Shown: in pieces, positions 1-64,000 of the stretch
How the letters are laid out: every line of letters begins with the position of its first letter
Numbering within the stretch: position 1 is the first letter of the stretch
Assembly (NCBI GenBank): GCA_016207665.1
Contig: JACQPG010000055.1
Coordinates: 35,184 to 99,183 of the forward strand
From: Elusimicrobiota bacterium
GTDB lineage: Bacteria > Elusimicrobiota > Elusimicrobia > UBA1565 > UBA9628
Direction: 5' to 3'
DNA length: 64,000 nucleotides
Program-made: the position numbers and the translations under genes
Notes under the pieces: model-generated
The model's database searches: none
Seen by the model: only the letters and a program-made list of their open reading frames with translations
What the model was told of the DNA's origin: nothing

Positions 1-514
1 AGGCCTCCTCGGAGCCGCGTATCTCCGGCTCGGAGACTATCTCGATGAGAGGCGTGCCGCCCCGGTTGAAATCGACGAGCGAATGATCCAGCTCCTCGGA
101 GCCGATGGCATGGAGCAGTTTGCCCGCGTCTTCCTCCATATGGATGCGGTGGATGCCGACGCTCTTGCTCGAGCCGTCCTTGAGCGCGAACTCAAGCCGG
201 CCTCGAGTGGCGAAGGGCTGCTCGTACTGGGAAATCTGATAGGCCTTGGGAAGATCGGGATAGAAATAATTCTTGCGGGCGAATATGGAGACCTCGGCGA
301 GCTCGCACTCGAGCGAGAGCGCGGCTCTGAAGGCGAGCTCGACAGCCGCCCTATTGAGCACCGGCAATACCCCGGGTTGGCCGGTGCAGACCGGGCACAC
401 ATGGGTATTGGCCACGGCCCCGAAGGCGCCCGTGGGGCATGAGCAAAACAGCTTGGTCTTGGTGCCGAGCTGCACGTGCACCTCGAGCCCGACCACCATC
501 TCGTATTGCTTCAT
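1..514 (-). CDS. gatB: Asp-tRNA(Asn)/Glu-tRNA(Gln) amidotransferase subunit B, N-terminal part (gene runs off window start)
   Basis: Reverse-strand translation from ATG at 514: [23 protein letters not shown]...[21 protein letters not shown]...[12 protein letters not shown]...[12 protein letters not shown], the canonical GatB N-terminus. Missing from the ORF track because it is truncated by the window edge. Confidence 0.85.
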
Positions 515-530
515 CGAACGGGAACGATTT

Positions 531-956
531 CTAGGCGCATTTTTCGCTCAAACTAGGGAACAATCCCAGCAGTTTCAGATCGCTGGGGTATTTGAGGAGC
601 TTTTCGGCCTCCTCCGGAGCGGCCCAACGTATCTCCATGACCTCGACCGCGTCGGGCTTGCCCACGCGGCGCAACGGCCGCATCAAAAACCAATCCACCT
701 TCTTGAAGACGAGACGCCCCTGCCGTAAGAATCGATAGTGGGCCGTGAAGATAGGCCCTGCCTCGCCGCAGGGCCGGCACAGCCAGCCTGTCTCTTCCTC
801 GACCTCCCTCAAGGCGGTCTGGAGCGGGCTCTCGCCGCTTTCCAGATGCCCCTTGGGAAAGGTCCAAACCTGCTCGCCCTTGAGATTGCAGACCTTGACC
901 AGGAGCAGCTTGCCCGAGCGCGAAACCAGCCCACCGGCGGAGAACTCCCGAGCCAT
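531..956 (-). CDS. NUDIX hydrolase
   Basis: Nudix box [25 protein letters not shown] at 956 shares one base with the gatA stop (TGATG on the minus strand). Sits between gatA and gatB. Confidence 0.75.
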
Positions 957-2422
957 CAAGCGACCTCCGCCAAGCCCGGAAAGGGCCTGGCCGCTTCCAA
1001 GGCCTTGGAGGCCCGGAAGAGCGTTCCCTCCCCGAATGCGGGCGCGATGAGCTGCAATCCCATGGGAAGGCCGGCTTTCGAAAGCCCGCAGGGTATGGAA
1101 ACGCTGGCGTTGCCGGCCATGTTCGAGGGAATGGTAAAGATATCGGAAAGGTACATGGCCATCGGGTCCTCGGTTTTTTCACCGAAGCGGAAAGCCGCAG
1201 TCGGCGCGGTGGGCCCGGCGATCAAATCCACCTTCCGGAAAGCCTGTTCGAAATCCCTTTTGATGAGAGTGCGCGCCCGCTGTGCCTTTCCGTAATAAGC
1301 CTGGTAATAACCCGAGCTCAGCGCGTAGGTGCCAAGCATGATGCGGCGCTTGACCTCGGGCCCGAAACCCTGGCCGCGTGTCCTCTCATAGAGCTCCTCC
1401 AAGCCTTGTCCCCCGGGGGCGCGGAAGGCGTAGCGCACCCCGTCGAATCGGGCCAGATTCGAGCTGGCCTCGGATGGCGCGATGATGTAATAGGTGGCTA
1501 TGGCGTAGCGGCTGTGCGGAAGCGAGACCTCCTCCACGCGCGCGCCGAGAGACTCGAGCGTCTCGATGGAGCCGCGGACCGAAGCTTCTACTTCGGGATC
1601 TAGCCCCTTGATGAAGAATTCCCGGGGCACGCCGATCCTCAAGCCTTCGATGCCGGCCTCCCAGCCCGAGAGGGCCTCTTCGACGCTCTTGTCGGCGGAA
1701 GTGGAATCCCGCTCGTCGCGCCCGCCGATGACCCGCAAAGCCAAGACTGAATCCGAGACCGTGCGCGTGAAAGGGCCGATCTGATCCAGGGACGAGCCGA
1801 AGGCGATGAGACCGTAACGCGATACCAGTCCGTATGTGGGCTTAAGGCCGACGATGCCGCAAAAAGCCGCCGGCTGCCGGATGGAGCCGCCCGTGTCGGA
1901 CCCCAGGGCCAGAGGACACATCGCCGCCGCGACGGCCGCGGCCGAGCCTCCGGAAGATCCGCCGGGCACGCAAGCGGTGTTCCAGGGATTGGCCGTCTTG
2001 AAGAAGGCGGAATTCTCGGTCGAAGAGCCCATGGCGAACTCGTCCAGATTGGTCTTGCCGAGTATCACCGCATCCTCGCGCTTGAGCCTCTCGACCACCG
2101 ACGCGTCGTAGGCCGCCTTATAGCCCTTGAGTATCCTGGATCCGGCAGTAGTCTCGAAGCCCTGAACCAATATGTTGTCCTTGACGGCCACCGGGACTCC
2201 GGCCAAGAGGCCGAGAGGGCGCCCGGCCTTCCTCTTTTTGTCCACGATCCGGGCCTGCTCCAGGGCGAAGTCCTCGAGCACCAGCAGGAACGCGCGGATA
2301 TTGGCGTCGATGCTCTTGATCCTCTCGAGATGGGAGGATACCGCCTCCTCAGCCGATAGCCGGCCTTCGCGGACCGCCCGCGCTATCTCTTCCACCGTGA
2401 GCTCAAAAGGCCGTTTCGTCAC
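956..2422 (-). CDS. gatA: Glu-tRNA(Gln)/Asp-tRNA(Asn) amidotransferase subunit A (amidase signature family)
   Basis: 488 aa. Amidase signature GGSSGGSAAAVAA...GSDTGGSIRQPA with Ser-cisSer-Lys context. GTG start overlaps the TPR gene stop (GTGA). Confidence 0.9.
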   Translation of the reverse strand: MTKRPFELTVEEIARAVREGRLSAEEAVSSHLERIKSIDANIRAFLLVLEDFALEQARIVDKKRKAGRPLGLLAGVPVAVKDNILVQGFETTAGSRILKGYKAAYDASVVERLKREDAVILGKTNLDEFAMGSSTENSAFFKTANPWNTACVPGGSSGGSAAAVAAAMCPLALGSDTGGSIRQPAAFCGIVGLKPTYGLVSRYGLIAFGSSLDQIGPFTRTVSDSVLALRVIGGRDERDSTSADKSVEEALSGWEAGIEGLRIGVPREFFIKGLDPEVEASVRGSIETLESLGARVEEVSLPHSRYAIATYYIIAPSEASSNLARFDGVRYAFRAPGGQGLEELYERTRGQGFGPEVKRRIMLGTYALSSGYYQAYYGKAQRARTLIKRDFEQAFRKVDLIAGPTAPTAAFRFGEKTEDPMAMYLSDIFTIPSNMAGNASVSIPCGLSKAGLPMGLQLIAPAFGEGTLFRASKALEAARPFPGLAEVA

Positions 2423-3447
2423 TGAAGGAACACCGTATCCTCGTCCAGGCCGCGCGGATCAGCGGGCCGTTCTTCAAGGGGCTCCGGTTTTTCCTCCGCC
2501 GTCCCTTGAACGTATTGGCCCTCGATGCGGTCGATCGCGGACTGTATCTGGTCGCGGCGGCTGGCATCCAGTTCCAGCGCCCGTTTCAGATCCTTGAGCG
2601 CGCCCGCCTTGTCTCCCTGGCGCAGCCGCGATATCCCTCGATTGGAATAAGCCAATCCCCGCTTGGGATTGAGCTCGATCACGCGGTCGAGATCGGACAT
2701 GGCCGCCCGGAAATCGCCCGCGAGAAAGCTGACGTTGGCGCGCAGATAGAACGCCTCCTCCTGGCGGGGCTGGACTTTCAGGAAAGCGTCCAGATCGGCC
2801 TTGGCGCGGGCATAGTCCTTCCGCTCGCGATAAGCCTTGGCCCTATAGAACCTGGCCCATGAGAAGCCGGGACGGACCTTGAGCACCCTGGAATAGTCCG
2901 CGATCGCGCCATCGAAGTCCCGCAGCCTGTCCTTGACCGAGCCCCGCACCAAAAAGGCCGTGGCGAAATCCCCTTTGATCGCGATAGCCGAGTCCAGGGC
3001 GCGCAAAGCGCCTTTAAGATCGCCTTGCGCGCTGAGAGCGCTGCCCCGGCCGAAATGAGCCTGCGCCGAACGCCCGTCCATGCCCAGGGCGCTCTGATAA
3101 TCACCGAGCGCCTCGGCATAGTCCTTCAAGACGAAACGAGCATGGCCGCGGGCCGCGAATGAATCCGCGCTGTTAGGGCGCAGGGATATGGCCTTGCGCG
3201 CATCCTGGACGGCGGCTTCCATGTCGCCATTGGTCCACAGGCACATGGAGCGCAGGCCATAGGCGGTTTTCCAATCCGGGTTATGGAGAATCAACCCATC
3301 GAAGACCTTCAGGGCCGCCGGAAAGTCCGCGCGCTCATAATGAGCCAACGCCCCGGAAAGCCGCCGAATATCCGCCGCATTCGGCGCGGCTACGAGGGTC
3401 GGAGCTTGGTTCATCATGCATCCCAAGATGACGATCATGACCCTCAT
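2419..3447 (-). CDS. TPR-repeat protein with N-terminal signal peptide
   Basis: Hydrophobic N-terminus MRVMIVILGCMMNQAPTLVAA followed by repeated 34-aa A/Y/G/L TPR-like units. Wedged between gatC and gatA with 4-nt overlaps at both ends. Confidence 0.7.
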   Translation of the reverse strand: MRVMIVILGCMMNQAPTLVAAPNAADIRRLSGALAHYERADFPAALKVFDGLILHNPDWKTAYGLRSMCLWTNGDMEAAVQDARKAISLRPNSADSFAARGHARFVLKDYAEALGDYQSALGMDGRSAQAHFGRGSALSAQGDLKGALRALDSAIAIKGDFATAFLVRGSVKDRLRDFDGAIADYSRVLKVRPGFSWARFYRAKAYRERKDYARAKADLDAFLKVQPRQEEAFYLRANVSFLAGDFRAAMSDLDRVIELNPKRGLAYSNRGISRLRQGDKAGALKDLKRALELDASRRDQIQSAIDRIEGQYVQGTAEEKPEPLEERPADPRGLDEDTVFLQ

Positions 3448-3731
3448 TCGATGACCTTGGGGACCTTGAAATACGGCCCCTCCCTCTCGGGCGCGTTGTC
3501 AAGCAGCCTCTCGGGTTCGCCAAAAGGCTTGGGCTCGTCCTCGCGCAATCTATTGACTGCCCCCAACACCGAGTTCGTAGGCGGGACCTTGTCGGTGTCC
3601 AGGGCCGAAAGTTCCGCCATGGAATCGAGTATCTTGACGAGTTGCGACTGGAAGAGCTTGATCTCTTCAGGGCCGAGGTCCAAGCGCGCCAACTTGGCGA
3701 TCTTGCGTACATCCTCCTCCTCGATGGCCAT
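3444..3731 (-). CDS. gatC: Asp/Glu-tRNA amidotransferase subunit C
   Basis: The track ORF 3444..4100 is an upstream over-extension. The conserved GatC sequence starts at internal ATG 3731: MAIEEEDVRKIAKLARLDLGPEEIKLFQSQLVKILDSMAELSALDTDKVPPT... (95 aa). Confidence 0.8.
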   Translation of the reverse strand: MAIEEEDVRKIAKLARLDLGPEEIKLFQSQLVKILDSMAELSALDTDKVPPTNSVLGAVNRLREDEPKPFGEPERLLDNAPEREGPYFKVPKVIE

Positions 3732-3736
3732 GGCTG

Positions 3737-5905
3737 TTAAGCGGGTTCCAGCGGGGCATACCTGACCAGCAGCTTGGTGGTGCGACCGTCGTCGAATCGG
3801 ACCGTGACCTTGGCCGCCTCGCCCGCTCCGGAGCGGTCGAGCACCGAGCCGCAGCCGAAACTGGGATGCTTGACCCGCATCCCGATCTTGAACACGGGAA
3901 AGCCTCTCGGGGTTTCGACGCCCAAGCGGGCCGGACGGCGCTGAGCCGGCAATTCGGCGAGCTCGGTGCTCCGGCGGCGTATCTCGGCCTCGAGGATGAA
4001 ACGCGACGGCAGATTGGCGTAGACCTGGCCAAAGATGCGGCGCGTGGCGGCGTAGGTCATCATCAGCAACTCCCTTGCCCGAGTGATGCCCACATAGCAA
4101 AGCCGCCTTTCCTCCTCCAGATTCTCGGGCGAAGAGCTGCCCGATCCGATGGGAAAGAGACCTTCCTCCAGGCCGGTCAGGAAGACCACCGGGAATTCCA
4201 ATCCCTTGGCCAAATGCACCGTCATAAGCGTGACTCCGGGAGCCTCGGGAGAGTAGGTGTCGATATCGGATTGGAGCGACACCTCCTCGAGATATTGGGA
4301 AAGCTCTATTTTCCGCCCCTCGATCTTGGCCTTCTCCTCGTATTCCTTGACCGCGTTCAACAGCTCTTGAAGATTATTGAGACGACCGGCGGCCTCGGGA
4401 TCGGAATCCACGGCTGCCTCCAACTCGGCCCAATAACCCGACTCCTCGAGTATCCGGGCCATGGCGCCGGCCGCGGACATTTGAGGCAAGGCCTCACGGA
4501 GCTTCTCGATGATCTCGACCAAGCCCGCGAGCGCCCTGCGGGCCGAGGCGGTCAGACCGGGGACCTTCTCCTGTTCCTTAAAGGCCTTCCATAGTGTAAT
4601 GCCGGTGGCTCGCGCGTAATCATCGACGCGATCCAGCGTCGCCTTGCCCACATGCCGCGCCGGGACGTTGACGATCCTCAGGAGGCTCGTGGAGTCGGCC
4701 GGGTTGAGCAGGACGCGCGCGTAGCAGAGGGCGTCCTTGATCTCCTTGCGCTCGTAGAAACGCACGGCTCCCACGATGCGATACGGCAGTCCCGCGCGCC
4801 GGAGGGCCTCCTCGAAGGAGCGGCTTTGCGCGTTCGTCCTGTAGAAAATCGCGAATTCGGACAGGGAACGTCCCTTGGACACGAGCTCCTCTATCCGTCT
4901 GACCGTCCAATTCGCCTCCTCCATCTCGTTGGGCGTTTCCTGCACCACGACCGCCTCGCCACCCTCGGCTCGGGTCCAAAGAGTCTTGGCCTTTCGAGCC
5001 TTGTTGTGGCTGATGACGCGGGTGGCGGCCTCGAGTATGATCTCGGTGGAGCGATAATTCTGCTCCAAGGTCACGACCTTGGCGTCCTTGAAATCCCGCT
5101 CGAACTCGAGTATGTTGCGGATATTAGCCCCGCGCCAAGAATAGACGCTCTGGTCATCGTCTCCGACCACGCACAGGTTGCGATGCTTGGCCGCCAATGT
5201 CTTGGTCAGCACATACTGGGCGTGGTTGGTGTCCTGGTATTCATCGACCAAAATATAGCGGAAATACTCCTGATAATACTCCCGGACGGACTGGTTCTCC
5301 TTGAGGAGCAAACAGGTCTTGAGCAGGAGATCCCCGAAGTCCAGGCAACCCGACTCCTCCAGGCGCTTCTGATATTCCACGTAGATGCGGGCCGCGGTCT
5401 GCCTGGCCGCATCCTCCGAGGTCGCGGCATAGATGGCGTAGGAAGCGCCGTCGAGCAGGTCGTCCTTGGCCCGAGAGATGAGGCTGGCGTACATGGCGGC
5501 CTTGTTGGTCTGCTCCTCGAGCCCTATCTTCTTCATCGAATCGACGACCAGCTTCTTCTGGTCGGCCTGGTCATAGATCGTGAAATGCCGGGACAACCCC
5601 AGAACCTGGTGATGCTGGCGGAGCAGGCGCGCCGCGAAGGCGTGGAAGGTGTGGGCCCAGACCTTGGCGCCGTGTCCCGGAGCCAATGCGTCGATGCGGC
5701 GGCGCATCTCGGCCGCGGCCTTATTGGTGAAAGTGACCGCCAGTATCCTCTCCGCCTCGACTCCAAAGAAGATGAGCTGGGCTATGCGATAGGTGATGAC
5801 TCGGGTCTTGCCGGTCCCCGCCCCCGCGAGAACCAGCAAAGGGCCCTCGGTGCAGAGGACGCCCGCCTTTTGTTCCGGGTTGAGAGACGTGAGATCGAGA
5901 GCCAT
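3737..5905 (-). CDS. ATP-dependent DNA helicase, UvrD/PcrA (superfamily 1) family
   Basis: 722 aa. Walker A AGAGTGKT, motifs Ia/II (VDEYQDTN), VGDDDQSVYSWRGA, helicase C-terminal motifs and a C-terminal Tudor-like tail. Confidence 0.85.
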   Translation of the reverse strand: MALDLTSLNPEQKAGVLCTEGPLLVLAGAGTGKTRVITYRIAQLIFFGVEAERILAVTFTNKAAAEMRRRIDALAPGHGAKVWAHTFHAFAARLLRQHHQVLGLSRHFTIYDQADQKKLVVDSMKKIGLEEQTNKAAMYASLISRAKDDLLDGASYAIYAATSEDAARQTAARIYVEYQKRLEESGCLDFGDLLLKTCLLLKENQSVREYYQEYFRYILVDEYQDTNHAQYVLTKTLAAKHRNLCVVGDDDQSVYSWRGANIRNILEFERDFKDAKVVTLEQNYRSTEIILEAATRVISHNKARKAKTLWTRAEGGEAVVVQETPNEMEEANWTVRRIEELVSKGRSLSEFAIFYRTNAQSRSFEEALRRAGLPYRIVGAVRFYERKEIKDALCYARVLLNPADSTSLLRIVNVPARHVGKATLDRVDDYARATGITLWKAFKEQEKVPGLTASARRALAGLVEIIEKLREALPQMSAAGAMARILEESGYWAELEAAVDSDPEAAGRLNNLQELLNAVKEYEEKAKIEGRKIELSQYLEEVSLQSDIDTYSPEAPGVTLMTVHLAKGLEFPVVFLTGLEEGLFPIGSGSSSPENLEEERRLCYVGITRARELLMMTYAATRRIFGQVYANLPSRFILEAEIRRRSTELAELPAQRRPARLGVETPRGFPVFKIGMRVKHPSFGCGSVLDRSGAGEAAKVTVRFDDGRTTKLLVRYAPLEPA

Positions 5906-5958
5906 GAGAGAGCCTCCGGCCCTTCATGGTCCGACAGGCGAATTAAATTATACCACGC

Positions 5959-6876
5959 CTAGAATCGAGCTCCGAGCGTCACCCTGTGGGTATGACCCAA
6001 GTCGCCGAACGGCACATAGGCGTAGTCGACCGCCAGGCGCTCGATGCGGACCCCGATGCCCGTCCCGAGGCCCGAGGCTCCTCCGAGCTGGTCCTGCGCG
6101 CGCCCCAGCTGGTAGCCCGCCCTGATGGCGAATTGAGGCACGATCCAATATTCGGTGCCCAGGCTGCCGTAGTTGCGCTTGTCGCGCACCCAATGGTCTC
6201 CATCGGCGGCGACGATCAGCTTGTCCCAGAGCCGGTAGGCCACGCCGTATTTCATCAGCAGCGGGAGCGGGTCGGGACCGAGCTTGTTGCCCAGATTCTG
6301 CACCGACAGGCCGGCCGAAAGCTCGTCGTTGATCTTATGCACCGCGCCCAAGTCGACGGCGAAGGCCTCCTCCGAGAAGCTGTCGAGCTTGACGTGAACC
6401 AGCTTCACCGAGCCTCCCAGCGAGAGCTTGTCGATGAAGGCGTCCTTGCGGGCATAGGACAGGGCCACGGCGAAGTTCCGGTTGCTGAAGGTCGAGTCCG
6501 GAGTCTCCGTGTCCCCGGCCCTCTTCTCGATGTCGGACACCTGAAGATAGTTCACTCCGAGGCCGAACACGTCCTTGCTCTCTCCCCTCACGGGACCGGC
6601 GAAGCCGATGAAGCCCTGGCTCTCGTCCTGGAACAGCTGGTTATAGCTGACGCTGACGCTTCTCTTTTCGAGCTGCCCCAGGCCGGCCGGGTTCCAATAG
6701 ATGCTATTGGCATCATCGGATATGGCGGCGGTGGCGCCGGCCATTCCCAGCGCCCTCGCACCGACTCCGACCTTAAGGAACGACGCTCCGGTCGTCCCGA
6801 CCCCGGCCGCCTGAAGACTAGGCACGGCCAGGGCCATCGCGGTCAGGACCGCGGCTGCGACAGATCGAAGGCCCAT
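5959..6876 (-). CDS. PorV/FadL-like outer-membrane beta-barrel protein (T9SS shuttle-like), paralog 1
   Basis: Start taken at internal ATG 6876, which has a perfect SD (AGGGAGGATGTTATG). Signal peptide MGLRSVAAAVLTAMALAVPSLQA. N-terminal signature ASFLKVGVGARALGMAGATAAISDDANSIYWNPAGL. Alternating beta-strand pattern and C-terminal ...THRVTLGARF aromatic end typical of OMPs. Lies 44 nt downstream of the giant CTD protein gene. Confidence 0.75.
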   Translation of the reverse strand: MGLRSVAAAVLTAMALAVPSLQAAGVGTTGASFLKVGVGARALGMAGATAAISDDANSIYWNPAGLGQLEKRSVSVSYNQLFQDESQGFIGFAGPVRGESKDVFGLGVNYLQVSDIEKRAGDTETPDSTFSNRNFAVALSYARKDAFIDKLSLGGSVKLVHVKLDSFSEEAFAVDLGAVHKINDELSAGLSVQNLGNKLGPDPLPLLMKYGVAYRLWDKLIVAADGDHWVRDKRNYGSLGTEYWIVPQFAIRAGYQLGRAQDQLGGASGLGTGIGVRIERLAVDYAYVPFGDLGHTHRVTLGARF

Positions 6877-6920
6877 AACATCCTCCCTTGGCTTTATCGC
6901 GCGTATCCTCGATAGAGTAG

Positions 6921-9900
6921 TCATTTAATCACCGCCATCTTGAAGGTGGCGTCCTTGGCCTTGACCCCGCCCATGGAGATAACGCCGTAATACACACCAT
7001 TAGCCACGTCCTTGCCGTCTCTCTGGCGGCCGTCCCAGGCGGCGTAGTAATAGCTGCCGCCCGATTGCTCGCCCTGGTCCAGCTCCTGGACCAGCTCGCC
7101 CGCCAGGTTATAGATGCGGATGTGGACGCGGCTGGAGCCGACCGATGACGGAACCTCGTACTTGATCACCGTGCCGCGCGTCGTCAGGCTCGTGGTCGCG
7201 CCACCGTGCACCAGGTTTACCGTCTTATCGCTCAAGTTGAACGGATTCGGGAAGTTGAAGACCTTGAATATGCTTCCCGAATAGGCCGCTCCGGTAAGCG
7301 ACGGCTTGAGTATGCCGAAGCTGCCCGATTCCACATGGCCGGCCACGTGCGACAAGGGATTGATCCTATGGCTCCGGCCGTCGAAGAGAGCCCTCATGGG
7401 GCTGCTCTGCACGCCGGACACCGAGGTCAAGCCCAGCACGCGGGCGCAGACCGTGCCCTTGATGGGATCCAGCGTCTGCTGTCCAGGCACAACCTCCCAC
7501 TTCCCGCTGACGCTATTGTAATGATGCACGGCCGCGTCGGTCAGGCTGGTCTGGTTTTTATCATAGGACAGACAGACCTGGAAGCCCTTGGCCGTGAAGT
7601 TGACGCTGGCGATGTCGAGCTGATACACGTCGCTGGCGAAGGCGGCCCGGCCTACGGTCCCCACGATGGAGGCGATGGTCGAGGCGTCGACGTCCACGTT
7701 CGACAAAGAACAGCTCGGTATGGCTCCGCTCGATATCGGCAGCATCGAGCCCGGCGGGATGGTGATGGCCGAGGCGTCGTTGCCGGAATCATCGATCGTC
7801 ACCTTGTTTTGAGCCCTGCCCGCGGCATCGGAGTCCGAATCGCCGAGGAGTTCGTCATCGATGTCCTTCTTGGCGCCGCCGCCATGGGACTTGCTGAACC
7901 TCAGGTCCTGAATCACGGGCCTCGGGCTATTCGGATTGGCGACAATGTGCATGTTGTAGATCACATTATCGGAGAGATCCGCCAGGGGAATGTTCAAGAC
8001 AAGCGAGCCGTCCACCTGCTCCTGCGCATCCATGATAGGGGTGGAAACGGCAACGCTAAACGGCACGGTAGCCTGGTGATACCACGCCTGGCCGTCGTCG
8101 AAGTCCCCGGGATTGGCCACCGTGCATTGGAACTTCGGCGGATTCGGCGCGCAAGTGACCTCGACACGAAGGGGCTTGGAGGCAAGCGTGAAGTCGATTC
8201 CCGCGGCCGGCGCGACCGTGCTCTGGGTAATCACGTATTTGCCTGGATATTTCACCGCGATCCTATAGGTGTTGCCGGGCACGAGATTATCCAGGCGATA
8301 GGCGCCCACCGAGCTGGTCTTCACACGGAACAACGGCAGCTCCGAGGTCGGGTTCTGGCCGTTGAAGGTGTCATCGTAGGCGATGATCTCCGCGTTGGGC
8401 TGGGTCTTGGCGAAGGGCAGCCTCTGCGAATAGACCGTCCCGGAGATCACTCCCGCGGCGGCCGTCAGCGAGAGGTTCTGCGTGAGGGTGCCTGTGCCGA
8501 ACACATCCTTGTTGGCCGCCGAAGGCGCGTAGCCGGAGGCTGAGGCCAATATCTTGAAGTTTCCAGGTGGCAAACCCGCCACCGAGTAGACGCCCGAAGC
8601 ATTGGTGGTCACGATTTTCTTTGGATAGTTCTCGGCCTCGATCGCCACCGAGGCGTTGGCGATGACCACGCTGTTGGTGGTGGTCACGACCCCGGAAAGC
8701 GTCGCTCCCGAGCCCACCAACTGGTCCAGGTTGAAGTTCAAGGTCGTGGTGGAACCATCCACGCTCATGGTGACCTTGGTCTGATAAGGCGGGTAGTTCG
8801 GCGTGGTCAGCACGGCCAGATAGGTCTGGCCCGGTATCAGGCCTCTCAATTGATACCCGAAGGCCAAGCCGCCGAAGGTCTGCTGGAAGAGGTTCCAGTC
8901 GTTGTTGGCCAAGGACTGATTGAGCTGCTCGTCCATGGCCTGCGTGAAATTCTGCGGGTTGGGCGTGACGAAACCCGCGGATTTTAGGCTGCCGCTGGCG
9001 TCGAACACCGAGATCAAGGGGATGAACTTCATGAAGTTATCGAAGTCTCCGCCCAGATTCTGGAAGTCGGCCTGCCGGAATATATTATTCGCGATCACCG
9101 TGCCCTGCAAGGTGACCTGGCCCAGCGCGTTTTGCGCCGGAGAGGGCGTGAGGTTCACGGGCACGGCCTGCACGGGCTGCCCGCCCTCGGCGAACACCGA
9201 GGCGGTAGCGCGCGCGCTGTCGATGATCACGTTCTTGCTCGAAGTGAGTATCGTCAAGAACATGTGGGTCGAATTCGCGTCTCCGGACATGAAATCGCCC
9301 TTGCGCAGCAGATACATGTCATAGATGCCGGGAGAAGGCATGCGCACCGTGCAAAACCCGCCGCTCGGACCGCAGTAGCCCTGACCCGGGGGATAGTAGT
9401 TGATGTAGTTGTCCCAGGCATCCAAAAGCTCGGTCAGCTTCTCTCCCTTGAACAAGGTGCCGGGTGGAACCGTCAGCACGGACCAGGTCTCGACGGGACG
9501 CGGCTCGCGCGAGCTGGTCACGAAACTGATGGGCTGGAGGCTCGCCGTGGCCACCGAAATGGCCATGTAGGTGCCGTCGACCAGCTTGAAGTCGGTGCTG
9601 GTGTCCTGATTGGCCACGATGGTCGCCTTTTGATTGGTGGTCGGATTGGCGTAAGGGAACTTGCCCCAGCCATACACGCGCATGCGATAGGTGCCCGGGA
9701 TCAGCCCGCCCAGGGTGTATTCGCCGGCGTCGGTCACCTGAGTCCAGCCGCCGCCTTCGACGTTGTCGCCGCTGGCGGAAAGCGAGGCGCTGGTGAACTG
9801 ATTGCCCGAGTTCTCGGGCTGCCACACCGTGCCGTCCGGCTTGAGCAATTTGCCGGTCAAACGGCCGGCGGGCACGAAATTCATGTCGAGCCGAGCCACC

Positions 9901-11678
9901 GCGGTGCTGACGAGGTTGATCTCGGTCTCTCCGTGGCTTTCATCGGTGCGCCCCCAGTAACCGGATTCGACGCGCATCCTATAGATGGCGCCGCTGCCCA
10001 CGAAGACCTGATAGTTATAGGAATTCGAGCCGCTGGCACTGATCACGGCGAAATTGCCGGGATTGCAGCGGCCGGTGCTTTGCTGGCACTCTCCGCGCAG
10101 CACGATGGTGATGGGATCATTGCGAAGGTCGGCGTTTTCCGAGAAGCTCAGCGTGCCGTGCAGCCTTCCCGTCTGATTGGACTGGGTATTGACCACGATC
10201 GTGATGGAGGAGACCCCCAAGCCTCCGATATCGACGCCCTGCCCATTGTAGATCCTGATCATCTGCCCGACCGCGACATCGGCGGCGTCGGTGCTGATGG
10301 TCAAGCGCAGATCATCGCTGCCGCAGTGGTCCTGCCCCCATTGCCAATTGCCGTCCGCTCCGGCGTTGAACATGATGCCGCGGTCCGTGAACTGGCTCCA
10401 CATACTGACGGAGAGGTTGCCGCTGGGCAGTCCGTCGACCAGGGCATAGCCCGTGGTGGCCCGCTTGTTCGAATTCGTCATGGCGGGCCGGCTCATCTGT
10501 CCCGGCGGATTGCAGCCGCCGCCGCCGTCAATCTCCCAGCGATCCCAGTCCGGCCAGACGTTCACTCCGGCGCCGGCCACGGGGTTGCCGTTCTGGTCCC
10601 TCACATAGACCGACAACTTGCCGATACTCGGCGGAGTCTTATTGAGCCTGACCTTCTTAATTTGAGGAGTACCTGTATAAAGGAAATCATTGATACCCGG
10701 AGGCGCGCCGAAGCCAGCCTTGGTGCTGAAGTGCCCGTCAAAGCAACCGGTTTGATTGCAATTACCGAATATCGACGCGTAATATGTCGTTCCAGGGACC
10801 AGGTCGAAGAGCTGGAAGCGGCCGTTGTTGTCCGAGTTGGTGAAAATAGTGCATGTCGAAGGACAGAAGCTGTTGACGAATTCGAATTTCACGTGTGACC
10901 AGGGGATGAAGCTCTCCGCCGAGGTGGTGTCGATCACCACTCCGTCGACCGAGACATTAGCCGCCTGGCCCGCGGAGGAGGATCTCGCCTCCTGCTCGAT
11001 CCTTTGAGGGGGCAAACCGCATTGATTGATATCGAGCGCGGCGTTGGTTACCGCGTCCGCCACGACCGCCGTGGCGATGGTCGAGTTGCAGCCCTTTTGC
11101 AGGGTGGGATCGTACACGTCCACCTCATAGGTGTTGGCCCCGGCCACCGGGATATTGGAGACCAGCATGTGACAGGTCCCGCCGCCGTCGGTCAAGCAAA
11201 GCCCGAAATTGACCTCGCGATTGGCGGTGGCGAGCTTATTGCGGATCGAGCCGAACAAGAAAGCGTTGGGGCTGGCGTTGCTCACCTGCGCGCGTATATA
11301 ACCTCCGCTGGTCACGCCCGCGGAGGAGATCACCACGGTGCGGGCGGTCGGGTTGCCCGGGACCTCGATATGCAGATGCTCGGGATCAAAAAACTGATCC
11401 TTCAAGATCGGAAAGAAACCATGCTTCTCGGCGACGACCTCGAAGGGTCCGCTTGCCAACCCGGCGAAAGAAGCCACGCCCGAGGCGTTGGTCAATCCCG
11501 TGCGGCTGTTGGTAGCGTCAGGCCCGCCCTCGCCGAAACGAACCACGTAGACCGTCGCCCCCTGGATCAGGGCTCCGTTCTCGTTGGTCACGGTCACGTC
11601 TATGTTCTGCGCGGAAGCCGCTCGAGCTCCCGCCAGAATCCCCAATCCGATCAAAAGGGAAATGATCCTTCTCGCCAT
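6921..11678 (-). CDS. Giant (~1585 aa) secreted/surface protein with repeated carboxypeptidase-regulatory-like beta-sandwich domains and a type-A T9SS C-terminal sorting domain (Por secretion tail)
   Basis: Start at ATG 11678 with SD GGAGGG 6 nt upstream. Signal peptide MARRIISLLIGLGILAGARAASAQ. Multiple repeats of the NIDVTVT..G..I.GATV / GVYSVAGLPPGNF / GAYRLDNLVPGNTYRI type. Last ~90 aa FPNPFNLSDKTVNLV...VIKYEVP...VHIRIYNLAGELVQEL...YAAWDGRQRDGKDVANGVYYGVI...TFKMAVIK matches the Por_Secre_tail consensus. Confidence 0.85.
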   Translation of the reverse strand: MARRIISLLIGLGILAGARAASAQNIDVTVTNENGALIQGATVYVVRFGEGGPDATNSRTGLTNASGVASFAGLASGPFEVVAEKHGFFPILKDQFFDPEHLHIEVPGNPTARTVVISSAGVTSGGYIRAQVSNASPNAFLFGSIRNKLATANREVNFGLCLTDGGGTCHMLVSNIPVAGANTYEVDVYDPTLQKGCNSTIATAVVADAVTNAALDINQCGLPPQRIEQEARSSSAGQAANVSVDGVVIDTTSAESFIPWSHVKFEFVNSFCPSTCTIFTNSDNNGRFQLFDLVPGTTYYASIFGNCNQTGCFDGHFSTKAGFGAPPGINDFLYTGTPQIKKVRLNKTPPSIGKLSVYVRDQNGNPVAGAGVNVWPDWDRWEIDGGGGCNPPGQMSRPAMTNSNKRATTGYALVDGLPSGNLSVSMWSQFTDRGIMFNAGADGNWQWGQDHCGSDDLRLTISTDAADVAVGQMIRIYNGQGVDIGGLGVSSITIVVNTQSNQTGRLHGTLSFSENADLRNDPITIVLRGECQQSTGRCNPGNFAVISASGSNSYNYQVFVGSGAIYRMRVESGYWGRTDESHGETEINLVSTAVARLDMNFVPAGRLTGKLLKPDGTVWQPENSGNQFTSASLSASGDNVEGGGWTQVTDAGEYTLGGLIPGTYRMRVYGWGKFPYANPTTNQKATIVANQDTSTDFKLVDGTYMAISVATASLQPISFVTSSREPRPVETWSVLTVPPGTLFKGEKLTELLDAWDNYINYYPPGQGYCGPSGGFCTVRMPSPGIYDMYLLRKGDFMSGDANSTHMFLTILTSSKNVIIDSARATASVFAEGGQPVQAVPVNLTPSPAQNALGQVTLQGTVIANNIFRQADFQNLGGDFDNFMKFIPLISVFDASGSLKSAGFVTPNPQNFTQAMDEQLNQSLANNDWNLFQQTFGGLAFGYQLRGLIPGQTYLAVLTTPNYPPYQTKVTMSVDGSTTTLNFNLDQLVGSGATLSGVVTTTNSVVIANASVAIEAENYPKKIVTTNASGVYSVAGLPPGNFKILASASGYAPSAANKDVFGTGTLTQNLSLTAAAGVISGTVYSQRLPFAKTQPNAEIIAYDDTFNGQNPTSELPLFRVKTSSVGAYRLDNLVPGNTYRIAVKYPGKYVITQSTVAPAAGIDFTLASKPLRVEVTCAPNPPKFQCTVANPGDFDDGQAWYHQATVPFSVAVSTPIMDAQEQVDGSLVLNIPLADLSDNVIYNMHIVANPNSPRPVIQDLRFSKSHGGGAKKDIDDELLGDSDSDAAGRAQNKVTIDDSGNDASAITIPPGSMLPISSGAIPSCSLSNVDVDASTIASIVGTVGRAAFASDVYQLDIASVNFTAKGFQVCLSYDKNQTSLTDAAVHHYNSVSGKWEVVPGQQTLDPIKGTVCARVLGLTSVSGVQSSPMRALFDGRSHRINPLSHVAGHVESGSFGILKPSLTGAAYSGSIFKVFNFPNPFNLSDKTVNLVHGGATTSLTTRGTVIKYEVPSSVGSSRVHIRIYNLAGELVQELDQGEQSGGSYYYAAWDGRQRDGKDVANGVYYGVISMGGVKAKDATFKMAVIK

Positions 11679-11774
11679 GGTTGCCCTCCGGGTTATCGCT
11701 TCGCCAAGAAAAAAAAGAACGTCCCGTCTCTCGCTCACTTGATTATCTAGTTAAATCCGGTCCGAAGATGCGTG

Positions 11775-11803
11775 AGTATATTCGCCGCTCAACGCCTTGT
11801 CAA
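11775..11803 (-). promoter_or_regulatory. Candidate sigma70-type promoter P2 for the giant CTD protein gene (TTGACA-17-TATACT)
   Basis: On the minus strand: cTTGACAaggcgttgagcggcgaaTATACTcacg. Perfect -35, 17-nt spacer, near-consensus -10. Would give a ~90-nt leader. Confidence 0.45.
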
Positions 11804-11842
11804 GACCTAATGACTTTTTCGCGACACTCTCCGAATGATGAA

Positions 11843-11872
11843 TAGGTCCTTGGTCCTATTCGTCATAGGACC
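11843..11872. promoter_or_regulatory. Three alternating-orientation copies of ATAGG(A/T)CC (candidate regulator binding sites) between two candidate promoters
   Basis: ATAGGTCC (11843-11849), GGTCCTAT (11852-11859) and ATAGGACC (11865-11872). The last two form an 8-bp inverted repeat with a 5-nt spacer. Confidence 0.3.
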
Positions 11873-11879
11873 GCTGGGA

Positions 11880-11909
11880 AGTCTAGAAATGTGCCCGCGA
11901 AGATGTCAA
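11880..11909 (-). promoter_or_regulatory. Candidate distal sigma70-type promoter P1 (TTGACA-18-TAGACT) for the giant CTD protein gene
   Basis: Minus strand: aacTTGACAtcttcgcgggcacatttcTAGACTtcc. Confidence 0.3.
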
Positions 11910-11944
11910 GTTTTTTTGACCTTGATATGACAGAAATGAAAAGT

Positions 11945-11964
11945 CCTCTCTTGCGCTCGCCAGG
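11945..11964. repeat. Direct-repeat copy of the tRNA-Arg 3' end (att-like scar)
   Basis: cctctcttgcgctcgccagg duplicates 12065-12083, which covers the tRNA acceptor 3' strand, the start of the T-stem and the 3' trailer (both read on the plus strand). Confidence 0.6.
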
Positions 11965-12026
11965 CCGGCCGTCGACGCCATCCCAAGGACGTCCGGCACG
12001 GCTCGCTACCGCTCGCTCGGAATCGC

Positions 12027-12048
12027 GGTATCCAGGTTCGATTCCTGG
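12027..12048. repeat. Inverted copy of the tRNA-Arg variable-loop/T-arm (22 bp)
   Basis: ggtatccaggttcgattcctgg at 12027-12048 is the exact reverse complement of 12079-12100 inside the tRNA. Spacer is 30 nt. Confidence 0.6.
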
Positions 12049-12070
12049 ACAGAAATAACGAGCCCCCTCT

Positions 12071-12142
12071 TGCGCTCGCCAGGAATCGAACCTGGATACC
12101 GAGCTTCGCAGGCTCGTACACTATCCATTGTGTTACGAGCGC
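12071..12142 (-). tRNA. tRNA-Arg, anticodon GCG (CCA not encoded)
   Basis: Hand-folded cloverleaf: GCGCTCG TA ACAC AATGGATA GTGT A CGAGC CTGCGAA GCTCG GTAT CCAGG TTCGATT CCTGG CGAGCGC A. 7-bp acceptor, GG in D-loop with A20 (Arg identity), U33, A37, TTCGATT T-loop. Confidence 0.75.
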
Positions 12143-12163
12143 AAGAGAGGGCCTGAAACGGGA

Positions 12164-13366
12164 TTATAGCTCTTTTCTGTCGAGCCACGCGATCGTCTCG
12201 ACGTGCTCGGTATGCGGGAACATGTCGATGATCTCGGCTCGCTCGAGGCAATAGGCGGGCTCGAGGGCCTTGAGATCGCGCGCCAAGGACTGCGGATTGC
12301 AAGAGACATACAATAGGGCCCTGGGCCTCTTGTCGAGAATCATCGCCAGGGCCTTGCCCTGCAACCCCGAGCGGGGCGGGTCCACGATCACGACATCGGG
12401 ATCGGCGCCCAGCAGGGGCGCGGCCATCAGCTCGACGCTTCCCGCGAAGAACTCCACGTTGGAGATGCCGTTGAGCGCGGAGTTGGCGCGCGCGTCGAGC
12501 ACCGCGCTCTCATTGAGCTCCACCCCCCAGACCTTATCGCACGATCCCGCGATGGACAGGGCGATTCCTCCGCCTCCGCAATAGAGATCAAGAGCCGTGC
12601 GCGCTCTTTTTTCTTCCAGCCAGGAGAGGACGATCCCGTAGAGGAGTTCGGCGCCCCAGGTATTGGTCTGAAAGAAAGAAAGGGGCGATATCTGGAACAG
12701 TATCTCGCGGGAGCCGATCTTGATCGACTCGGTGATGCGGCCGGAGCCCGAAAGCCTCTCGATCCGATCGGGTATGGCCGTGTCCGACAGTTTCTCGTTG
12801 ATTCCTCTCAGAACGGTGGTGGCCGGATAGACCGAATTTATGGCACTTATTAAGGAAAGCTCATCCAGGGGTCCCTGGGAGGTAAGCAGCATCACCATCC
12901 TCTCCGGGCGATTCTTGGCTTCCCGGAGCACCAGATGGCGCAAGAAACCCCGATGCCGATGCGCATTATAGGGCTCATACCCGCCTGCCGCGGCCCAGCG
13001 ACGCAACTCCGTCAAAAGAACGGCCGCTTCGGGGGAAAGCAGATAGCATTCCTCAATGGAAAGCACTTGATGCCAGCGGCCCCTGGCCTTGAGGCCCAAG
13101 CGTAGCCGGGGACCCTCAGGGATCGGGGGATAGACGTCCCCGAAGCTGAACTCCATCTTGTTGCGATAAAACCAGGGCTTGGGCGAGGCATGCGCGGGCA
13201 AGCGCTCAAGGCGGAAGGGAGCCAGAAGCTCGCCCACGGCCTTGGCCTTGGCCGCCAATTGGGACTCATAGCTCCTGTCTTGGAGCGAGCAACCGCCGCA
13301 GGAGCCGAAATGCCGGCAACGCGGCAAAGGCTCAAGAGGAGAACTTAAAGAAGCAGACGTCTCCAT
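12164..13366 (-). CDS. 23S rRNA (uracil-C5)-methyltransferase, RlmD/RumA (TrmA) family
   Basis: N-terminal Fe-S cysteine cluster CRHFGSCGGCSLQ, SAM-binding DLYCGGGGIAL, C-terminal catalytic region VSCNPQSL. Start codon ambiguous (13378 or 13366); both overlap ychF. Confidence 0.8.
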   Translation of the reverse strand: METSASLSSPLEPLPRCRHFGSCGGCSLQDRSYESQLAAKAKAVGELLAPFRLERLPAHASPKPWFYRNKMEFSFGDVYPPIPEGPRLRLGLKARGRWHQVLSIEECYLLSPEAAVLLTELRRWAAAGGYEPYNAHRHRGFLRHLVLREAKNRPERMVMLLTSQGPLDELSLISAINSVYPATTVLRGINEKLSDTAIPDRIERLSGSGRITESIKIGSREILFQISPLSFFQTNTWGAELLYGIVLSWLEEKRARTALDLYCGGGGIALSIAGSCDKVWGVELNESAVLDARANSALNGISNVEFFAGSVELMAAPLLGADPDVVIVDPPRSGLQGKALAMILDKRPRALLYVSCNPQSLARDLKALEPAYCLERAEIIDMFPHTEHVETIAWLDRKEL

Positions 13367-14402
13367 CCTTGACCACATAATCCTTGCCCTCGGACCTGAT
13401 GAGGCCCTTTTCCCGCAGAATCGATTCCCTTTCGTGCTTGTCTATGTCCGAAAAGGAATAGACCTCGGCCCTGATGAACCCCTTCTCGAAATCGCTGTGG
13501 ATGACCCCGGCGGCTTGAGGGGCCCGCGCGCCCGCCGGGATGGTCCAGGCCCTGACCTCGTCCTCTCCGGCCGTGAAGTAACTGCAAAGACCCAACAGGC
13601 GATAAGCCGCCACGATCACCCGCTCAAGCCCGGTGACCTCCAGACCCATCTCCTTCATGAAGACCTGGCGATCCGCCTCTTGAAGCTGCGCGATCTCCGA
13701 CTCGAGCTTCGAGCAAAGGGTGACGGATTCCCCTCCTCGCTCCGCGGCCATGGCCTTGAAATCCTCCAGCATCTTGGGATCCGCCGTCTCATCCGTATTG
13801 CCCACGTAAAGAACGGGCTTGGCGCTGAGCAGGAAGAAATCCCTGATCTGCTTCGGGTCCACTCCCAAGCGACGGGCGGGTATCCCCTTCTCGAGGCCTT
13901 GCTTGACCTTATCGAGCACCGCGAGAGTCTCCCTGGCCGCCTTATCCCCGGATTTGGCCTTGCCCGATACTTTTTCGTACTGTTTCTCGAGGCTGCTCAA
14001 ATCCGCGAGCATCAATTCGGTCTCGATGATCTCCACATCCCGTCGGGGATCGACGGCTCCCAAGGTATGGACCACGTCCGGGTCGCGAAAGAGGCGGACC
14101 ATATGGATGATCGCGTCCACCTCGCGGATATGGGAGAGGAACTTATTGCCGAGACCCTCTCCCGAGGCCGCCCCCTTGACCAGCCCGGCGATATCGACGA
14201 AACGCACGATGGCGGCCGTGGTCTTTTTCGGCTTGAACAGCCCGCTGAGCCTGTCAAGCCTGCTGTCGGGAACTCCGACCACGCCTACGTTGGGCTCGAT
14301 CGTGGTGAAAGGATAGTTCGAGGCGGCGGCATGGCCCGAGGTCAAAGCGTTGAAGATGGTCGATTTTCCGACGTTGGGAAGCCCGACGATGCCGATCTCC
14401 AC
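13332..14402 (-). CDS. ychF: Ribosome-binding ATPase YchF (Obg-family GTPase)
   Basis: G1 motif GLPNVGKST, NYPFTTIEPN, DIAGLV, and the C-terminal TGS domain (...GFIRAEVYSFSDIDKHERE...KDYVVKDGDV). Confidence 0.9.
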   Translation of the reverse strand: MEIGIVGLPNVGKSTIFNALTSGHAAASNYPFTTIEPNVGVVGVPDSRLDRLSGLFKPKKTTAAIVRFVDIAGLVKGAASGEGLGNKFLSHIREVDAIIHMVRLFRDPDVVHTLGAVDPRRDVEIIETELMLADLSSLEKQYEKVSGKAKSGDKAARETLAVLDKVKQGLEKGIPARRLGVDPKQIRDFFLLSAKPVLYVGNTDETADPKMLEDFKAMAAERGGESVTLCSKLESEIAQLQEADRQVFMKEMGLEVTGLERVIVAAYRLLGLCSYFTAGEDEVRAWTIPAGARAPQAAGVIHSDFEKGFIRAEVYSFSDIDKHERESILREKGLIRSEGKDYVVKDGDVCFFKFSS

Positions 14403-14534
14403 GTCTTATTTTATCAAATGGGCCGGGTCGGACTCTCAGAGCCGAAAGTCCCATAATGCCCTGGGCCTTCTAGCGCGAGATGGCCGGACCGAAAGTCTCA
14501 CGCTCGTTTTATTTCATTGAAGTAGAATCGACGC

Positions 14535-17462
14535 ATGAACAGGATCTCCTCGCTGCTGCTTGCCGCCTCTTTATTGTTCTCGTCGATCCAACCCGCTTTC
14601 GCCGCTTCCCGGCAGAGACGCGCGGGCCCGGGCTCGTCCCGCGGACCTGCCGCCGGAGCCAGACGGCCGGCGCGCGTTCAAGGCCCCAGGACCGCCCAGT
14701 CCATCCAGGCTCCTGCCCTGCCGGCTTCCGCCGTGAGCGCCAGCGCCGAAAGACCCGACGATCCCCGACGGCGCCAAGATCCCGGTCCCGACGATGTCGA
14801 TGACGGCGACGGCGGCGGGCGCCGAGACCCGGACATCGACGAGCCCGTCGACCCAGAGCGCGATGATGGATTTCTCCTCAACACATTGGAAAACGTCGAG
14901 ACCTCCTTGGCCAAGCTTGACCGCATATTCGGTGAGAACCGGATCGCGGCTCGCGTCGCCAAGTTGCCCACGATCGATCTCGCTCGCGCGGGCCTGCATG
15001 AGCTGCTGGTCGCCCGGCAGGGAGCCCTTCTGCGCGAGATCGCGCTGGAACGCAGGCTCTCCATACACCATGCCCATGCGATCGAGGACTCGGGCAACGC
15101 TCATACCCATCATCGGAAGGCCCGCGAGACCCAGCAAGACATAACGGCCCTCAAAGCCCACATCTCGAGCATCGAAGCGCGGATCAGGGAGGTCCAAGAG
15201 GCGATACTCCAGCAACAGCCGGCGGATTCGGTCGCCATGCCCCACTCGCTGGAAGACGCCGCCCAGCCGGCTCGGCCTCGCCGATTCAACATCCCCGTCG
15301 AAGACGAGCCGGCGCAGGCGGATTTGACCCCTTGGGAGAAGGCGCTCGCCTTGGGCCGTCGATTGCATCTCAAAGGGTTCAAGATTCCGCCGGTGGAAGC
15401 CGGTCAACCCGTCCGCGTTATCGGATCTTGGACGGAGAAGGAGGTCAATTATAGCGCTGTAGGGATCCAACTGGCTCTCAGCCAGGAAAACGGGCTCGTA
15501 GCCACCCGGAACGGCCAAACCCTCACGCCCGAAGAGCTGATGAGCTGGCTGGAAATCGCGGAGATGGCGGGGCTTAAATCCGCTCCCGCGCCCTTCCAGA
15601 TCCCCGAGAAGGATCGGGCGGCCGCGGAAGCCGGCAAAAAACTGCTCTCGTGGCGCGTTCCGCCCCACATCTTGAACCACTCGCTTCAGGCCGTGATGGG
15701 CGCCAATAAGAGGCGCTTCACGCTTTCGCCCGACGTGGTTTTCTACTTCTTCCGCCAGGGCGTGCCCCTGGCCACGCCCGTCGGACAGATATTGGCTCAA
15801 TTCTTGGCGGCTTTGCGCGAGGAGGGACGCGAAAGAGCCTTGAGCCAGGAGGAGCTTTATTCGTTGGGCGTAGAAATCGAGCAGGAAATCCCCCGCTATA
15901 GGCCCGAGGAAGCCCAAGAAAGCGCCCAGGATCTCTATCGCCGCCTAGCCGACAATACTTTCTACCGGCCTCTGGTGGACTCCCCAGTGGGCATAGACCT
16001 CGGCCGGCCCGGCCTAGATCTGGCCGGCTATCTACGCAAGCAATTCGACGCTCTGCGCGGCAAGCTCAATAACGCCTTGAGCCAGGGCGCGGATTTGGAG
16101 ACCCTGCAAGATCCGGCTCAGGCCCTGCGCTTCGCCTGGACCGCCCTCGCTCCGCTATCCAACGAATTGAGGACCATGCTGCACCGCGATGGATTCTCTT
16201 TCTTAAAGTATGGCTCTGCTCACGAATGGGAGGTCTGGCGCATGCTCCCCCTCGGAGAAGCAGTCTTCTCCCTGGGACTGAACGATATCATCCGCCGCCG
16301 CGCGCAACGGGGCGGCAGGGGCTACGCGGTGCCCGTGATCGCGGACTCGGGCGTCGTCGATACCATACATCCGGACAACTCGAAAAACGTCATCGACCTC
16401 GACCGCGCCGGCCGGGAAATCCCTACCGAGCAACTCCTGGCCAAGGCTCTCGCGGCGCAGGCGGCGAAGAAAAAAGAGGAAGCCAAGAAAGGCGATCTCT
16501 CCCCGGAGGCGGTCGCCCGCCTGGCCGAAGGCACCGAGACCCAGTGGAAAAAGGGCGGGGAAGATATACAGGCCCACGCCCATGCCACCGCCATCGCCAC
16601 GCCTCTAGGTCTGGCGGCGGAGGTCTTGGGCCGGAAGATCCGTTCGGTGGACTTGCCCAACTTCCAGGGCGACTCGGACAAGGTCCCGGAGGGCGATCGG
16701 GAGAACTATTTCTTCGATGAGCTCAAGCGCTCGGTGGAAGCCGCGATACAGCACATTCTCAGCGAGGACGAGCTCTCCATACCGGTGGTGAACTTCAGCT
16801 GGGGCGGCAGTTTCGACAGCCGCATCGGAGAATGGATGAACGAGGTCGCCGCGAAATACGGGGCGATATTCGTCGCGGCTTTCGGCAATTCCGGCCCGGG
16901 ACGCCATCAGGAAACGGTGCCGTCCTACGCGGATGCGGTCGACACCATCGCCGCGACCAACGGGCTCAACGCCGAGGCCAATTTCACCTCGGGCGGCGGT
17001 CTTGGAATACGCACGGCCAGCGGCAAGCGCGCCGAGCGCCCGACCCGAGCCGCCCCTGGCGGTGTTTGGGGAGCCAACAGCTTCCTGCAGCCCGGGGTGC
17101 AGAACGCCGACATGGGAGTGATATTCGCTCCGGAAACCAGCGGGCGCTATATGCATGACCGCGGCACGTCCTTTGCCGCTCCCCTGGACGCCATGGCGTT
17201 GACCTTCATGGCGGATGAGGCGGTGTTCCAGGCCCTTGAGTTCTTCAAAGCCAGCGGCTTGAGCGAGAGGGAGAGCCGGGCGCGGGTCAAGAGCCTGCTC
17301 CCTTCCTTGGCCCGTCAAGTCAGCCTGGCCGCCACCGCGGCGGCCGAGATGATGATCGGAGTGCCGCGCCGTTATCAAGGCAACGGCGCGATCAGGCCTT
17401 CCCGGGCCTTGGAATCGTTGACCCAGCGGGTCCGAGAAATCTTGGAGTCGAGGACATCATGA
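14535..17462 (+). CDS. Secreted 975-aa protein with C-terminal subtilase-like (peptidase S8-like) domain
   Basis: Signal peptide MNRISSLLLAASLLFSSIQPAFA. C-terminal third carries S8-like motifs VIADSGVVDTIHPD (Asp), FVAAFGNSGPG (Asn/oxyanion) and GTSFAAPLDAMAL (Ser); the His-motif region is divergent. N-terminal ~550 aa have no recognisable domain and include a coiled-coil stretch. Confidence 0.65.
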   Translation: MNRISSLLLAASLLFSSIQPAFAASRQRRAGPGSSRGPAAGARRPARVQGPRTAQSIQAPALPASAVSASAERPDDPRRRQDPGPDDVDDGDGGGRRDPDIDEPVDPERDDGFLLNTLENVETSLAKLDRIFGENRIAARVAKLPTIDLARAGLHELLVARQGALLREIALERRLSIHHAHAIEDSGNAHTHHRKARETQQDITALKAHISSIEARIREVQEAILQQQPADSVAMPHSLEDAAQPARPRRFNIPVEDEPAQADLTPWEKALALGRRLHLKGFKIPPVEAGQPVRVIGSWTEKEVNYSAVGIQLALSQENGLVATRNGQTLTPEELMSWLEIAEMAGLKSAPAPFQIPEKDRAAAEAGKKLLSWRVPPHILNHSLQAVMGANKRRFTLSPDVVFYFFRQGVPLATPVGQILAQFLAALREEGRERALSQEELYSLGVEIEQEIPRYRPEEAQESAQDLYRRLADNTFYRPLVDSPVGIDLGRPGLDLAGYLRKQFDALRGKLNNALSQGADLETLQDPAQALRFAWTALAPLSNELRTMLHRDGFSFLKYGSAHEWEVWRMLPLGEAVFSLGLNDIIRRRAQRGGRGYAVPVIADSGVVDTIHPDNSKNVIDLDRAGREIPTEQLLAKALAAQAAKKKEEAKKGDLSPEAVARLAEGTETQWKKGGEDIQAHAHATAIATPLGLAAEVLGRKIRSVDLPNFQGDSDKVPEGDRENYFFDELKRSVEAAIQHILSEDELSIPVVNFSWGGSFDSRIGEWMNEVAAKYGAIFVAAFGNSGPGRHQETVPSYADAVDTIAATNGLNAEANFTSGGGLGIRTASGKRAERPTRAAPGGVWGANSFLQPGVQNADMGVIFAPETSGRYMHDRGTSFAAPLDAMALTFMADEAVFQALEFFKASGLSERESRARVKSLLPSLARQVSLAATAAAEMMIGVPRRYQGNGAIRPSRALESLTQRVREILESRTS

Positions 17463-20104
17463 AACAGTTTCGCCTCTGCCGTATTTTATTTGCGGCCCTC
17501 ATCCTGGGCTCGAGCCTGGCTCCGGCCGGACAAGCCCTGGCCTCCGGCCAGGCGCGGCGCGGCCCGACGCGCATCGCGCGTCTAGGCGGTTTCAGGAATT
17601 GGCTGGCCTCGCCATTGACCCACAAGACGAATGCTCCCGTCGCGACGCGAACAAGTCCCTCACTGGCCCCGATGGCGGCACCCGCGCGAGCATCCGTAAC
17701 CGGACCCGCTCGCGACGCCTCCGCTCTTTCCGATGAGAACGCGCCTTTGCAAGCGGCCGCCACGCCGGACGCTCCCTCAGCCGAAACGGCCGAGCCTTTC
17801 CTCGGCCGCCTGTATCGGCTCGGGGCTTCGCTGTCCCGACTCTGGCGCGTGGACCTTCCCGGAAATCTCAACGAGCTCATGACGCAAGGGGGAAGCGCGC
17901 CGGCCGGCGCCTTCGGATTCCGACCCCAGACCGAGCCGATCGAGATCAACGGGGTGGAACTGCGCCTCGGCCGCATGCCGGCGGCCCCGGATCCGGGGCG
18001 GACAGGGCCGGTGGTGACCCATGATCTAGCTATCCCCGGCTCCAGGACGATCGGGGGCAATCTATCCACGCCGAGAGTGATAGACGCCGATCCGGACGAT
18101 ATGGGATCGGTGGAGCTGGCCATACGGCGGCTCATCGACTCGGACGTGCCGACATTCGGCGTGAGCACCAGCGAATTGGCGCTCGATAACCCGGTCAACA
18201 AAGTCCCCGGCCGCCACGTTCCCGGACTCGCGGATCAGGCCGACGCCATCTATTTAAGATTTTGGCAACACAAGAACGGCATCAGGGTGCAGGACAGCTC
18301 GTTGAGCTTCACCCTCTTCATCGAGGAAAGCAATGGCGCCCGCGCGCTGAAGCTCTACTCCTACCAGGGAAAGACCTTCCCGGACATACAATTGACCGAC
18401 ACGGCTCCCCTTCCCGAGGAGCGGCTCATAGCCGCCGCGCGGGAACATTTGCGCCAAATGGGCGTCCCCGATGACACGCCCCTGGAGCTGCTGCCGCTCG
18501 AAGAGGTCATCCTCTACGTGGAGGATGCCTGGCGCGTTCTCAAGATGTACTCGATCAACGGCTATCCCGTCGTCATCGCCGTCGAGGTCAGCACCGGCAA
18601 GGTATTCTCCTGGGACAACCGCATCGGCGCGGCCGCGCGCATGGAGCTTGCCGCCGGCTGGACCATGGCGGCGCGGCTTGAGGGCAACGACAAGAGAGAC
18701 AAGGACGGGGGACCCCTGCTCAACCAGTTCGCTCTCCCGTTGCTCAAAGTGCGGGTCAAGCTTCCCGACGGACAATTCAAGGACGTCGAGACCGACGCCC
18801 AGGGTCGTTTCACGGTGCCGGAACTGGCCGAAGGCCAGGAAGTCGAGTTCCAAGCCGTGCTCTCGGGCCGATACGTGACGGTCAACAACAAGGCGGGAGA
18901 GCCTATACGCCTTTCGGGCGCGATACGGGGAGGCGAGACCAAGACCCTGGTCTTCAACTCGGAGGGAGCCGATCAAAAGACCGTCGCTCAGGTCAACGCC
19001 TATTACTGGTACAGCTATCTGATCACCTGGTGGAGCCGGGAAGGCGCCGAGGACGCCAAGATCAAGGGCCATGTCCCGGCCAATGTCAATATCCCCAGCT
19101 CCTGCAACGCCTACTATACGCCGGGCAATCCCAGCACTAATTTCTTCCAGGCCAGCAAGGAGTGCGCCAACACCGCCAAGCCGGGCGTCATCCTGCATGA
19201 AGGCGGCCATCACATCATCACCAAGCTGGCCGGGCCCTTCGCCAATCGGGGCTATCACGAGGGCGGGGCCGATTATTTCTCCATGGCCATACTCCGCAGC
19301 CCCATGATCGGCGAGAATTTCCTTCTGGGCCGCAATCCCAGCTGGATACGAGACGGCAGGAACGTCTATCAATACCGTTCCAGCGACGAGGAGCACGATC
19401 AAGGCCAGGCCTTCATGGGCTTTGGCTGGAAGCTCTACGAGAATCTGTTCAAGACCTATGCGGACGAGGATAAAGCCTGGACGATCGCCAACAGCCTGGT
19501 GCTGGCCGTGGTCTACGCCGGAGCCAAGGAGATCCCGGCCATCCTAGCCCAGGTGTTGCTGCGCGACATGGACAAGGAAGGCAAGTTCCGCCATGAAAAT
19601 GAGATTCGCGCCGCGGCCAAGGCTCATGGCATCGACCTGCCCTCGAGCACGACCCGCCTGGAATTGCTGGCCCGCTGGGCCTTCGACCGCTTCCGCCACG
19701 TCCGCATGATCGAGTCCCGGGCCTTGCCCCAAGCCTTGGGCTCCGCGGCCCTGGCCGTCTCCATGAGCGTGCTGCCCCAATCCCAAGGCTTCGCGACGCA
19801 GCCCAAGTTGATCACCCGGCAAGTCGCCTTCGAGGCCGGCGCAAGGACGCGCGAGCAATTGCGCCGCGAGATCGAGAGCGTCTTCGGCTTCATCCATGGA
19901 GAATACCTACTCTACCCCGAGGAATGGAATCGGCTCTATCCGGGCTTCCGCCCCCTCTCCAAGGAGATCCAGGAAGAGGACGGCCGGCTCATCGTGACCA
20001 TCACGGGCCTCAAGCGTTCCGTCGAATACGCGGTCGAGCAGCTGCGGCGGATCAACGTCCGACACCCGCAGGCCGGCGCCCCGCGCGTCATCGCGAGCCT
20101 TTAA
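17459..20104 (+). CDS. Secreted zinc metalloprotease, thermolysin-like (M4-type HExxH...E) with FTP/PepSY-like propeptide region
   Basis: Signal peptide MKQFRLCRILFAALILGSSLAPAGQALA. Zinc site VILHEGGHHIITK (HExxH) with a downstream third-ligand-like HEGGADYFS. PepSY-like segment ...EVILYVEDAWRVLKMYSINGYPVVIAVEVSTGKVFSW. ATGA overlap with the upstream S8-like gene (translational coupling). Confidence 0.7.
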   Translation: MKQFRLCRILFAALILGSSLAPAGQALASGQARRGPTRIARLGGFRNWLASPLTHKTNAPVATRTSPSLAPMAAPARASVTGPARDASALSDENAPLQAAATPDAPSAETAEPFLGRLYRLGASLSRLWRVDLPGNLNELMTQGGSAPAGAFGFRPQTEPIEINGVELRLGRMPAAPDPGRTGPVVTHDLAIPGSRTIGGNLSTPRVIDADPDDMGSVELAIRRLIDSDVPTFGVSTSELALDNPVNKVPGRHVPGLADQADAIYLRFWQHKNGIRVQDSSLSFTLFIEESNGARALKLYSYQGKTFPDIQLTDTAPLPEERLIAAAREHLRQMGVPDDTPLELLPLEEVILYVEDAWRVLKMYSINGYPVVIAVEVSTGKVFSWDNRIGAAARMELAAGWTMAARLEGNDKRDKDGGPLLNQFALPLLKVRVKLPDGQFKDVETDAQGRFTVPELAEGQEVEFQAVLSGRYVTVNNKAGEPIRLSGAIRGGETKTLVFNSEGADQKTVAQVNAYYWYSYLITWWSREGAEDAKIKGHVPANVNIPSSCNAYYTPGNPSTNFFQASKECANTAKPGVILHEGGHHIITKLAGPFANRGYHEGGADYFSMAILRSPMIGENFLLGRNPSWIRDGRNVYQYRSSDEEHDQGQAFMGFGWKLYENLFKTYADEDKAWTIANSLVLAVVYAGAKEIPAILAQVLLRDMDKEGKFRHENEIRAAAKAHGIDLPSSTTRLELLARWAFDRFRHVRMIESRALPQALGSAALAVSMSVLPQSQGFATQPKLITRQVAFEAGARTREQLRREIESVFGFIHGEYLLYPEEWNRLYPGFRPLSKEIQEEDGRLIVTITGLKRSVEYAVEQLRRINVRHPQAGAPRVIASL

Positions 20105-20108
20105 GATA

Positions 20109-20136
20109 TTGACTTCTTTTTGGCGCCTGTTATACT
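20109..20136 (+). promoter_or_regulatory. Candidate sigma70-type promoter (TTGACT-16-TATACT), essentially leaderless, for the 533-aa OMP gene
   Basis: TTGACTtctttttggcgcctgtTATACTgcgggcgctATG. The -10 ends only 9 nt before the ATG at 20146 and there is no SD. Confidence 0.35.
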
Positions 20137-20145
20137 GCGGGCGCT

Positions 20146-21747
20146 ATGAAGAAAACATCCCTGGGAGTCGCGTTTTTATTGACGGCGCAGTCCGCCGGCG
20201 CCATGGAGTGGCAAACTCTGGGCCCGCGGGCCATGGGCATGGGCGGGGCTTATACGGCGATCGCCGAAGGCCCCATCACCCAATATTGGAATCCGGCGGG
20301 ACTGGCTGAGAGCAAGGGGCGCTACGGCTTCGAGATCCCGATCGGCGCCAAGGCCGAGTTCACCGGCGGCGTGCTCAAGAACGCCAACAATCTGGCCGAT
20401 CTGGCCGGCAAATACGATCAGATCACCGCGGCCCAGCAATCGGGCACCGCCGGCGCCGTGGACGCGGACAAGGTCGGCGCTTTCTACAAGGCCTTGGCCA
20501 ATATCTCCGAGATGAACCAGCCCGGCAAGGGTGTGCTCGCCGATATCTCCGGCGGGGGCGGCATAAGGGTGGGACGCTTCGCCTTGTCGGTGCTCAACTA
20601 CACCGAGATCGGCGGCTCGCCTTTCGTCGACACGGTCAACGTCGGACTGACCGGCATTAGCTATGCCGCCGCCAATACCACCCTCTGCGGCGGAGCTGAT
20701 TGCACGATCGCCCCGGCTAATGCCACCAACCAGGCCTCGGCCTCGAGCATAGCCAGCGCGATCGGGGCCTCCGGCTACACGGCCATCAACTCCATCACCG
20801 GCGGGGCTCTGGTCGGCGGAGGCATCGACGACGAGACCGAGCTCGGCAATGCCTTGGTCAACATGGCCACGACCAACGGCATGAGCCCCGAGCAGATAGC
20901 CTCGGCCGCGGCCTCGATCAGCCAGAACGCGGCCGTGGTAAACCCTATACTGCAATCGGCGGCGGCCGGCAACTCCTATCAGAACAACCAGACCAATCTG
21001 ACCTTGCGCGGGGCCTCCTTCACCGAGATGGCCCTGGGCTACGGCCAGGCGCTGCCCTGGGTGCCGGGGCTCAAATTGGGAGGCAATTTCAAGCTGATCT
21101 CGGGCAATATCGGCTATCAGCGCTATCAAGTGCTCGACAAAGCCTCGGGCTCCTCGGGCGGGGACGCGCTCAAGGACTTCAAGGCCAACACCGAGACCAC
21201 GATCAAACCGGCCATAGATCTGGGAGCTCTCTGGCATCTCAAGTCCATGCTGCCCGTCCTGCCTTTCAATCCTCGCGTCGGCCTGGTCGCCCGCAATATC
21301 AACAACCCCAAATTCAAGCAGCCGGCCAGCGCTCGAGCCAACGGCGATACCGCGGATTATCCGCTCAATCCTCAATACCGGGCGGGCGTGGCCCTCAGCC
21401 CCTTCGCCTTCTGGCACGTGGCCATGGACGGCGATCTGAGCAAGAACAACACCGCGGTGCCCGGCTTTCAGTCCCAGAAGGTGGGGTTGGGCACGGAGAT
21501 CAACGTGTTCAACCGCTCCTGGATCAACATCCCTCTGCGCGCGGGCCTTGCCAAGAACATGGCGGACTCGGGCTCGAAGCTGGCCTATTCCGGCGGCTTC
21601 GGCCTAAACTTCCTCCATTTCGTCTTCGACATCGGAGGCTCGATCAGCTCGGACAGGACCGAGGTCAAGACCGGCTCGGGCTCGAGCGGCAGCGAGAAGG
21701 TCCCCTCAAACTTCTCGGTCGCGGCCCAATTGGGCTTCGTCTTCTGA
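20146..21747 (+). CDS. Large (533 aa) PorV/FadL-like outer-membrane beta-barrel protein, paralog 3 (TraF-like family resemblance)
   Basis: Signal peptide MKKTSLGVAFLLTAQSAGA. Same N-terminal signature as the two smaller paralogs (GPRAMGMGGAYTAIAEGPITQYWNPAGL). Gly/Ser/Asn/Ala-rich extracellular-loop-type insertions. C-terminal ...SVAAQLGFVF terminal-aromatic OMP signature. Confidence 0.65.
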   Translation: MKKTSLGVAFLLTAQSAGAMEWQTLGPRAMGMGGAYTAIAEGPITQYWNPAGLAESKGRYGFEIPIGAKAEFTGGVLKNANNLADLAGKYDQITAAQQSGTAGAVDADKVGAFYKALANISEMNQPGKGVLADISGGGGIRVGRFALSVLNYTEIGGSPFVDTVNVGLTGISYAAANTTLCGGADCTIAPANATNQASASSIASAIGASGYTAINSITGGALVGGGIDDETELGNALVNMATTNGMSPEQIASAAASISQNAAVVNPILQSAAAGNSYQNNQTNLTLRGASFTEMALGYGQALPWVPGLKLGGNFKLISGNIGYQRYQVLDKASGSSGGDALKDFKANTETTIKPAIDLGALWHLKSMLPVLPFNPRVGLVARNINNPKFKQPASARANGDTADYPLNPQYRAGVALSPFAFWHVAMDGDLSKNNTAVPGFQSQKVGLGTEINVFNRSWINIPLRAGLAKNMADSGSKLAYSGGFGLNFLHFVFDIGGSISSDRTEVKTGSGSSGSEKVPSNFSVAAQLGFVF

Positions 21748-21750
21748 GGG

Positions 21751-22824
21751 CTAGGCCTCGGAGCTGTTGAGCAGCCAGAAAGCCACGGCTCCGAAGGCCA
21801 GGTTGGGTATCCAGGCGGCGACCCAAGGCGGGAAAGAGCCGCTCTGGCCCAGCGCTCGCCCGACCTCGATGAACCAGAGATAGAGGAAGGACAGGATCAA
21901 AGCGGCCGAGAAGCTCAGCACCCGCCCCGCCTGGCGCAATCTCATCGCCAAGGGTATCCCGAGGGCGCAGATCACGAGATTGGTGAAGGGATAGGCGATC
22001 TTATCGTGCACCGCCACCTGCACGGGCCGAGTGGGCAGGCCCAGGCGGGCGACCAGCCGGGAGTGGCGGCGGAGCTCGCCCAGGCTCATCTCCTCGGGCT
22101 TCTTGGGATTGGTCGCCAGCTGGCGCGGCGAGATGGCGAGCTCCGAGCGCAGCTCGCTGAAGGGCTTTTCCACGATGGCCTCTCGCTCGAATCGGCGCTC
22201 GACCCCGTCATAGAACACCCAGACGCCCAGCCCCGCGTCCCATAAGGCCAGCTTGGCGTCGAGTTGCCTTTCGATACCGCTGAGGCGCACGATCTCCAAT
22301 ATCGGCCTTTCCATGCGGCCGTCCTTGGGAAAGAAGAACTTGGCCCGTATGAACTGCCCCGGGCCGCACATCAGGGCGAAATCCACTTTTTTGGTGTATT
22401 CCCAACGGGGAGCGATCTGCTCCTGCCATAAGCGCTGGGCGCGTTGATAACAGGCGGGAAGCACGGTCTCCTGGGCGATGAAGCTGATCAGCGTGATGGC
22501 GACGGCGCACCACAGCAAGGGGCGCCAAAAATCGCGAGGCTCGAAGCCGCTGGCCTGGGCCGCTATCCACTCTCCGCTGCGGATCAGCCCCGTCACCGCG
22601 ACCAAGGTCGCCAGCAAGGTGGCCATGGGAATGACGCGCACCGTCCAATAGGGCACCTCGAGCCATAGGTACTGGAGAATGATCCAGAGAGAGGCCTTGC
22701 TGCGCATGAGGGCGTTCATGCGGTTGAGCATGTCTCCCAGGAATATCAGTATGGCGAAAAGGCCCAGCCCGTACAGGAAAGGCTTGAAAAAGCGCTTGGC
22801 CATGTACCAGCTGAATATCTTCAT
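21751..22824 (-). CDS. lptG: LPS export ABC permease, LptF/LptG (YjgP/YjgQ) family
   Basis: 357 aa, six-TM permease pattern with the typical periplasmic domain between TM3 and TM4. Second gene of an adjacent pair, so named by synteny. Confidence 0.7.
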   Translation of the reverse strand: MKIFSWYMAKRFFKPFLYGLGLFAILIFLGDMLNRMNALMRSKASLWIILQYLWLEVPYWTVRVIPMATLLATLVAVTGLIRSGEWIAAQASGFEPRDFWRPLLWCAVAITLISFIAQETVLPACYQRAQRLWQEQIAPRWEYTKKVDFALMCGPGQFIRAKFFFPKDGRMERPILEIVRLSGIERQLDAKLALWDAGLGVWVFYDGVERRFEREAIVEKPFSELRSELAISPRQLATNPKKPEEMSLGELRRHSRLVARLGLPTRPVQVAVHDKIAYPFTNLVICALGIPLAMRLRQAGRVLSFSAALILSFLYLWFIEVGRALGQSGSFPPWVAAWIPNLAFGAVAFWLLNSSEA

Positions 22825-22825
22825 G

Positions 22826-23953
22826 TTAGCGGAATGCCGCCCTCGCGGTGAGCCACAGCCCCGCGATCATGCCGGCCGCGTCCGGCGCCCAAGGCGCTAT
22901 ATCGGAAAGCGGCTCGTAACGCCGGCCCACTCCGATCCCCAGCGCGATGAGGGCGTAGAATCCGAAAAGCACCAGCAAGCTGATCACGAAGCCCAAACTC
23001 CGGCTATGGCGGCCCATCTGCACGCCCAGCGGAGCGCCGATCCAAAAGAAGATGAAAGTCGAAAGAGCGGCCGCGCTTCGCACCGCGGCCTCGACCCTGT
23101 ATTCCACGCGATGCTGCGGCTCGGTCTGGGGGCTGGCGATGCGGCCCCTGAGCTGCGCGGTGGTCAATTCCTGTATGTCGGGATTGCGCTGCAGCGGTCC
23201 GGTGGGAACCAGGGGTATGCTCACTCGATAGCGCCGGAAGGTGCCGGCAGAGAACTTGAGCGGATCGGGATTGGGTATCTGTATCTGCCCGTCCTCCAGC
23301 TCGAGCTGTATCTGCCGTCCCTTATCGAGGGACAGGCGTCCCCTGGCCGCCGTGATCCTGAGGCTGCGCTGATCGTTGCCCGGCCCTTGGGGATTCTTGT
23401 CGCCGGTCTTCTGCCTCAACAGATAGACCCCCGCCAGCTCTCCGGTGTCCTTCTTGACCTCGGCCGCCGACAGCTTCCAAGGGCCCAGCTCGATCATGGA
23501 GCTGGGCTCGAGATCCAGACGCATGATCTTCTGGGCGGCCAGGGCCTGTTGTTTGCGGAAGGAATGGAAGCCCTCCGGGCTGGCCTTATGGTTAAGATAG
23601 AGCAGCAGGCCCGACAGCAGCGCCCCGACGGCCAGCAATGGCCAGGTCATCTCCGCGAACGAAAAACCGGAGGCGCGTAACGCCATGATCTCCCCCCGCT
23701 CCGCCAACTGGCCCAAGGAGAGCATCACCGCCACCAGATACGCCATGGGAAGGGCAAGGCTCAGGATGAAGGGCATTAGGCGCGCGAAGCAGCCCGCGAT
23801 CCATAACGGCGATATCCCGCGCATCAAGGCCAGATTGAACAGCTTGAGGAAATGATTCATCAGCAGGACGCCGGCGAACAGGAGCAGGCACAAGAAGAAA
23901 ATCGGCAGGAACTGCCGAAGAAAATAGCGGGGCAATATAGGCACTTGATTCAT
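22826..23953 (-). CDS. lptF: LPS export ABC permease, LptF/LptG (YjgP/YjgQ) family
   Basis: 375 aa. N-terminal RYFLRQFLPIFFLCLLLFAGVLL typical of LptF/G. First gene of the pair. Confidence 0.7.
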   Translation of the reverse strand: MNQVPILPRYFLRQFLPIFFLCLLLFAGVLLMNHFLKLFNLALMRGISPLWIAGCFARLMPFILSLALPMAYLVAVMLSLGQLAERGEIMALRASGFSFAEMTWPLLAVGALLSGLLLYLNHKASPEGFHSFRKQQALAAQKIMRLDLEPSSMIELGPWKLSAAEVKKDTGELAGVYLLRQKTGDKNPQGPGNDQRSLRITAARGRLSLDKGRQIQLELEDGQIQIPNPDPLKFSAGTFRRYRVSIPLVPTGPLQRNPDIQELTTAQLRGRIASPQTEPQHRVEYRVEAAVRSAAALSTFIFFWIGAPLGVQMGRHSRSLGFVISLLVLFGFYALIALGIGVGRRYEPLSDIAPWAPDAAGMIAGLWLTARAAFR

Positions 23954-23970
23954 ATTCTATAATATCGCCG

Positions 23971-25386
23971 ATGACGGAACATGCGGAGCGGAAAATGTCC
24001 ATGATCACGCCAGCCATCGAGCGCGCCCTCGAAAAAAACGGCGATTACTTGGAGGACCTCAAGCGGCTGGTCCGAGTTCCCAGCGTGAGCTTCCCGGGTT
24101 TCGATCCCCAGAAGGTCGAGGACTCCGCGCAGGCCGTCGAGGCCCTGATGCGGGCTCGGGGACTGGAGAACGTGGAGATATTGAAGGTCCCGGGAGCCCA
24201 CCCCTACGTCTACGGCGATTGGCTGCATGCCGAGGGAGCCCCGACATTGCTTCTCTACGCCCATCATGACGTCCAGCCCGCGGGCCGCGAGGAGCTCTGG
24301 AAATCCGCCCCTTTTGAAGCCAGCGAGCGCGACGGCCGCCTCTATGGCCGAGGCACGGCCGATGATAAGGCCGGGGTCGTGGTGCATACCAGCGCGATCG
24401 AGGCCTGCCTTCGCGCCTTGGGCCGCCTTCCCGTCAACGTCAAGCTGATCATAGAGGGCGAGGAGGAGATCGGCTCGCATCACCTGGAGGATTTCCTCAA
24501 GAGGCACAAGCAGCGGCTCTCGGCCGACGCCATGGTGCTGACCGACACCGGGAATTTCGACACCGGAATCCCTTCGATCACCACCTCCCTGCGCGGCTTG
24601 GTGTCATTCGACGTCATCGTGCGCTCCGCCGACCATCCCCTGCATTCCGGCATGTGGGGCGGACCCCTGGTCGACCCCGTCCAAGCCCTATCCAAGATGA
24701 TCGCCTCCATAACGGACTCGCAAGGCCGGATCGCCGTCTCCGGATTGCGAGCTCCGGCCAAGCTGCCCAAGGAGGCGCTGCGCAGCCTGAGCTCCCTGCG
24801 CTATGGCGAAAGGGATTATCGGCGTCAATCGGGCCTGCTGCCGGGCACCCGGCTGTTGGGGGACAATAAGCGCCTGCTGCGCCAGATCTGGTATGAGCCC
24901 TCGTTCTCGGTCAACGCCATACAAGCCTCCTCGCGCAAGGATTGCGCCAACATCATCAACGAGTCCGTCTGGTGCCATATGGGCCTTCGCATAACGCCCG
25001 GCATGGAGCCGCAAGCCTGCCTCAAGAGGCTCAAGGCCCACTTGCTCAGGAACGCCCCCTGGGGCGTGAAGGTGGAGTTCTCGAACGAGTCCGGCAGCCC
25101 GGCCTGGACCACCTCCCCCGATCACCCCGCCTTCCAGGCGGCCGGGCGCGCTCTCAAGGCCGGCTTTCAACGCGAAGCCGTGTTCGTCGGCTGCGGCGGC
25201 TCCATCCCTTTCGTCGGCCCCTTCGCCAAGGTCTTGGGGGGCGTGCCCGCGCTCTTGATCGGCGTGGAAGATCCCTACACCAACCCCCACAGCGAGAACG
25301 AAAGCCTCCATCTCGGTGATTTCAACAAGTCGATCTTGAGCGCCATTCACCTTTATAGTGAGATCGCCTCGGCCGGCCTCAACTGA
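23971..25386 (+). CDS. M20-family dipeptidase (ArgE/DapE/CPG2-like)
   Basis: Metal-binding motifs HHDVQP, GRGTADDKAG, EGEEEIGS and dimerisation-domain layout. 471 aa. Confidence 0.8.
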   Translation: MTEHAERKMSMITPAIERALEKNGDYLEDLKRLVRVPSVSFPGFDPQKVEDSAQAVEALMRARGLENVEILKVPGAHPYVYGDWLHAEGAPTLLLYAHHDVQPAGREELWKSAPFEASERDGRLYGRGTADDKAGVVVHTSAIEACLRALGRLPVNVKLIIEGEEEIGSHHLEDFLKRHKQRLSADAMVLTDTGNFDTGIPSITTSLRGLVSFDVIVRSADHPLHSGMWGGPLVDPVQALSKMIASITDSQGRIAVSGLRAPAKLPKEALRSLSSLRYGERDYRRQSGLLPGTRLLGDNKRLLRQIWYEPSFSVNAIQASSRKDCANIINESVWCHMGLRITPGMEPQACLKRLKAHLLRNAPWGVKVEFSNESGSPAWTTSPDHPAFQAAGRALKAGFQREAVFVGCGGSIPFVGPFAKVLGGVPALLIGVEDPYTNPHSENESLHLGDFNKSILSAIHLYSEIASAGLN

Positions 25387-27067
25387 GAGCGCCCGGGCTC
25401 TGGCGCGCCTGGCCCGGGATTATTGGGAGACCAAGCTGCGCTTCAACCCGCTCTTGGCCACCTATTATGGGCATGACGGCGGCCATGACCGGCTCGAGGA
25501 GCATTCCGAGGGCGGACGCCGCGAGGAGATCGCCGCCTATGAAGCCCTGCTCAAAGGGCTCACGGCCCTGCCGGCCGACGATCTTTCCCGATCGGACTCG
25601 GTCTCCTGGCGCATCCTTAAGACGCTGGTCGAAGACAGGCTCTCCTGGTTTAAGCATCGCTTCTGGAGCTGGCAGATCGACCATATGGATGGGCCGCAAT
25701 CCTGGATACCGACCGTAGTCCGTCTGCGCCAGCCGATGGCCTCCGAGGCCGACGCCGAAAGCTTGCTGTCCCGCATGCGCGCCTTCCCCGGCTTCTTCGA
25801 GACTCAGGCCGCCAATCTCCGCGAGGGATTGAGCGCGGGATATGCCGCCGCCCGCATGCCCGTGCAAAAGGCGATACGGCAGCTGGACGCCCTCATCGAA
25901 GCTCCAGCGTCTCAAAGCGCTTTCGTCGAGGCCGCGCTCAAGCTGCCGGACCTTCCCCGGCGCCGCCATGGGCCTCTCATTGAAGAGGCGGTGCAATCCC
26001 ATGTCCTGCCGGCCTATCGCGGGTTCCGCCGCTTCCTCGAGCAGGAGCTGCTTCCCCGAGCCAGGGTCGGCCGGGTCGGCATCTACGCCACTCCCGGCGG
26101 GGCCGAAGCCTATCGCTTCATGATCCGGCGACACACCACGCTCGATCTCGAGCCCGCGGAGATCCACGACCTGGGCTTGTCGGAGCTGCGCCAGATACGG
26201 CAGCGGATGGCGGAGCTGGCGGGAAGTATGGGACATGCGGGAGAGTTGGAAGCATTCTTGAACGCCATCCGCTCCGATCCAAAGAACTTCTTCGAGACCC
26301 GGGAGCAGGTGCTTTCCGACGCCAAGGCCCAGGTCACCCGGGCAAAGGCCGAGCTCGGGCGCTATTTCGGCCGCCTGCCCCGCGTCGACGTGCGGGTCGA
26401 GCCCATCGAATCGTTCAAGGAGAAAAACGACGTGGCCGCGCGCTATTTCGACCCTCCTGAGGACCTTTCCGGGCCGGGGATTTACTACATCAACACCTAT
26501 CAGCCAAGCTCTCGGCCCCGCTTCGGCATGGCGGCCTTGGCCGTCCATGAAGCCGTTCCCGGGCATCATCTCCAGATGGCTCTAGCCCTCGAGCAGCGCT
26601 CACTTCCCGCCTTCAGACGCATCGAGTATTTCAACGCCTTCACCGAGGGCTGGGCGCTCTACGCCGAGACGTTAGGCGAGGAGATGGGGCTTTATCCGGA
26701 CGAGCTCTCGAGGCTCGGAATGCTCACCTATCAGGCCTGGCGGGCCTGCCGTTTGGTCGTCGATACCGGCCTGCATGCTCTCGGCTGGGAACGCGAGCGC
26801 GCCCTGCGCTTCATGGAGGAGAACAACTCTCTCTCCCGGGAGGAGATCGAGACCGAGGTCGATCGCTACATCATCTGGCCCGGGCAGGCCTTGTCCTATA
26901 TGATCGGCAAGATCGAGATACTCAAGCTGAGAAAAGAGGCCGAGAACGCCCTCGGAGGTCGCTTCGACATCAAGGCCTTCCACGACGCCGTGCTTGAGAA
27001 CGGTTCCATGCCGCTGCCCTTGCTGCGCGAGCAGGTCTTTCGGGGCCTCGGACTACAGAGCGGCTAG
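25358..27067 (+). CDS. DUF885-family protein (putative metallopeptidase-like, HExxH-containing)
   Basis: GTG start. N-terminal YWETKLRFNPLLATYYG and C-terminal HEAVPGHHLQ...GWALYAE pattern characteristic of DUF885. Confidence 0.7.
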   Translation: MRSPRPASTESARALARLARDYWETKLRFNPLLATYYGHDGGHDRLEEHSEGGRREEIAAYEALLKGLTALPADDLSRSDSVSWRILKTLVEDRLSWFKHRFWSWQIDHMDGPQSWIPTVVRLRQPMASEADAESLLSRMRAFPGFFETQAANLREGLSAGYAAARMPVQKAIRQLDALIEAPASQSAFVEAALKLPDLPRRRHGPLIEEAVQSHVLPAYRGFRRFLEQELLPRARVGRVGIYATPGGAEAYRFMIRRHTTLDLEPAEIHDLGLSELRQIRQRMAELAGSMGHAGELEAFLNAIRSDPKNFFETREQVLSDAKAQVTRAKAELGRYFGRLPRVDVRVEPIESFKEKNDVAARYFDPPEDLSGPGIYYINTYQPSSRPRFGMAALAVHEAVPGHHLQMALALEQRSLPAFRRIEYFNAFTEGWALYAETLGEEMGLYPDELSRLGMLTYQAWRACRLVVDTGLHALGWERERALRFMEENNSLSREEIETEVDRYIIWPGQALSYMIGKIEILKLRKEAENALGGRFDIKAFHDAVLENGSMPLPLLREQVFRGLGLQSG

Positions 27068-28071
27068 AATAGGTTGACCAGCTCGATGCGGTAGACGCGC
27101 TTCTGTCCGCGCCGGAGGGTCTCGACCTTCACGGTGTCGCCCACCTTGTGCTGGTCGAGTATGTTGTAGAGGTCGTCGTAATCGCGCACGGGCTTGCCGT
27201 CCACGGCCACGATCACGTCTCCGAGTATGATGCGCCCGTCGCGCGTCTGGGTGACGCCCTTCATGCCGGCGGCCTCGGCCGGGGAATTGGGATGCACCTC
27301 GCCGACCACCACTCCCTCGACGCGGGCCGGGATGATGCTCACCCCGATGCCCGGCTGAACGGCCCGCCCGTATTTGATGATCTGGGGAACGACGCGCCGT
27401 ATGAAGGTGACCGGCACCGCGAAACCGATGCCGGCCGAGGACCCGCTCCTGCTGTAGATCATGGTGTTCATGCCGATCAGACGGCCGCTCGAGTCGAGCA
27501 GCGGCCCGCCGGAGTTGCCGGGATTGATGGCCGCGTCGGTCTGTATCATGTCCCGGATAGTGACGCCGCCGATACCCTGCACCTGCCTTCCTAAGGCGCT
27601 GACGATGCCCGTGGTCAGTGTGTTGTCCAATCCGAACGGATTGCCGATCGCGATGGCCTTTTGCCCGATCTGCAAAGAGGCCGAATCCCCCAGAGGGATA
27701 GGCCGGAGGCGATGCCCCTTGGGGTCGATCTTCAGCACCGCGATATCCTTCTTCGGCTCGACGCCCACGATGCGGGCCTGGGTCTCGGTCCCGTCCTTGA
27801 GCGTCACGATCAACGGAGTGCGGTTTTGAAGGGCCGAAGCCACCACGTGGAAGTTCGTCACCACATGGCCCTCGCTATCCCAGATAAAGGCGGAGCCCGC
27901 CCCCTGTGGCACCGTGAACTCATCGAGCGTGAAAAAATCCCGGACCACCGTGACGTTGGTGACGAAGAGCACCGAGGGCGAAGCCTCCTGGAACACCTTG
28001 ATGGTATTCTCCTCATCCGGCAGCAGGGCCCAGGCGCGAAGGGCCAAGGCGAGCAAGGCGGCGGCTTTCAT
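27064..28071 (-). CDS. HtrA/DegP-family serine protease with PDZ domain
   Basis: Signal peptide, catalytic motifs TNFHVV (His), DIAVLKI (Asp), GNSGGPLL (Ser), then a PDZ segment. Confidence 0.85.
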   Translation of the reverse strand: MKAAALLALALRAWALLPDEENTIKVFQEASPSVLFVTNVTVVRDFFTLDEFTVPQGAGSAFIWDSEGHVVTNFHVVASALQNRTPLIVTLKDGTETQARIVGVEPKKDIAVLKIDPKGHRLRPIPLGDSASLQIGQKAIAIGNPFGLDNTLTTGIVSALGRQVQGIGGVTIRDMIQTDAAINPGNSGGPLLDSSGRLIGMNTMIYSRSGSSAGIGFAVPVTFIRRVVPQIIKYGRAVQPGIGVSIIPARVEGVVVGEVHPNSPAEAAGMKGVTQTRDGRIILGDVIVAVDGKPVRDYDDLYNILDQHKVGDTVKVETLRRGQKRVYRIELVNLF

Positions 28072-28127
28072 GGCGTCGGCTCGATCATTGGTATCGACGA
28101 TTTTATATAATTTGTCATCCCCAAAGG

Positions 28128-29123
28128 ATGCCGATCATAGCCGACGAGTATGCCTCCCAAGGCCCCTCTTTCATAGCAGACCCGCGCCGCTGCGTGGTGT
28201 GCGGAGGGACGTCCCTGCTCAAAGCCTTCGACTCGACCGAGCCGGCTTTCGCCATGCTGCGCTGCCGGGATTGCGGCCTGGGCAGGACATCCCCGGCGCC
28301 GGCCCCGCATGAGATCGCCCGCTATTATGCCGAGTCCTATTACGGGAAGGAGAACGTGCGATTCAACCCCCTATTCGAGGCGATGACGCGCTGGTTCCAA
28401 AGCCGGCGGGCCGCCGTGCTGCATAATCGCGTGGCCAGAGGCCCGGTGCTAGACGTCGGCTGCGGCCGAGGCTTTCTCTTGAGCTATCTGAGATCTCTCG
28501 GCTACGAGCCCAAGGGCCTCGAATTCTCCGACACCGCGGCCTGGCACGCGCGCAACAAACTGAAGCTGGACGTCGCGACCCAGGACTTCCTGTCGGCGCC
28601 GCTCGAGAAGGAGAGTTTCAACGCCGTCATTTTCTGGCATTCCCTCGAGCATCTGCCCCGTCCGATCGAGGCCATGGAGCGCGCCTACGAGCTGCTGCGC
28701 CCGGGCGGCATGCTGGCCATCGCGGTCCCCAATTCCGAGAGCCTCCAGGCCCGGATCTTCGGCCGGCATTGGTTCCACCTCGACATCCCCCGTCATTATT
28801 TCCATTTCGGGACCGGCTCTCTCGACGCCCTGCTCTCCCGCGGCCGATTCCGCACCGTGCAGCGCGATCACTTCAGTCTCGAGCAAAATCCCTACGGCTG
28901 GCTGCAAAGCCTCTATAACCTCATGGGCTTCAAGAATAATTTCCTCTATTCCCTGCTCAAAAACAGCAGCGCGCGCACCATCGAGATCCGTGGGCATCTG
29001 CTCCAGACCGCCCTGGTTTTGGCCCTGCTGCCGCCTCTGCTCGTCCTGAGCTTGCTCATGACTCTCCTGGAGGCGGGCCTGCGCCGGGGCGGCACCATCG
29101 AGGTGTACGCGATCAAGGAATGA
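28128..29123 (+). CDS. Class I SAM-dependent methyltransferase with N-terminal Cys4 zinc-ribbon
   Basis: CVVCGG...CRDCG zinc ribbon, SAM motif I VLDVGCGRGFLL, motif post-I and LRPGGMLAI. Confidence 0.75.
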   Translation: MPIIADEYASQGPSFIADPRRCVVCGGTSLLKAFDSTEPAFAMLRCRDCGLGRTSPAPAPHEIARYYAESYYGKENVRFNPLFEAMTRWFQSRRAAVLHNRVARGPVLDVGCGRGFLLSYLRSLGYEPKGLEFSDTAAWHARNKLKLDVATQDFLSAPLEKESFNAVIFWHSLEHLPRPIEAMERAYELLRPGGMLAIAVPNSESLQARIFGRHWFHLDIPRHYFHFGTGSLDALLSRGRFRTVQRDHFSLEQNPYGWLQSLYNLMGFKNNFLYSLLKNSSARTIEIRGHLLQTALVLALLPPLLVLSLLMTLLEAGLRRGGTIEVYAIKE

Positions 29124-30622
29124 ACTCTCGTGCCACGCTTCCAGCCGCCCCGATCGCGCCGGCTCAGTCCGCGGCCGGCCGTGACGCTCGTGCCTGGCTG
29201 CTCGCCATCGCGCTGGGCGTCTCGGTGCTGTCCCATCTTAAGGGCGTCTATTCCCCCCCGCTCGACTATCACCACCATCGACAGATCAATACCAGCGCGA
29301 TCGCGCGCAACTATCATCGAGGCGGCCTGGACCTGCTTCATCCCAAGATCGATTGGGAAGGCGACTATCAGGGCCACGCCGCCACGGAAATGCCCCTGTA
29401 CATGTGGCTCATGGGCCTGCTTTGGCCCTTCTTAGGCCTAGGCGAGCTTTGGGGGCGCTGGCTCTCCATCGCTTCATCGGCTCTGACCGCCCTATATCTC
29501 TTCAAGTTGTGCGAAAGGCGCCTGGGCCAGGAACCCGCCTTTTACGCCTCCGTGTTCTTTTCCTGCCTGCCGCTGGAGATCTATTTCGGGCGCAACATAC
29601 AGCCGGACGCCTTCGCCCTCTTGGGCGGGATAGCCGCCCTTTACCATTGGGACCGCTGGCTCTCCGGCGCGCCGCCATGGCATTGGCTTGCCTCCGTGAT
29701 CGCGGTCGCGCTCTCCATAGGCCATAAGCTGCCTCATGCCTATATCCTGGGCCCTCTGGCGGCGCTGGTCTGGGCACGCATGGGCTGGAGAGGCCTGCTG
29801 CGGCCTGGAACGATGCTGGCCCTGGCCCTATCCTTCGGCGGAGTGCTGGCCTGGTATCGCCATGCCAGCACCGGGACTTTCGTGGTGCCCACGCGCTGGA
29901 CCGAATTCGCGATACTGCTGGAGTACGACCGCCTGCCTTACAATATCTGGCATCAGTTCTCCTCCCGATTTCCCGAGCTGTCCTCGACCTACGGGGGCTT
30001 GGCGCTCGCGGCCGTAGGCGCCCGTGAGCTCTTCTGGCGCAAGCCCGACCCGCTGTTCTTGAGCTGGTTCGCCTCCGTGGCCGGCTCGCTGATCATGGCC
30101 TGCGGCTACAGCTACCATCACGAGTATTCCTCCCTGCCGTTCACCCCGGTCAACGCGGCGCTCATGGGCTTGGGATTGTTCAAGCTCAAGCTCGCCGCGA
30201 GCGCGCCCGGCGCGCGGCGCTGGGCCCTGGCGGGAGTCGCGGCCCTGGCCCTTTCCGTGCCCGCGCACGGCTTCTTGCGCATCCGGCATTGGTATCGCAA
30301 CAACTTCCCTTTTTTGGCCCATGCGGGGGCCGCCGCCGATGCCGTGAGCCGACCGACCGATCTCTTCGTCTGCAACGATCGCACGGCTTCGACCTATCTC
30401 TATTACCTGGACCGCAAGGGCTGGGGCTGGGACTTGAGAGAGGCCGGCGAGGCCAGCCTGGCCCAGGTCGATTCCTTGTCTAGGCGCAGAGCCCGCTTCT
30501 ACATGACGCGCAAGGACGAGCTATTCCTGTCCCGTGACAATCCCTACGCGCGCCACTTTTACGGCCGTTATCCAGTTGTCTACGACCGGGACGATATACT
30601 AATCTTCCAGCTGGGGAAATGA
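29120..30622 (+). CDS. GT-C superfamily glycosyltransferase (ArnT/PMT-like, GT39/GT83-type) polytopic membrane protein
   Basis: 500 aa with about 10-12 hydrophobic helices, Pro/aromatic-rich periplasmic loops and a C-terminal soluble domain. ATGA overlaps with the upstream MTase gene and the downstream receiver gene. Confidence 0.55.
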   Translation: MNSRATLPAAPIAPAQSAAGRDARAWLLAIALGVSVLSHLKGVYSPPLDYHHHRQINTSAIARNYHRGGLDLLHPKIDWEGDYQGHAATEMPLYMWLMGLLWPFLGLGELWGRWLSIASSALTALYLFKLCERRLGQEPAFYASVFFSCLPLEIYFGRNIQPDAFALLGGIAALYHWDRWLSGAPPWHWLASVIAVALSIGHKLPHAYILGPLAALVWARMGWRGLLRPGTMLALALSFGGVLAWYRHASTGTFVVPTRWTEFAILLEYDRLPYNIWHQFSSRFPELSSTYGGLALAAVGARELFWRKPDPLFLSWFASVAGSLIMACGYSYHHEYSSLPFTPVNAALMGLGLFKLKLAASAPGARRWALAGVAALALSVPAHGFLRIRHWYRNNFPFLAHAGAAADAVSRPTDLFVCNDRTASTYLYYLDRKGWGWDLREAGEASLAQVDSLSRRRARFYMTRKDELFLSRDNPYARHFYGRYPVVYDRDDILIFQLGK

Positions 30623-31041
30623 TGTTAGGCAAACTCTTGGGGTTGGGCGAAAAGAAGCGCGAGCGACCGCTGGTACTGCATGTCGACGATCATCCCGGAG
30701 TCGTGGAGATCGTCCGCGCCATGCTCGAGCAGCTCGGCTGCGAGGTGACGACGGCCCTCAACGGCATGGACGCGCTCAAGCTCGCTGAAAAGGAAAAACC
30801 CGACCTGATCTTGCTCGACATCATGATGCCCGGCATGGACGGGTTCATGACCCTGGCCGAGCTCAAGAAGAACTCCTCGACCAAGGACATCCCGGTGATG
30901 ATGGTCACGGCCGTAGACCTGGTCAAGAACATCGAAAAGGCCAAGGAAATGGGCGCCGTCGACTATATCGTCAAACCCGTGATGATCGATCGGCTCAAGG
31001 CCAAGATCGAGACCGTCATCCCCCTCCCCAAGGCCTCCTAG
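30619..31041 (+). CDS. Stand-alone CheY-like response-regulator receiver domain
   Basis: Phospho-acceptor context LILLDIMMPGMDG, upstream acidic pair HVDDHPG, T (MMVTAV) and K (YIVKP) conserved positions. 140 aa with no output domain. Confidence 0.85.
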   Translation: MMLGKLLGLGEKKRERPLVLHVDDHPGVVEIVRAMLEQLGCEVTTALNGMDALKLAEKEKPDLILLDIMMPGMDGFMTLAELKKNSSTKDIPVMMVTAVDLVKNIEKAKEMGAVDYIVKPVMIDRLKAKIETVIPLPKAS

Positions 31042-31076
31042 GCCTGCCCGGAGTGGCTCGACTATCCTCCGCGTGA

Positions 31077-31111
31077 TTTTTTAGAAGTGCCATTTTGGCA
31101 CTTCTAAAAAA
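31077..31111. repeat. Perfect AT-rich 16-bp inverted repeat (palindrome) TTTTTTAGAAGTGCCA-ttt-TGGCACTTCTAAAAAA
   Basis: Read directly from sequence. Lies between the convergent receiver gene and GT-C gene. The T-run is 5' and the A-run 3' on both strands, so it is not a canonical intrinsic terminator. Confidence 0.6.
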
Positions 31112-31190
31112 CCAGCCCTGGGCGAGGGGTCCTGGCGCGCGCTCAATCCGACCGCCGTCCGATTCGCGGGCCAGTCTTATCATGAGCGGA

Positions 31191-33347
31191 TCAAGGGATG
31201 GTCAGCCGGCCCTGGGAAAGGGTGAGTCCCGGCAGATCGATCCAGAACGGGGTCTCGGAGGTGGGCGACAAAGGTATCCTGATCGAGCGCCAGCGCCCCA
31301 AGGCCCAGCCAGGGACAGGGGTGATGCCGATCCTGGCCGATTCGACATTCGCCGTCAGGGCATCGCCTTCCCGTCGCAGGGAAAGCGCCAAGGCCAGGGA
31401 GACGCCCTTCCAGGCCCCCGAGGCCCTCACCCCATCTTCGATGTGCAGTCGGTCTATCTTAAGCCCTCGAAGACGCTTCTCCAGGAAAACTCTCAATCCT
31501 TCCTCGGTGATCTCGGCGGATCGGAGCTTGAGCCGCTTGAGCCGCAGCAGCCGCGGCTCCTCCCATGCAGGCGATCCCACGGAGGAAGCGGAAACCAGTC
31601 TCAGGCCCTCGAACTCGAGCTTGGGATGGAGTATCTCCAGGCCCCGCAATTGGATGGACTCGGCCTCGAGCCCGGCCCTCTGGTACATCCCGTCCGCTTG
31701 AGACCATTTCTCCACCCACAATCTGATCTTGCGGGCCTCGACCCGGCCTATCTCGTAGAAATCGAAGCGCGCGTCGCCCTCGCGGAAAGGAGGTTTTTTC
31801 GGAGATGCCTGCTCGTAAAGCACCGCCTCCGAGCCGTCGGGAAGATCCCAGCCCTTGACCGGCCGGTAGGCCTTGGAGAACCAGGAGCTTTCGTCCTGAA
31901 TGAGGGCGGCGGCCGCGGGCAGGCCGCCGATGACGCCGGCAGGGCCTAGCGGCGCTCCCTTGAGCACCACGAATTCGGAAAGCTCGCTGAGCCGGCTGTT
32001 GACCCCCCTGATCCTCACCGTCGCCAGGCCCAGCTGCTTGGCGGTCCACGTGAAATTGGGGCCGTTGAAACGCGGCGCGTTGGCCACGAGAGTGAGGTTG
32101 GCCACGGGGCGGTCTTGAGGCGCCCTCCTTTGGGCCTCGCTCAAGATATCCGCTATCTTCCAGTCTTGAGACTCGGGCGGCGAGCTGGGAAACACGGTCG
32201 CCTGGAAGGGAAGCGGCAGCTCTAAGCCCCGCGTCCAACCCAGCATGTGGTTGGCGCCGCCCAGGCATTGTATGAGCGCCAAGGCCCAGATCGCTTGCGG
32301 CGGCCAAGCTCGAACCGCGGCTAAGGCCAGGCCGAGCAGCCCCGGCAAGAGAAAGCGCATCTGCCTGTTCGGGACCAGCGCCCAGAACAGATAGGAGCTC
32401 AAGACCCAAGCGATCACCGTCATCTCCTTATCGCGATGCTCGTCATGGCGGGGCATGCACAGCCCGGCCCAGCCGGCCAGCCAAAACAGGGGCCCTAGAT
32501 CCGTGAACGCCTGGAGCAAATAGGTGAAAAGGGCCGTCCCCTGCCAAAAAGGCACGGCCGAGTCGGCGGAGGCCTGCACCAAGCGCGGCAAGAGCACGGG
32601 AAGATGGGTCAGATACCATGGCGCGAAACCCGCCGCGGCTATGCCGGCGGCGGCGAGAATCTTGCCGCGACAGCGCCTCTCCGTGATCCCCAAAAAAGCG
32701 TCGTAATAGGCCGGGAGGAAATAAGCGAAGAAACTCCACTTATGCATCATGCCCAAGGCGAAAAGGGCGCCGAAAGCCAAAGAGGGCCGCCAGCGCGAGA
32801 ACTTGTCCGAGCGCAAATAGGCCCAATAGGCGGCGGCGACGAGGGCCGCCACGGAAAGGTCTATGAGCTGGCTGCACAGCAGGGATTGGACCGCGGGCGA
32901 GGCCCCGATGAGCAAGGCGGCGGCAAGCGCGATGCCCGGGCTGGAGAACTCGGTGACCAAGCCGAAAAGGCAGAGTATCAGCGCCGCGAAATAGATCCAG
33001 TTGAGCCAAAGCCCATTGCCGAGCGGATTGTCGCTACCGTAGGCCGCGGCCAGGCCCAGATGATACAAGGGCGGGAAGGGAGGCATCCCCGGCTTGGGAG
33101 GGAGATTCCACATGTCTGCCCAGCGTCCCTCGGAGATGGCGCGGCTGTAATCCAGGGCGATCTCCATGTGTATGGCCTCGTCCCAGCGAGGAGGCCTGGT
33201 TTCGGAGCGGATATAGAGGGCTAAGAGCCAGGCCTGGAAGGCCAAAAAAAGGACCGCTCCGCCCAAGGCCCAGGCAAGGGCCCTCTTTCCTCGGCGTCTG
33301 GCCGCTTCTTCGGGATCCGGAAGGGGCTTGGGCATGGGAAATCGCAT
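31191..33347 (-). CDS. Large GT-C superfamily glycosyltransferase (ArnT/PMT-like) with C-terminal periplasmic domain
   Basis: 718 aa. First periplasmic loop RWDEAIHMEIALDY (DE..H/Y motif of the ArnT/PMT family), more than 10 TM helices, ~300-aa C-terminal soluble region. Confidence 0.6.
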   Translation of the reverse strand: MRFPMPKPLPDPEEAARRRGKRALAWALGGAVLFLAFQAWLLALYIRSETRPPRWDEAIHMEIALDYSRAISEGRWADMWNLPPKPGMPPFPPLYHLGLAAAYGSDNPLGNGLWLNWIYFAALILCLFGLVTEFSSPGIALAAALLIGASPAVQSLLCSQLIDLSVAALVAAAYWAYLRSDKFSRWRPSLAFGALFALGMMHKWSFFAYFLPAYYDAFLGITERRCRGKILAAAGIAAAGFAPWYLTHLPVLLPRLVQASADSAVPFWQGTALFTYLLQAFTDLGPLFWLAGWAGLCMPRHDEHRDKEMTVIAWVLSSYLFWALVPNRQMRFLLPGLLGLALAAVRAWPPQAIWALALIQCLGGANHMLGWTRGLELPLPFQATVFPSSPPESQDWKIADILSEAQRRAPQDRPVANLTLVANAPRFNGPNFTWTAKQLGLATVRIRGVNSRLSELSEFVVLKGAPLGPAGVIGGLPAAAALIQDESSWFSKAYRPVKGWDLPDGSEAVLYEQASPKKPPFREGDARFDFYEIGRVEARKIRLWVEKWSQADGMYQRAGLEAESIQLRGLEILHPKLEFEGLRLVSASSVGSPAWEEPRLLRLKRLKLRSAEITEEGLRVFLEKRLRGLKIDRLHIEDGVRASGAWKGVSLALALSLRREGDALTANVESARIGITPVPGWALGRWRSIRIPLSPTSETPFWIDLPGLTLSQGRLTIP

Positions 33348-33394
33348 TCTATATGAATTTGGTACAATTCCGCCATTAAAGAGGGAACGGGACG

Positions 33395-34459
33395 ATGATA
33401 GCGCTGATCCTGATAGGAGGCCTGGGCACCCGCCTGCGCCCCTTCACTTGCCGGACCCCCAAGCCGCTGTTGCCCCTTTTAAATAAGCCTTTTCTCCAAT
33501 ATCAATTCGATTTGCTCAAGGCTCACGGGATACGCGAAACAGTGCTATGCACCTCCTATCGCGCGGAGGACTTCCGAAAGCTCGACCCCAAGATGACGGG
33601 CGTGCGTCTCCGTTTTATTCACGAAAAGTCGCCTCTAGGAACCGGCGGAGCCGTCAAGAACGCCGAAGGCTTGTTGCGCGGCGGCGAGCCCGTGCTGATC
33701 ATGAACGGCGACATACTCCATGCCCTGGATATTCGAGGATTCCTGAAATCCCATCAGAACAGGCGCGCCGAGGTCAGCATCGCCTTGACGCGGGTCAAGG
33801 ACCCCACTCTATACGGCCTGGTCCAAACCGATGAGAGCGGCCGCATCACGCGTTTCTTGGAGAAACCCTCCTGGGACGAGATCGAGTCCAATACCATCAA
33901 CGCCGGCGCCTATATCTTCGAGCCTCAAGTGCTCGAGCTCATGCCCGCCGGCATCCCTTATTCGCTCGAGCGCGCCCTGTTTCCCAAGCTGCTGGAGGAC
34001 GGACGCCACGTGTTCGGTTTCGTCTCCCAGGGATATTGGATGGACATCGGGACCCTGGAAAGCTATCTCCAGGTGCATCTCGACATCCTGGGCGGCAAGA
34101 CGCCTTTCGCGCCTCGCGCGGCCTCGCGCAAGACCGGCCTGCTGCTCGAGAAAGGCGTCAAGCTGGGGCGCGAGCTGACCCTGGGCTCCAACGGCGATCG
34201 CGTTCTGGTCGGCCGGGGCACCGTGATCGGAGATTTCGCCCGCTTTTCCGGCAACGTCTGCATCGGCTCCCAATGCCGCATCGGCAAGGGAGCCTTGCTG
34301 TCGGAATGCGTGGTGCTGGAAGGCACGATCATCGGGGATGGCGCGCGGCTCGAACGTTGCCTGGTCGGGCCCGGCTGCCGCATCGGCGCTCAAGCCGTGA
34401 TCACCCAGAAAACCGCGCTGGCCGGGGGATCCTCGGTCGAGCCATTCTCTCACCTATGA
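33395..34459 (+). CDS. Sugar-1-phosphate nucleotidyltransferase with C-terminal left-handed beta-helix (mannose-1-phosphate guanylyltransferase-like)
   Basis: N-terminal motif LILIGGLGTRLRPFT..PKPLLP. C-terminal hexapeptide repeats VIGDFARFSGNVCIGSQCRIGKGALLSECVVLEG. Confidence 0.8.
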   Translation: MIALILIGGLGTRLRPFTCRTPKPLLPLLNKPFLQYQFDLLKAHGIRETVLCTSYRAEDFRKLDPKMTGVRLRFIHEKSPLGTGGAVKNAEGLLRGGEPVLIMNGDILHALDIRGFLKSHQNRRAEVSIALTRVKDPTLYGLVQTDESGRITRFLEKPSWDEIESNTINAGAYIFEPQVLELMPAGIPYSLERALFPKLLEDGRHVFGFVSQGYWMDIGTLESYLQVHLDILGGKTPFAPRAASRKTGLLLEKGVKLGRELTLGSNGDRVLVGRGTVIGDFARFSGNVCIGSQCRIGKGALLSECVVLEGTIIGDGARLERCLVGPGCRIGAQAVITQKTALAGGSSVEPFSHL

Positions 34460-34809
34460 AAAGAGCGCCCATTAAGGTGGTGAAGAAGCCTTGGGGCCGC
34501 GAAATCTGGTACGCTCTTCATTCGAGTTACGTAGGCAAGATCCTGGTCATTGAGAAGGGCAAGAGACTCAGCCGGCAGTATCATAAAGTCAAGCACGAGA
34601 CCATCTACGCCCTCAAGGGAGATTTCCATCTCGAGCTCGGCCGCTGGAAGGGCCGGCAGCGCCAAGGCAGCGCCGCGGTGATCCCTCCGGGCACCGTGCA
34701 TCGCTTCGAGGCGCGCTACAGCCGGGTTACGCTCCTGGAGGTCTCTACGCCGCAGCTCCAAGACGTGGTGAGGCTTTCGGACGACTACGGCCGAGTCAAA
34801 AAACGCTAG
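34456..34809 (+). CDS. Cupin-domain protein (type II mannose-6-phosphate isomerase C-terminal-domain-like)
   Basis: 117 aa, MKRAPIKVVKKPWGREIWYA...SRQYHKVKHETIYALKG...PPGTVHRFEA. ATGA overlap with the upstream NTase gene. Confidence 0.7.
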   Translation: MKRAPIKVVKKPWGREIWYALHSSYVGKILVIEKGKRLSRQYHKVKHETIYALKGDFHLELGRWKGRQRQGSAAVIPPGTVHRFEARYSRVTLLEVSTPQLQDVVRLSDDYGRVKKR

Positions 34810-34818
34810 GAAGGTATC

Positions 34819-36237
34819 ATGGAAAAGACCGTTGAGATCAAGTTCGGGACGGATGGCTGGCGCGGCGTCATGGCCCGTGACTTCACTTTCGAGAACGTGC
34901 GGCGCGTCGCCCAGGCCATCGCCGACTACGTCAAGGACGAGAAGTCGCCCAAGAAGAAGCCCTTCGGCGCCGCCCCCATAGTCATCGGTTATGACCGGCG
35001 CTTCCAGTCCGACGCCTTCGCCCGCGAGATCGCCAAGGTGCTCCAGGGGAATCGCTTGAATCCGGTGGTGCTCTCGGAGCCGCTGCCCACCCCCGCGATC
35101 AGCTTCCTGACGCGCAAGCTCAAGGCCCTGGGCATCATGGTCACCGCCAGCCATAACCCTCCGACCTATAACGGCATCAAGATCAAATGGGACGGCCGGG
35201 CCGTGCTGGAGGGGATCACCTCGGGCGTCGAAGGCTGGCTCGACAAGAGCGTGCCCACCCGCAGCAACGAGTTCAAGGAAAAGTCTTACCGGGACGTGTA
35301 TCTCCAATACCTGGCTTCGCGCTTCAACCTTTCCGCCATCAAGTCCAAGCTCAAGCGCACGGTAGTGGTCGACTATCTTTATGGCGCTGCCGCCGGACTG
35401 CTCGAGGAGCTGGTCCCCAGCAAGCATATACTGCCCATCCATGACCGGCATGATCCACTTTTCGGCGGCCTGCACCCCGAGCCGATCGAGCCCTATCTCA
35501 AGGAGCTGATGGAACGGGTCAAGTCGGAGAAAGCCCTGATCGGCATCGCGCTCGACGGCGACGCGGACCGGGTCGGCATCGTTGACGAGACGGGACGCTA
35601 CTTCACGCCCTGCCAGGTCTTCCCCATCATCATCAATTACCTTCTCGAGCACAAGAAGATCAAAGGCAAGATCGTGCAGTCGGTGTCCATGGGCTATCTC
35701 TCGGCGCGCATCGCCAAGGCCCACGACATCCCGTTCGAGGAGGTGCCCGTGGGCTTCAAGCACGTGGCCGATCAGCTGGCCAGCGAGACCGCCGTCATCG
35801 GCGGCGAGGAATCAGGCGGCTACGCCTGGAAGGGCGGCCTGCCCGAGCGGGACGGGCTGGTGACCGCCCTGCTTTTCCTCGAAATGTGCACGACGCTCGG
35901 AAAGACCCCCTCCCAGCTCTGGAAGGCCGTCGAGTCCAAGCACGGCAAATCCGTGTTCAAGCGGGTGGACTTCAGGCTGCACAAGGCCTTCGGGGATAAG
36001 GTCTCCTTCGCAGCCAAGATCACCAAGAAGCTCCCCAAAAAGGTCCTGGGCACCGAGATACGCGAGACCATGGCCTTCGACGGGCTCAAGGTGATACTGA
36101 CGGATGATCATTGGCTGCTCATGCGTCCCTCGGGCACCGAGCCCCTGCTTCGGGTCTACGCGGAATCGGACTCGGAGAAGCGGACCGATGAGCTGATCGA
36201 ATTGGCCAAGAAATGGGTGGGACCCAGCCTGAGTTAG
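34819..36237 (+). CDS. Phosphomannomutase/phosphoglucomutase (alpha-D-phosphohexomutase family)
   Basis: Active-site Ser loop TASHNPPTYNGIK, metal loop DGDADR, sugar-binding GGEESGG, phosphate-binding RPSGTEP. Confidence 0.9.
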   Translation: MEKTVEIKFGTDGWRGVMARDFTFENVRRVAQAIADYVKDEKSPKKKPFGAAPIVIGYDRRFQSDAFAREIAKVLQGNRLNPVVLSEPLPTPAISFLTRKLKALGIMVTASHNPPTYNGIKIKWDGRAVLEGITSGVEGWLDKSVPTRSNEFKEKSYRDVYLQYLASRFNLSAIKSKLKRTVVVDYLYGAAAGLLEELVPSKHILPIHDRHDPLFGGLHPEPIEPYLKELMERVKSEKALIGIALDGDADRVGIVDETGRYFTPCQVFPIIINYLLEHKKIKGKIVQSVSMGYLSARIAKAHDIPFEEVPVGFKHVADQLASETAVIGGEESGGYAWKGGLPERDGLVTALLFLEMCTTLGKTPSQLWKAVESKHGKSVFKRVDFRLHKAFGDKVSFAAKITKKLPKKVLGTEIRETMAFDGLKVILTDDHWLLMRPSGTEPLLRVYAESDSEKRTDELIELAKKWVGPSLS

Positions 36238-36241
36238 CCCC

Positions 36242-37279
36242 GTGAAAGCGATGGTGCTGGCGGCCGGGGCCGGAACCCGGCTGCGCCCCCTGACATTCCA
36301 GATCCCCAAGCCCATGGTGCCGGTGGTCAACCGTCCCGTGGTGCATCACGTCTTGGACAATCTCCTGCGCCACGGGGTCAAGGACGTGATGGTCAACGTA
36401 TTCGCCCATCCCGAGCAGGTCAAGGGCTATCTCGGGGACGGCTCGCGCTGGAGCCTGCGCGTGCGCTATTCTCACGAGCCCAGGCTCATGGGCACGGCGG
36501 GGGCGATCAAGAAAGTCGAGAATTTCTTCACCGATGGGCCGTTCCTGGTGATGTCCGGAGATGGCCTCTCGGACATCGATCTTTCGGACATGCTCCGCTT
36601 CCACAAGAAGCGCAAGTCGATCGCCACCATGGCCATCAAGGGCGTGGATTCGCGCTTCGAGTACGGCGTGACCATGACCGATGAATCGGGCCGGATCAAG
36701 GGCTTCTTGGAGAAGCCGAGTTGGGGGGATGTCTTCTCCAACAAGGTCAACACCGGGATCTACCTGCTCGAGCCCGAGGTGCTCAAGTACATCCCTCGCA
36801 ACCGGGCCTATGATTTCGGCCACGAGCTCTGGCCCAAGCTCCTCAAGCTGAGGAAGCCGATCTACGCCTACGAGACGCAGCGCTATTGGTGCGATGTGGG
36901 CAATCTTTCCGAATACCGGCGATGCCAAGTGGACGTGCTCGAGGGCAGGGTCCAGGTCAGCATCCCGGGCGCCGAGACCCGCAAAGGCGTCTGGATCGAG
37001 GAGGGCTCCACCATTTCCCCGCGCACCGTGCTCCGGGGCCCCTGCGTGATCGGCAAGGGTTGCCTCATCGAGGCCGGAGCCCAGATCGGGCCTCACACGG
37101 TGGTGGGCGACAGGGCCCGGATCTTCTCTCGCGCCGTGCTAAAAAATTGTATACTTTTCGCCAACGTCACCGTCGGCAGCGGCGTGCAGCTTTCCAACTG
37201 CATACTCGGCGCCAACGGGCACGTCACGGAGAATATCACAGTCTACGAAGCGGCCGTTTTGAATTTGAACGGCCATTAA
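36242..37279 (+). CDS. Second sugar-1-phosphate nucleotidyltransferase with LbH C-terminus (NDP-sugar pyrophosphorylase)
   Basis: GTG start. [21 protein letters not shown] motif, C-terminal hexapeptide repeats. Paralog of 33395..34459. Confidence 0.8.
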
Positions 37280-37293
37280 CCGGGAGAACTTCC

Positions 37294-38499
37294 ATGGAAC
37301 GCAGCGGCAAATATCTATTCACCTCAGAATCGGTCACCGAAGGCCATCCCGATAAGGTCTGCGACCAGATCTCGGACGCGGTCCTCGACGCCGTCTTGAC
37401 GGAGGATCCCACCGGCCGGGTCGCCTGCGAGACCTTCGTGTCCCGCGGCATGGTCATCGTCGGAGGCGAGATCACCACCAAGACCTACGTGGACGTCGAC
37501 CAGCTCGTGCGCGAGGTGGTCCGCGGCATCGGTTACGACCATCCGAAATACGGCTTCGACGCCACCTCCTGCGCCGTTTTGAACGCGATCGGGAGGCAAT
37601 CCCCCGACATCGCTCAGGGAGTCGACACCGGAGGGGCCGGCGATCAGGGCATCATGTTCGGCTACGCCTGCCGCGAGACCCCGGAGCTCATGCCCCTTCC
37701 CATCATGCTGGCCCATAAGCTCACCCGCAAGCTCGCCGAGCTGCGCCGCTCGGGCGCCCTCTCCTATTTAGGACCGGACGGCAAGTCTCAGGTCACGGTG
37801 GAATACCTCGACGGCCGCCCCCTGCGCGTCGACACGGTGGTGCTCTCGACCCAGCATACCGAGGAGATACTCGACAAGAGCGGCAAGCAGATCACCGAGA
37901 AGGCGCGGGGAGAGATCATCGACGCGGTGATCCGGCCCCTCTTGGGCAAGAGACTCATCGATTCGAAGACCCGCTTCTTCATCAATCCCACTGGCAAGTT
38001 CGTCATCGGTGGCCCTGCCTCGGACACCGGCGTCACCGGCCGCAAGATCATCGTCGACACCTACGGCGGCTACGCTCCTCACGGCGGCGGGGCCTTCTCG
38101 GGCAAGGATCCGACCAAGGTCGATCGCTCGGCCTGCTACATGGCACGCTATATCGCCAAGAACGTGGTGGCCGCGGGCCTGGCCGAGAAATGCACGGTGC
38201 AGTTGGCCTATGCCATCGGAGTCGCGGAGCCGGTCGGCGTCTATTTCAACACCCATGGCACGGCTATCGTCGAGGAGGCCAAGATCGAGGCGGCCGTCCG
38301 CAAGCTCTTCCCCATGACGCCCAAGGGCATCATCGCAACCCTCAAACTGAGGCGGCCCATCTACAAGGCCACCGCGGCCTACGGGCATTTCGGCCGCGAG
38401 GAGAACGAGTTCGAGTGGGAAAGGACCAACAGGGCAGACGCCCTGCGCGAGGAGCTCCTGGGCAAGGGCGGCGCTAAAAGGAACCTGGCCCTGGTCTAG
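37294..38499 (+). CDS. metK: S-adenosylmethionine synthetase
   Basis: The track ORF is over-extended upstream; the real start is ATG 37294. [29 protein letters not shown]..., [16 protein letters not shown], classic MetK throughout. Confidence 0.95.
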
Positions 38500-38523
38500 G
38501 CCCCGAACGCGCCAAACAGCGCC

Positions 38524-39234
38524 ATGAACAAGGTCGCCGCCGACGCTCGATCCGCCATACGCGACATCGGCGACGGCGCAACCATCATGGTGGGCGGCTT
38601 CGGCCTTTGCGGCATCCCGGAAAACCTGCTGGCGGCGCTGCGCGAGAAGGGCGTCAAGAGCCTGACCCTGATCTCCAACAACGCCGGAACGGACGAGTAC
38701 GGCAATGGCCCTCTGATCAAGAGCGGCCAGGTCCGCAAGATGATCATGTCCTACGGCGGGGAGTGCAAGGCCTTCGAGGGCTCGGCCCTTTCCGGCGCGC
38801 TCGAGGTGGAGTGGAATCCCCAGGGCACCTTGGCCGAGCGCATGCGGGCGGCCGGCGCCGGCATCGGCGGATTCTTCACCCCCACTGGCTACGGAACCCC
38901 CATCGCCGAGGGCAAGGAGACCCGGGTGATCGAGGGAAGGCCTTACGTGTTCGAGAAGCCGCTTAGGGCCGATTTCGCCTTGATCCGGGCCTGGAAGGGC
39001 GACGCGGACGGGAATCTCCTATATCGCAAGACGGCCCGGAATTTCAACCAGGTGATGGCCACCGCGGCCAAGACCGTGATCGCGGAGGTCGAGAATCTCG
39101 TCCCCGTGGGCTCACTGGATCCCGACTCCATCCATACGCCCGGCATCTACGTGGACAGGATATTCCAGGGCGCCGGCTACAAAAAACCCATCGAAAAGTT
39201 GACCGTGCGCAAGCGCGAGGCGGCTCCGGCTTAA
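38524..39234 (+). CDS. scoA: 3-oxoacid CoA-transferase subunit A
   Basis: 236 aa, [16 protein letters not shown]-terminal motif, followed 2 nt later by the subunit B gene. Confidence 0.85.
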
Positions 39235-39235
39235 C

Positions 39236-39904
39236 ATGGCCAAGGATATCGACAAAAGAATAGTCATAGCCAAGCAATCGGCCCGACAGCTCAAAGACGG
39301 GGACTACGTGAATCTGGGCATAGGCGTGCCGACCCTGGTCTCCAATTATCTGCCCCCCGGGGTCCATATCAAGCTGCATACCGAGAACGGCATGCTGGGC
39401 TACGGTCCCTATCCGCTCGAAGGCGAGCAGGATCCGGACCTCATCAACGCGGGCAAGGAGACCATCACCGAGCTGCCCGGCTGCTCCTATTTCGGCTCTC
39501 ACGAATCCTTCGCCATGGTCCGGGGCGGGCATCTCGACGCGACCGTGCTGGGCGCCATGGAGGTTTCCAAGGACGGCGACCTCGCCAACTGGATGATACC
39601 GGGCAAGAAGGTCAAGGGCATGGGCGGCGCCATGGACATGGTGGCCGGCGCCAAGAAAGTCATCGTGGCCATGGAGCACACGACCAAGGAAGGCAAGCCC
39701 AAGATACTCAATAAGTGCAGCCTGCCTCTCACCGGCAAGGGAGTGGTTTCGGTGATCGTCACCGAGCTGGCCGTTTTCGACGTCACCCCGGAGGGGCTCG
39801 TGCTGCGGGAGCACTCGGCCGACAGCTCGGTCGAGGTCCTGCGCCTGGTGACCGAGCCGCCGTTCAAGATCAGTCCCCAACTCAAGACCTTTTCCTCGAA
39901 CTAA
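39236..39904 (+). CDS. scoB: 3-oxoacid CoA-transferase subunit B
   Basis: Catalytic glutamate context [12 protein letters not shown]; 222 aa. Confidence 0.85.
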
Positions 39905-39916
39905 TCGGCAAAACCG

Positions 39917-40456
39917 GTGTCTAATCCTTCGGAGAGAGAGTTTTTGGAGAGCCATGCCCAGTTGGTCTATAACCTCGCTCTCAGGCTGGTGGGAAATCCA
40001 GCGGATGCCGAGGACCTGGCTCAGGACTCGCTGCTGCGCGCCCTGAGGGGTCTGGGCAGTTTCCGGGGAGACTCCTCGTTATCGACGTGGCTTTATCGGA
40101 TCACGGTCAATACATGGAAAAACCGGGTCAGATCCGAGAAAAGGCGGGGTCTGTGGCGCATGGTCTCGCTCAACCTCTTCACCGGCCAAGATCATGACGA
40201 GGAACCGGCCTTCGTGGCCCCGGACAAGCCGGCTGATTCCGGACTCGAGGCCTCGGAAAGGGACTCGGCCGTGCGCAAAGCACTGCTCGAGCTCGATGAA
40301 GAGGCGCGAGCGGTGATCGTATTAAGGGAGATCGAGGGACAATCTTACGAGGAGATCGCCTCGGCCCTGGAAATCCCCGTGGGGACCATCAAGTCCAGGC
40401 TTTCCCGGGCTCGCCAGGCCCTCAAGAACCGATTGATGAGACAGGTGCAGCCGTGA
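39917..40456 (+). CDS. ECF (sigma-70 family, group 4) RNA polymerase sigma factor
   Basis: Region 2 AEDLAQDSLLRALRGL...WLYRITVNTWKN, region 4 EIEGQSYEEIASALEIPVGTIKSRLSRARQAL. Confidence 0.85.
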   Translation: MSNPSEREFLESHAQLVYNLALRLVGNPADAEDLAQDSLLRALRGLGSFRGDSSLSTWLYRITVNTWKNRVRSEKRRGLWRMVSLNLFTGQDHDEEPAFVAPDKPADSGLEASERDSAVRKALLELDEEARAVIVLREIEGQSYEEIASALEIPVGTIKSRLSRARQALKNRLMRQVQP

Positions 40457-41427
40457 AACCTTCAGAACATGTGATCGAATCGCTGTCCGAGTATCTTGAT
40501 GGGCGGCTCGAGGCCGGCCAGGCCGAGCGAGTCAGCCGCCATCTTCAAGACTGCTCCCGCTGCCGCGGCGAGCTGGAGGAGCTGCGATCGCTGTCCGATC
40601 TCCTGCGGAACTTGCCCCGCAAGGCCTTGCCCGCCGGCTTCGTCGAGCGATTGGAAATGAAGCGCCGGGAAGGCGCGGCCTCGACGCGCTTCCTGCTGCC
40701 CGCGCCCCTGCGCATGGCGGCCTATGCCATGTCGGCCGCCGTGGTGGCGCTGGTCGTTTATGACCGTTTCCAGCCCGAGCCGGCCATGCTCGCCGGCCCA
40801 AGCGAAAGCGCGCTTCAGGCCCCCGAACAGGCCTCCAAGCCGGACAGGCGCTGGGTCGCGGCCAAGGGCAAGCCTCTTCAGGTGCCGGACTCTCCCGCGG
40901 CGGCTGCGAAGCGGCGGGATGAGGCGGACGCGCTTCGGCGGACATCGCGCGCCAACGAATCGTTCCAACGGGGACTCGATTTGCAGAAACGGGAGCTGCG
41001 TCTTGAATCCGCGAACAAGGGGCCGCGCATGCCCGCCGGCCAATTCGCGGCCGAAGGGGCTCCGGCCGTGGCCCTGGGCGCCGCCAAAAACCTGGTCGTG
41101 ACCGTCCCTCAGGCCCCGCGCGGGGCCGTTTTTCCGCCTCCGGGCTTCGGCGCGACGGTGATAGCCGATCAAGAACAACAGAATGAGTTCTGGGCCCGGC
41201 GCGGAGTCCGGCCCACCCCTCCTGAGATCGATTATCGGCGCCAGTCGCTGCTGGTGCTTTTTCCCCAAGGATCCCGGCAGGCGCTTGAAATCACGGGGGT
41301 CAGCCTGGGTCCGGACCAGCTCACCGTGCAATATCGCATGATCCCGGCCCCATTCCCGCAGGACTATATTTTCCACGCGCTTCCGCGCAGCTCGCTTCCC
41401 GTCTATTTTCAGAGCGCGGGTCGCTGA
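40453..41427 (+). CDS. Anti-sigma factor with N-terminal zinc-finger (zf-HC2/RsrA-like) and one TM segment
   Basis: ATGA-type overlap with the sigma gene. H..CxxC motif HLQDCSRCRGELEEL. Hydrophobic helix MAAYAMSAAVVALVVY. Pro-rich periplasmic tail. Confidence 0.7.
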   Translation: MKPSEHVIESLSEYLDGRLEAGQAERVSRHLQDCSRCRGELEELRSLSDLLRNLPRKALPAGFVERLEMKRREGAASTRFLLPAPLRMAAYAMSAAVVALVVYDRFQPEPAMLAGPSESALQAPEQASKPDRRWVAAKGKPLQVPDSPAAAAKRRDEADALRRTSRANESFQRGLDLQKRELRLESANKGPRMPAGQFAAEGAPAVALGAAKNLVVTVPQAPRGAVFPPPGFGATVIADQEQQNEFWARRGVRPTPPEIDYRRQSLLVLFPQGSRQALEITGVSLGPDQLTVQYRMIPAPFPQDYIFHALPRSSLPVYFQSAGR

Positions 41428-41433
41428 TCGGAC

Positions 41434-41463
41434 TTGAATAGGGCCTGCTAGTTATTGTAATAT
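41434..41463 (+). promoter_or_regulatory. Candidate promoter (TTGAAT-18-TAATAT, TG-extended) in the AT-rich leader of the histidine kinase gene
   Basis: gacTTGAATagggcctgctagttattgTAATATtac, in a locally AT-rich 100-bp intergenic region. Confidence 0.3.
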
Positions 41464-41528
41464 TACTCATCGCTTCTATTGAAAATACACCTCCCGATCA
41501 CCTCTAGCCGCTAGGAAAACGCGTCCCC

Positions 41529-43007
41529 ATGTCCAAAAAAGAGCAGTCTTATCGTTTATTATTTGAAGCCAATCCCAACCCCATGTGGGTGGTCGACCGC
41601 CGGACGCTGAGGTTTCTCGCGGTCAACGAGGCGGCCGTGCGTCACTACGGATATTCCCGCGAGGAGTTCCTGTCCATGCGGCTGCAGGACATACGGCCGC
41701 CCGAGGATATTCCCTCGCTCATGGCCGCCAGGCCTTCAACCCGGACCGGCCTCTTTTTTGCCGGAACCTGGAGGCATCAAAAAAAGGACGGACGCGTCAT
41801 CGATGTCGAGGTGCGGGGGCACTCTGTGAACTTCAAGAAACGCCCCGCCCAGCTGATCACGACCAAGGACGTCACCGACACGATCCGCGCCGAATGGGCC
41901 CTGCGGGCCCAACAATCCGAGTTCCAGCGGGTTCTGCGCTCGATCTCGGACTATATCTGGAGCGGAGAGGTGGATGCCGCGGGCCTATTCCGCTACCGGT
42001 ATTATTCTCCCGTGGTCGAGACCGTCACGGGCCGGCCCCCCGCCTTCTATTTGGAAGGGCCGCATCAGTGGCTGAGCACCGTGCACCCCGAGGACCGGCC
42101 GCGCATGCATCTGAGCGCCGAGCGGCTGCTCAAGGGCCGGGCCAGGCAGATCGAGCAGGAATACCGCATCATCCGCCCGGACGGCAAGGTCCGCTGGGTG
42201 CGAGACAGCGTGGTCGTCGAAAAGCAACCGGACCGATCCATCATGCTGTTCGGGGTGGTCACGGACATCACGCGCCAAAAGAAGGCGGCGGAACAGCTCC
42301 GCGAAAGCGAGCGGGCTCAGCGGGACTTCGTAGCCCATATCTCCCATGAATTCAGGACCCCTCTGACCGCCATCAAGGGCTTCGCCGAGACCCTGTTGCG
42401 CGAGCTCGGCCAAAGCAAGCACGGACGCTTCCTGCGGGTGATCGATCAGCACGCTTCGCGTCTGACATGGCTCATCAACGAGCTGCTCGAGCTTTCGCGC
42501 ATCGAGAGCGGGACGGCCAAGCTGGATCGAGAGCCGCTTTGCGTCAAGGATCTGGTCTTGAAGGTCCGAGACGGCCTAGCCGAGCTATTGCGCCGGCGGC
42601 GCATCCAATGCCTCATTTCCATCGACGCCGAGGCCAAGATACTCGCCAACGAGCCCTATTTGATCCAAGCCCTCGAGAACCTGCTCTCGAACGCCATCAA
42701 ATACAATCGCCCCGGAGGGTGGATACGCATCAATGGCCGCAGCCTGGACTCGAGCTTCCAATTGACGGTCTCGGACAACGGCAAGGGAATCGACCCGGAA
42801 GATATCGGGAAGGTATTCGAGCGCTTTTATCGAGGAGAGCATCAACGAGACATCCCGACCACCGGGCTCGGCCTCTATATCACCAAAAAAATCGTCGAGC
42901 TTCATTCAGGCCGGATCTCCGTCGAAAGCCAGCCGGGAAAAGGGGCTCAATTCACCTTGTCGCTGCCTCTAGCGTCGGAAAGCCGCCTGGCCGCCCAACG
43001 CGCCTAG
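41529..43007 (+). CDS. PAS-domain sensor histidine kinase
   Basis: Two PAS-like segments, H-box HISHEFRTPLTAIKGF, N box NLLSNAIKYN, G boxes DNGKGI and GLGLYI. Confidence 0.9.
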   Translation: MSKKEQSYRLLFEANPNPMWVVDRRTLRFLAVNEAAVRHYGYSREEFLSMRLQDIRPPEDIPSLMAARPSTRTGLFFAGTWRHQKKDGRVIDVEVRGHSVNFKKRPAQLITTKDVTDTIRAEWALRAQQSEFQRVLRSISDYIWSGEVDAAGLFRYRYYSPVVETVTGRPPAFYLEGPHQWLSTVHPEDRPRMHLSAERLLKGRARQIEQEYRIIRPDGKVRWVRDSVVVEKQPDRSIMLFGVVTDITRQKKAAEQLRESERAQRDFVAHISHEFRTPLTAIKGFAETLLRELGQSKHGRFLRVIDQHASRLTWLINELLELSRIESGTAKLDREPLCVKDLVLKVRDGLAELLRRRRIQCLISIDAEAKILANEPYLIQALENLLSNAIKYNRPGGWIRINGRSLDSSFQLTVSDNGKGIDPEDIGKVFERFYRGEHQRDIPTTGLGLYITKKIVELHSGRISVESQPGKGAQFTLSLPLASESRLAAQRA

Positions 43008-43012
43008 GCCGA

Positions 43013-44497
43013 TCAACGGCTGATCTGGAGCGGGGCCAGGTTGATCCGCCGCCCAGTCTTGAGCGTGATCACGCCCGGATTGCCCCGAACGCGAAGCGGC
43101 TGTTGCTCGCCTTCCAAGCCCAGAGCCAGGAAATAATCGCCTTCAGGCAGGTCTCGGAAGATGAAAGCGCCCCGAGATCCGGGCGCGACCGAGTCGACGA
43201 GCTGGCCCGGACCCAGCTGGAAAGCGCCGGCCTTGCTCTCGTAAAGCCCCAAGCGATGCACCGGGATGTTCGAGCTCAAGCGCCCTCGAATAGCGCCAGT
43301 TCTCGGACCAGCCGGCGGCAATCGCAGCAATCCCTTGGGAAAGCCGCGCGTATGGGCCCGCCCCAGCCAAGCCTCGGCATCCTCGGTGTTGCCCAGCTTG
43401 TGATAGATCGCGGCAAGGCGGGCGGCCGCTTGAGACCCGACCCGAAAGCGGCTCTCATCCGACAACAAGGCCAATATCTCCCTGGACCCGGCGGATGCCG
43501 GATCCGCGCTCAGGCTCTCCAGCAGGAGCAGGCGGGCTAAAGGATCCCCCAGCCGCGTTCCCAGCTCGAGCGCCGCTCTCAGCCCCGCCGCGTCCATCGA
43601 CACGGTCAACCCATTGTAGAGATAACGCAGCGCGGCCCAACGGTGAACGCTGGGTCTCTGGGCCAGGCGCCGCGCGGCCTCAAAGCCGCTCTCGGAGAAC
43701 CCCGCCCCTCCCCAGCCCGCGGGCGCTCGATGAAACTCCCAATCGGGACGGCCGGAGCTCTCGGACAATATCAAGACGGCCCTGGCCGGGCTCGGCTCCG
43801 GCTCAAGCCCCAGGGCCTGGGCTAAATCCGCCTTGCCCAGATCGCAAAAGGCCAACCCCCAAGCGTAAATGAACGCGCTCGCGCCGACCAAACATGCCGT
43901 CCCGATTCCGGCGCGCCGCCGGCCCGACGAACGAGCGCCGCCCATGAGCCAGTTGGCCAAACCTAGGGACGTGAAGGCCCATAACCCCCCAAAAACGAAG
44001 GTGGCGGCGAAAACCAGCGCGGGCTCGCGCAGATCCAGGCTGTCGTGGGGAAAATAGGCGTTCTGTAGCAGATCCAGGAAAACCCTTAGGCCCATCCACA
44101 CCAATAGAGCCGCGGCGGCCGCCCCCGCGCCCAATTGAGCCTTGCTGCGCGCCTTGGCTGCCGCCCCTGAAGCCGCCAATTTCCAAATCCGCCATGCCAC
44201 GATCAATAATCCCGCGAGCAGGAGCGACAAAGCCGCCCAGGAAAAAACGGGGCGAGGCAGGAACCCGCCCGCCTTCATCGCCAACTCGAAAAAGCCAAAA
44301 CCCGCGCGTTTGGGAAGCAGCCAGTCGTCGCTGTGGGGGGCGCGCCGCAACATGTACATCCAAGTCAAGGCGCAAGCCCAGAGCCCGGCGCAGATCAAAG
44401 GCGGGGCCCAATCGACACCGGATCGGGATGCGGCTCTCTTGGCGGCCGGCCGAACGCCGCGAGCCGATGTCATGGCTGCATTATAGCTCTTTGACAA
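43013..44497 (-). CDS. Hypothetical polytopic membrane protein with C-terminal beta-sandwich-like region
   Basis: 494 aa, several hydrophobic helices in the N-terminal half, no recognisable catalytic motif. Confidence 0.4.
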   Translation of the reverse strand: MSKSYNAAMTSARGVRPAAKRAASRSGVDWAPPLICAGLWACALTWMYMLRRAPHSDDWLLPKRAGFGFFELAMKAGGFLPRPVFSWAALSLLLAGLLIVAWRIWKLAASGAAAKARSKAQLGAGAAAAALLVWMGLRVFLDLLQNAYFPHDSLDLREPALVFAATFVFGGLWAFTSLGLANWLMGGARSSGRRRAGIGTACLVGASAFIYAWGLAFCDLGKADLAQALGLEPEPSPARAVLILSESSGRPDWEFHRAPAGWGGAGFSESGFEAARRLAQRPSVHRWAALRYLYNGLTVSMDAAGLRAALELGTRLGDPLARLLLLESLSADPASAGSREILALLSDESRFRVGSQAAARLAAIYHKLGNTEDAEAWLGRAHTRGFPKGLLRLPPAGPRTGAIRGRLSSNIPVHRLGLYESKAGAFQLGPGQLVDSVAPGSRGAFIFRDLPEGDYFLALGLEGEQQPLRVRGNPGVITLKTGRRINLAPLQISR

Positions 44498-44519
44498 ATC
44501 CCTCTACTCTCCCTAAAAT
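44491..44519 (+). promoter_or_regulatory. Candidate sigma70 promoter TTGACA-17-TAAAAT upstream of the nitrilase-family gene
   Basis: ctcTTTGACAaatccctctactctcccTAAAATcat. Perfect -35 and 17-nt spacing. Confidence 0.5.
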
Positions 44520-44612
44520 CATAGCGGTCGGTCATCCCCCTACCTGGCCAGGCCCACGGGCCCAGCCGGGATCCCGGATGACCGGCTTCCTTTTTTGTAT
44601 GATCAGTGGCGG

Positions 44613-45389
44613 ATGTCATTCAAGATCGGAATAGTCCAGAATAATCCTCGATTTCTCAAGGCCAGGGCCAATGTCTCCGCCGCCTTGGCGCTCATGGACA
44701 GTATAGAAGCCGATCTCTGGGTGCTCCCGGAACTTTTCGCCTCGGGCTATAATTTCAAGACCAAAAAAGAGGCGGCGCGCTGCGCCGAGCGGGCGCCGGG
44801 AGGCCCGCTTTGCGCCCTTCTTAAGGCTTGGACCGCTTCTCGCAATTGCGCCGTCGTCGCAGGCCTTCCCGAGCGCTCCGGTCGCAGGCTCTATAACTCC
44901 GCGGTGCTGGTGCAAGGCGCGGAGGTCGCGCTTTATCGCAAGACCCATCTCTTCGGCAACGAAAAAAAATTCTTCAGCCCCGGGAATACCGGCTTCTGGA
45001 CCAGGCCGGTCAAGGGAGTACGAGTCGGAGTCATGATCTGTTTCGATTGGTTTTTTCCGGAAAGCTGCCGGACTCTCGCGCTCAAGGGGGCTCAGATCGT
45101 GGCCCATGCCGCCAACCTGGTGCTTCCCTGGGGCCCGGAGGGCATGAAGATACGCAGTCTCGAAAACAGGATCTATAGCGCCACCGCCAACCGCATAGGC
45201 AGCGAGCGCGGACTGCGCTTCATCGGCCAGTCCCAGGTCGTGGCGCCCAACGGAAGCCTCATGGTCCGCCTGGGCGAAAGCGAGGTCCGAGCCGCGGTGG
45301 TAGAAGCCGATCCTTGGACGGCCAAGGATAAGAAGGTCCACAAGGCCAACGACCTATTCAAGGATCGCCGCCCGGCCTGTTACGCGTAA
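44613..45389 (+). CDS. Carbon-nitrogen hydrolase (nitrilase/amidase superfamily)
   Basis: Catalytic E (VLPELF), K (YRKTHLF) and C (GVMICFDWFFPE) triad contexts. The track starts at TTG 44595; ATG 44613 (MSFKIGIVQN) is more plausible. Confidence 0.8.
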   Translation: MSFKIGIVQNNPRFLKARANVSAALALMDSIEADLWVLPELFASGYNFKTKKEAARCAERAPGGPLCALLKAWTASRNCAVVAGLPERSGRRLYNSAVLVQGAEVALYRKTHLFGNEKKFFSPGNTGFWTRPVKGVRVGVMICFDWFFPESCRTLALKGAQIVAHAANLVLPWGPEGMKIRSLENRIYSATANRIGSERGLRFIGQSQVVAPNGSLMVRLGESEVRAAVVEADPWTAKDKKVHKANDLFKDRRPACYA

Positions 45390-45851
45390 ATGGGCATGCA
45401 ATCCAAGCCGGTGCGAGCTTCGACCACCTATATCTCCGACTTGATGTCTCCTCCGGACGCCAATCTCCGCGGCTCCGTGTTTGGCGGCAAGGTCCTGGCC
45501 ATGGTCGACAAGGCCGCCGCGGTATGCGCCATGCGCCATTCCGGCCGGCCCTGCGTCACCGTGGCCATGGAGCGGGTGGAATTCCTCGTGCCCATACGCG
45601 TGGGAGACTATCTCGTGGCCGAGGCTCGCGTCAATCATGTGGGCCGCTCCTCCATGGAGATAGGCGTGGAGGTCTATTCCGAGGACCTCGAGAAGGGCGA
45701 TCGGCGGCACACTAATTCCTGCCTGGTCACCATGGTCGCCGTCGATCCCAAGGGCCGCCCCTGCCCGGTGCCTCGGCTTCTGATCGAGACCCGCGAGGAG
45801 AAGGCCCGGTTTGCCGCCGCTGAGCTCCGTCGCAAAGCCCGCGCAGCCTAA
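45390..45851 (+). CDS. Acyl-CoA thioesterase, hotdog fold (YciA-like)
   Basis: GSVFGGKVLAMVDKAA...HVGRSSMEIGVEV pattern typical of YciA-type thioesterases. Confidence 0.75.
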   Translation: MGMQSKPVRASTTYISDLMSPPDANLRGSVFGGKVLAMVDKAAAVCAMRHSGRPCVTVAMERVEFLVPIRVGDYLVAEARVNHVGRSSMEIGVEVYSEDLEKGDRRHTNSCLVTMVAVDPKGRPCPVPRLLIETREEKARFAAAELRRKARAA

Positions 45852-45857
45852 TCCCAC

Positions 45858-45884
45858 TTGCATCGGGAATTATCGTGCTATAAT
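45858..45884 (+). promoter_or_regulatory. Candidate promoter TTGCAT-15-TGcTATAAT (extended -10) for the cold-shock gene
   Basis: cacTTGCATcgggaattatcgTGcTATAATagagc, followed by a ~65-nt leader as is typical for csp genes. Confidence 0.5.
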
Positions 45885-45953
45885 AGAGCAGGCTCCGTTG
45901 GAGCCGCCCCGAGAGGGGCATTTAAGAGATAAAGTAGAGGTAAGAAAGAGTCA

Positions 45954-46154
45954 ATGAGAGGCAGAGTTAAGTGGTTCAACGACCAGAAGGGTTATGGTTT
46001 CATCACGCCTGAGGACGGTAGCTCCGATGTATTCGTACATCATACGGCCATCCAAGGCGAGGGATTCAGATCCCTGGCGGAGAACCAGGCGGTTGAGTTC
46101 GAGGTCATGCAGTCTGACAAGGGCCCGAAAGCCGCCAATGTCGTGAAGGTCTAA
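45954..46154 (+). CDS. Cold-shock protein (CspA family, S1-like OB fold)
   Basis: [49 protein letters not shown] with RNP1/RNP2 motifs. Confidence 0.95.
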
Positions 46155-46177
46155 AGATCCGATCCGACAAAAAACAA

Positions 46178-46208
46178 GCCCGCCCTGGGATCCAGGGCGG
46201 GCTTTTCA
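46178..46208 (+). terminator. Rho-independent terminator after csp
   Basis: GC stem GCCCGCCCTGG-gatc-CCAGGGCGGGC followed by TTTTC. Confidence 0.7.
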
Positions 46209-46220
46209 TTGAGAGAAGAC

Positions 46221-47087
46221 ATGGAGCCTCTTGGTTGCCGACCTACCGCCCTCGTCCTGCCCGGAGGGGCCTCGCTGGGAAGCTGGCAGGCGGGATGCAT
46301 GTATGGGCTCACCCAGCGCCACAAGCTCTCCTTCCATAGCGTTTTCGGCACCAGCGTGGGCGCTCTTAACGGCTGCGCCTATCTGCAGGATACTTTCGAA
46401 AGGCTGCAGAAGATCTGGTGCCACGTCCGCACCTCGGACCTGCTCAAATTCAGGCCCCGCCTGCGCCCCCTGAGCCTCTTCTCCCAGGAGCACATGCGCC
46501 GCTATCTATCCCGCCTGGTGGATGAGGAAAGGGCCCGGCGCCTGAAACGCTGTTGGTTTTACGTGGTTTCGACCGACATCGCCAGCGGCAAGATACACCA
46601 GGCTTGCTATTCTCCCGAACCGGACGGCCCCTGGGACAGTCCGCTGGTGGAGCATCTGCTGGGATCGGTCTCCATCCCTTTCGTGCTCCCGCCCGTGCGC
46701 ATCGATCTTAACGGAGCCGGTTATCGCCTGCTCATCGACGGGCAAGCCAAATCATACGTGAACCTATGGCCGGCCATCGCTCGCGGCGTCAAGGACCTCG
46801 TTTTCCTCAACGTGATCCACCCCAGCGAGCTTTCGACCCCAGGCCTCGGGCTGCGCTCCTATATCTCCACCTTGAACAACCAGCTCTTGCAGGGCCAGAT
46901 AGACCATTCACTCGAGTCCATTCGTGCGGCCGGGCTCAAGGACGTTCGAGCCTACGTTTTCCACCCCTCCAAGCCGCTCATGCTGCGCTCGCTCAAGTTC
47001 GACGGCGAATGCAACAGGGCCTTCGCCCTGGGCGTGGAGGACGCGGACAGGTCTATCTCGGATCCTGAGCCGTTCCGGGTGCTATAG
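46221..47087 (+). CDS. Patatin-like phospholipase
   Basis: Oxyanion loop LPGGASLGSWQAG (GGxxxG) and nucleophile elbow GTSVGA (GxSxG). Start set at ATG 46221 downstream of the terminator. Confidence 0.75.
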   Translation: MEPLGCRPTALVLPGGASLGSWQAGCMYGLTQRHKLSFHSVFGTSVGALNGCAYLQDTFERLQKIWCHVRTSDLLKFRPRLRPLSLFSQEHMRRYLSRLVDEERARRLKRCWFYVVSTDIASGKIHQACYSPEPDGPWDSPLVEHLLGSVSIPFVLPPVRIDLNGAGYRLLIDGQAKSYVNLWPAIARGVKDLVFLNVIHPSELSTPGLGLRSYISTLNNQLLQGQIDHSLESIRAAGLKDVRAYVFHPSKPLMLRSLKFDGECNRAFALGVEDADRSISDPEPFRVL

Positions 47088-48195
47088 GAAGGGGTGAGAG
47101 CGGCTCGCCCGACGACTCGGTCTCGCCGTGCCGGACCTTCTCGATCTTGAGTATGGTCGAGTCCAGCTTTCGGAAGCTGGTCTGGCTGATGTCCTCGTAG
47201 AGCTCGGAAGCCTTCTGAAGGCGCTGGCCCAGATCCGCGAAACGCTCCCGGAACTTCTCGTAGGCGGCTGCGAAATTCGAGATCAGCTTTACGATCTCCT
47301 GGGTCTTCTGGGCGAAATGGAAATTCTCGAAGGACTGCCTGACCACCGCGAGCACGGCATAGAGGGTGAACGGCGAGCATAACACGACTTTCTGCGCCAA
47401 GGCCTCGTCCAAAAGCCCCGGGCTGGCGTCGTGGATGAATCCATAGACCTGCTCATTGGGGATGAAAAGCAGCACATAGTCCAGGGTGCGCTCGGCCGGG
47501 TTGATATAGTCCCTGTTGCGTATCTCCTTGACCCTGGCCTTGGCGTCACGCAGGAAATCAGCCTTGAATCGGCTCTTTTCCTCGCCTGAAGAGGCGTTCA
47601 TCATGCGCACGTAATTGTCGAGAGGAAACTTGACGTCCATGTGCAGACGATGGCCGTCGGGCAGCAAGAATGTGAAATCCGGGCGCGTCGAGCTGGTCTC
47701 TTGGACGCGGTTCTTGAGGTATTGAACGTTCTCCTTCAGGCCGCTGGCCCGAAGTATATCCTCGGCCATGCGCTCGCCCCATTGGCCGCGGGCCCTCGAA
47801 TTGTCGAGCAGAGAACGAAGACCCTCAGTGGCGGCCGCCAGCCGGCCCGTGCTCTCGGAAGCGTCCTTGAGCGTCTTTTCCAGCGAACCGTACTTCTCCC
47901 GCCTCTCCACCTCGAATTCCCGGACAAGGCTCTCGCATTGCCCTATCTGCTCGGAAAGCCGGCCCACCGCCGTCTCGACCGCCTTTCTCTTCTCATCAAG
48001 CTCGGACTGATGCTTGACCCTTTCGGTCTCCCACTTTTGCCCGGCAAGCTCGAGCCAACCCCTCAACTCCTCGCGATCCCTGGCCCGCTCGGCGTCCATG
48101 TTCTTGCGTAAGGAAAAGAAGATGAGGACGAAGGCGAAGGTGGCGGCCGCGGCGCCCGCCAAGGCCGCCAGTCCCACCGCCAAGACCAGGCTCAT
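47053..48195 (-). CDS. rmuC: DNA recombination protein RmuC
   Basis: Start at internal ATG 48195 (MSLVLAVGLAALAGAAAA TM anchor) with ATGA overlap to the upstream gene. Coiled-coil N-terminal half and conserved C-terminal nuclease-like domain (...PDFTFLLPDG...VDYVLLFIPNEQ...). Confidence 0.8.
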   Translation of the reverse strand: MSLVLAVGLAALAGAAAATFAFVLIFFSLRKNMDAERARDREELRGWLELAGQKWETERVKHQSELDEKRKAVETAVGRLSEQIGQCESLVREFEVERREKYGSLEKTLKDASESTGRLAAATEGLRSLLDNSRARGQWGERMAEDILRASGLKENVQYLKNRVQETSSTRPDFTFLLPDGHRLHMDVKFPLDNYVRMMNASSGEEKSRFKADFLRDAKARVKEIRNRDYINPAERTLDYVLLFIPNEQVYGFIHDASPGLLDEALAQKVVLCSPFTLYAVLAVVRQSFENFHFAQKTQEIVKLISNFAAAYEKFRERFADLGQRLQKASELYEDISQTSFRKLDSTILKIEKVRHGETESSGEPLSPLPIAPGTAQDPR

Positions 48196-48731
48196 TTGGC
48201 CGCCTTGCGCCGGCGCAAGGTCAGTATCTGAGCCTTGCAGGTCTTGCCCGTCTCGAGGTAGAGCTTGAGCTTGGCCAGGCAATCCTCCCAACCGGCGGCG
48301 CAGCCATTGTAAAACCGGTCGGCTTCCGAGTCGGCGGAAAATCCCGCATGCAGCAAGGTCACCTCGCATCCGCCCCGGCAAGGCTGGATGAAGAAGCTCG
48401 ATAGCGGGGGATAATTTTTCTTGGGAGGCAGTTTCCACATCCAAGCCACCTTCCGCCCCGGTTGCAGATCGACAAAATAGCCTTCCCCATCCCCGATGGC
48501 CACGGCGGGAGGGAAGGCCTGTCCTGGGCCATGCTCCCGCTTCTGGCTCACCTTGGGCCAGATCATTCGGAATCGGCCGGTGTTCTTGGCCTCCGTCTCG
48601 GCGCCCTGAAGCCACCAGCGGCAGAGCTCGGTGGCTGAGGTAAGAGCCCGATAGATCTGCTCGGGGGAAGCCTTGATCTTGATCGTGAACCGAAGATCGC
48701 GCGTCCTGGCTTTGGGCGAGGAAGGCGTCAT
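48192..48731 (-). CDS. SRPBCC-fold protein, AHSA1 (activator of Hsp90 ATPase homolog)-like
   Basis: Start at internal ATG 48731. DLRFTIKIKASPEQIYRALTSATELCRWW pattern typical of AHSA1/polyketide-cyclase-like SRPBCC proteins. Confidence 0.6.
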   Translation of the reverse strand: MTPSSPKARTRDLRFTIKIKASPEQIYRALTSATELCRWWLQGAETEAKNTGRFRMIWPKVSQKREHGPGQAFPPAVAIGDGEGYFVDLQPGRKVAWMWKLPPKKNYPPLSSFFIQPCRGGCEVTLLHAGFSADSEADRFYNGCAAGWEDCLAKLKLYLETGKTCKAQILTLRRRKAAK

Positions 48732-48735
48732 GAGC

Positions 48736-49419
48736 TTAACCAAGACGCTTGCCCGCCTGACGGGCCGGCGCGGGACCCTGCCACTCCACGGCCGCCCCAT
48801 CAGGTCCTTCCTTGAGGATCTTGAAGGTATTGACCAGCTGATTGAAGTGGGGTTCATATTTCTTGAACCCCGCCCGCGTGGCTGGATAGATCAAGACGTA
48901 AAAACCTCGCTTGAGCGCGACGACCACATAAGCATGCTCGCGCAGATTGACCGGCTTGCCCGTCTCGGCGTCTTCGACCACGCCCCAACGGCGATCCGGC
49001 GGAACGGGCGCCGGAGACAGCACGACGAAATGGCGGGCCTTCTTGCCGTGCACTATGATGTCTCGCGGAGGCTGGCTCATCACGCGATTGCCGTAAACCT
49101 CGCGCAATGTCTGCTGTATATAGTCCTCGGCATCATTGTACATCTCGAGCCCGCCGTCGGGCAGGCGGTGAGGGTAGGAATAGGCATGCCAGCGAACGCT
49201 CAAGCTGGGCGCGCCCAGATAGAAATCCGGCTCGAATGGGCCGATGAAGGTAGTATTGGTGAAATGGCCGCCTTCCCCGTCTGTGATCACCGTCCAACCC
49301 CAGGGAACGGCGCACTCGAAATCCGAATGGATTGAGGCGTGCTGGACGTATTTAGGCGGCTTGCACCCTCCTACGCAAAGCAGAAAAGCCGTTGCCGCGG
49401 CGGCGAGAGGCGCGCGCAT
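48736..49419 (-). CDS. Hypothetical lipoprotein
   Basis: Signal peptide plus lipobox MRAPLAAAATAFLLCVGGC; no recognisable domain. Confidence 0.5.
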   Translation of the reverse strand: MRAPLAAAATAFLLCVGGCKPPKYVQHASIHSDFECAVPWGWTVITDGEGGHFTNTTFIGPFEPDFYLGAPSLSVRWHAYSYPHRLPDGGLEMYNDAEDYIQQTLREVYGNRVMSQPPRDIIVHGKKARHFVVLSPAPVPPDRRWGVVEDAETGKPVNLREHAYVVVALKRGFYVLIYPATRAGFKKYEPHFNQLVNTFKILKEGPDGAAVEWQGPAPARQAGKRLG

Positions 49420-49433
49420 GTCGCCTAAATATA

Positions 49434-51332
49434 TCAGATATCGGGGCCGAAGGGCAGCGCCGAGCCGGCCGGTAGAGCCGCCAGTTCCTGAGCTCGCTTT
49501 TCCAGCGAACGCGCTTGAGCGCTTTCGCCGGCTTTGCGATACAGCTTGGCCAGCCGGGCGGCCAACTCGGCTTCCAGCGCATGATCCGCTCGCCGCTGAG
49601 CCAGATGCGAAGCCTTCAAATAGAGCCTCCGGGCCTGCGCTGCCATGCCCTTGCGATCCAGGACAAAGGCCAAGGAAGCCATTATCTCCGGATCATGAGC
49701 CGTCCTTGAATGAGCGCGGGCCAGCTCCAGCAAGCGATCCGCCTTGTGCGACAAGCCCAGTATTTCCCAGGCATAGGCTTTCCAAATCAAAGGCTGCACG
49801 CTGTCCGGAGACTGCACGATCCAACGGTCGAGCTCGGCCAACACCGCCGCTCTCTGGGCCGCGTCGGCCAGGGCCCGGTCGAGCGAGTCCGGCCAGAGCC
49901 TGTTGGGAGTCAGGATGTTGCGCCGCTCGGCCGCCTGGAGGCCCCTGCCCTTTCGCCGGACATAGATGAGGGCCTGGTCATCCGCATAAGCCAATCCCCA
50001 ACCCAGATCCTCGTCCACAACGCGCGCGGGATAGCGGCTGCGCCGATTTCTCACCACCGCGTAATCAAAACCATAGATCTCGGCCATTTGCGGAAAAGTC
50101 ACCGGCCAATTGAGCGCGTCCTTCATGAAATCCGGACCGTACAGCGCCATCCTCTCGTCGATGAACACGGGCCTGCCGGCCAGATAAGCGAGCGGGGCGC
50201 CCATTTCCGGTTCATTGAAGGCCTTCCCTTTCAGGGAGTTGGCCCGGATGAAATGCGCGGCGCCGTCCAATGCGACCGGTCCATAGCCTCGCCAACGGGA
50301 TAAGGGCCCATAAACCCCGGTCCAATGAAGCACGGCCAGACAACCCATGAACGCGGCCCAGCGCAGAGTGCGCAAGGGAGTATCGGTCCTGGCGGGGAAG
50401 AAATGGCCCAGTCCCAAGGTGATGAGCGGACAGGCGGCCAACACATACGCGGGCCTTAGCTCCTTGATCACGAAAGAAAGCACCAGGAGGCTGGCGGCCG
50501 TCATGGTCAAGATGAATTCCTGTTGAAGACAGATCCAGCAGGCCGCGATTCCCGCCGCCGCGAAAAGGATATAGCCGTTGAACCAAGGCGAAAGGGAATG
50601 CCAGGAAAGCCAGGAGCTGTCGAGCGAGGCGAATATCCGCGTGAACACCGCCAGGCCATGGGGATTGAGCGAAAGCGCGAGCACCGAGGCCAGGAACAAG
50701 AACAGGAAATCCAGCCTCTCTCGCTCCGGCGTGCGCAACGAGGCCTTGAACGCCTTGAGTCCCACGATCCATACCCCTATCGAGGCCGCGGGGCCGTGCA
50801 GGTTGGCCCATAGGGCGATCAACCCTCCTACCTTGAGCAATACCTTCCAATCAAAGGCAGCCCTGGGCCGAAGTATCCGTATCAGCAGGGCCAACAACGG
50901 AAGATCCAGCACGGCCGGCCTTTCGGTATAACCGGCCCAGATCGCCATGGCTCCCAGGGCCAGCACCGCGGCCGCCAGAAGCGGATTGCCGGGGTTGATG
51001 GGCAGCAGCAAAGCGAAAGCCAAGGCCACGGCCAGGGCCTTGAGCGCCATCAATCCCTCGGGACCTATATGGGTGTGAACCAGGTAGAAGAGCACGTCCG
51101 CCAGCCAGGAATCGGTGGACCAGGGCCGCCCGTTCATCGTGTACGAATACTGATCCGCGCGAGCGATGGTCCCGCTTGAAATGATGTCCGCTCCGCTCTT
51201 GATATGAAGCCAGGTGAGCGACTCATGCACGGAGAACAGGCCCAGAAATAGGACGAAGGAAAACAAAAGCAAGGCCAGCGGCCAATGCGGGTGATGGGGC
51301 TTCTCGTGGGGATGCCGGGTGTGGGGGCCCAT
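49434..51332 (-). CDS. Polytopic membrane protein with C-terminal TPR-like repeats and His-rich N-terminus (possibly O-antigen ligase/polymerase-like)
   Basis: N-terminal HTRHPHEKPHHPH, more than 10 hydrophobic helices, C-terminal helical repeats (AYAWEILGLSHKADRLLELARAH...). Family assignment not verifiable by eye. Confidence 0.4.
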   Translation of the reverse strand: MGPHTRHPHEKPHHPHWPLALLLFSFVLFLGLFSVHESLTWLHIKSGADIISSGTIARADQYSYTMNGRPWSTDSWLADVLFYLVHTHIGPEGLMALKALAVALAFALLLPINPGNPLLAAAVLALGAMAIWAGYTERPAVLDLPLLALLIRILRPRAAFDWKVLLKVGGLIALWANLHGPAASIGVWIVGLKAFKASLRTPERERLDFLFLFLASVLALSLNPHGLAVFTRIFASLDSSWLSWHSLSPWFNGYILFAAAGIAACWICLQQEFILTMTAASLLVLSFVIKELRPAYVLAACPLITLGLGHFFPARTDTPLRTLRWAAFMGCLAVLHWTGVYGPLSRWRGYGPVALDGAAHFIRANSLKGKAFNEPEMGAPLAYLAGRPVFIDERMALYGPDFMKDALNWPVTFPQMAEIYGFDYAVVRNRRSRYPARVVDEDLGWGLAYADDQALIYVRRKGRGLQAAERRNILTPNRLWPDSLDRALADAAQRAAVLAELDRWIVQSPDSVQPLIWKAYAWEILGLSHKADRLLELARAHSRTAHDPEIMASLAFVLDRKGMAAQARRLYLKASHLAQRRADHALEAELAARLAKLYRKAGESAQARSLEKRAQELAALPAGSALPFGPDI

Positions 51333-51379
51333 GTCGGCTTTACGGCGCCGGAAACGATTGTAGCATTGAGGCCTTCGCT

Positions 51380-51718
51380 TCAGCGACGAAGTTCTAGGCG
51401 GACTTTCTCGATCCGCCGCTTGAGGGCCTGTGTCTCATCCGAGAGCTCCCCTCGTCCCCTTTCCCAGCGCTCGCGGCCGATCTCATCGGCCCTCTTGACC
51501 CTTTGATCCAGCTCGATGCGCCGCAGCTTGATGTCCTGTATCTCGTTGAGCGCCTTTCGCTCGGCATCCTTTCCCGCGCCGCGGGCCCGCTTTTCCAGCT
51601 CGTCCAGGCTTTGCTCGAGCTCGCTCAACTGTACGCGCAGGCCCTGATCCCAGCCCGCGTCATCCGCCGCTGAAGAGCTCAGGCAGAGAAGGAGTAGCAG
51701 GCAGCCGGGCCGCAGCAT
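51380..51718 (-). CDS. Small secreted coiled-coil protein
   Basis: Signal peptide MLRPGCLLLLLCLSSSAADD followed by a charged heptad-like sequence. Confidence 0.4.
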   Translation of the reverse strand: MLRPGCLLLLLCLSSSAADDAGWDQGLRVQLSELEQSLDELEKRARGAGKDAERKALNEIQDIKLRRIELDQRVKRADEIGRERWERGRGELSDETQALKRRIEKVRLELRR

Positions 51719-51781
51719 GCAGGCATTATAGGCTCGTCGGGATGGGGTCTCAATGACGAAACGGTCAGTCTTGGTTGAAGG

Positions 51782-52585
51782 CTATCGGCCGTGGGACAAC
51801 ATGCAAGAGGGCAGGCTGTTGGTATAATGCGACTCCAAGCCCGAGCAGGCCTGCATCCAGGAGGCCCCCGCGTCCAAAACGGCCTCGTTTCCGTAAGAAG
51901 CGACCTCGCGGCACATGAACGGATTGACGTATCTCCGAAACTCAGGGGACGGCTCCAGGTAACACAGGGCCGAGGTCGCATAGACTCGGTCGCGCATAAA
52001 GCCCATTTTCTGCGAATCAAAGAGCGCCCGGTTATGCTCCTCGGTGCTGAAATTGTCCGCTCCCGCCCCATGCAGCGTCTCGTGGAATATGACGCCTGAA
52101 AGCCAATCCGGGCAGCCTTGGCAGGAGGTTATGTTGAGCAAGGACAGCAAATGTATTTCGCCAACTTCCCGATGCGAGGCGCAAAAAGCGGGGAAATTCC
52201 GGCTTTCCTGGCCGCCTGGCTCCGGGCAGCTCAGATGCATGCGCCACGTCCATATCCGCCTTTCGAGCTGGGCGGCCCAGCCCGGATTATAACGGCTTAG
52301 GCAGCCTCCCTTGTCTTTGGGAACCGAAGGGCTCAGGCGCCGCCAAGCCAGGTCCAAAGCCTCCATCAGCTCTCGCCGCGAAAAACGCTGATCCTGGAAG
52401 CATCGGGGGTCAACCACCCATCCCTTCGGATGCACGTAAGCCCAGGCCAAGGAGCCGAAGGCCCCGGTCTGTATCCAACAGTCGCCGCGGCGCCGCTGGT
52501 TCCAGTCCGAGGGGCAGGTCTTGATCTCGCAAAACGCGGGCCCAGCCCAAAGACCGAAAAGGAGCAACATCAGGATCCGGCTCAT
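51782..52585 (-). CDS. Secreted cysteine-rich protein with an HExxH motif (putative small metalloprotease)
   Basis: Signal peptide MSRILMLLLFGLWAGPAFC, 14 Cys, and VIFHETLHGAG. Confidence 0.4.
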   Translation of the reverse strand: MSRILMLLLFGLWAGPAFCEIKTCPSDWNQRRRGDCWIQTGAFGSLAWAYVHPKGWVVDPRCFQDQRFSRRELMEALDLAWRRLSPSVPKDKGGCLSRYNPGWAAQLERRIWTWRMHLSCPEPGGQESRNFPAFCASHREVGEIHLLSLLNITSCQGCPDWLSGVIFHETLHGAGADNFSTEEHNRALFDSQKMGFMRDRVYATSALCYLEPSPEFRRYVNPFMCREVASYGNEAVLDAGASWMQACSGLESHYTNSLPSCMLSHGR

Positions 52586-52590
52586 CGCGG

Positions 52591-53262
52591 CTAACCTATT
52601 CTCTTGCTCCTAAGCTTCGCCAACAACTGGGCGAATGACTCTTTGACGATGATTCTCGAGAACTGGACCCGATAATTATCGGCAAGGCTGATTCCCTCGA
52701 TCGAGAGATCATAAGCCCGCCAGCGGCCATCCATATCCTTGAGCACATAATGGATGGGCAAATGCTGTTTCTTCCGGGTGATCAACACGGTCTTGACCAC
52801 CACCGAACCCTCTCCCTGGACCTCTTCTCCGAGAAAGCGGATCGGTTCGCCGCCGTAGAGGTCGATCTTGGACACGTAGGCTCGCTCCATGAGCTCTGAG
52901 AAAAGGGCCACGAACTCAGCCTTCTCGTCGGCGGTGCGGGCGTCCCAATGCCTTCCCAGGGTGAGCTTGGCCATCTCGCCCCAATGGAAGAGCTCGCCCG
53001 CCATGGCGCGAACCTTCTTCAAACGCCGCTCTTTCTCGTTTTCATCGGCCGGGGGCGTGCGAACCAGATCGAATATGCCATCGAGCCTCTCTTTGAGCTG
53101 TTCCGTGGCCGGGCCGCTGACGGCCGCCGCCTCGACCGCGGGGACCGCGGCGGACTCGGCCATGATGACCCGCGCCTGAGAAGGCAAGTCCCTGCTCCAA
53201 TCCAAAGCCTGAGCCCGCAGGCTGACGGACCCGATGACGAATAGCCCCATGACGAATCGCAT
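52591..53262 (-). CDS. MlaC/Ttg2D-family periplasmic lipid-binding protein
   Basis: Start at internal ATG 53262 with SD GGGGGA. Signal peptide MRFVMGLFVIGSVSLRAQA. C-terminal ...DGRWRAYDLSIEGISLADNYRVQF matches the MlaC family. Confidence 0.65.
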   Translation of the reverse strand: MRFVMGLFVIGSVSLRAQALDWSRDLPSQARVIMAESAAVPAVEAAAVSGPATEQLKERLDGIFDLVRTPPADENEKERRLKKVRAMAGELFHWGEMAKLTLGRHWDARTADEKAEFVALFSELMERAYVSKIDLYGGEPIRFLGEEVQGEGSVVVKTVLITRKKQHLPIHYVLKDMDGRWRAYDLSIEGISLADNYRVQFSRIIVKESFAQLLAKLRSKRIG

Positions 53263-53276
53263 GATATCCCCCTGAA

Positions 53277-53558
53277 CTACGCCTTCCTGGAAGTGATTTC
53301 GATCAGATGATAGCCGAATTGAGTCTTGACCGGGCCATGGACCTTGTTGACCTCTCCCGAGAACACCACCTTGTCGAACTCCGGGACCATGTCGCCCTTG
53401 GAGAATTCGCCCAGATCCCCGCCGCTCTTGCCCGACGGGCAAAGCGAATGCTCGCGAGCGACTTGCGCGAAGTCCTCTCCTGCCTCTATGCTTTTCTTGA
53501 GGTCCTCGCACTCTTTATGCGATTTGACCAAGATATGTCGGGCTCGGGCTTTGGGCAC
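53277..53558 (-). CDS. Parvulin-type peptidyl-prolyl cis-trans isomerase (PpiC-like, 93 aa)
   Basis: ARHILVKS...CPSGKSGGDLGEF...GPVKTQFGYHLIEI. Confidence 0.85.
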   Translation of the reverse strand: MPKARARHILVKSHKECEDLKKSIEAGEDFAQVAREHSLCPSGKSGGDLGEFSKGDMVPEFDKVVFSGEVNKVHGPVKTQFGYHLIEITSRKA

Positions 53559-53599
53559 GGCTTCCTCCTTTTCTTACTTAGCCCGGGTATTCTAGCTGA

Positions 53600-54955
53600 T
53601 TATGGGCCGACCCGATAGGCGCGGCGCCCGCCTTGGCCGTCGAACCAAACCACCTCGACGTCGCTGCGAATTCCCAAAGCGCGCTTGAACTGGGCCAGAT
53701 CTCCGCCCTCGCCGAAGCGCTCGGCCAAATCCTCAAGCAGCATATCGACTATCCCCATGCCGCGATAAGCCGCATCGACCGCGATCGCGCCGACCCCGTC
53801 GCGATCGCGATTATAATGATAGAGACCTACGACCCGATCATCTCTGATAGCCAGCACCGTGTCGGGAGACTCCGCCACCTGCCGCATGCGCTCGCTGATC
53901 TCATCGGAGCGAGAGACCAGCTTGAGCAGCGAGAATACCTGCCTTTGTTGATCCGGACTCAATTTCCCGTCGACGCTCATCAGGCGATAATTCCGCCATC
54001 CGTCCTCGCGGCCGCTCCTCGCCAGCCAATGGTCCTGGGATCTGCGGACCAGGGAAATGGGATAAGGATCCGGAGTTTTAGGCGAGGGCCGCGAGCCCAC
54101 CCGTGCCTTGACCCACTCCGCTCCTTGGCGAAAACGCGACAAGGTCTGGCTCAAAATGCCCTCGCGCCACTTGAACTCCTCCACCGTGCCCAAAAATGGA
54201 CCGCTCATCGCCCGCGTGTGCTTTCTTTCTATAGAGGCGCGGAAGGAGGCCTGCCGGTTTCCCCCTAACTCGCGGCTGACCAATTCCTCGAGCAGCACGT
54301 CCACCGCGCCGCTGCCCCGAAATGGCCGCGCCACCGCGATCCACTCGAGCTTTTGCAGGGAAGGGTTGAACACATAATGTCCCGCGATCCTGCCTCCGGA
54401 GACCAGGGCGGACACATTCACCTCTCCGCGCGATGCCTGCTCCAAGGTTCCCTGCGGAATCTGAGGGAGCAAGTATTCGGGAAGCTCGGACAAGCTCTTG
54501 ACCTGGAAATGGGTCTTGCGCCCCCAGGACTGGTTCTTGGCTATCCATGCTCCGCCCTCGAGCCGGGTCAAACGCACGGAGTAGTTCCCCGAGGAATCAA
54601 TCCCCTTAGCGTCGACCGCCGCTTCCCGCGATGGCCCCGGGGCATCGAAAAAACGGCCTGAAGCAGCGGCTTGTTCGCCATCCCCCGCTTCCAGGTGCGG
54701 AAATTCGAAGACGGTCTGCTCCAGGCGAGCCCCGATCCCCGGACGCTCATTCGGTTGAAGCAAGGTGAACTGATGGGTACTATCGAACAAGCCTGGCCGC
54801 TCGACTCCGGCCGCTAAAGGCCTCGGCGCCACGCGCCTGATGGGGGATAGGCGAGGAGAGGAAGGATCACCTCCCCGGCGCCCGGTCTGTTTCGGGAGCG
54901 CGCTCGCCTCAAAAGCCGCCAATATTAGGAAGGCCGCTGCCAGCTTCACCCTCAC
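53600..54955 (-). CDS. Secreted hypothetical protein with two GNAT-like acyl-CoA N-acyltransferase segments
   Basis: Signal peptide MRVKLAAAFLILAAFEASA. Two segments resembling GNAT motif A (RPFRGSGAVDVLLEEL and YRGMGIVDMLLEDL). Confidence 0.45.
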   Translation of the reverse strand: MRVKLAAAFLILAAFEASALPKQTGRRGGDPSSPRLSPIRRVAPRPLAAGVERPGLFDSTHQFTLLQPNERPGIGARLEQTVFEFPHLEAGDGEQAAASGRFFDAPGPSREAAVDAKGIDSSGNYSVRLTRLEGGAWIAKNQSWGRKTHFQVKSLSELPEYLLPQIPQGTLEQASRGEVNVSALVSGGRIAGHYVFNPSLQKLEWIAVARPFRGSGAVDVLLEELVSRELGGNRQASFRASIERKHTRAMSGPFLGTVEEFKWREGILSQTLSRFRQGAEWVKARVGSRPSPKTPDPYPISLVRRSQDHWLARSGREDGWRNYRLMSVDGKLSPDQQRQVFSLLKLVSRSDEISERMRQVAESPDTVLAIRDDRVVGLYHYNRDRDGVGAIAVDAAYRGMGIVDMLLEDLAERFGEGGDLAQFKRALGIRSDVEVVWFDGQGGRRAYRVGP

Positions 54956-55093
54956 AGCTTATCTGTTGGCGGGTGTGGCCGGAAGGAGCCTTCGGGCATG
55001 GCCCGGGTGGGACCTAAGACCCATTCGGAATAAACCTAGACATTGTCGCGTCGAAAGCAAAAAGTGCTTATAAATTAAATATAAAACTGATCC

Positions 55094-55114
55094 CGTGTGT
55101 CACGGTGACACACG
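55094..55114. promoter_or_regulatory. Perfect 10-bp inverted repeat CGTGTGTCAC-g-GTGACACACG in an AT-rich intergenic region (candidate operator)
   Basis: Read directly from sequence. Lies 58 nt upstream of the ATG at 55172. Confidence 0.45.
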
Positions 55115-55171
55115 ACAGCGCATTTCCCTTTATTTTTTCAACATTAATTCATTTGAGCTCGACCATGCGTC

Positions 55172-55591
55172 ATGGAACATCTTGATTTTCTGGGCCATTT
55201 CCATCATCCTTGGCTCATGGACAGCTCCTTTTCCGAGACCCCGCCCGATGAGCGCCTCGACAATCTTATCTTCCATCCTAAAAACCAATCGGAAGGCTCG
55301 ATCAATGTGGGCGATTACACCTGCGACGCCTGCGCGCGCAAAGTCCATTTCACCACCAACGACTTCCTCAAGGCCTTCGGAAATTCTAAGACCCGGCTCA
55401 GCACCCAGGAGCACGAGGCAGCCTGCCGCCGCCGCCCCTTGCGAAAGGACAAGGGCGAGGCCTTCCTCGACTTCCATTGCCCCGGCTGCCGCCGCCCGGT
55501 GCGGCTCGTCTTCGAGCCCACCGAGTTCGCCATGGGCTGCTACTATTTCACGGTGGTCGCCCTTCTCGAAGGACAAAGCCCTCGCTCATGA
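55172..55591 (+). CDS. Hypothetical Cys4 zinc-ribbon protein
   Basis: CDAC...CPGC. 5' end has lower GC than its neighbours. Overlaps the convergent M20D gene end by 6 nt. Confidence 0.4.
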   Translation: MEHLDFLGHFHHPWLMDSSFSETPPDERLDNLIFHPKNQSEGSINVGDYTCDACARKVHFTTNDFLKAFGNSKTRLSTQEHEAACRRRPLRKDKGEAFLDFHCPGCRRPVRLVFEPTEFAMGCYYFTVVALLEGQSPRS

Positions 55592-56950
55592 GCCGCGCGC
55601 CGTCCGAGGCATGAGTGAGATCACGGCCGCTGACATCGCCTTGACCCCGGCCGACCAGGTCGGCTTGAAATCCGGCGCGAAACGCGACGAGTGCGCGGGC
55701 GGCACCGGCGCATTGAGGTGCGGCTGCGCCCCGATCCAGAATATCAACGCCGGCATATTGCCTTCCCGGCCGTAATAGGTAAAGTCCTCGGATTGCATCA
55801 CGGGCGGGACCTCTGACACGTGAGAAGGTCCAAGCGCCTCTTGGAATACCGGCGCGAGCCTGAGCGCCAAAGCCGGATCATTATAGACCGAAGGCGTTCC
55901 CTGGATGAACTCGATTTGAGGGCTGGGAGCCCGGTTGATCGCCGCCACTCCCTCCACCGCCTCCTTGACCCGCTCCTTGAGATAGTCCCTGACCTTGTCG
56001 TCATAGCTGCGTATGGTCCCTTCCAGGCGCACCGAATCGGGGATGATATTGTGCTTATTGCCGCCTTGGACCCGGCCCAGGCTGATCACAGCCGGCTGCT
56101 GGGGATCGATCTCCCGCCCCCGTATCGCCTGCAGCTTATGGATCAGCTCAGCCATCATCATGAAGGGATCGATGGTCAGATCCGGACGCGCCCCATGCCC
56201 GCCTCGCCCAACAAGCGTGATGTTGAAATTGTCCATGGCCGAATAGGCATAGCCGGGGCGATAGCCGAGCTGGCCGGCAAGCAGGCTCGAAACATGCATG
56301 GCCAAGGCGAAATCCGGTTTAGGGAATCGCACGAAAAGGCCGTCTCGTATCATCTCCATGGCGCCGATCCCGCTTTCCTCAGCGGGCTGGGACACCATGA
56401 CCAAGGTCCCTTGCCATGAATCCTGAAGCTGGCTCAAGACATAGGCCGCGCCCAATTGCACGCTCATATGCACGTCATGCCCGCAGGCATGCATGACGCC
56501 CGGCACCTGGCTCTGATAGGGCAGTTTAGTCTCTTCTTGAATAGGCAGCGCGTCCATATCCGCCCTGACTAAGACCGTGGGACCCTCGCCGTTCTTGAGC
56601 ACGGACACGACGCCATATCCCCCCACCCTCTCCGTGACCGCGAAATTCAAGGCCACCAGCTCCGCGGCCATGCGGCTCGAGGTCCGCTTCTCCTCCTTCG
56701 ACAATTCGGGAAATCGATGGAAATCCTCATAGATAGGCCGCACATGCGCGTATCGGCCCTCGACCAGACGGTCGATGCGCTGCTTCAAGCTCTGCGGTGC
56801 GGGAGAAGCGGAAAATTCCGCGCGAAAGGAAGCGGCCCGCTCCAGGCCGGCCCGGCCATCCACCGCCAAGCTCTCGAAGCCGCCGGAGCTGACCGCGCTG
56901 CCCCACAACCCGGCCGCCACGCACAATCCCCAGATCGCTAGTCTCTTCAT
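55586..56950 (-). CDS. M20D-family amidohydrolase (aminoacylase/hippurate hydrolase-like) with signal peptide
   Basis: HACGHD metal motif, overall M20D layout. Confidence 0.8.
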   Translation of the reverse strand: MKRLAIWGLCVAAGLWGSAVSSGGFESLAVDGRAGLERAASFRAEFSASPAPQSLKQRIDRLVEGRYAHVRPIYEDFHRFPELSKEEKRTSSRMAAELVALNFAVTERVGGYGVVSVLKNGEGPTVLVRADMDALPIQEETKLPYQSQVPGVMHACGHDVHMSVQLGAAYVLSQLQDSWQGTLVMVSQPAEESGIGAMEMIRDGLFVRFPKPDFALAMHVSSLLAGQLGYRPGYAYSAMDNFNITLVGRGGHGARPDLTIDPFMMMAELIHKLQAIRGREIDPQQPAVISLGRVQGGNKHNIIPDSVRLEGTIRSYDDKVRDYLKERVKEAVEGVAAINRAPSPQIEFIQGTPSVYNDPALALRLAPVFQEALGPSHVSEVPPVMQSEDFTYYGREGNMPALIFWIGAQPHLNAPVPPAHSSRFAPDFKPTWSAGVKAMSAAVISLMPRTARGS

Positions 56951-56969
56951 AGCCGTCCCTCTCTATCGA

Positions 56970-57572
56970 TCAAGACTCAACGCCCCATAATTCTTTAAGC
57001 CGCTTGTCCCGGCCGCAGCCCCGCCGATAGAACTTATAGCGGATCGGGTTTCTCTTGTAATAATCCTGGTGATATCCCTCCGCGGGATAGAACCGAGAGG
57101 CTGGAGTGATCTCCACCACGATGCGGCCGGGCGCTTTCAAGCGCCCTTGGGCTTGCTGTACCGAAGCCTCCGCCGCCTTCTTCTGCGCCTCATTGCGATA
57201 GAAGATGCCCGGCCTGTACTGGCGGCCCTTATCGCAGAATTGCCTGTCGTTGACCGTCGGATCCACATTGATCCAGAACACTTCCAGAAGCTTCTCGTAC
57301 GAGACCCGCGATGGATCGAAGCGTATCTCCACCGCCTCGGCATGTCCCGTGCCCCCAGCGGATACTTCTTCATAACTGGGATTGTCTTTCTCCCCTCCCG
57401 TATATCCCGCGGTGACCGATATTACCCCCTGGATTTTCTCGAAAGGGGGCTCCATGCACCAAAAACAGCCGCCCGCGAAAATCGCGCTGTCAAGCCCCTG
57501 CTCAACTCCCGCGGAAGCGGCATTGACCGCTAGAAACAGCAAAAGAAATATCGAACCAAGAGCCTTTCTCAT
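56970..57572 (-). CDS. msrA: Peptide methionine sulfoxide reductase A (signal-peptide form)
   Basis: Catalytic AIFAGGCFWCMEPPFE. Start set at internal ATG 57572 to avoid overlap with tRNA-Thr. Confidence 0.9.
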   Translation of the reverse strand: MRKALGSIFLLLFLAVNAASAGVEQGLDSAIFAGGCFWCMEPPFEKIQGVISVTAGYTGGEKDNPSYEEVSAGGTGHAEAVEIRFDPSRVSYEKLLEVFWINVDPTVNDRQFCDKGRQYRPGIFYRNEAQKKAAEASVQQAQGRLKAPGRIVVEITPASRFYPAEGYHQDYYKRNPIRYKFYRRGCGRDKRLKELWGVES

Positions 57573-57586
57573 AATTCCAATGAAAA

Positions 57587-57658
57587 AGCCCACGGCCAGG
57601 ATTGAACTGGCGACCTACCGCTTACAAGGCGGTTGCTCTACCACTGAGCTACGTGGGC
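57587..57658 (-). tRNA. tRNA-Thr, anticodon TGT
   Basis: GCCCACG TA GCTC AGTGGTA GAGC A ACCGC CTTGTAA GCGGT AGGTC GCCAG TTCAATC CTGGC CGTGGGC T. Textbook cloverleaf; CCA not encoded. Confidence 0.85.
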
Positions 57659-57969
57659 GATAGCTTTATTTTACAACAATAATTCTTAGGCCGACGAAAT
57701 CACAGTGATCGGAATTCTGATCGGTTATTGCCCAGTTTAGCTGGAAATGATGAAATTGGAAAATTCATTGCCCCCTGAAATGCAAAATAGTAATCGACTA
57801 TAATCCAAATCGAGATAAAAGAGAATATCAATGCCATGCTTGTGGATTAGGCTTTGATTACCGAAGAGAACTCCACTTTAGAAGCGGAGCTATCAGCAAA
57901 TATTTGATTTCGGGGGAGACTATCCAGGATATTTAACTTAAGATTAATTTTTGCCATTGAGAGGCGCCC

Positions 57970-58443
57970 GTGGCGCCGGTTAAAGACTTCCTCGCCGCGA
58001 TCGATGCCGGCTGGAGGCCGATAGGAGACGAACCAATTACTCTCCAGATAGTCGGCTCGACAGCGCTCATGCTTCAGGCCGATTATACCCGCGGAACCAA
58101 GGATAGCGACGTGCTTGAATCAAGCGGCGGCCCACTTCCCCTAAAAGAGCGATTACTGGCTCTAGCCGGGCGGGAAACAGACTTGCACAAACGGTTCCGG
58201 CTCTATATAGACGTGATAGACCGAGCGATTCTCTTTCTGCCGCAGCAGCCGGAATTCCGTCCGCTTCAGGGACTCGCTCTCAAGAATTTCAAGATCGAGG
58301 TCTTGGCAGTGAACGACGTCGTCCTGAGCAAGCTTAAACGATATAACCGGGATGACACAAATGACATCCGCACCATGGCCGCCAAGGGCCTCATTGACCA
58401 CAATTTGCTGATTGAGCCCCTGTCGCGACGGTTGTCGTTTTAG
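57970..58443 (+). CDS. Orphan minimal nucleotidyltransferase (MNT)-fold protein, probably horizontally acquired
   Basis: NTase signature GSTALMLQADYTRGTKDSDVL (GS-x-D.D). A/T-rich third codon positions (ATA, TTA, AAA, GAT), unlike neighbouring genes. Preceded by a ~310-bp AT-rich spacer and tRNA-Thr. Confidence 0.45.
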   Translation: MAPVKDFLAAIDAGWRPIGDEPITLQIVGSTALMLQADYTRGTKDSDVLESSGGPLPLKERLLALAGRETDLHKRFRLYIDVIDRAILFLPQQPEFRPLQGLALKNFKIEVLAVNDVVLSKLKRYNRDDTNDIRTMAAKGLIDHNLLIEPLSRRLSF

Positions 58444-59365
58444 AAGCGGTAGGAGAGCGAGACTCGATGGGCCTGGCCGATCGAGCCGAAGGGAAGGAAG
58501 CCGTAATCGACGGAAAGCTTGGATAAAGCCAGTCCCACTCCGAAGGACACGCCCGTGAATCCGTCCACGTCGCCGATGGTGCGGGAGTTGAAACCGACAC
58601 GGCCGGCCAAGGCCAGCTCGTCGCGAATGGGAAGGAGGTATTCGCTGCCCACGGCCACGAACGGGTCGTTGTCCCGCGGCAGGCCCAGGTCCAGGCTGGC
58701 GATCCAGCGCTCGATCAAACGATAGCTGCCGCCCAGCTTGATCAAGAGCGGCAGATCCTCCTTCTCCTGGTCGAATTTGATCTGACCGCCCAGGTTGGAG
58801 ACGGCGAGGCCCACGCGCAGCCTTTCACCAAGATAACCGGGGGAAAGCGCGCCCAAGTCGACCGCGCCGGTCTGCGCGGAGTCCAAAATAGTGGAGCGGA
58901 TGAACTTCGCTCCCAGGCCGAAAGAGAAATCGCGCCAGGAACGGGCGTAGCCCCAGGTCAGCGCCAGATCATGCGGGGTGAAGTCGCCCACATCCGTTCC
59001 CGTGGCGTCCGTCTCCATGATCTTGCCGGCGGAGAAATACTGGAAGCTCGCGCCGAACACCCCTTTGTCGCCCAGATTATGGGCGTAGGCGCCATAATCG
59101 AAGAAGCTCGAGTCCAGATAGGCTGCGTGCATGAAGGTCGCGGAGCGCCGCTCGACGCGGGTCAAGGCGGCGGGATTCCAATAGAGCGCGCTCGCGTCGT
59201 CGGCGACCGCGGTATAGGCCTCGCCCATGGACACGGCCCGGGCGCCGACGCCCAGCTTCAAGAATGAGGCCGCCGTGCTCCCTTTTGCTCGGCCGCGCTG
59301 AAACTGCGGCTCCAGGCCGCCGGGGCCGCAACAAGCAAGGCCGCCAAGAGCGCTGACGATCTCAT
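58440..59365 (-). pseudogene. PorV/FadL-like outer-membrane barrel, paralog 2, interrupted by a 1-nt frameshift just after the signal peptide
   Basis: Signal peptide MRSSALLAALLVAAPAAWS reads in one frame (ATG 59365). The conserved mature part (...KGSTAASFLKLGVGARAVSMGEAYTAVADDASALYWNPAAL ... AHRVSLSYRF) reads in the -1 frame. They join at the homopolymer run around 59280-59287 (cccttttg on the plus strand). Confidence 0.6.
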
Positions 59366-59371
59366 CGCTGT

Positions 59372-59496
59372 ATAGCCACCTTGATGGTTTCCTTGTCGCC
59401 GGCGCCCTGGACCAGGACGTAATAGACGCCGCTGGCCGCCTTCTGGCCCATTTGATTCTTGCCGTCCCAACCGGCCATGTGCCCGAGCCCGACAAC
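59372..59496 (-). pseudogene. Remnant of a type-A T9SS C-terminal sorting domain (last ~40 codons of a lost cargo gene)
   Basis: Minus-strand frame reads (stop) VVGLGHMAGWDGKNQMGQKAASGVYYVLVQGAGDKETIKVAIQR (stop). The WDG...G...ASGVYY..L...G...K.I...I tail matches the Por secretion tail. It ends 6 nt before the PorV-like signal-peptide ATG. No CTD-like continuation upstream in any frame. Confidence 0.6.
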
Positions 59497-59723
59497 TCAG
59501 ATCAGGGAAGGTTCCGAACCGATATCTGGGACTTTGTCCCGAATGGAGGACCAGAACCTCAGTTCGGAGCATATCATTGGTGAAACCAGGCAGGCAGGAT
59601 ACCACTTTTTTAAGGAAAACATCGCCATCGATTCACCCTCTTGTGCGGGGATCCGAAGGACGGCCAGATCGAAGCCCTCGCCGCTCCCTTGACAGCGGCG
59701 CCAACGCGCTTTAAACTTGGGCC

Positions 59724-60317
59724 ATGAACAAAAAGGCTTTCGCGGCGTTGGCGTCTTTGTCGTTGTTGTCGGCCGTATCCGCCTACTCCAATGGCGGCCA
59801 TGTGGGCGAGGCGGACAAGATCCAGGCGCAAGTGAGCTTCCTCAACCCCACGGGCCAGACCACCACGGACGGCTCAGGCATCACCTATCGCGTCCCGGCT
59901 TGGGGCTGGCAGTCGCATGAAGCCAAGGTCTATCCTTCGAGCTATTGGGGCACTTTCCCCATGTATTTCACCGGGGAGACCATGAACTTCAGCGTGACCC
60001 TCGCCAACACCGCCTCCAACGGCAACAAGCCCTTCAAGATCAGGGTCCGGGCGCTCAACAACGTGCTCGAGACCAGCGGAGCGGCGGGCATGGCGATCGG
60101 CCCGGCCCAAGAATGGATCGTCGATTCGCTCAGGCCCGGGGAATCGCGGACGGTGAACGGCTCGGTCTATATCGCGCCCCATCCGTCGATGCCGTCGGGC
60201 CTGGATCTGACGCGGGTGCAGATACTGCACCTCAACGAGGGCAATCAGGACGCAGGCTTGATCAAGGAAGTGATCGCCGTCTGGTGCCCGCCGAGCGTGA
60301 GGCCGCCCGGCCGCTGA
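59724..60317 (+). CDS. Small secreted hypothetical protein
   Basis: Signal peptide MNKKAFAALASLSLLSAVSAYS; beta-rich composition; no known motif. Confidence 0.5.
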   Translation: MNKKAFAALASLSLLSAVSAYSNGGHVGEADKIQAQVSFLNPTGQTTTDGSGITYRVPAWGWQSHEAKVYPSSYWGTFPMYFTGETMNFSVTLANTASNGNKPFKIRVRALNNVLETSGAAGMAIGPAQEWIVDSLRPGESRTVNGSVYIAPHPSMPSGLDLTRVQILHLNEGNQDAGLIKEVIAVWCPPSVRPPGR

Positions 60318-60737
60318 GCCTGCGGCTATATCCTTTTTCCAGAGGGCCCGCTCGCCTTTCTTGATCTCATCCCAATTGGCGAGCACCTCGTCGGCGTCGC
60401 GATAGCGCCGATTCCGGCCGAACACGTGTGGGTGGCGCCGCTTGAGCTTGAAATACTGCGAGCGCGCGACATCGTAGATCGTGAAACGGCCCTTCTCGGA
60501 CTCGATCTGGGCATGGAGAAGCACCTGTAGCAGCAGATCTCCCAGCTCATCCTCGATCTCCTCCCAGCGGCCTCGCTTGAGCGCCTTTTCGACTTCGGCG
60601 GTCTCCTCCCGCAAATAGCTCAAGAGGCTTCGGTGGGTCTGTTTCCTATCCCACGGGCAGCCTCGCGGCGATCTCAAGCGCGCCACCAAAGCGATGAGCC
60701 GGCCGAGGCTCTTGGAGCTTGCCGATGATCGGGGCAT
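59874..60737 (-). CDS. mazG: MazG-like nucleoside triphosphate pyrophosphohydrolase; 3' end uncertain
   Basis: Core LGRLIALVARLRSPRGCPWDRKQTHRSLLSYLREETAEVEKAL...EIEDELGDLLLQVLLHAQIESEKGRFTIYDVARSQYFKLKRRHPHVFG matches the MazG EExxE/D motifs. The frame then runs ~150 aa further without a stop, across the opposite-strand secreted-protein gene. Confidence 0.55.
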   Translation of the reverse strand: MPRSSASSKSLGRLIALVARLRSPRGCPWDRKQTHRSLLSYLREETAEVEKALKRGRWEEIEDELGDLLLQVLLHAQIESEKGRFTIYDVARSQYFKLKRRHPHVFGRNRRYRDADEVLANWDEIKKGERALWKKDIAAGSAAGRPHARRAPDGDHFLDQACVLIALVEVQYLHPRQIQARRHRRMGRDIDRAVHRPRFPGPERIDDPFLGRADRHARRSAGLEHVVERPDPDLEGLVAVGGGVGEGHAEVHGLPGEIHGESAPIARRIDLGFMRLPAPSRDAIGDA

Positions 60738-60783
60738 GGGCGATGATTGTAGCTCTTGACACGACCCCTCCTCCAGGGTATAT

Positions 60784-61728
60784 ATGCGTGAATTCATAGG
60801 AGGACCCATGGGATTTGTCGTTCTAGCCCTGTTCTTGACCGCCGCGATCGTGATGATGTCCCGGTCTCAATGGCAGCTGGGAAACCGCGTGGATTTGGGC
60901 GCCTTGATCTCGCTCGCTCTGCGCTACGGCGTGGGCCTGATCCTGCTGGCCATGCTGATTTCGGTGACCGCCAACTCCCTGGTCGTGATAGCCGCCGGGC
61001 ATCGCGGCATCGTGTTCAACAGGCTCAGCGGAATACGGCAAAAGTCCTTGGGAGAGGGCTTCAATTTCGTGATGCCGCTCATCGAGCAGGTCTATCAGAT
61101 GGAAGTCCGCGTGCAGAAGGACTCCTACGACGCCGAGGCCGCCTCCAAGGACTTGCAGATGGTCCATGCCAAGGTGGCTCTAAATTATCATCCGGATCCC
61201 GAAGCGGTGCCCCGAGTATTCCAGGAGGTGGGGACGCAGTACTCGGAAAGAGTCATCCAACCCGCCATCCAGGAAGCGGTCAAGGCCACCACGGCCCGCT
61301 TCACGGCCGAGGAGCTGGTGACCAAGCGCGAGGAAGTCAAGCGTCTCATCCGGGAGTTGGTCGACAAGCAGATCTCGCCCTTCAACATACGGGTCAATGA
61401 GCTCTATATCACCGACTTCGACTTCTCGCGCCAATACACCGAGGCCATCGAGGCTAAGCAGATCGCCGAGCAGCAGGCCCTCAAGGCCAAGCGCGACCTG
61501 GACAGGATCAGGATCGAGGCCGAGCAGAAGGTGGCCACGGCGCGCGCCGAGGCGGACTCGTTGAGGATGCAGAAAGAGGCGATCACGCCGCAACTAATCC
61601 AGCTCCGGCAAGTCGAGACTCAAAAGCTCGCCATAGAGAAGTGGAACGGCCAAATGCCCAGCGTGATCCTGGGCAGCGGCGCCACCCCCTTGCTCGACCT
61701 TAGCTCGCTGTCGCCGCGCTTCAAATGA
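60784..61728 (+). CDS. SPFH/band-7 (prohibitin/HflC-like) membrane protein
   Basis: N-terminal TM anchor, SPFH core and long coiled-coil C-terminus (AEQQALKAKRDLDRIRIEAEQKVATARAEADSL). Confidence 0.8.
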   Translation: MREFIGGPMGFVVLALFLTAAIVMMSRSQWQLGNRVDLGALISLALRYGVGLILLAMLISVTANSLVVIAAGHRGIVFNRLSGIRQKSLGEGFNFVMPLIEQVYQMEVRVQKDSYDAEAASKDLQMVHAKVALNYHPDPEAVPRVFQEVGTQYSERVIQPAIQEAVKATTARFTAEELVTKREEVKRLIRELVDKQISPFNIRVNELYITDFDFSRQYTEAIEAKQIAEQQALKAKRDLDRIRIEAEQKVATARAEADSLRMQKEAITPQLIQLRQVETQKLAIEKWNGQMPSVILGSGATPLLDLSSLSPRFK

Positions 61729-62345
61729 CGCGAAAAACTCTGGGGCGGTATCCCGCGACCAGGGTTTCGGCTCCGCCAGCTCCAGGTCAGACGCCGACTT
61801 TCTCCCGGCGATAGGCTTCCGTGGCGGGCGGCGGGCTGATAGGACGCAGAACCCGCGTCCCGGCCCCTGAACTCGGAGGCCGCCTCGCGCGCCGCGGATC
61901 CAACCGCCGAGCCCAAGGACTGGCCCAGCATGCCGGTCAACCCGCCGAACACCGCTCCGATGGCCGAGGTGAGGAAGAACCCCATGATGAGCACGGTGGC
62001 GCTCCACGATATGAGCCCGTGGATCACGCTGTCGCTGACCATGCCGATCCCGGTCAAGCGGCCCGCGAACCAGCCGCCTATGTAGAACGCGACCAACCCG
62101 GAGACCACGGCCCATGCCGCCGCTCCGATTCCTATGCCCATGGCAGCGCTTCCCGCTCCTTCTGCCGCCGGAGCGCTGACCAATCCTATGCCTGCGCCCA
62201 GCAAGCCCATGCAAAGCAGGACCGCCATGGTCATGACCGATCCCGCGAACACCGCCGACCAGGAAACCCTATGATGCATATTGATGTAGGGAACCGAACC
62301 CGACGGCTGATATATAAGCTCTTTGATCATCTCTCCCACCTCCAA
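61620..62345 (-). CDS. Hypothetical membrane protein with glycine-zipper TM segments
   Basis: Several GxxxG/AxxxG-rich hydrophobic helices. The C-terminal ~36 codons overlap the convergent SPFH gene and may not be translated as shown. Confidence 0.45.
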   Translation of the reverse strand: MEVGEMIKELIYQPSGSVPYINMHHRVSWSAVFAGSVMTMAVLLCMGLLGAGIGLVSAPAAEGAGSAAMGIGIGAAAWAVVSGLVAFYIGGWFAGRLTGIGMVSDSVIHGLISWSATVLIMGFFLTSAIGAVFGGLTGMLGQSLGSAVGSAAREAASEFRGRDAGSASYQPAARHGSLSPGESRRLTWSWRSRNPGRGIPPQSFSRHLKRGDSELRSSKGVAPLPRITLGIWPFHFSMASF

Positions 62346-62418
62346 GCTTATTGTAGGCCGAAAGCCTCCGTCGGAGAATCTCGCTCTTATGAAGCGCGGG
62401 TAATAACCTTTGGTCGGA

Positions 62419-63903
62419 CTAGGGCTCGATGGGGTCGCGCCGCGCGGCCTTGGGGGGCTCGCGAAGGTCAGAGGACCGGTCGCTCACGATCCCGTTTTTC
62501 TGGAGTATCTCTCGGTTGGCCTTCGTGGCCGCCTCTGCATCCAGGATGATACGCGCGGAGAACTCCGTGACCGGGTCGCCCGAGATGACGTGGAATCGGC
62601 CTTGGGGCTTTTGAAATGCCTCGATGACGTCCGCCATCCTGGTGATCGGCGCTCCGTTGATGGAGTCCACGAGCATGCTGCGATAATCATGGTAACCTTC
62701 GTTGACCTCATGAGGGAGCACGAAGGCCATGACCACCGGCTCTTGCTTGGAGGTCTTCCGCTCGTATTCCTGCATATAGCGGAAGCTGGTAGGCTGGTTC
62801 CTGGGATCCCAGAGATTGACGAAATTGCGCGAGAGTGGAGTGAAAACCAGCCCTCCGTAAATGAAATAGCTGGGCTTCTTGTCGTAGAAAGGCCCGTCGA
62901 CCAGGTCGATATAGGGGCGCAGGCTAATGGCCTGCTTCAAGGGCTTGCCTCCCCTCAAAACGTCCAAGGTGATGGACTCGCCGGTCTGACGTATCGCCAC
63001 CAGATGCGTGTAGTCGACCCGGTTCTCCACGTCGAGCTGATAGGTCCCGTCGCTATAGATGGCGTGGCCGTCGACCGCCATGATCACGTCTCCGGGCTGG
63101 AGAGCCCCCCACGCGGAGGATGCGGGAAACACCTTGTTGACCAGGACCCCGCCCTTGTCCTTAGGCACGCCGTAAAAGTCCCGGAGGGCGGGGCTTTCCA
63201 GCTTTTGGGTGGATATGCCAATGCTGGGGATGCGGTCATAGGAGCCGTCGGCCACGTCGCTGAAGAAGCGGCGGATGACGGCACTGGGGACCATGTAGCC
63301 GATATTGTCAGTCCCGGAGGCAGACTGGAAAGAGATGCCGACGATCCTGCCGTCCTTGACCACCGGTCCGCCGCTGTTGCCCGGATTGATGGCCGCGTCG
63401 GTCTGTATGGTGAGCAAATAATAGCCGGAATGACTATATCTAGTTACCTCGATGCGGGATACGGTCCCCTCGGTCACCGAGAGCTCGTCCCCTCCGGTGG
63501 GAAAACCGTAGGCCGCCACGCGGTCGCGCTGCTTGGGCAGACCCCCCAGGGGCAGCGGCTTGACGTTGCGGTGAAATTCCGGGTCGTCCACGCGAAGGAT
63601 GGCGAGCTCGCAGTCATGCGCCACGAACTCCACCCTGGCACGATACTTGCGCGCCTCTCCCGCCTTTCTGACCTGGAGATAGCTTTGGTCGCTGACCACG
63701 TGGGCATTGGTCAGTATGCGCCCCCCCTCGACCAGCACCCCGGAGCCCGTCATGCTCTCTTGATTGAGCATGGACCAAGGCTGATAATAATTGGGCCTCT
63801 GCACCACCGTGAATATCTTGACCACAGAGTGCCTCAGATCATCGGGAGCGGCTGAGGCCGGCAAACACGCCAACCCGAGCGCCAGAGCGGCTTTCACGAT
63901 CAT
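62419..63903 (-). CDS. Deg/HtrA-family trypsin-like serine protease with PDZ domain(s)
   Basis: Signal peptide, catalytic motifs TNAHVV, DCELAILRV, GNSGGPVV, C-terminal PDZ-like regions. 494 aa. Confidence 0.85.
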   Translation of the reverse strand: MIVKAALALGLACLPASAAPDDLRHSVVKIFTVVQRPNYYQPWSMLNQESMTGSGVLVEGGRILTNAHVVSDQSYLQVRKAGEARKYRARVEFVAHDCELAILRVDDPEFHRNVKPLPLGGLPKQRDRVAAYGFPTGGDELSVTEGTVSRIEVTRYSHSGYYLLTIQTDAAINPGNSGGPVVKDGRIVGISFQSASGTDNIGYMVPSAVIRRFFSDVADGSYDRIPSIGISTQKLESPALRDFYGVPKDKGGVLVNKVFPASSAWGALQPGDVIMAVDGHAIYSDGTYQLDVENRVDYTHLVAIRQTGESITLDVLRGGKPLKQAISLRPYIDLVDGPFYDKKPSYFIYGGLVFTPLSRNFVNLWDPRNQPTSFRYMQEYERKTSKQEPVVMAFVLPHEVNEGYHDYRSMLVDSINGAPITRMADVIEAFQKPQGRFHVISGDPVTEFSARIILDAEAATKANREILQKNGIVSDRSSDLREPPKAARRDPIEP

Positions 63904-64000
63904 GCCGACTAATTATATCCCGACTTGCAGGAATGTCAAGGCGGTGTCATAAACGCCAGGGCCGACGAATCGCCTCCGCGGCGGCCCCGACAAGGAGCCC

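Follow-up and report, generated by a model that had tools for sequence, protein, structure and literature searches.

In the Bacteroidota type IX secretion system (T9SS), one PorV is common to all type A cargo without being encoded beside the cargo genes, and dedicated, adjacent carriers are known for type B cargo and PorP/SprF alone, the type B cargo genes adjoining those of their cognate PorP/SprF shuttles (PMC12618676). Type A C-terminal domains (CTDs) carry a near-invariant, functionally important C-terminal Lys that forms the one conserved contact with PorV (PMC10994853), and in the P. gingivalis attachment complex PorV and PorQ act as the anchors of PorU and PorZ (PMC12365241). T9SS genes are stated to be absent outside the FCB phyla (PMC11285876), and recognition of CTDs by PorV-family barrels is at present treated as part of the Bacteroidota/FCB T9SS. 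Here we describe a PorV/PorQ-family barrel encoded directly beside a giant protein with a CTD-like tail in Elusimicrobiota, a phylum that lies outside the FCB group. The initial annotation of this DNA had weighed a distant-phylum T9SS against a CTD/PorV pair in another export context, and a host from a distant phylum is borne out.

The window, by which we mean the whole 64-kb stretch of DNA that was analysed, holds ~48 ORFs. By ORF reading, the giant-protein gene occupies 6921-11678 on the minus strand and encodes 1585 aa when started at the MARRIISLL ATG, its maximal ORF extending to 11738, and the gene for the outer-membrane protein (OMP) lies at 5959-6876 on the same strand and encodes 305 aa from MGLRSV. 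An alternative in-frame ATG for the OMP gene upstream at 6924, which would give 321 aa, is without an SD sequence and differs from the annotated start. Each product has a 100% identical NCBI counterpart, of exactly 305 aa for the OMP and 1585 aa for the giant, in an 'Elusimicrobia bacterium' MAG; these are named 'PorV/PorQ family protein [Elusimicrobia bacterium]' and 'carboxypeptidase regulatory-like domain-containing protein [Elusimicrobia bacterium]', respectively, and the GC3 of the two genes (0.81-0.82) is similar to that of the rest of the window's genes. The TGA stop of the giant gene (6921-6923) and the ATG of the OMP gene (6876-6874) are separated by a 44-nt spacer (6877-6920, minus strand), in which sequence reading finds GGAGG at 6882-6886, 5 nt ahead of the OMP ATG, and a terminator scan found no terminator-like site. 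A consensus scan located a sigma-70-like element, TTGACA-17-TATACT, at 11775-11803 on the minus strand, ~100 nt upstream of the giant ATG, and its strong pattern match (11 of 12 positions) makes it a putative promoter. The short gap, the SD sequence, the lack of a terminator-like site in the spacer and the promoter-like site upstream suggest that the two genes form one operon. The ORFs, coordinates, 44-nt gap and SD sequence of the initial annotation were all confirmed, and the strings that it quoted (FPNPFN, IYNLAGELVQEL, WDGRQRDGKDVANGVYYGVI, KMAVIK, ASFLKVGVGARALGMAGAT and SIYWNPAGL) were all found.

The giant protein begins with a predicted Sec signal peptide (11610-11678, minus strand), read from the translation as a basic N-terminus, a hydrophobic core and A-S-A, with a probable cleavage site, placed by eye, at MARRIISLLIGLGILAGARAASA / QN. 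The carboxypeptidase-regulatory-like repeats ascribed to it are indeed present: Pfam CarboxypepD_reg matches in four stretches with 110.9 bits, the top-scoring module (PF13620, profile positions 1-81 of 82) spanning residues 993-1071 (8466-8702, minus strand), and SdrD_B matches with 32 bits. The protein is a succession of Ig-like and carboxypeptidase-regulatory-like sandwiches; AF2 models residues 386-1585 as all-beta (mean pLDDT 69), and the Foldseek matches of this model are Ig-domain arrays (pilins, TIE protein, alpha2-macroglobulin and the S-layer protein SlaB), with no enzyme fold among them. The presence of Ig-like arrays alone, together with conserved cysteines, fits an extracytoplasmic structural protein, and the giant is most likely a structural surface-coat protein or adhesin.

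The 305-aa product carries a signal peptide and matches the NCBIfam PorV/PorQ family model NF033709 over its entire length (profile positions 1-326 of 326) with 176.2 bits against a cutoff of 90, and Pfam PorV (PF19572) with 39.5 bits (GA 27). It falls short of every equivalog cutoff tried, with 101.8 of 220 bits for PorQ (NF033711), its best match at this level, 83.2 of 250 for PorV (NF033710) and 86.4 of 325 for PorV2 (NF052325). No PorP_SprF match was obtained with the Pfam or NCBIfam models, and Toluene_X/FadL (PF03349) reached 27.6 bits against a GA of 29.7, over residues 54-94 only. When the family profile was compared with PDB sequences, F. johnsoniae PorV was matched with an E value of 8.7e-27 and TodX with 0.008. 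The AF2 model (pLDDT 88.2, pTM 0.83) has the 14 strands that the initial annotation expected, at residues 73-304, and an N-terminal plug of short helices at residues 32-68; its top two Foldseek matches are the PorV chains 8gl6_F and 6h3i_F (E ~1e-13, TM 0.70-0.71), followed by FadL, TodX and TbuX at E ~1e-9. Profiles and predicted structure thus agree in indicating that the barrel is homologous to PorV/PorQ and more than merely FadL-like, in keeping with its original description as PorV-like and not PorP-like. With 305 aa against 402, it falls ~100 residues short of the length of F. johnsoniae PorV, and ~85 PorV residues (240-323) lie outside the profile alignment with the barrel family, so the barrel may be without the long loops with which PorV grips the CTD.

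The last ~95 residues of the giant (~1490-1585; 6924-7211, minus strand) are predicted to form a beta-sandwich of the FlgD_ig or T9SS-CTD type. FlgD_ig (PF13860) is the sole Pfam model that the tail reaches, scoring 41.3 bits on its own and 37.7 within the complete protein against a GA of 27, and the model matches all 34 related tails. The initial annotation had called the tail a type A CTD and had named a sub-threshold score against CTD models as grounds for abandoning its reading; the tail scores 14.1 bits with TIGR04183 (type A; cutoff 23) and 13.7 with PF18962 (Por_Secre_tail; GA 27), so that on those terms the label formally falls and 'type A' is not established. Type B fares no better: the type-B-related CHU_C model (PF13585) gives 26.9 bits, just under its GA of 27, and no NCBIfam type B model, TIGR04131 included, is among the CTD matches. 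Among orthologous or paralogous tails at E<=0.1, TIGR04183 matches 25 of 34 (best 3.5e-7), PF18962 seven of 34 and CHU_C all 34, and the PorZ and PorU models are matched in their C-terminal CTD stretches by the window tail and by all 34 members. Residues without variation across the 34 aligned sequences are P, Y, V, Y, W, G, A, G, Y and K. The tail has the CTD motifs IYNxxGxxV and WDGxxxxGxxxxxGVY and the C-terminal Lys, the last represented by Lys1580 within KMAVIK, six residues from the C-terminus, which provides the near-terminal conserved Lys of type A CTDs in 34/34 tails, and the terminal Lys1585 is kept in at least 90% of them. For comparison with the seven-stranded Ig-like beta-sandwich of type A CTDs, strands were counted on the AF2 model itself, and 7-8 of them fall within the last 100 residues (pLDDT ~64-79). 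On these sequence matches the tail would belong to the CTD/FlgD_ig fold group and is best called a FlgD_ig/T9SS-CTD-like domain of intermediate type. The single PDB sequence match of the giant is likewise FlgD (7eh9, E 0.0076), but unlike the Ig-like domain of the FlgD hook cap, the domain described here stands at the extreme C-terminus of a 1585-aa protein with a Sec signal, beside an OMP gene and without flagellar context; the relation to FlgD is one of fold-level kinship, not of function.

The barrel was proposed to be the giant's own partner, and comparison of related loci, almost all from Elusimicrobiota, upholds this. Among the 77 loci with enough upstream DNA, 72 have the barrel gene directly 3' of a full-length giant homologue on the same strand and with the same CTD, the giant homologues sharing 23-43% identity across ~1600 aa. 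Pairwise identities of barrels and CTDs correlate (Spearman 0.80), and barrel and CTD clusters are congruent in 58 of 59 cases. On contigs with two cassettes (L017/L077 and L019/L070), each barrel paralog accompanies its own giant paralog, of ~1.65k aa or ~3k aa, and the pair has thus been duplicated as a unit. Synteny and co-diversification are confounded by common ancestry and are compatible with functional couplings of another kind as well. The barrel may serve more than the giant alone, since a further CTD protein is encoded immediately downstream of it at two loci (L046 and L050). Roughly half of the related loci also carry, in linkage with the pair, one gene for a 420-aa OMP-like protein and another for a FecR-domain protein.

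The pair shares features with several described systems. As in PorQ-PorZ and PorV-PorU, a PorV/PorQ-family 14-strand barrel is combined with a surface protein, here a putative one, of the CTD-retaining kind (PMC12365241), the barrel's best equivalog being PorQ and all 34 CTDs matching the CTD portions of PorZ and PorU. Unlike P. gingivalis PorQ and PorV, however, the barrel is far below the equivalog cutoffs (102/220 and 83/250), its partner is a 1585-aa Ig-array protein and neither a sortase nor an A-LPS carrier, and the two genes are adjacent, in a phylum outside the FCB group, with no PorKN ring or Sov known. The F. johnsoniae SprA-PorV-CTD complexes (6h3i, 8gl6) contain the barrel's best match in both sequence and structure, and the tail has the motifs and invariant C-terminal Lys of type A CTDs (PMC10994853), but in contrast to Bacteroidota PorV the barrel is cargo-adjacent, paralog-specific and ~100 aa shorter, and the CTD lies under the TIGR04183 and PF18962 cutoffs. 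The arrangement of a large adhesin-like cargo gene beside a dedicated outer-membrane carrier or anchor gene recalls SprB-SprF and other F. johnsoniae type B pairs (PMC12618676), as does the near-threshold CHU_C score, whereas the partner here is of the PorV/PorQ family, lacks a PorP_SprF match, and serves a CTD without an NCBIfam type B match. With FadL, TodX and TbuX the barrel shares 14 strands and an N-terminal plug as second-tier structural matches, yet sequence similarity to these channels is marginal, and its partner is a CTD protein and not a catabolic operon.

We consider it somewhat better than an even chance (a probability of roughly 0.55) that the giant and the barrel are a cognate CTD cargo and carrier/anchor pair expressed from one operon, the barrel tethering the giant at the cell surface. 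The giant would reach the periplasm through Sec and form a rigid series of Ig-like beta-sandwiches without a recognisable enzyme domain, and its last ~95 residues would fold as a T9SS-CTD/FlgD-Ig-type sandwich. The 14-stranded barrel would bind this domain via loops on its extracellular side, the invariant Lys1580 being one point of contact, and would keep the giant on the outer face of the outer membrane, much as PorQ does with PorZ, PorV with PorU and SprF-like proteins with type B cargo in Bacteroidota. Since the CTD lies under the curated type A cutoffs, the case for its recognition by a PorV-like barrel is built on similarity at the family level and on a single conserved Lys. Such anchoring leaves the passage of the giant across the outer membrane unexplained; the 1585-aa chain may pass through a translocon that escaped recognition, or through a divergent SprA encoded outside the window.

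A complete, possibly divergent T9SS (SprA/Sov, PorKLMN, PorU/Z) elsewhere in the genome would make the giant ordinary T9SS cargo and the barrel a specialised PorV/PorQ shuttle paralog. The claim that no other T9SS core gene lies in the window holds, as models for porK/L/M/N, sprA/sov, porU and porP match none of its ~48 ORFs; of the proteins so covered, SprA/Sov exports type A cargo and the PorU sortase removes its CTD. The window is not free of the barrel family, for a second PorV/PorQ paralog lies at 58440-59495 (191 bits) and a third, FadL/PorV-like barrel is also encoded, neither of them mentioned in the initial annotation. Several PorV/PorQ paralogs per genome are found in Elusimicrobiota, two of them within these 64 kb, to which our view of the source genome is limited, and the CTD-like domain is modular in the phylum, where relatives have it also on propeller proteins of the BNR/Sortilin type and on a shorter protein with CarboxypepD_reg; these observations, and the TIGR04183 matches of 25/34 CTDs, speak for such a system. 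Against it, the core models also match none of eight large ORFs flanking related cassettes, the T9SS is stated to be absent outside the FCB phyla (PMC11285876), and a full-text literature search found no published link of Elusimicrobia to PorV or T9SS components, and we regard this reading as doubtful. We think it unlikely, too, that the barrel is itself the translocator, recognising the CTD, opening a plug or lateral gate, threading the unfolded giant and then retaining it. FadL-family barrels do have a plug and lateral opening, and small barrels such as the 14-stranded Slam/T11SS export surface proteins; the two-gene unit is moreover strictly kept and duplicated together, and this window has no consistently linked large translocon gene. 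The known PorV, however, is a carrier and not a pore, the CTD sitting inside the 36-strand SprA barrel (PMC10994853), a plugged 14-strand barrel is narrow and has no apparent energy source, and the 420-aa OMP-like and FecR-domain genes hint that more parts are needed. That the barrel is an unrelated channel, either of the FadL type and conducting small hydrophobic molecules or a generic porin, whose gene is transcribed together with that of the giant on grounds that have nothing to do with CTD binding, such as membership of a general envelope operon, is very improbable despite the near-threshold Toluene_X score and the FadL, TodX and TbuX structural matches, given the far stronger similarity to PorV, an adjacency that persists over deep divergence and survives duplication, and a partner whose tail is of the type known to be bound by barrels of the PorV family.

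What is new in the cognate-pair reading is a PorV/PorQ-family barrel hard-wired to one giant CTD protein, in a pair that has been kept and co-duplicated across a phylum outside the FCB group that is not known for type IX secretion. The giant, kept over its full length across the phylum, is a candidate major surface-layer protein of this poorly studied lineage. If a cryptic T9SS is present, the known range of the system would reach another phylum; if SprA and PorKLMN are missing from the genomes, CTD and carrier together would make up an independent and perhaps ancestral module, through which one could directly test how T9SS cargo handling arose. More tentatively, Elusimicrobiota may lack the T9SS translocon and motor altogether, with the cassette acting as a free-standing surface-display module, either self-exporting or aided by the 420-aa OMP-like protein and the FecR-domain protein encoded near it in relatives, in which case the CTD/PorV recognition pair would predate the Bacteroidota T9SS and be separable from it.

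The giant (1585 aa; 6921-11678, minus strand) opens with MARRIISLLIGLGILAGARAASA, a typical Sec signal, and is followed on the same strand by the ORF for the 305-aa outer-membrane barrel protein (OMP; 5959-6876, minus strand; N-terminus MGLRSVAAAVLTAMALAVPSLQA). A gap of 44 nt separates the TGA stop of the giant from the OMP ATG, GGAGG lies 5 nt 5' of that ATG, a scan of the gap for terminator-like hairpins found none, and a strong match to a sigma-70-like site (TTGACA-17-TATACT) lies ~100 nt upstream of the giant. Both genes have a GC3 of 0.81-0.82, the same as neighbouring genes. Each protein is 100% identical to a same-length NCBI protein from an 'Elusimicrobia bacterium' MAG, the giant under the name 'carboxypeptidase regulatory-like domain-containing protein' and the OMP under 'PorV/PorQ family protein'. 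The ORFs, their coordinates and these identities bear out the gene pair and the motifs quoted in the initial annotation, with the correction that the family of the barrel was already named in NCBI. In exact look-ups, matches to the 305-aa OMP were confined to two Logan contigs (2.4 and 1.3 kb), and a 321-aa version gave no match. An in-frame upstream ATG at 6924, which would create an ATGA overlap with the stop of the giant, was rejected as the OMP start because it lacks an SD sequence, the NCBI protein has 305 aa, and alignments with homologues begin at MGLRSV. The long ORFs that overlap both genes in antisense (309-588 aa; 5986-6915, 7206-8543 and 9132-10898, plus strand) are the usual high-GC artefact.

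The 305-aa protein scored 176 bits against the NCBIfam PorV/PorQ family model NF033709 (cutoff 90), covering the whole profile, and stayed under the NCBIfam equivalog cutoffs for PorQ (102/220), PorV2 (86/325) and PorV (83/250); it passed the Pfam PorV model (39.5, GA 27) and did not pass FadL/Toluene_X (27.6, GA 29.7). An AlphaFold model built with 29 homologues was confident (pLDDT 88, pTM 0.83) and predicts a short-helix plug segment followed by 14 strands. Foldseek against the PDB ranked two Flavobacterium johnsoniae PorV chains at the top (E about 1e-13, TM 0.70-0.71), with FadL, TodX, TbuX and CymD forming a second tier at about 1e-9, and the barrel-family profile searched against PDB sequences matched PorV at E 8.7e-27 but TodX at merely 0.008. 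On the combined family scores, model, structural neighbours and profile matches, we therefore conclude that the barrel is a PorV/PorQ-family member, neither PorP-like, as the initial annotation had also judged, nor a plain FadL. F. johnsoniae PorV exceeds it in length by ~100 residues, and about 85 PorV residues stay unaligned.

The claim that the giant ends in a type A CTD did not hold at curated cutoffs. Its last ~95 residues pass FlgD_ig only (41.3 bits, GA 27); CHU_C, a type-B-related Pfam model, reaches 26.9 against a GA of 27, and the type A models fall clearly short (PF18962, 13.7/27; TIGR04183, 14.1/23). When matches were counted at E<=0.1 across 34 related tails, FlgD_ig, CHU_C and the CTD portions of the PorZ and PorU models were each matched by 34/34, TIGR04183 by 25/34 and PF18962 by 7/34, with no NCBIfam type B model among the matches. 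On these scores the tail groups with the CTD / FlgD-Ig fold, yet is not certified as a type A CTD. The usual motifs specifying the fold (PNPF upstream, IYNxAGExV and WDGxNxxGxxxAxGVY) are present in the tail alignment, as is an invariant lysine six residues before the end (Lys1580); in SprA-PorV-substrate structures, the sole conserved CTD residue in contact with PorV is a nearly invariant lysine close to the C-terminus (PMC10994853). An AF2 model of residues 386-1585, built with homologues, places 7-8 strands across the last 100 residues with moderate confidence. Searching the whole window with the CTD profile revealed no second copy.

Upstream of the tail, Pfam assigns four stretches of the giant to CarboxypepD_reg and finds a region resembling SdrD_B. 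The same 1200-residue AF2 model (mean pLDDT 69) shows sandwich domains strung together in an all-beta chain, and its PDB neighbours are Ig-domain arrays, including the B. anthracis TIE protein, Gram-positive pilins, alpha2-macroglobulins, SdrD and an archaeal S-layer protein, with no catalytic fold seen among its Foldseek neighbours. This predicted Ig-like array, the lack of a catalytic fold among those neighbours and the invariance of several cysteines among homologues fit a structural extracytoplasmic protein.

Scanning a single genome per species returned 538 barrel relatives, the best 79 loci of which were examined; almost all of these come from Elusimicrobiota (classes Elusimicrobia and Endomicrobia), the others being one 'Aerophobetes', one 'Ignavibacteria' and some further MAGs. 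Upstream DNA of 600 nt or more was present in 77 loci, and in 72 of these a giant ORF lies directly 5' of the barrel gene on the same strand; these giants align to essentially all of the window giant (23-43% identity) and terminate in the same CTD (65-170 bits), and a giant or a weaker CTD is still nearby in 3 of the 5 exceptions. The cassettes fall into two types, one with giants of about 1.6-1.7k aa and barrels 45-57% identical to that of the window, the other with giants of about 3k aa and barrels 36-39% identical, and both types occur together on single contigs (L017/L077 and L019/L070). Pairwise identities of barrel and CTD are correlated (Spearman 0.80), and their average-linkage clusters are congruent in 58/59 cases; since the correlation owes partly to shared ancestry, it shows linkage, not binding. 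Taken together, the synteny, the two-cassette contigs and the identity correlation show that giant and barrel have been inherited and duplicated as a unit. The cassette is conserved phylum-wide, more broadly than could be seen from the window. The Ignavibacteria MAG locus (L079) holds a cassette with a full 1680-aa giant and the Aerophobetes MAG locus (L066) a weaker CTD; mis-binning or horizontal transfer could account for both. Two clusters of supposed giants in related loci (21 and 22) proved to be antisense ORFs of high-GC giant genes. At one locus (L057:10001-21005) the order is reversed, a PorV-like gene being followed after 17 nt by an ORF of >3328 aa that continues past the end of the locus; BLAST gave no similarity between this ORF and the window giant.

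The CTD is found on other proteins in relatives: BNR/Sortilin propellers directly downstream of a barrel gene end in it (L046:11164-13773 and L050:11152-13638), as does an 823-aa CarboxypepD_reg protein (L016:15275-17743). Its occurrence on several protein types thus marks it as a modular tag in Elusimicrobiota. Another protein ending in the same CTD type lies at L079:2-1906. In addition, about half of the related loci (~40 besides L017 and L032; examples at L017:12218-13846 and L032:10824-12083) carry, linked to the pair and on its strand, genes for a secreted FecR-domain protein of ~543 aa and a 420-aa OMP-like protein, which are candidates for accessory components; neither has a homologue in the window. 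The 420-aa protein has no Pfam, NCBIfam or PDB match, and an hhalign probability of 1.8% together with the missing Pfam/PDB sequence match led us to reject it as an extra PorV/FadL barrel.

In the window, the pair sits among housekeeping genes, with gatB, NUDIX, gatA, a TPR protein gene and uvrD downstream and tRNA-Arg, a RumA-like methyltransferase gene and ychF upstream; the tRNA-Arg (GCG; 12070-12143, minus strand) lies between the methyltransferase gene and the promoter region of the giant. The initial annotation left out two other barrel genes of the same superfamily. A second PorV/PorQ paralog (58440-59495, minus strand, maximal-ORF coordinates; NF033709 191 bits, Pfam PorV 50 bits) is 35% identical to the barrel and has no CTD-bearing gene beside or upstream of it; a tRNA-Thr (TGT; 57587-57658, minus strand) is near. 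Among the fetched loci it is closest to L014:1-1398 (minus strand, 48% identity), which has a CTD-like fragment immediately 5' of it. The other, a 533-aa TraF_2 barrel (20146-21747, plus strand) whose residues 26-63 match the PorV_fam N-terminal motif, ends a three-gene run (14535-21747, plus strand) after a 975-aa S8 peptidase-domain protein and an 881-aa familyless protein, both with a signal peptide and both lacking the CTD by profile search; the run may be a second cassette of large exoprotein plus FadL/PorV-like barrel. Further ORFs of 112-632 aa without a Pfam family (43013-44497 and 48736-52585, minus strand) adjoin an MlaC-domain gene (52591-53511) and resemble nothing in the fetched loci.

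The best-supported reading is a cognate cargo-carrier pair, in which, as we infer for binding, surface location and tethering alike, the barrel would bind the CTD on the external side of the outer membrane, and the bound giant would stay tethered on the outer surface. Among Bacteroidota, PorV anchors PorU and PorQ anchors PorZ (PMC12365241), all type A cargo shares a single PorV, and type B cargo is attached to cognate PorP/SprF-like carriers whose genes lie next to its own (PMC12618676). The window pair differs from the type A arrangement in its cargo-adjacent carrier; it shares gene adjacency with the type B pairs but employs a PorV/PorQ-family carrier, and its tail is of an intermediate FlgD_ig type. 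This combination was not found in the literature searched, where queries combining Elusimicrobia with PorV, with type IX secretion or with T9SS, and others on FlgD-type CTDs acting as secretion signals, yielded nothing relevant.

A cryptic T9SS elsewhere in the genome, which would make the pair a client of familiar machinery, is unlikely: as the initial annotation had noted of the core genes, models for porK/L/M/N, sprA/sov, porU and porP matched none of the ~48 window ORFs, an NCBIfam scan for SprA/PorU of large non-giant ORFs adjoining related cassettes gave no T9SS model match, and T9SS genes are stated to be absent outside the FCB phyla (PMC11285876), a group that does not include Elusimicrobiota. 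That the barrel itself exports the giant is compatible with their conserved adjacency, and we consider it improbable. A CTD-independent, FadL-like channel role, suggested by the second-tier structural matches, is very improbable for a barrel so regularly preceded by a CTD-bearing giant. A cognate cargo-carrier pair would represent a dedicated CTD-carrier arrangement that employs a PorV/PorQ-family barrel in a phylum outside FCB, and the finding bears on whether the CTD/PorV module occurs apart from T9SS.

Follow-up and report, generated by a model that had tools for sequence, protein, structure and literature searches.

A FadL-fold barrel gene behind two secreted-protease genes in an Elusimicrobia bacterium is probably a separate unit and not a dedicated protease exit

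In a stretch of chromosomal DNA from an uncultivated Elusimicrobia bacterium (64,000 nucleotides, hereafter the window), two genes for secreted proteases are followed closely by a gene for an outer-membrane barrel, which raises the question of whether the barrel serves the proteases. The encoded proteins have 100% identical counterparts among NCBI Elusimicrobia MAG proteins. A preliminary description of this locus had proposed that it does, as a dedicated exit or anchor. If true, this would be a new outer-membrane export or anchoring route, in which a FadL/PorV-fold barrel handles cargo without a sorting domain. The features that bear on the question are listed below.

5959-6924 and 58440-59495, both minus strand: small PorV/PorQ-family paralogs (NF033709, 176 and 191 bits)
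13332-14402, minus strand: ychF, ribosome-associated GTPase/ATPase (Pfam MMR_HSR1 and YchF-GTPase_C)
14523-14528, plus strand: tentative leaderless -10 element (TAGAAT) of the protease pair, as read from the sequence
14535-17462, plus strand: S8 subtilase, 975 aa, secreted, with a Sec signal peptide (Pfam Peptidase_S8)
16338-17201, plus strand: S8 catalytic domain, aa 602-889 (Pfam match range), with D604, H681, N785 and S879
17459-17462, plus strand: ATGA overlap of the S8 stop and the M36-like start
17459-20104, plus strand: M36-like zinc metalloprotease, 881 aa, secreted, with an FTP/PepSY-like propeptide region (family profile comparisons)
19196-19273, plus strand: its active-site segment, HEGGH (H580, E581, H584)...E601...D605
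20109-20136, plus strand: sigma-70-type promoter of the barrel gene, TTGACT (20109-20114), 16-nt spacer, TATACT (20131-20136), with TG before the -10
20146-21747, plus strand: FadL-fold outer-membrane barrel, 533 aa, 14 strands, 'long-type' clade (Pfam TraF_2, PF13729)
20209-20304, plus strand: N-terminal hatch (plug) of the barrel, aa 22-53, W..GPRAMGMGGA...QYWNPAGL with the FadL-family NPA motif
20659-20985, plus strand: extracellular loop-2 insert of the barrel, aa ~172-280, a predicted helical bundle
21751-22824, minus strand: lptG (Pfam LptF_LptG)
22826-23953, minus strand: lptF (Pfam LptF_LptG; E 1e-66 to 1e-71 across both lpt genes)

The three ORFs described earlier (975, 881 and 533 aa) are all present on the plus strand, and so are the reported ATGA overlap between the protease genes and the 41-nt gap before the barrel gene (20105-20145). 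The overlap, with GAGGA 5-6 nt upstream of the ATG, indicates translational coupling, and the S8 and M36-like genes probably form a two-gene pair that would also be co-transcribed. Both proteases carry Sec signals, and the statement that they lack a T9SS C-terminal sorting domain (CTD) also stands, as neither gave a Pfam or NCBIfam CTD match; their C-termini show no resemblance to that of the neighbouring 1605-aa T9SS-CTD protein. On the left, ychF, whose product is 63-81% identical to that of the same-position gene in related loci, anchors a conserved syntenic block. On the right, lptG and lptF are convergent with the barrel gene, the facing stop codons lying 3 nt apart, and further peptidase genes (M20 and an HtrA-like protease) are found downstream. 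We suggest that the window most probably holds two separate units that are adjacent by chance, namely the protease pair and an independently transcribed gene for a widespread, housekeeping-type membrane protein that is no private exit for the proteases.

The 975-aa protein matches Pfam Peptidase_S8 with 44.7 bits (cut-off 21.8), and the identical protein is named 'S8 family serine peptidase' by NCBI. When it was locally aligned with subtilisin BPN', D32, H64, N155 and S221 corresponded to D604, H681, N785 and S879, respectively. The DSG, GNSG and GTSFAAP motifs noted previously are present at D604, N785 and S879, and the subtilase-like call, which the lack of a catalytic His would have contradicted, is upheld by the intact D604/H681/S879 triad. 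The triad, the oxyanion Asn and the motifs, including H-x-H, are shared with S8 subtilases such as subtilisin BPN' and tripeptidyl-peptidase II, but the window protein has inserts of ~45 aa between Asp and His and of ~30 aa between Asn and Ser, and adds an N-terminal extension of ~600 aa. This extension matches no domain model up to ~aa 600 and includes a stretch rich in R, D, P, A and G at ~aa 26-120. The S8 domain is very divergent, with a best PDB match at E 2e-4 and partial PDB alignments that span the GNSG region. A word-index homolog search with the protein returned only itself, and the gene has no homolog in any of ~170 related loci. Judged by sequence comparison, the subtilase is a divergent orphan S8 enzyme, and its gene stands at the locus in this genome only.

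The 881-aa protein itself has no Pfam (Peptidase_M36 included), NCBIfam or PDB sequence match. Pfam M36 matches 34 of 48 aligned family members, with E-values down to 2.2e-8, and a profile of the family finds the catalytic domains of fungalysins (E 2.7e-8 to 1.6e-4, with 7qp3 at 2.7e-8) and the propeptide of thermolysin 5a3y (E 1.8e-4). The earlier assignment as a thermolysin-like enzyme with a PepSY/FTP-like propeptide was thus right in its thermolysin-type gluzincin and propeptide parts, while the M4-like label has to be revised, M36 being the closer of the two families. The HEGGH (580-584) and EGGADYF (601-607) motifs are in place, and all 48 aligned sequences (alignment A1) share H580, E581, H584, E601, D605 and H646; HExxH and the downstream Glu in ExxxD, which define MA(E) gluzincins, are therefore kept family-wide. 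HExxH, the Glu zinc ligand and ExxxD are also shared with the M36 fungalysins (7qp3, 7z6t and 4k90) and M4 thermolysin (5a3y). The Glu ligand lies 17 residues past the second His, compared with a spacing of 20 in thermolysin. No domain model matches the last ~140 aa at the C-terminus. While a word-index search found one weak match and an exact-sequence look-up no record, an exhaustive search gave 1529 cluster representatives, showing a large family of M36/M4-related metalloproteases that nevertheless escapes the present Pfam and NCBIfam models. This bacterial family has expanded in Elusimicrobia, where genomes carry several paralogs as well as tandem copies. By these profile comparisons, the metalloprotease belongs to this family, a distant relative of M36 fungalysin and M4 thermolysin, and its gene is an old resident of the locus.

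The 533-aa protein was expected to be a barrel of the FadL/PorV superfamily, and this was upheld at the family level when profile and structure comparisons were used to separate PorV, FadL and TraF-like proteins. Pfam assigns it to TraF_2 with 61.2 bits (cut-off 25; aa 47-430, profile positions 2-264 of 264), a match precomputed for nearly all of its homologs, and the best structural match is FadL. The predicted model (pLDDT 90.2) has a 14-strand barrel with an N-terminal hatch in the lumen, as in the FadL/OMPP1/TodX family. Residues G26, G33, G34, W48, N49 and P50 of the hatch are invariant among 65 homologs, and conservation extends to A51 (replaced by Gly in some members), G52 and L53. E. 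coli FadL (1t16) and P. putida TodX (3brz) likewise have 14 strands, a hatch with the like signature G-x-R-A-x-G-x-G-G-A...NPA, long extracellular loops and short periplasmic turns, the last two as predicted for the window barrel. However, the sequence identity to these structures is only 13-15%, Pfam Toluene_X (PF03349) gave no match at E <= 0.1, and the solved structures lack the large helical inserts that the window barrel has in L1 and L2 (aa 76-123 and 184-273). These inserts had been described as Gly/Ser/Asn-rich loops; they do exist, but the high-confidence prediction shows them as helical domains on the extracellular side and not as loops (pLDDT mostly 85-97 for the helices at 184-273). 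The loop-2 insert contains a C-x4-C pair (LCGGADC) that the long-type consensus retains; the short-type paralogs lack the insert, and their tblastn matches skip query positions ~172-280. Members of the barrel family occur widely in Elusimicrobia and Desantisbacteria (at least 386 clusters). An exact-sequence look-up of the database entry identical to the window barrel (P0002) returned no record, and our literature searches found nothing on PF13729 and nothing relevant on Elusimicrobia and PorV together.

The N-terminal signature GPRAMGMGGAYTA...YWNPAGL is indeed common to the barrel and the two small paralogs in the window, which themselves give weak N-terminal matches only to Toluene_X. The same hatch signature is found in PorV/PorQ of the type IX secretion system (6h3i_F; NF033709), but the window barrel is ~200 aa longer and scores 40.7 bits against the PorV_fam cut-off of 90, over aa 26-63 only, which places it outside that family. 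In addition, its neighbouring genes encode no C-terminal sorting domain, whereas true PorV-like genes, in the window and in one related locus (L010), follow genes for CTD-bearing cargo; the genome carries both T9SS-type cargo and true PorV/PorQ-family genes. PorV-like genes beside M36-like genes in three loci (L010, L015 and L021) were considered as a protease-barrel link and rejected, since in L010 and L021 they lie directly downstream of a separate gene for 1160-1169 aa on the opposite strand, whose product in L010 has a weak T9SS-type (FlgD_ig) C-terminal match. Although members of TraF_2 are named 'conjugal transfer protein TraF' at NCBI, the window barrel lies among chromosomal housekeeping genes, and no conjugation genes were found near the barrel in the window or in any locus examined. 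This label is therefore misleading for these Elusimicrobia proteins, which are chromosomal FadL-fold barrels.

The barrel gene had been described as having its own promoter, with a -10 ending 9 nt before the ATG and no Shine-Dalgarno sequence, and all of these elements are present. The promoter agrees with the consensus at 10 of 12 positions, but such agreement does not by itself exceed chance (2 sites compared with 1.6 expected from shuffles). A hexamer of the CATACT/TATACT type is present in 22 of 29 related loci, where it ends 5-9 nt ahead of the barrel start codon, and it is this conserved position, not the consensus match, that gives the promoter its significance. Since the -10 ends so close to the ATG, the transcript would have a leader of at most ~2 nt, and the suspected leaderless expression of the barrel gene is accordingly probable. 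A leaderless promoter special to the barrel was rejected, because neighbouring genes share the arrangement: a -10 box directly before the start codon is common in the window (YchF, LptF, M20 and S8). The TAGAAT before the S8 gene ends 6 nt from its start codon; the consensus scan, for which a -35 is mandatory, did not list it. An intrinsic terminator stands between the M36-like gene and the barrel gene in 19 of 29 loci. No terminator was found there in the window, and with a gap of only 41 nt, read-through co-transcription is possible.

The three-gene synteny was then compared with ~170 related loci, and it was found nowhere else. Among the 43 long-type barrel loci with at least 3 kb of upstream sequence, an M36-like gene lies upstream in one and an S8-like gene in none, so that 42 of 43 lack any such gene; the long-type barrels elsewhere neighbour hydrolase/ABC, PFK, MCP, tRNA synthetase and similar genes. 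On the other hand, an M36-like gene followed by a TraF_2 barrel gene on the same strand was observed in 29 of 54 Elusimicrobia M36 loci, from at least 29 species, compared with 25 Elusimicrobia and 9 non-Elusimicrobia M36 loci without a barrel. This adjacency is the part of the protease-barrel link that stands. It is weakened by three observations: all 29 assessable adjacencies sit in one inherited block (YchF-M36-barrel-LptGF-M20), the barrel next to M36 in other species is a different, short-type paralog, and the terminator described above usually separates the genes. The window barrel groups with the long-type and apart from the short-type sequences with 99/100 bootstrap support in an unrooted bipartition test, and its core identity is 52% to the former and 40% to the latter. 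At this one site, either of two barrel paralogs occupies the position behind the protease gene. The closest relative (L001) carries its barrel gene in inverted orientation with respect to the protease gene, and the same locus occurs with a barrel and no protease (L091, L131, L142, L149 and L153-155) or with a protease and no barrel (L014, L018, L033 and L063). The most persistent neighbour of the barrel across lineages is lptFG: LptG lies downstream in 10 of 37 long-type loci and in 9 of 12 short-type loci, and some of the lineages concerned have an LptG with only 24-31% identity to that of the window.

Based on these observations, we consider it very improbable that the two CTD-less proteases use the barrel as a dedicated exit through the outer membrane or anchor in it, in the way of a PorV-like shuttle or docking site. 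The shared strand, the short terminator-free gap in the window and the recurrence of the M36-barrel order speak for it. Against it stand an S8 gene unique to this genome, a barrel clade that almost always lacks a neighbouring protease, the promoter of the barrel itself together with the terminator in most orthologous loci, the inversion in L001, the barrel-only and protease-only versions of the locus, and a score below the PorV_fam cut-off. A barrel that matches FadL-type transporters, with conserved substrate-site residues, and that occurs apart from proteases had been named beforehand as the outcome that would refute the proposal; the FadL-type fold match and the occurrence apart from proteases were both observed. 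Adjacency in independent contexts combined with co-transcription, the mark of an operon or a dedicated secretion module, was not found. Moreover, a folded protein would not fit through the narrow lumen of a plugged 14-strand FadL fold, and PorV is known to work only in conjunction with the SprA translocon and CTD signals. It is also quite unlikely, though somewhat less so, that the locus is a feeding module, in which the M36-like enzyme, here with the S8 enzyme, digests external proteins, the barrel imports hydrophobic peptides or amino-acid-derived products, and M20 completes the breakdown. The block of M36-like, barrel, (LptGF) and M20 genes is kept in many species, FadL-fold proteins are uptake channels, and the window has the downstream M20 and HtrA-like genes. 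However, the same statistics of barrel-protease independence apply, import of peptides is not known for any FadL-family member, and the presence in the block of YchF and LptFG, which are unconnected with proteolysis, points to simple inherited synteny.

From the conserved lptFG adjacency one might instead suspect a role in envelope biogenesis. By analogy with the FadL-like BamG of the Bacteroidota BAM complex, the barrel might be an accessory of outer-membrane/LPS assembly, which would explain its most persistent neighbour and would fit its wide occurrence in Elusimicrobia and Desantisbacteria. We regard this as unlikely, since barrel and lptG are convergent and hence not co-transcribed, 27 of 37 long-type loci have no nearby lptG, the adjacency could be inherited and not selected, the barrel matches FadL better than BamG, and no BAM or LptD gene is adjacent. 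The recurrent M36-barrel pairing could reflect selection for pairing rather than inertia; still, it is unlikely that the persistence of the barrel at the lptFG/M36 site is functional, either as such a BamG-like assembly accessory specific to the phylum or as a surface docking partner of the M36-like protease. The docking-partner reading, if true, would give the FadL/PorV fold a new function beyond T9SS.

For the barrel as an independent housekeeping-type protein, the predicted fold suggests that it would function as its FadL-family relatives do, forming a plugged channel through which small hydrophobic or amphipathic molecules pass passively. Substrates may be captured by the surface-exposed helical cap, with the NPA hatch inside the barrel; this transport function is inferred from the fold only. 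Both proteases would cross the inner membrane via Sec and then remain periplasmic or surface-located, or exit by another route, with the barrel serving as neither their exit nor their anchor.

As the comparative data argue against the dedicated exit, the practical value of the analysis is corrective: in this case, the adjacency of genes in one genome said little about their function. The persistent barrel-lptFG neighbourhood and the conserved leaderless-type promoter architecture may be useful by-products. Shine-Dalgarno use in Elusimicrobia is ~46% of genes according to a published survey (PMC10783764). Across many Elusimicrobia, we also observed a recurring leaderless-type order of a terminator, then CATACT/TATACT, then 6 nt to the ATG.

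The three genes and the other features considered here lie in the window as follows.

5959-11738, minus strand, gene for a 1605-aa protein with CarboxypepD_reg repeats and a T9SS-type CTD (FlgD_ig/CHU_C), together with a PorV/PorQ-family gene
12070-12143, minus strand, tRNA-Arg(GCG) gene
14535-17462, plus strand, S8 subtilase ORF, 975 aa
17459-20104, plus strand, metalloprotease ORF, 881 aa
20146-21747, plus strand, barrel ORF, 533 aa
23951-23973, both strands, lptF(-)/M20(+) divergent region with the 17-nt intergenic sequence attctataatatcgccg
57587-57658, minus strand, tRNA-Thr(TGT) gene

The preliminary description had placed all three ORFs exactly. The S8 and metalloprotease genes overlap by ATGA as it stated, with GAGGA 5-6 nt before the metalloprotease ATG, the gap from the metalloprotease gene to the barrel gene is 41 nt, and Sec signal peptides are plausible at the N-terminus of all three products as read from the sequences. 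An Elusimicrobia metagenome-assembled genome in NCBI encodes proteins with 100% identity to the barrel, named there 'conjugal transfer protein TraF', and to the S8 protein, named 'S8 family serine peptidase'. All three proteins belong to known kinds, of which they are new and divergent members, and two are already so named in the public record. The surroundings are ordinary chromosome, with a tRNA methyltransferase gene and ychF, and downstream lptG, lptF and genes for an M20 peptidase, a DUF885 protein and an HtrA-like protease. We suggest that the region probably comprises two adjacent but separate units. One would be a coupled pair of Sec-exported proteases, in which the metalloprotease would be long established at the locus and the S8 protease was found there in this genome only, and the other would be a widespread FadL-fold outer-membrane barrel with its own promoter. 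Elsewhere, the tRNA-Thr gene overlaps the GTG start listed for an MsrA-like gene (56970-57593), and the true start of the latter is therefore probably further downstream.

The window metalloprotease itself matched nothing in Pfam, NCBIfam or PDB sequences. When we performed an exhaustive representative search with it, 1529 clusters were found at E <= 1e-3 and 757 at E <= 1e-10, and in an alignment of 48 family sequences the residues H580, E581, H584, E601, D605 and H646 were invariant. Pfam Peptidase_M36 matched 34 of these 48 members, and M4 and PepSY matched one each; against the PDB, the family profile matched solved fungalysins (E 2.7e-8) and the propeptide part of pro-thermolysin (E 1.8e-4). 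Based on the invariant residues, the M36 matches and these profile matches, the metalloprotease is a thermolysin-type gluzincin with an FTP/PepSY-like propeptide as described before, although it is nearer to M36 than to M4. The family is outside the present curated models. It is expanded in Elusimicrobia, where several genomes contain at least two copies, some in tandem (related loci L011, L019 and L025), and its remoter members occur in Planctomycetota, Omnitrophota and Armatimonadota. Among loci L009-L072, unlinked M36-like paralogs were also observed, several per genome (e.g. JACRDQ, DMMY01, JACRDS, JAQUMZ and JBAZVY), and relatives of the window metalloprotease show weak Pfam M36 matches at best.

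Pfam Peptidase_S8 matches the S8 protein at aa 602-889 with 44.7 bits against a cut-off of 21.8, and PDB subtilisins align to it solely around the GNSG region. In a local alignment to the subtilisin BPN' sequence, which we take as a lead, D604, H681, N785 and S879 presumably correspond to D32, H64, N155 and S221, and the same alignment would imply inserts of ~45 aa in the Asp-His interval and ~30 aa in the Asn-Ser interval. Since H64 of BPN' aligns on H681, the catalytic His, whose lack the preliminary description had named as refuting its hypothesis, is present. R, D, P, A and G are abundant in residues ~26-120, and the stretch up to ~aa 600 gave weak, sub-threshold Pfam matches alone. A word-index protein search returned the S8 protein itself and nothing else, and tblastn across ~170 related loci detected no S8 homolog; among the loci fetched, an S8 gene between ychF and the metalloprotease gene occurs in this genome only. 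A T9SS C-terminal domain is absent from both proteases, as had been noted.

The barrel had been left between PorV, FadL and TraF-like assignments, and of these PorV does not hold. Pfam TraF_2 matches it with 61.2 bits (cut-off 25), whereas NCBIfam PorV_fam reaches 40.7 of the 90 bits required and covers aa 26-63 only; the small paralogs at 5959-6924(-) and 58440-59495(-), in contrast, are true PorV/PorQ members with 176 and 191 bits. The AlphaFold2 model, built from a 65-sequence alignment (pLDDT 90.2, pTM 0.83), predicts an N-terminal non-strand segment (aa 20-60) and 14 strands, linked on one side by short turns and on the opposite side by long loops. Loop 1 is modelled as a two-helix hairpin (aa 76-123) and loop 2 as a helical bundle (aa 184-273), and therefore the Gly/Ser/Asn-rich loop insertions of the preliminary description are predicted instead to be folded, surface-exposed helical domains. 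FadL was the top structural match.

Scores of the barrel model against known structures
FadL: 27.1
P. aeruginosa FadL homologue: 25.6
TodX: 25.5
PorV: 25.2
FadL-like subunit of Bacteroidota BAM complexes: 22.7-23.8
OmpG (next fold): 15.5

A hatch signature including W48-N49-P50 is invariant among the barrel homologs, and we take this region to be the NPA motif of the FadL family. From the predicted fold and the hatch motif, we tentatively consider it possible that the barrel is a channel for the passive uptake of small molecules of hydrophobic or amphipathic character.

In order to compare barrel loci in a set unbiased with respect to proteases, we gathered them by exact-protein look-ups and by a metagenome scan with the barrel alignment, and placed the window proteins by tblastn. 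Barrel homologs form at least 386 clusters. Among the best 120, the majority are full-length sequences with 37-64% identity, and nearly all that carry a name come from Elusimicrobia or Desantisbacteria. Long-type barrels contain the loop-2 insert, like that of the window, and short-type barrels are without query residues ~172-280. When loci with at least 3 kb upstream were counted for the M36-like gene and those with at least 2.5 kb downstream for LptG, the long type (68 loci) had an M36-like gene upstream in 1/43 (L004) and LptG downstream in 10/37, and the short type (19 loci) in 4/11 and 9/12, respectively, the latter all within 1 kb. The long-type loci with LptG include lineages whose LptG is just 24-31% identical to that of the window. 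An S8-like gene was absent from every barrel-seeded locus. In the closest relative (L001, 64% identity), the M36-like gene and the barrel gene converge, and therefore the barrel gene is inverted there relative to the window. The same site holds a barrel without a protease in L091, L131, L142, L149, L153, L154 and L155, and in L091 a long-type barrel (52% identity) directly follows ychF. Pfam scans of ten other long-type loci identified alpha/beta hydrolases, ABC transporter ATPases, phosphofructokinase, chemotaxis proteins, glycosyltransferases and kinases as neighbours, and no secreted endoprotease among the immediate ones. In Elusimicrobiales-type lineages, an alpha/beta hydrolase gene lies upstream of the long-type barrel in L007, L094 and L104, and a DrrA-like ABC transporter ATPase gene downstream in L007, L094 and L110, with its permease also in L007; this recurring context may be a hint that the substrate is a lipid or otherwise hydrophobic. 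A TraF_2 barrel in L003 and in L089 is directly flanked by SAM synthetase and two CoA-transferase genes, with sugar-nucleotide genes also in L089. The comparable window block at 33395-39904 (NTP-transferase, phosphomannomutase and SAM synthetase, then ORFs at 38524-39904) contains no barrel, which suggests that the barrel gene shifted between nearby sites in different lineages.

Scanning with the M36-like alignment, one genome per species, returned 80 loci, of which we counted the 54 from Elusimicrobia whose downstream sequence extends over at least 2.5 kb. A TraF_2-family barrel lies just downstream on the same strand in 29 of the 54, always in one block of ychF(-), M36-like(+), barrel(+), lptG(-), lptF(-) and M20(+). 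The other 25 have no barrel, including four barrel-free copies of the ychF/lptGF block (L014, L018, L033 and L063), and none of nine non-Elusimicrobia loci has a barrel beside the M36-like gene. The barrels in this block are of the short type, save L071 (same contig as L004). Short-type barrels split from all others in 99 of 100 bootstrap replicates (neighbour-joining, 374 shared core columns), and the mean identity of the window barrel is 52% to the long type and 40% to the short type. Based on these observations, the window site holds a different paralog from the barrel that accompanies the protease in most species.

The barrel promoter described previously was found at 20109-20136 (TTGACT, 16 nt, TATACT), with 10 of 12 consensus positions and TG before the -10, which ends 9 nt before the ATG without a Shine-Dalgarno sequence. 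Among the 29 loci with a fixable barrel start, 22 show a -10-like hexamer, nearly always CATACT or TATACT, 5-9 nt (mostly 6) before the ATG, where a loose hexamer would be expected by chance at ~12% of such positions by a rough estimate. In 19 of the 29, a long GC-rich hairpin with a T-run lies within 160 nt upstream of the barrel start; where an M36-like gene is upstream, this stretch is the M36-barrel intergenic space. The conserved -10 and the terminators indicate that the barrel gene in most species is transcribed as a unit of its own, leaderless or nearly so and shielded from the protease gene, which supports its own promoter and a leaderless arrangement and argues against an operon with the protease. 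No terminator-like site was found on the plus strand within 14300-22000, so read-through is possible in the window. A nearly identical architecture is found across species ~50-70 nt ahead of the short-type barrel gene and consists of a 12-bp GC-rich hairpin with a T-run, (TG)GCATACT, 6 nt and the ATG (L016, L024, L026, L029, L031, L035, L036, L041, L049, L052, L054 and L070).

The preliminary description had proposed the barrel as a dedicated outer-membrane exit or anchor for the proteases. What chiefly still speaks for any functional link between protease and barrel is the persistence, in many species, of a FadL-superfamily barrel behind the M36-like gene. However, all these cases are one vertically inherited block that also holds the functionally unrelated ychF and lptFG, and therefore the adjacency is not independent evidence. 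With the M36-like gene upstream of a single long-type barrel and the S8-like gene of none, an exit or anchor is highly improbable, and the proposed new secretion role is unsupported. A protease-plus-uptake feeding module, which would draw on the same adjacency and meets the same objection, is quite unlikely. By analogy with BamG (PMC12578637, PMC12611786), the barrel might instead be an envelope-biogenesis accessory tied to lptFG; LptG downstream of both barrel types is consistent with this role, which we regard as unlikely. Two adjacent but separate units remain our preferred reading. Of modest interest are an M36-like family that lacks curated models, a FadL-fold barrel bearing a large helical cap, the conservation of a leaderless-type promoter and the barrel-lptFG neighbourhood.

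A PorV-like gene follows the M36-like protease gene convergently in L010, L015 and L021, and we rejected these cases as a protease-barrel link. In L010 and L021, the PorV-like gene is directly downstream of a separate 1160-1169-aa gene on the opposite strand, whose product in L010 has a weak T9SS-type (FlgD_ig) C-terminal match; the window shows this arrangement too, and these cases therefore give no support for the link. Recurring in other Elusimicrobia, the segments L010:11940-16477 and L021:11866-16489 resemble the window pair at 5959-11738, in which the stop of the 1605-aa protein gene overlaps the start of the true PorV/PorQ-family gene (321 aa, 176 bits) by ATGA. We consider this pair a better candidate for a dedicated barrel and cargo than the proteases and the FadL-fold barrel.

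We also rejected the leaderless arrangement as specific to the barrel, since ychF, lptF, M20 and S8 have -10-like boxes 5-7 nt before their starts as well. Such hexamers, 5-9 nt before the start and without a Shine-Dalgarno sequence, are located upstream of 14402(-), 14535(+), 20146(+), 23953(-) and 23971(+), and transcripts with no leader or almost none seem to be frequent in this genome. In a published survey, Shine-Dalgarno use in Elusimicrobia was ~46% of genes (PMC10783764). In the 17-nt lptF/M20 spacer, -10-like boxes on the two strands overlap and lie 5-7 nt away from their start codons, which would give two leaderless transcripts, each with its -35 inside the coding sequence of the other.

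Follow-up and report, generated by a model that had tools for sequence, protein, structure and literature searches.

In an Elusimicrobiota genome, one member of a conserved and undescribed family of PorZ-CTD/PorQ-like gene pairs has probably been inactivated recently. The window, the whole stretch of DNA analysed, comprises 64,000 nt of Elusimicrobiota bacterium (GCA_016207665.1, contig JACQPG010000055.1, positions 35,184-99,183, forward strand). On its minus strand a cargo remnant (59478..59365) is followed by a PorV/PorQ-family barrel gene (58440..59365). The favoured reading, with a probability of roughly 0.7, is a two-gene cargo-barrel operon that was recently inactivated by a cargo deletion and a barrel frameshift, the pair being most likely non-functional. 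The original prediction of a second cargo/dedicated-barrel locus, with the cargo cut to its last codons (38 by the present analysis) and the barrel one base short, is borne out. The features of the locus are as follows.

59724..60317, plus strand: 197-aa gene, divergent from the remnant; its protein is conserved in Elusimicrobia
59689..59717, plus strand: sigma-70-like promoter match, the sole one in the 227-nt spacer; faces the 197-aa gene, away from the remnant
59479..59499, minus strand: truncation junction, read from the sequence; six non-homologous codons (VVGLGH), then an in-frame TGA (59499..59497) upstream; CTD homology ends here
59365..59478, minus strand: cargo-gene remnant, last 38 codons MAGWDGKNQMGQKAASGVYYVLVQGAGDKETIKVAIQR (MAGWDG…KVAIQR*), T9SS type-A-like / FlgD_ig-like CTD by family profile, tblastn and Pfam/NCBIfam
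59376..59382, minus strand: Shine-Dalgarno-like AAGGTGG in the K-V codons of the remnant, 10 nt ahead of the barrel ATG; conserved across the family
59362..59365, minus strand: ATGA, the cargo TGA overlapping the barrel ATG by 4 nt (cgATGAga), a signature of translational coupling
59279..59365, minus strand: 5' part of the barrel gene, read in the frame of its ATG: signal peptide MRSSALLAALLVAAPAAWS plus RSFSAAEQKG; matches the N-terminal ends of 28 intact homologues as far as …QKG
59279..59287, minus strand: frameshift site CAA AAG GGA, with A4 at 59286..59283 and G3 at 59282..59280; one base short relative to all homologues
58440..59285, minus strand: PorV/PorQ-family barrel body, 281 codons (KGSTAASFLKLGVGARA…SLSYRF), ending in TAA (58442..58440); -1 frame relative to the start codon

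The cargo remnant and the barrel gene

The open frame VVGLGHMAGWDGKNQMGQKAASGVYYVLVQGAGDKETIKVAIQR* occupies 59496..59362 on the minus strand, its CTD-homologous portion being the 38 codons 59478..59365, which open with an ATG and end at the stop TGA 59364..59362. By sequence comparison, this portion is a fragment of a type-A-like T9SS CTD, and its similarity to CTDs is far beyond chance. A profile of 28 related cargo tails, built from the CTDs of cargo genes upstream of the closest homologues of the barrel, matches the remnant with 51.8 bits (E 3e-18, positions 53-90 of 90), well above chance as the proposed check against CTD models required. In tblastn, the cargoes of the two closest relatives find it with E values of 2e-14 and 4e-12, and the identity to relatives' cargo C-termini is 37-65% across 35-38 aa. 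Among public models, the remnant matches the NCBIfam PorZ C-terminus (E 5e-6, positions 717-755 of 757), Pfam FlgD_ig (PF13860; E 2e-4, 21.6 bits against a cut-off of 27, profile positions 53-76 of 79), TIGR04183 (14 bits against a cut-off of 23, positions 50-72 of 72) and, weakly, the CHU_C type-B model (E 0.018). Neither TIGR04183 nor PF13860 is matched end to end; the alignment takes in just the final third to 40% of the domain. Of eight intact CTDs tested from this subfamily, seven reach 27-34 bits against TIGR04183 over positions 1-72 of 72, which upholds the assignment of the remnant to the terminal part of a type-A CTD. These intact CTDs match the PorZ C-terminus best, with 34-63 bits, the PorZ equivalog cut-off being 260.

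The remnant and the barrel gene had been described as separated by 6 nt. This was wrong, as the cargo stop and the barrel start share the 4-nt ATGA at 59365..59362, and the first pair in the window (cargo 6921..11738, barrel 5959..6924) has an identical overlap at 6924..6921. The arrangement …AAGGTGGC(N)9 CGATGA… is kept at the cargo/barrel junction family-wide, and of the 59 related loci with a CTD upstream, 28 have the CGATGA junction itself. The AAGGTGG motif is probably the ribosome-binding site of the barrel.

The barrel matches the PorV_fam model NF033709 over its full length (191.1 bits, cut-off 90, model positions 1-326 of 326) and Pfam PorV PF19572 with 50-51 bits (cut-off 27). The best equivalog-level match is to PorQ (NF033711), with 129.5 bits below a cut-off of 220, followed by PorV (NF033710), with 91.4 bits below a cut-off of 250; Pfam Toluene_X matches weakly. 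The identity to 38 homologues is 52-70%. The AlphaFold2 model of the barrel body (pLDDT 89.7, pTM 0.86) predicts a FadL/TodX-like beta-barrel, with FadL and TodX as the top Foldseek matches in the PDB (E 5e-10, TM 0.6-0.67, identity about 11-17%) and an N-terminal segment with short helices where the hatch of FadL sits. The signal peptide and the body lie in different frames and do not form a single ORF; given the full-length family match, the gene is a family member by descent, yet disrupted. The GenBank entry for the barrel is a 273-aa ‘PorV/PorQ family protein’, which starts at an internal Met, lacks the signal peptide and leaves the 38-codon fragment outside. An exact-product look-up found neither this 273-aa product nor that of the SPFH neighbour on record.

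The intact operon would have encoded a large secreted cargo ending in a ~90-residue T9SS type-A-like CTD and a dedicated PorV/PorQ-family outer-membrane barrel of the FadL fold, with the ribosome-binding site and start codon of the latter placed inside the last cargo codons (…AAGGTGG…CGATGA). As the PorZ-PorQ and PorU-PorV pairs of Bacteroidota suggest by analogy, the barrel may bind its partner's CTD, keeping the cargo at the cell surface or presenting it there. A deletion or rearrangement would have taken away all of the cargo gene but the final 38 codons, its start and promoter apparently included, and the barrel would then have lost one base in an A4G3/G4 run, parting the signal peptide from the body.

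The two lesions and the assemblies

The start-codon frame of the barrel gene (ATG 59365..59363) reads MRSSALL…AAEQKGARRPHS* and stops at 59260..59258, seven codons past the shift site. The body frame, from AAA 59285..59283 to TAA 58442..58440, is one base off from it. In the alignment with 28 homologues the first frame is followed through …FSAAEQKG and the second from KGSTAASFLK…, and this swap of homology at QKG/KGS locates the frameshift within the A4G3 run 59286..59280. The signal peptide and mature part are thus in different frames joined at a homopolymer, as predicted. A single added base makes the barrel match the 28 intact homologues end to end. The gene is a single ORF in all 28 homologues of this alignment and in all 38 of a second set, none of which is shifted here. 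Five suspicious overlapping ORF pairs elsewhere in the window (UvrD/GatC, RmuC/AHSA1, MlaC/PPIase, GatA and TrmA/YchF) were all found to be distinct intact genes, which indicates that the window is not generally riddled with frameshifts.

On the cargo side, both the stop directly upstream of the remnant (the in-frame TGA) and the lack of a CTD-like continuation in any frame are confirmed. The best CTD signal in the 245 nt upstream (59479..59723, all frames) is -2.7 bits, a value equalled or exceeded by 436 of 500 shuffles. The tblastn alignments run past the stop to ~59568, although the extension SELRFWSSIRDKVPDIGSE of ~20 codons requires dropping eight codons, the stop among them, and 19 of 400 shuffles equal it when any frame and any gap are allowed (p ~0.05). 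An in-frame vestige up to ~59568 is therefore marginal and unproven. No repeats or mobile-element ends were found at the truncation junction. A search of 57500..59900 for Rfam families returned tRNA-Thr only. That the cargo body might have moved to another part of the window was considered and rejected, the matches being the two CTDs only. The minus-strand gene 62419..63903 encodes a DegP-like protease and not a displaced cargo body.

The two lesions belong to the DNA that was sampled and did not arise as errors of assembly. L093, a Logan contig built separately from run SRR12113383 and publicly available, matches 58528..59640 with 100% identity and spans both the A4G3 site and the truncation junction; if it shares one read set with the MAG, the two are independent assemblies but not independent libraries. 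Its reproduction of the truncation and the frameshift makes a homopolymer miscall or a misassembly unlikely, and the sequencing error that had been offered as an explanation of the barrel frameshift is not supported. A further contig, L092 (run SRR12113385), is 100% identical to 57622..58645. That a miscall in the barrel, a chimeric join imitating the cargo truncation, or both, would account for the locus is hardly credible, even though the Logan contigs are short and of low coverage and a deletion-type discrepancy lies ~1 kb away. There, at ~60323, the window and the contig L004 differ by a 1-bp indel (GG vs GGG), and in the window the MazG ORF extends ~150 codons antisense into a conserved gene, so at least one of the two assemblies is not error-free. 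The Nextera adapter in which L004 ends points to Illumina libraries, in which A4G3 miscalls are rare. A repeat-mediated chimera within the CTD would leave CTD-like sequence on both sides, but none is found upstream; no repeats tie the 227-nt spacer to the rest of the window, and the other genes tested are intact.

Alternatively, the lesioned allele might be one strain variant coexisting with an intact allele, an instance of surface-protein variation rather than a fixed pseudogene. The Logan contigs break at 59640/59645, beside the junction, the passenger domains of the cargo are hypervariable among relatives, where the CTDs alone match, and the synteny around the locus varies among them. This is quite unlikely, as low coverage explains the contig breaks equally well and a collection of 5.8 billion proteins contains no intact barrel or fragment 90-100% identical to this one. 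A protein search likewise turned up no fragment of the barrel's N-terminal part with 100% identity in another assembly, the best match being 70% identical. The scan of GTDB representatives with the barrel gave only four loci of at most 55% identity, the genome and species of the window not being among these representatives.

The gene-pair family and the age of the decay

The intact operon is common in Elusimicrobiota and some other phyla. Among 77 related loci, each with at least 300 nt upstream of the barrel, a CTD cargo lies directly upstream in 59, nearly always as a full-length match, and 18 barrels have none. A shortened CTD was found upstream in none of the 77, two partial matches arising where the contig or the scanned stretch ends. 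The locus L089, considered as a second remnant, was rejected, as its CTD merely runs off the end of the contig. In the closest relatives, a cargo of 790-1474 aa immediately precedes the barrel and shares the 4-nt overlap with it, exactly at the place of the remnant, and the full cargo gene that was to be looked for in related genomes is thus found. The nearest barrel, 70% identical, belongs to another genome and a different neighbourhood, and homologues of the neighbouring 197-aa gene occupy unrelated neighbourhoods in the synteny comparison. A literature search found no paper on pairs of CTD cargo and PorQ-like barrels. The wide occurrence in Elusimicrobiota of T9SS-type CTD cargo coupled to private PorQ-like barrels makes the context of the locus more interesting than its lesion.

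The two barrels of the window are only 35% identical to each other, against the 70% that links the second barrel to that of another genome, and the profile of the remnant's own subfamily scores the remnant at 55 bits and the tail of the first cargo at 26.5 bits. The two pairs are thus old paralogues of a multi-copy family and not a recent duplication; the earlier suggestion that the locus arose by duplication of the pair at 5959..11678 is not supported.

The decay proposed along with this duplication stands as far as the two lesions themselves are concerned, while further erosion is absent from both genes. The remnant scores level with the intact family (55.0 vs 54.8 ± 4.7 bits), and the barrel has no deviations at 82 columns of at least 90% conservation, where homologues average 3.7. 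With the remnant and barrel otherwise undamaged, the lesions are evolutionarily very recent. This is ordinary recent gene decay, consisting of a 5'-truncated fragment and a homopolymer frameshift.

The full absence of further decay would also suit a gene that is still used. The shift site is a canonical -1 slippery heptamer of the form X_XXY_YYZ in the zero frame (A_AAG_GGA, 59285..59279), its -1 frame is exactly the barrel frame and the zero frame ends shortly beyond it, so some full-length barrel could still be made. The barrel might then be expressed and functional through a -1 ribosomal shift, programmed or of low spontaneous frequency, or through RNA polymerase slippage in A4G3. The remnant would be kept for the ribosome-binding site, the ATGA start and possibly as a leader ORF, in keeping with the conserved Shine-Dalgarno-like motif and overlap at the junction and with the lack of relaxed constraint in either gene. 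The orphan barrel would serve other CTD proteins, and the 18 loci without a CTD cargo suggest that orphan barrels may be viable. Such continued function is nevertheless unlikely. Any 1-nt homopolymer deletion yields a slippery-looking site, and AAAGGGA is not rare, occurring 12 times in the window. The other marks of programmed -1 frameshifting, structure and conservation, are missing, as no stimulatory RNA structure was found downstream of the site (fold z = -0.68, with 46 of 200 shuffles folding as well) and none of the 38 homologues is shifted there. No promoter-like site was found on the minus strand of the 227-nt spacer upstream of the remnant and barrel, and keeping the ribosome-binding site needs ~25 nt, not 114. 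It is still less probable that the frameshift acts as a switch, in which -1 slippage at A_AAG_GGA or indel phase variation in A4G3/G4 would set the level of the orphan PorQ-like barrel, with the remnant as a leader ORF feeding ribosomes to the ATGA-coupled start. If it did, the tail of a deleted cargo gene would have been reused for regulation.

As an inactivated operon, the locus is a routine pseudogene call whose main use is in annotation. It is also a natural experiment in which an adjacent cargo and barrel are damaged together and otherwise pristine, which is consistent with a barrel dedicated to one cargo but does not prove it.

Comparison with known systems

The lesions are of the same types as in ordinary bacterial pseudogenes and are otherwise unremarkable, except that here two of them affect adjacent, functionally linked genes without other decay.

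Handling of a CTD by a cognate barrel has precedents in PorZ-PorQ, PorU-PorV and type-B-CTD/PorP-SprF (PMC10202324). The PorZ-PorQ pair of the Bacteroidota T9SS is similar in that the barrel described here matches PorQ best, while the intact CTDs and the remnant match the C-terminus of PorZ best, although no score reaches the equivalog cut-off, 220 for PorQ and 260 for PorZ. Unlike PorZ-PorQ, the two genes described here are translationally coupled in an operon, their cargo is hypervariable and several paralogous copies exist; the present copy is broken. The host, an Elusimicrobia MAG, does not belong to the FCB superphylum, from which T9SS has been described; a literature search likewise assigned T9SS to this superphylum and yielded nothing on Elusimicrobia. 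Screening of 32 window ORFs revealed none of the T9SS core machinery (SprA/Sov translocon, PorK/L/M/N or GldK/L/M/N, PorU sortase), 16 of the ORFs being screened with Pfam only and so limited to Pfam-modelled components.

Genes of type B CTD cargo cluster with that of their own PorV-like outer-membrane barrel, which is needed for that cargo (PMC10202324). SprB-SprF of Flavobacterium johnsoniae, a type B CTD protein and a PorP/SprF barrel, resembles the present locus in having the cargo gene beside its own dedicated barrel. The CTD described here is, however, type A / FlgD_ig-like, and the barrel belongs to PorV/PorQ and not to PorP/SprF.

The predicted barrel fold is most similar to the 14-stranded channels FadL and TodX. 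The sequence identity to them is nevertheless low, and the family signature and gene context suggest a role in CTD handling rather than in the uptake of hydrophobic substrates.

The broken pair and its identity

The broken pair is a recently inactivated member of a conserved and undescribed operon family, in which a cargo ending in a C-terminal sorting domain (CTD) is paired with a PorQ-like barrel. Its parts, as read from the sequence, are:

59499..59497, minus strand: in-frame TGA directly upstream of the remnant frame
59496..59362, minus strand: remnant frame, VVGLGHMAGWDGKNQMGQKAASGVYYVLVQGAGDKETIKVAIQR, then stop
59364..59362, minus strand: TGA stop of the remnant frame, overlapping the barrel ATG (59365..59363)
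59365..59363 (ATG) to 59260..59258 (stop), minus strand: start-codon frame of the barrel, MRSSALLAALLVAAPAAWSRSFSAAEQKGARRPHS, then stop
59285..59283 (AAA) to 58442..58440 (TAA), minus strand: barrel body in the -1 frame, 281 codons, KGSTAASFLKLGVGARAV…YWNPAAL…SLSYRF

This is the locus as described in the original prediction, save for the gene spacing: instead of a 6-nt gap between the remnant stop and the barrel ATG, the genes overlap by 4 nt (ATGA), as they do at the intact pair (6921..6924).

The barrel body matches the PorV/PorQ family model NF033709 of NCBIfam end to end (positions 1–326 of 326) with 191 bits against a cut-off of 90, and Pfam PorV with 50 bits. Within this family PorQ is nearer (129 bits) than PorV (91 bits), with both scores under the equivalog cut-offs, and the best PDB matches of the AlphaFold2 model of the body (pLDDT 89.7, pTM 0.86) are FadL/TodX barrels. 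The GenBank entry, MBI4375836.1, is a 273-aa “PorV/PorQ family protein” from an Elusimicrobia MAG and starts at an internal Met. Homology to 28 barrel proteins follows the start-codon frame to …FSAAEQKG and then the -1 frame from KGST, which places the shift within the run 59286..59280 and agrees with the predicted change of frame between signal peptide and barrel body at a homopolymer. Every homologue compared is a single ORF, and with one base added to the A4G3 run the barrel becomes a 308-aa protein that aligns with the 28 homologues from Met1 to the last residue at 54–66% identity.

Taken alone, the remnant has partial matches at the C-terminus of FlgD_ig (E 2e-4), of the PorZ CTD (E 5e-6) and of TIGR04183 (E 0.03). 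At the level of sequence comparison, its identity as a CTD end is settled by the cargo genes of relatives. In contigs carrying the closest barrel homologues, among them L001 (barrel 70% identical), L002 (62%) and L008–L010, the barrel is immediately preceded by a large gene, which in most cases overlaps it by the same 4 nt. These upstream genes encode 790–1474 aa and end in …RLRIYTLxGELVKDLxADxSGMAxWDGTNQSGxxVASGVYFVxxQGxGxxKTFKVAVQR and a stop. In tblastn, the relatives' cargo proteins find only two places in the window, the CTD of the intact pair's cargo (~6924..7124) and the remnant (59365..59478, 37–65% identity), and a profile of 28 relatives' cargo tails matches the remnant at positions 53–90 of 90 with 51.8 bits (E 3e-18), in line with its proposed nature as the terminal part of a T9SS CTD. 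Intact CTDs of the remnant's subfamily are most like the PorZ CTD, and seven of the eight tested passed TIGR04183 end to end with 27–34 bits.

The claim that no CTD-like continuation exists in any frame holds for the 245 nt that precede the remnant, where the best score was -2.7 bits, reached or exceeded by 436 of 500 shuffles. Some tblastn alignments run in frame past the TGA to SELRFWSSIRDKVPDIGSE (~59568), and dropping 8 codons from this extension adds 6 bits; with any frame and any gap size allowed, 19 of 400 shuffles match the extension score. A further in-frame CTD vestige up to ~59568 is unproven. No displaced cargo body was found elsewhere in the 64-kb window, and no repeat or Rfam element at the junction of the remnant with the upstream DNA.

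Reality and age of the lesions

A look-up of the exact 38-aa remnant product returned the 1113-bp Logan contig SRR12113383_5822913, which is 100% identical to window 58528..59640, a stretch that holds the TGA upstream of the remnant, its junction, the ATGA overlap and GAGCAAAAGGGAGCACGG. The same bases in an independent assembly speak against the homopolymer sequencing error first offered as an alternative, and settle most of the question of whether truncation and frameshift are real. A second Logan contig (run SRR12113385) matches 57622..58645 at 100% identity; the libraries are apparently Illumina, because one Logan contig ends in a Nextera adapter. A caveat is that a third, L004, has GGG where the window has GG (~60323) and is otherwise identical (972 of 973 positions), so that there is an assembly error in one of them or a strain difference; on the side of the MAG, the GG is probably an error of 1 bp or a strain-level indel. 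The ORF at this site is:

59874..60809, minus strand: MazG ORF, extending in the window version ~150 codons antisense through a conserved 197-aa gene

In the L004 version it stops at ~60262. Another five ORF overlaps that raised suspicion in the window are separate intact genes.

The shift site could be a programmed switch, as CAA-AAG-GGA holds A_AAG_GGA, a formal -1 slippery heptamer leading into the barrel frame, but this is weak evidence for recoding because any homopolymer deletion inevitably creates such a pattern. Within the window this heptamer is found 12 times, the downstream RNA structure is nothing unusual (z = -0.68) and no barrel homologue is shifted at the A4G3 position. Genuine programming is very improbable; that the barrel is still functional is somewhat less so, though unlikely.

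The broken pair is better read as recently inactivated. Over the final 38 positions of the profile the remnant reaches 55.0 bits where intact family members have 54.8 ± 4.7, and the barrel deviates at none of 82 columns at least 90% conserved in the 28 homologues, which themselves average 3.7 deviations. As the pair is thus undecayed beyond the truncation and the missing base, both lesions are recent. From “duplication and decay” the decay stands, whereas a recent duplication of the 5959..11738 pair does not: the two barrels share 35% identity and the tail of the first cargo reaches only 26.5 bits on the remnant-subfamily profile, so that the locus is not a recent copy.

Surroundings and related loci

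The spacer upstream of the remnant holds a single promoter-like site, TTGACA-17-TAAACT, which serves the divergent 197-aa gene (site and gene 59689..60317, plus strand). It ends just 6 nt before the ATG of that gene, which would imply a leaderless or near-leaderless mRNA. The product, a conserved Elusimicrobia protein, has a signal-peptide-like N-terminus as judged by eye, no family in Pfam or NCBIfam, and 27 homologues, Elusimicrobia wherever the source is named, not counting an identical copy in run SRR12113383. In the related contig L005 (202..6828; YchF 82% identical), its homologue adjoins a TrmA-YchF-S8 peptidase block, which in the window (12164..17462) lies 46 kb from the 197-aa gene (59724..60317), next to the first cargo/barrel pair and tRNA-Arg. 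The lineages are separated by a rearrangement, to which the truncation of the cargo may be related.

On the other side of the barrel, in 57659..58443, a low-GC stretch (~42% against ~61% in the flanks) adjoins tRNA-Thr (57587..57658); no flanking repeats were found, and Logan contig L092 confirms the sequence. The gene there is:

57970..58443, plus strand: DUF6036 nucleotidyltransferase gene, after the low-GC stretch, convergent with the barrel, the stops overlapping by 4 nt

A 533-aa ORF (20146..21747, plus strand) has a weak N-terminal PorV/PorQ-family match (40.7 bits, under the cut-off) and follows two large ORFs of 975 and 881 aa, the former of which resembles an S8 peptidase, judging from its similarity to L005; a third locus of the cargo/barrel type, a divergent one, may lie at 14535..21747 (plus strand). 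In the related contig L049 (~5600..6000), an ORF of 128 codons that precedes a PorV-like barrel apparently consists of just a hydrophobic, signal-peptide-like N-terminus (by eye) and a full-length CTD, and would be a “cargo” without passenger domain.

The gene-pair family and its proposed role

The lesion itself is ordinary; of more interest is the gene-pair family. Of the barrel-homologue loci, 77 offer 300 nt or more of sequence upstream of the barrel. A CTD immediately precedes the PorV/PorQ-like barrel in 59 of them, and 28 of these show the ATGA overlap. The cargo/barrel junction …AAGGTGGCGGTGCAGCGATGA… is conserved across the family and …AAGGTGGC…CAGCGATGA… is kept in ~28 loci (window 6921..6951 and 59362..59392, and relatives within L001–L069); the last codons of the cargo (KVAVQR and stop) therefore hold an SD-like motif and the overlapping barrel start. 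This arrangement argues for cargo and barrel being co-translated in fixed order as one-to-one partners. Literature searches found no description of a T9SS, or of CTD-cargo/barrel pairs, in Elusimicrobia. By analogy, each barrel would bind the CTD of its own cargo and anchor the cargo at the surface, the models for a barrel holding the CTD of its own cargo being PorZ-PorQ, PorU-PorV and type-B-CTD/PorP-SprF (PMC10202324).
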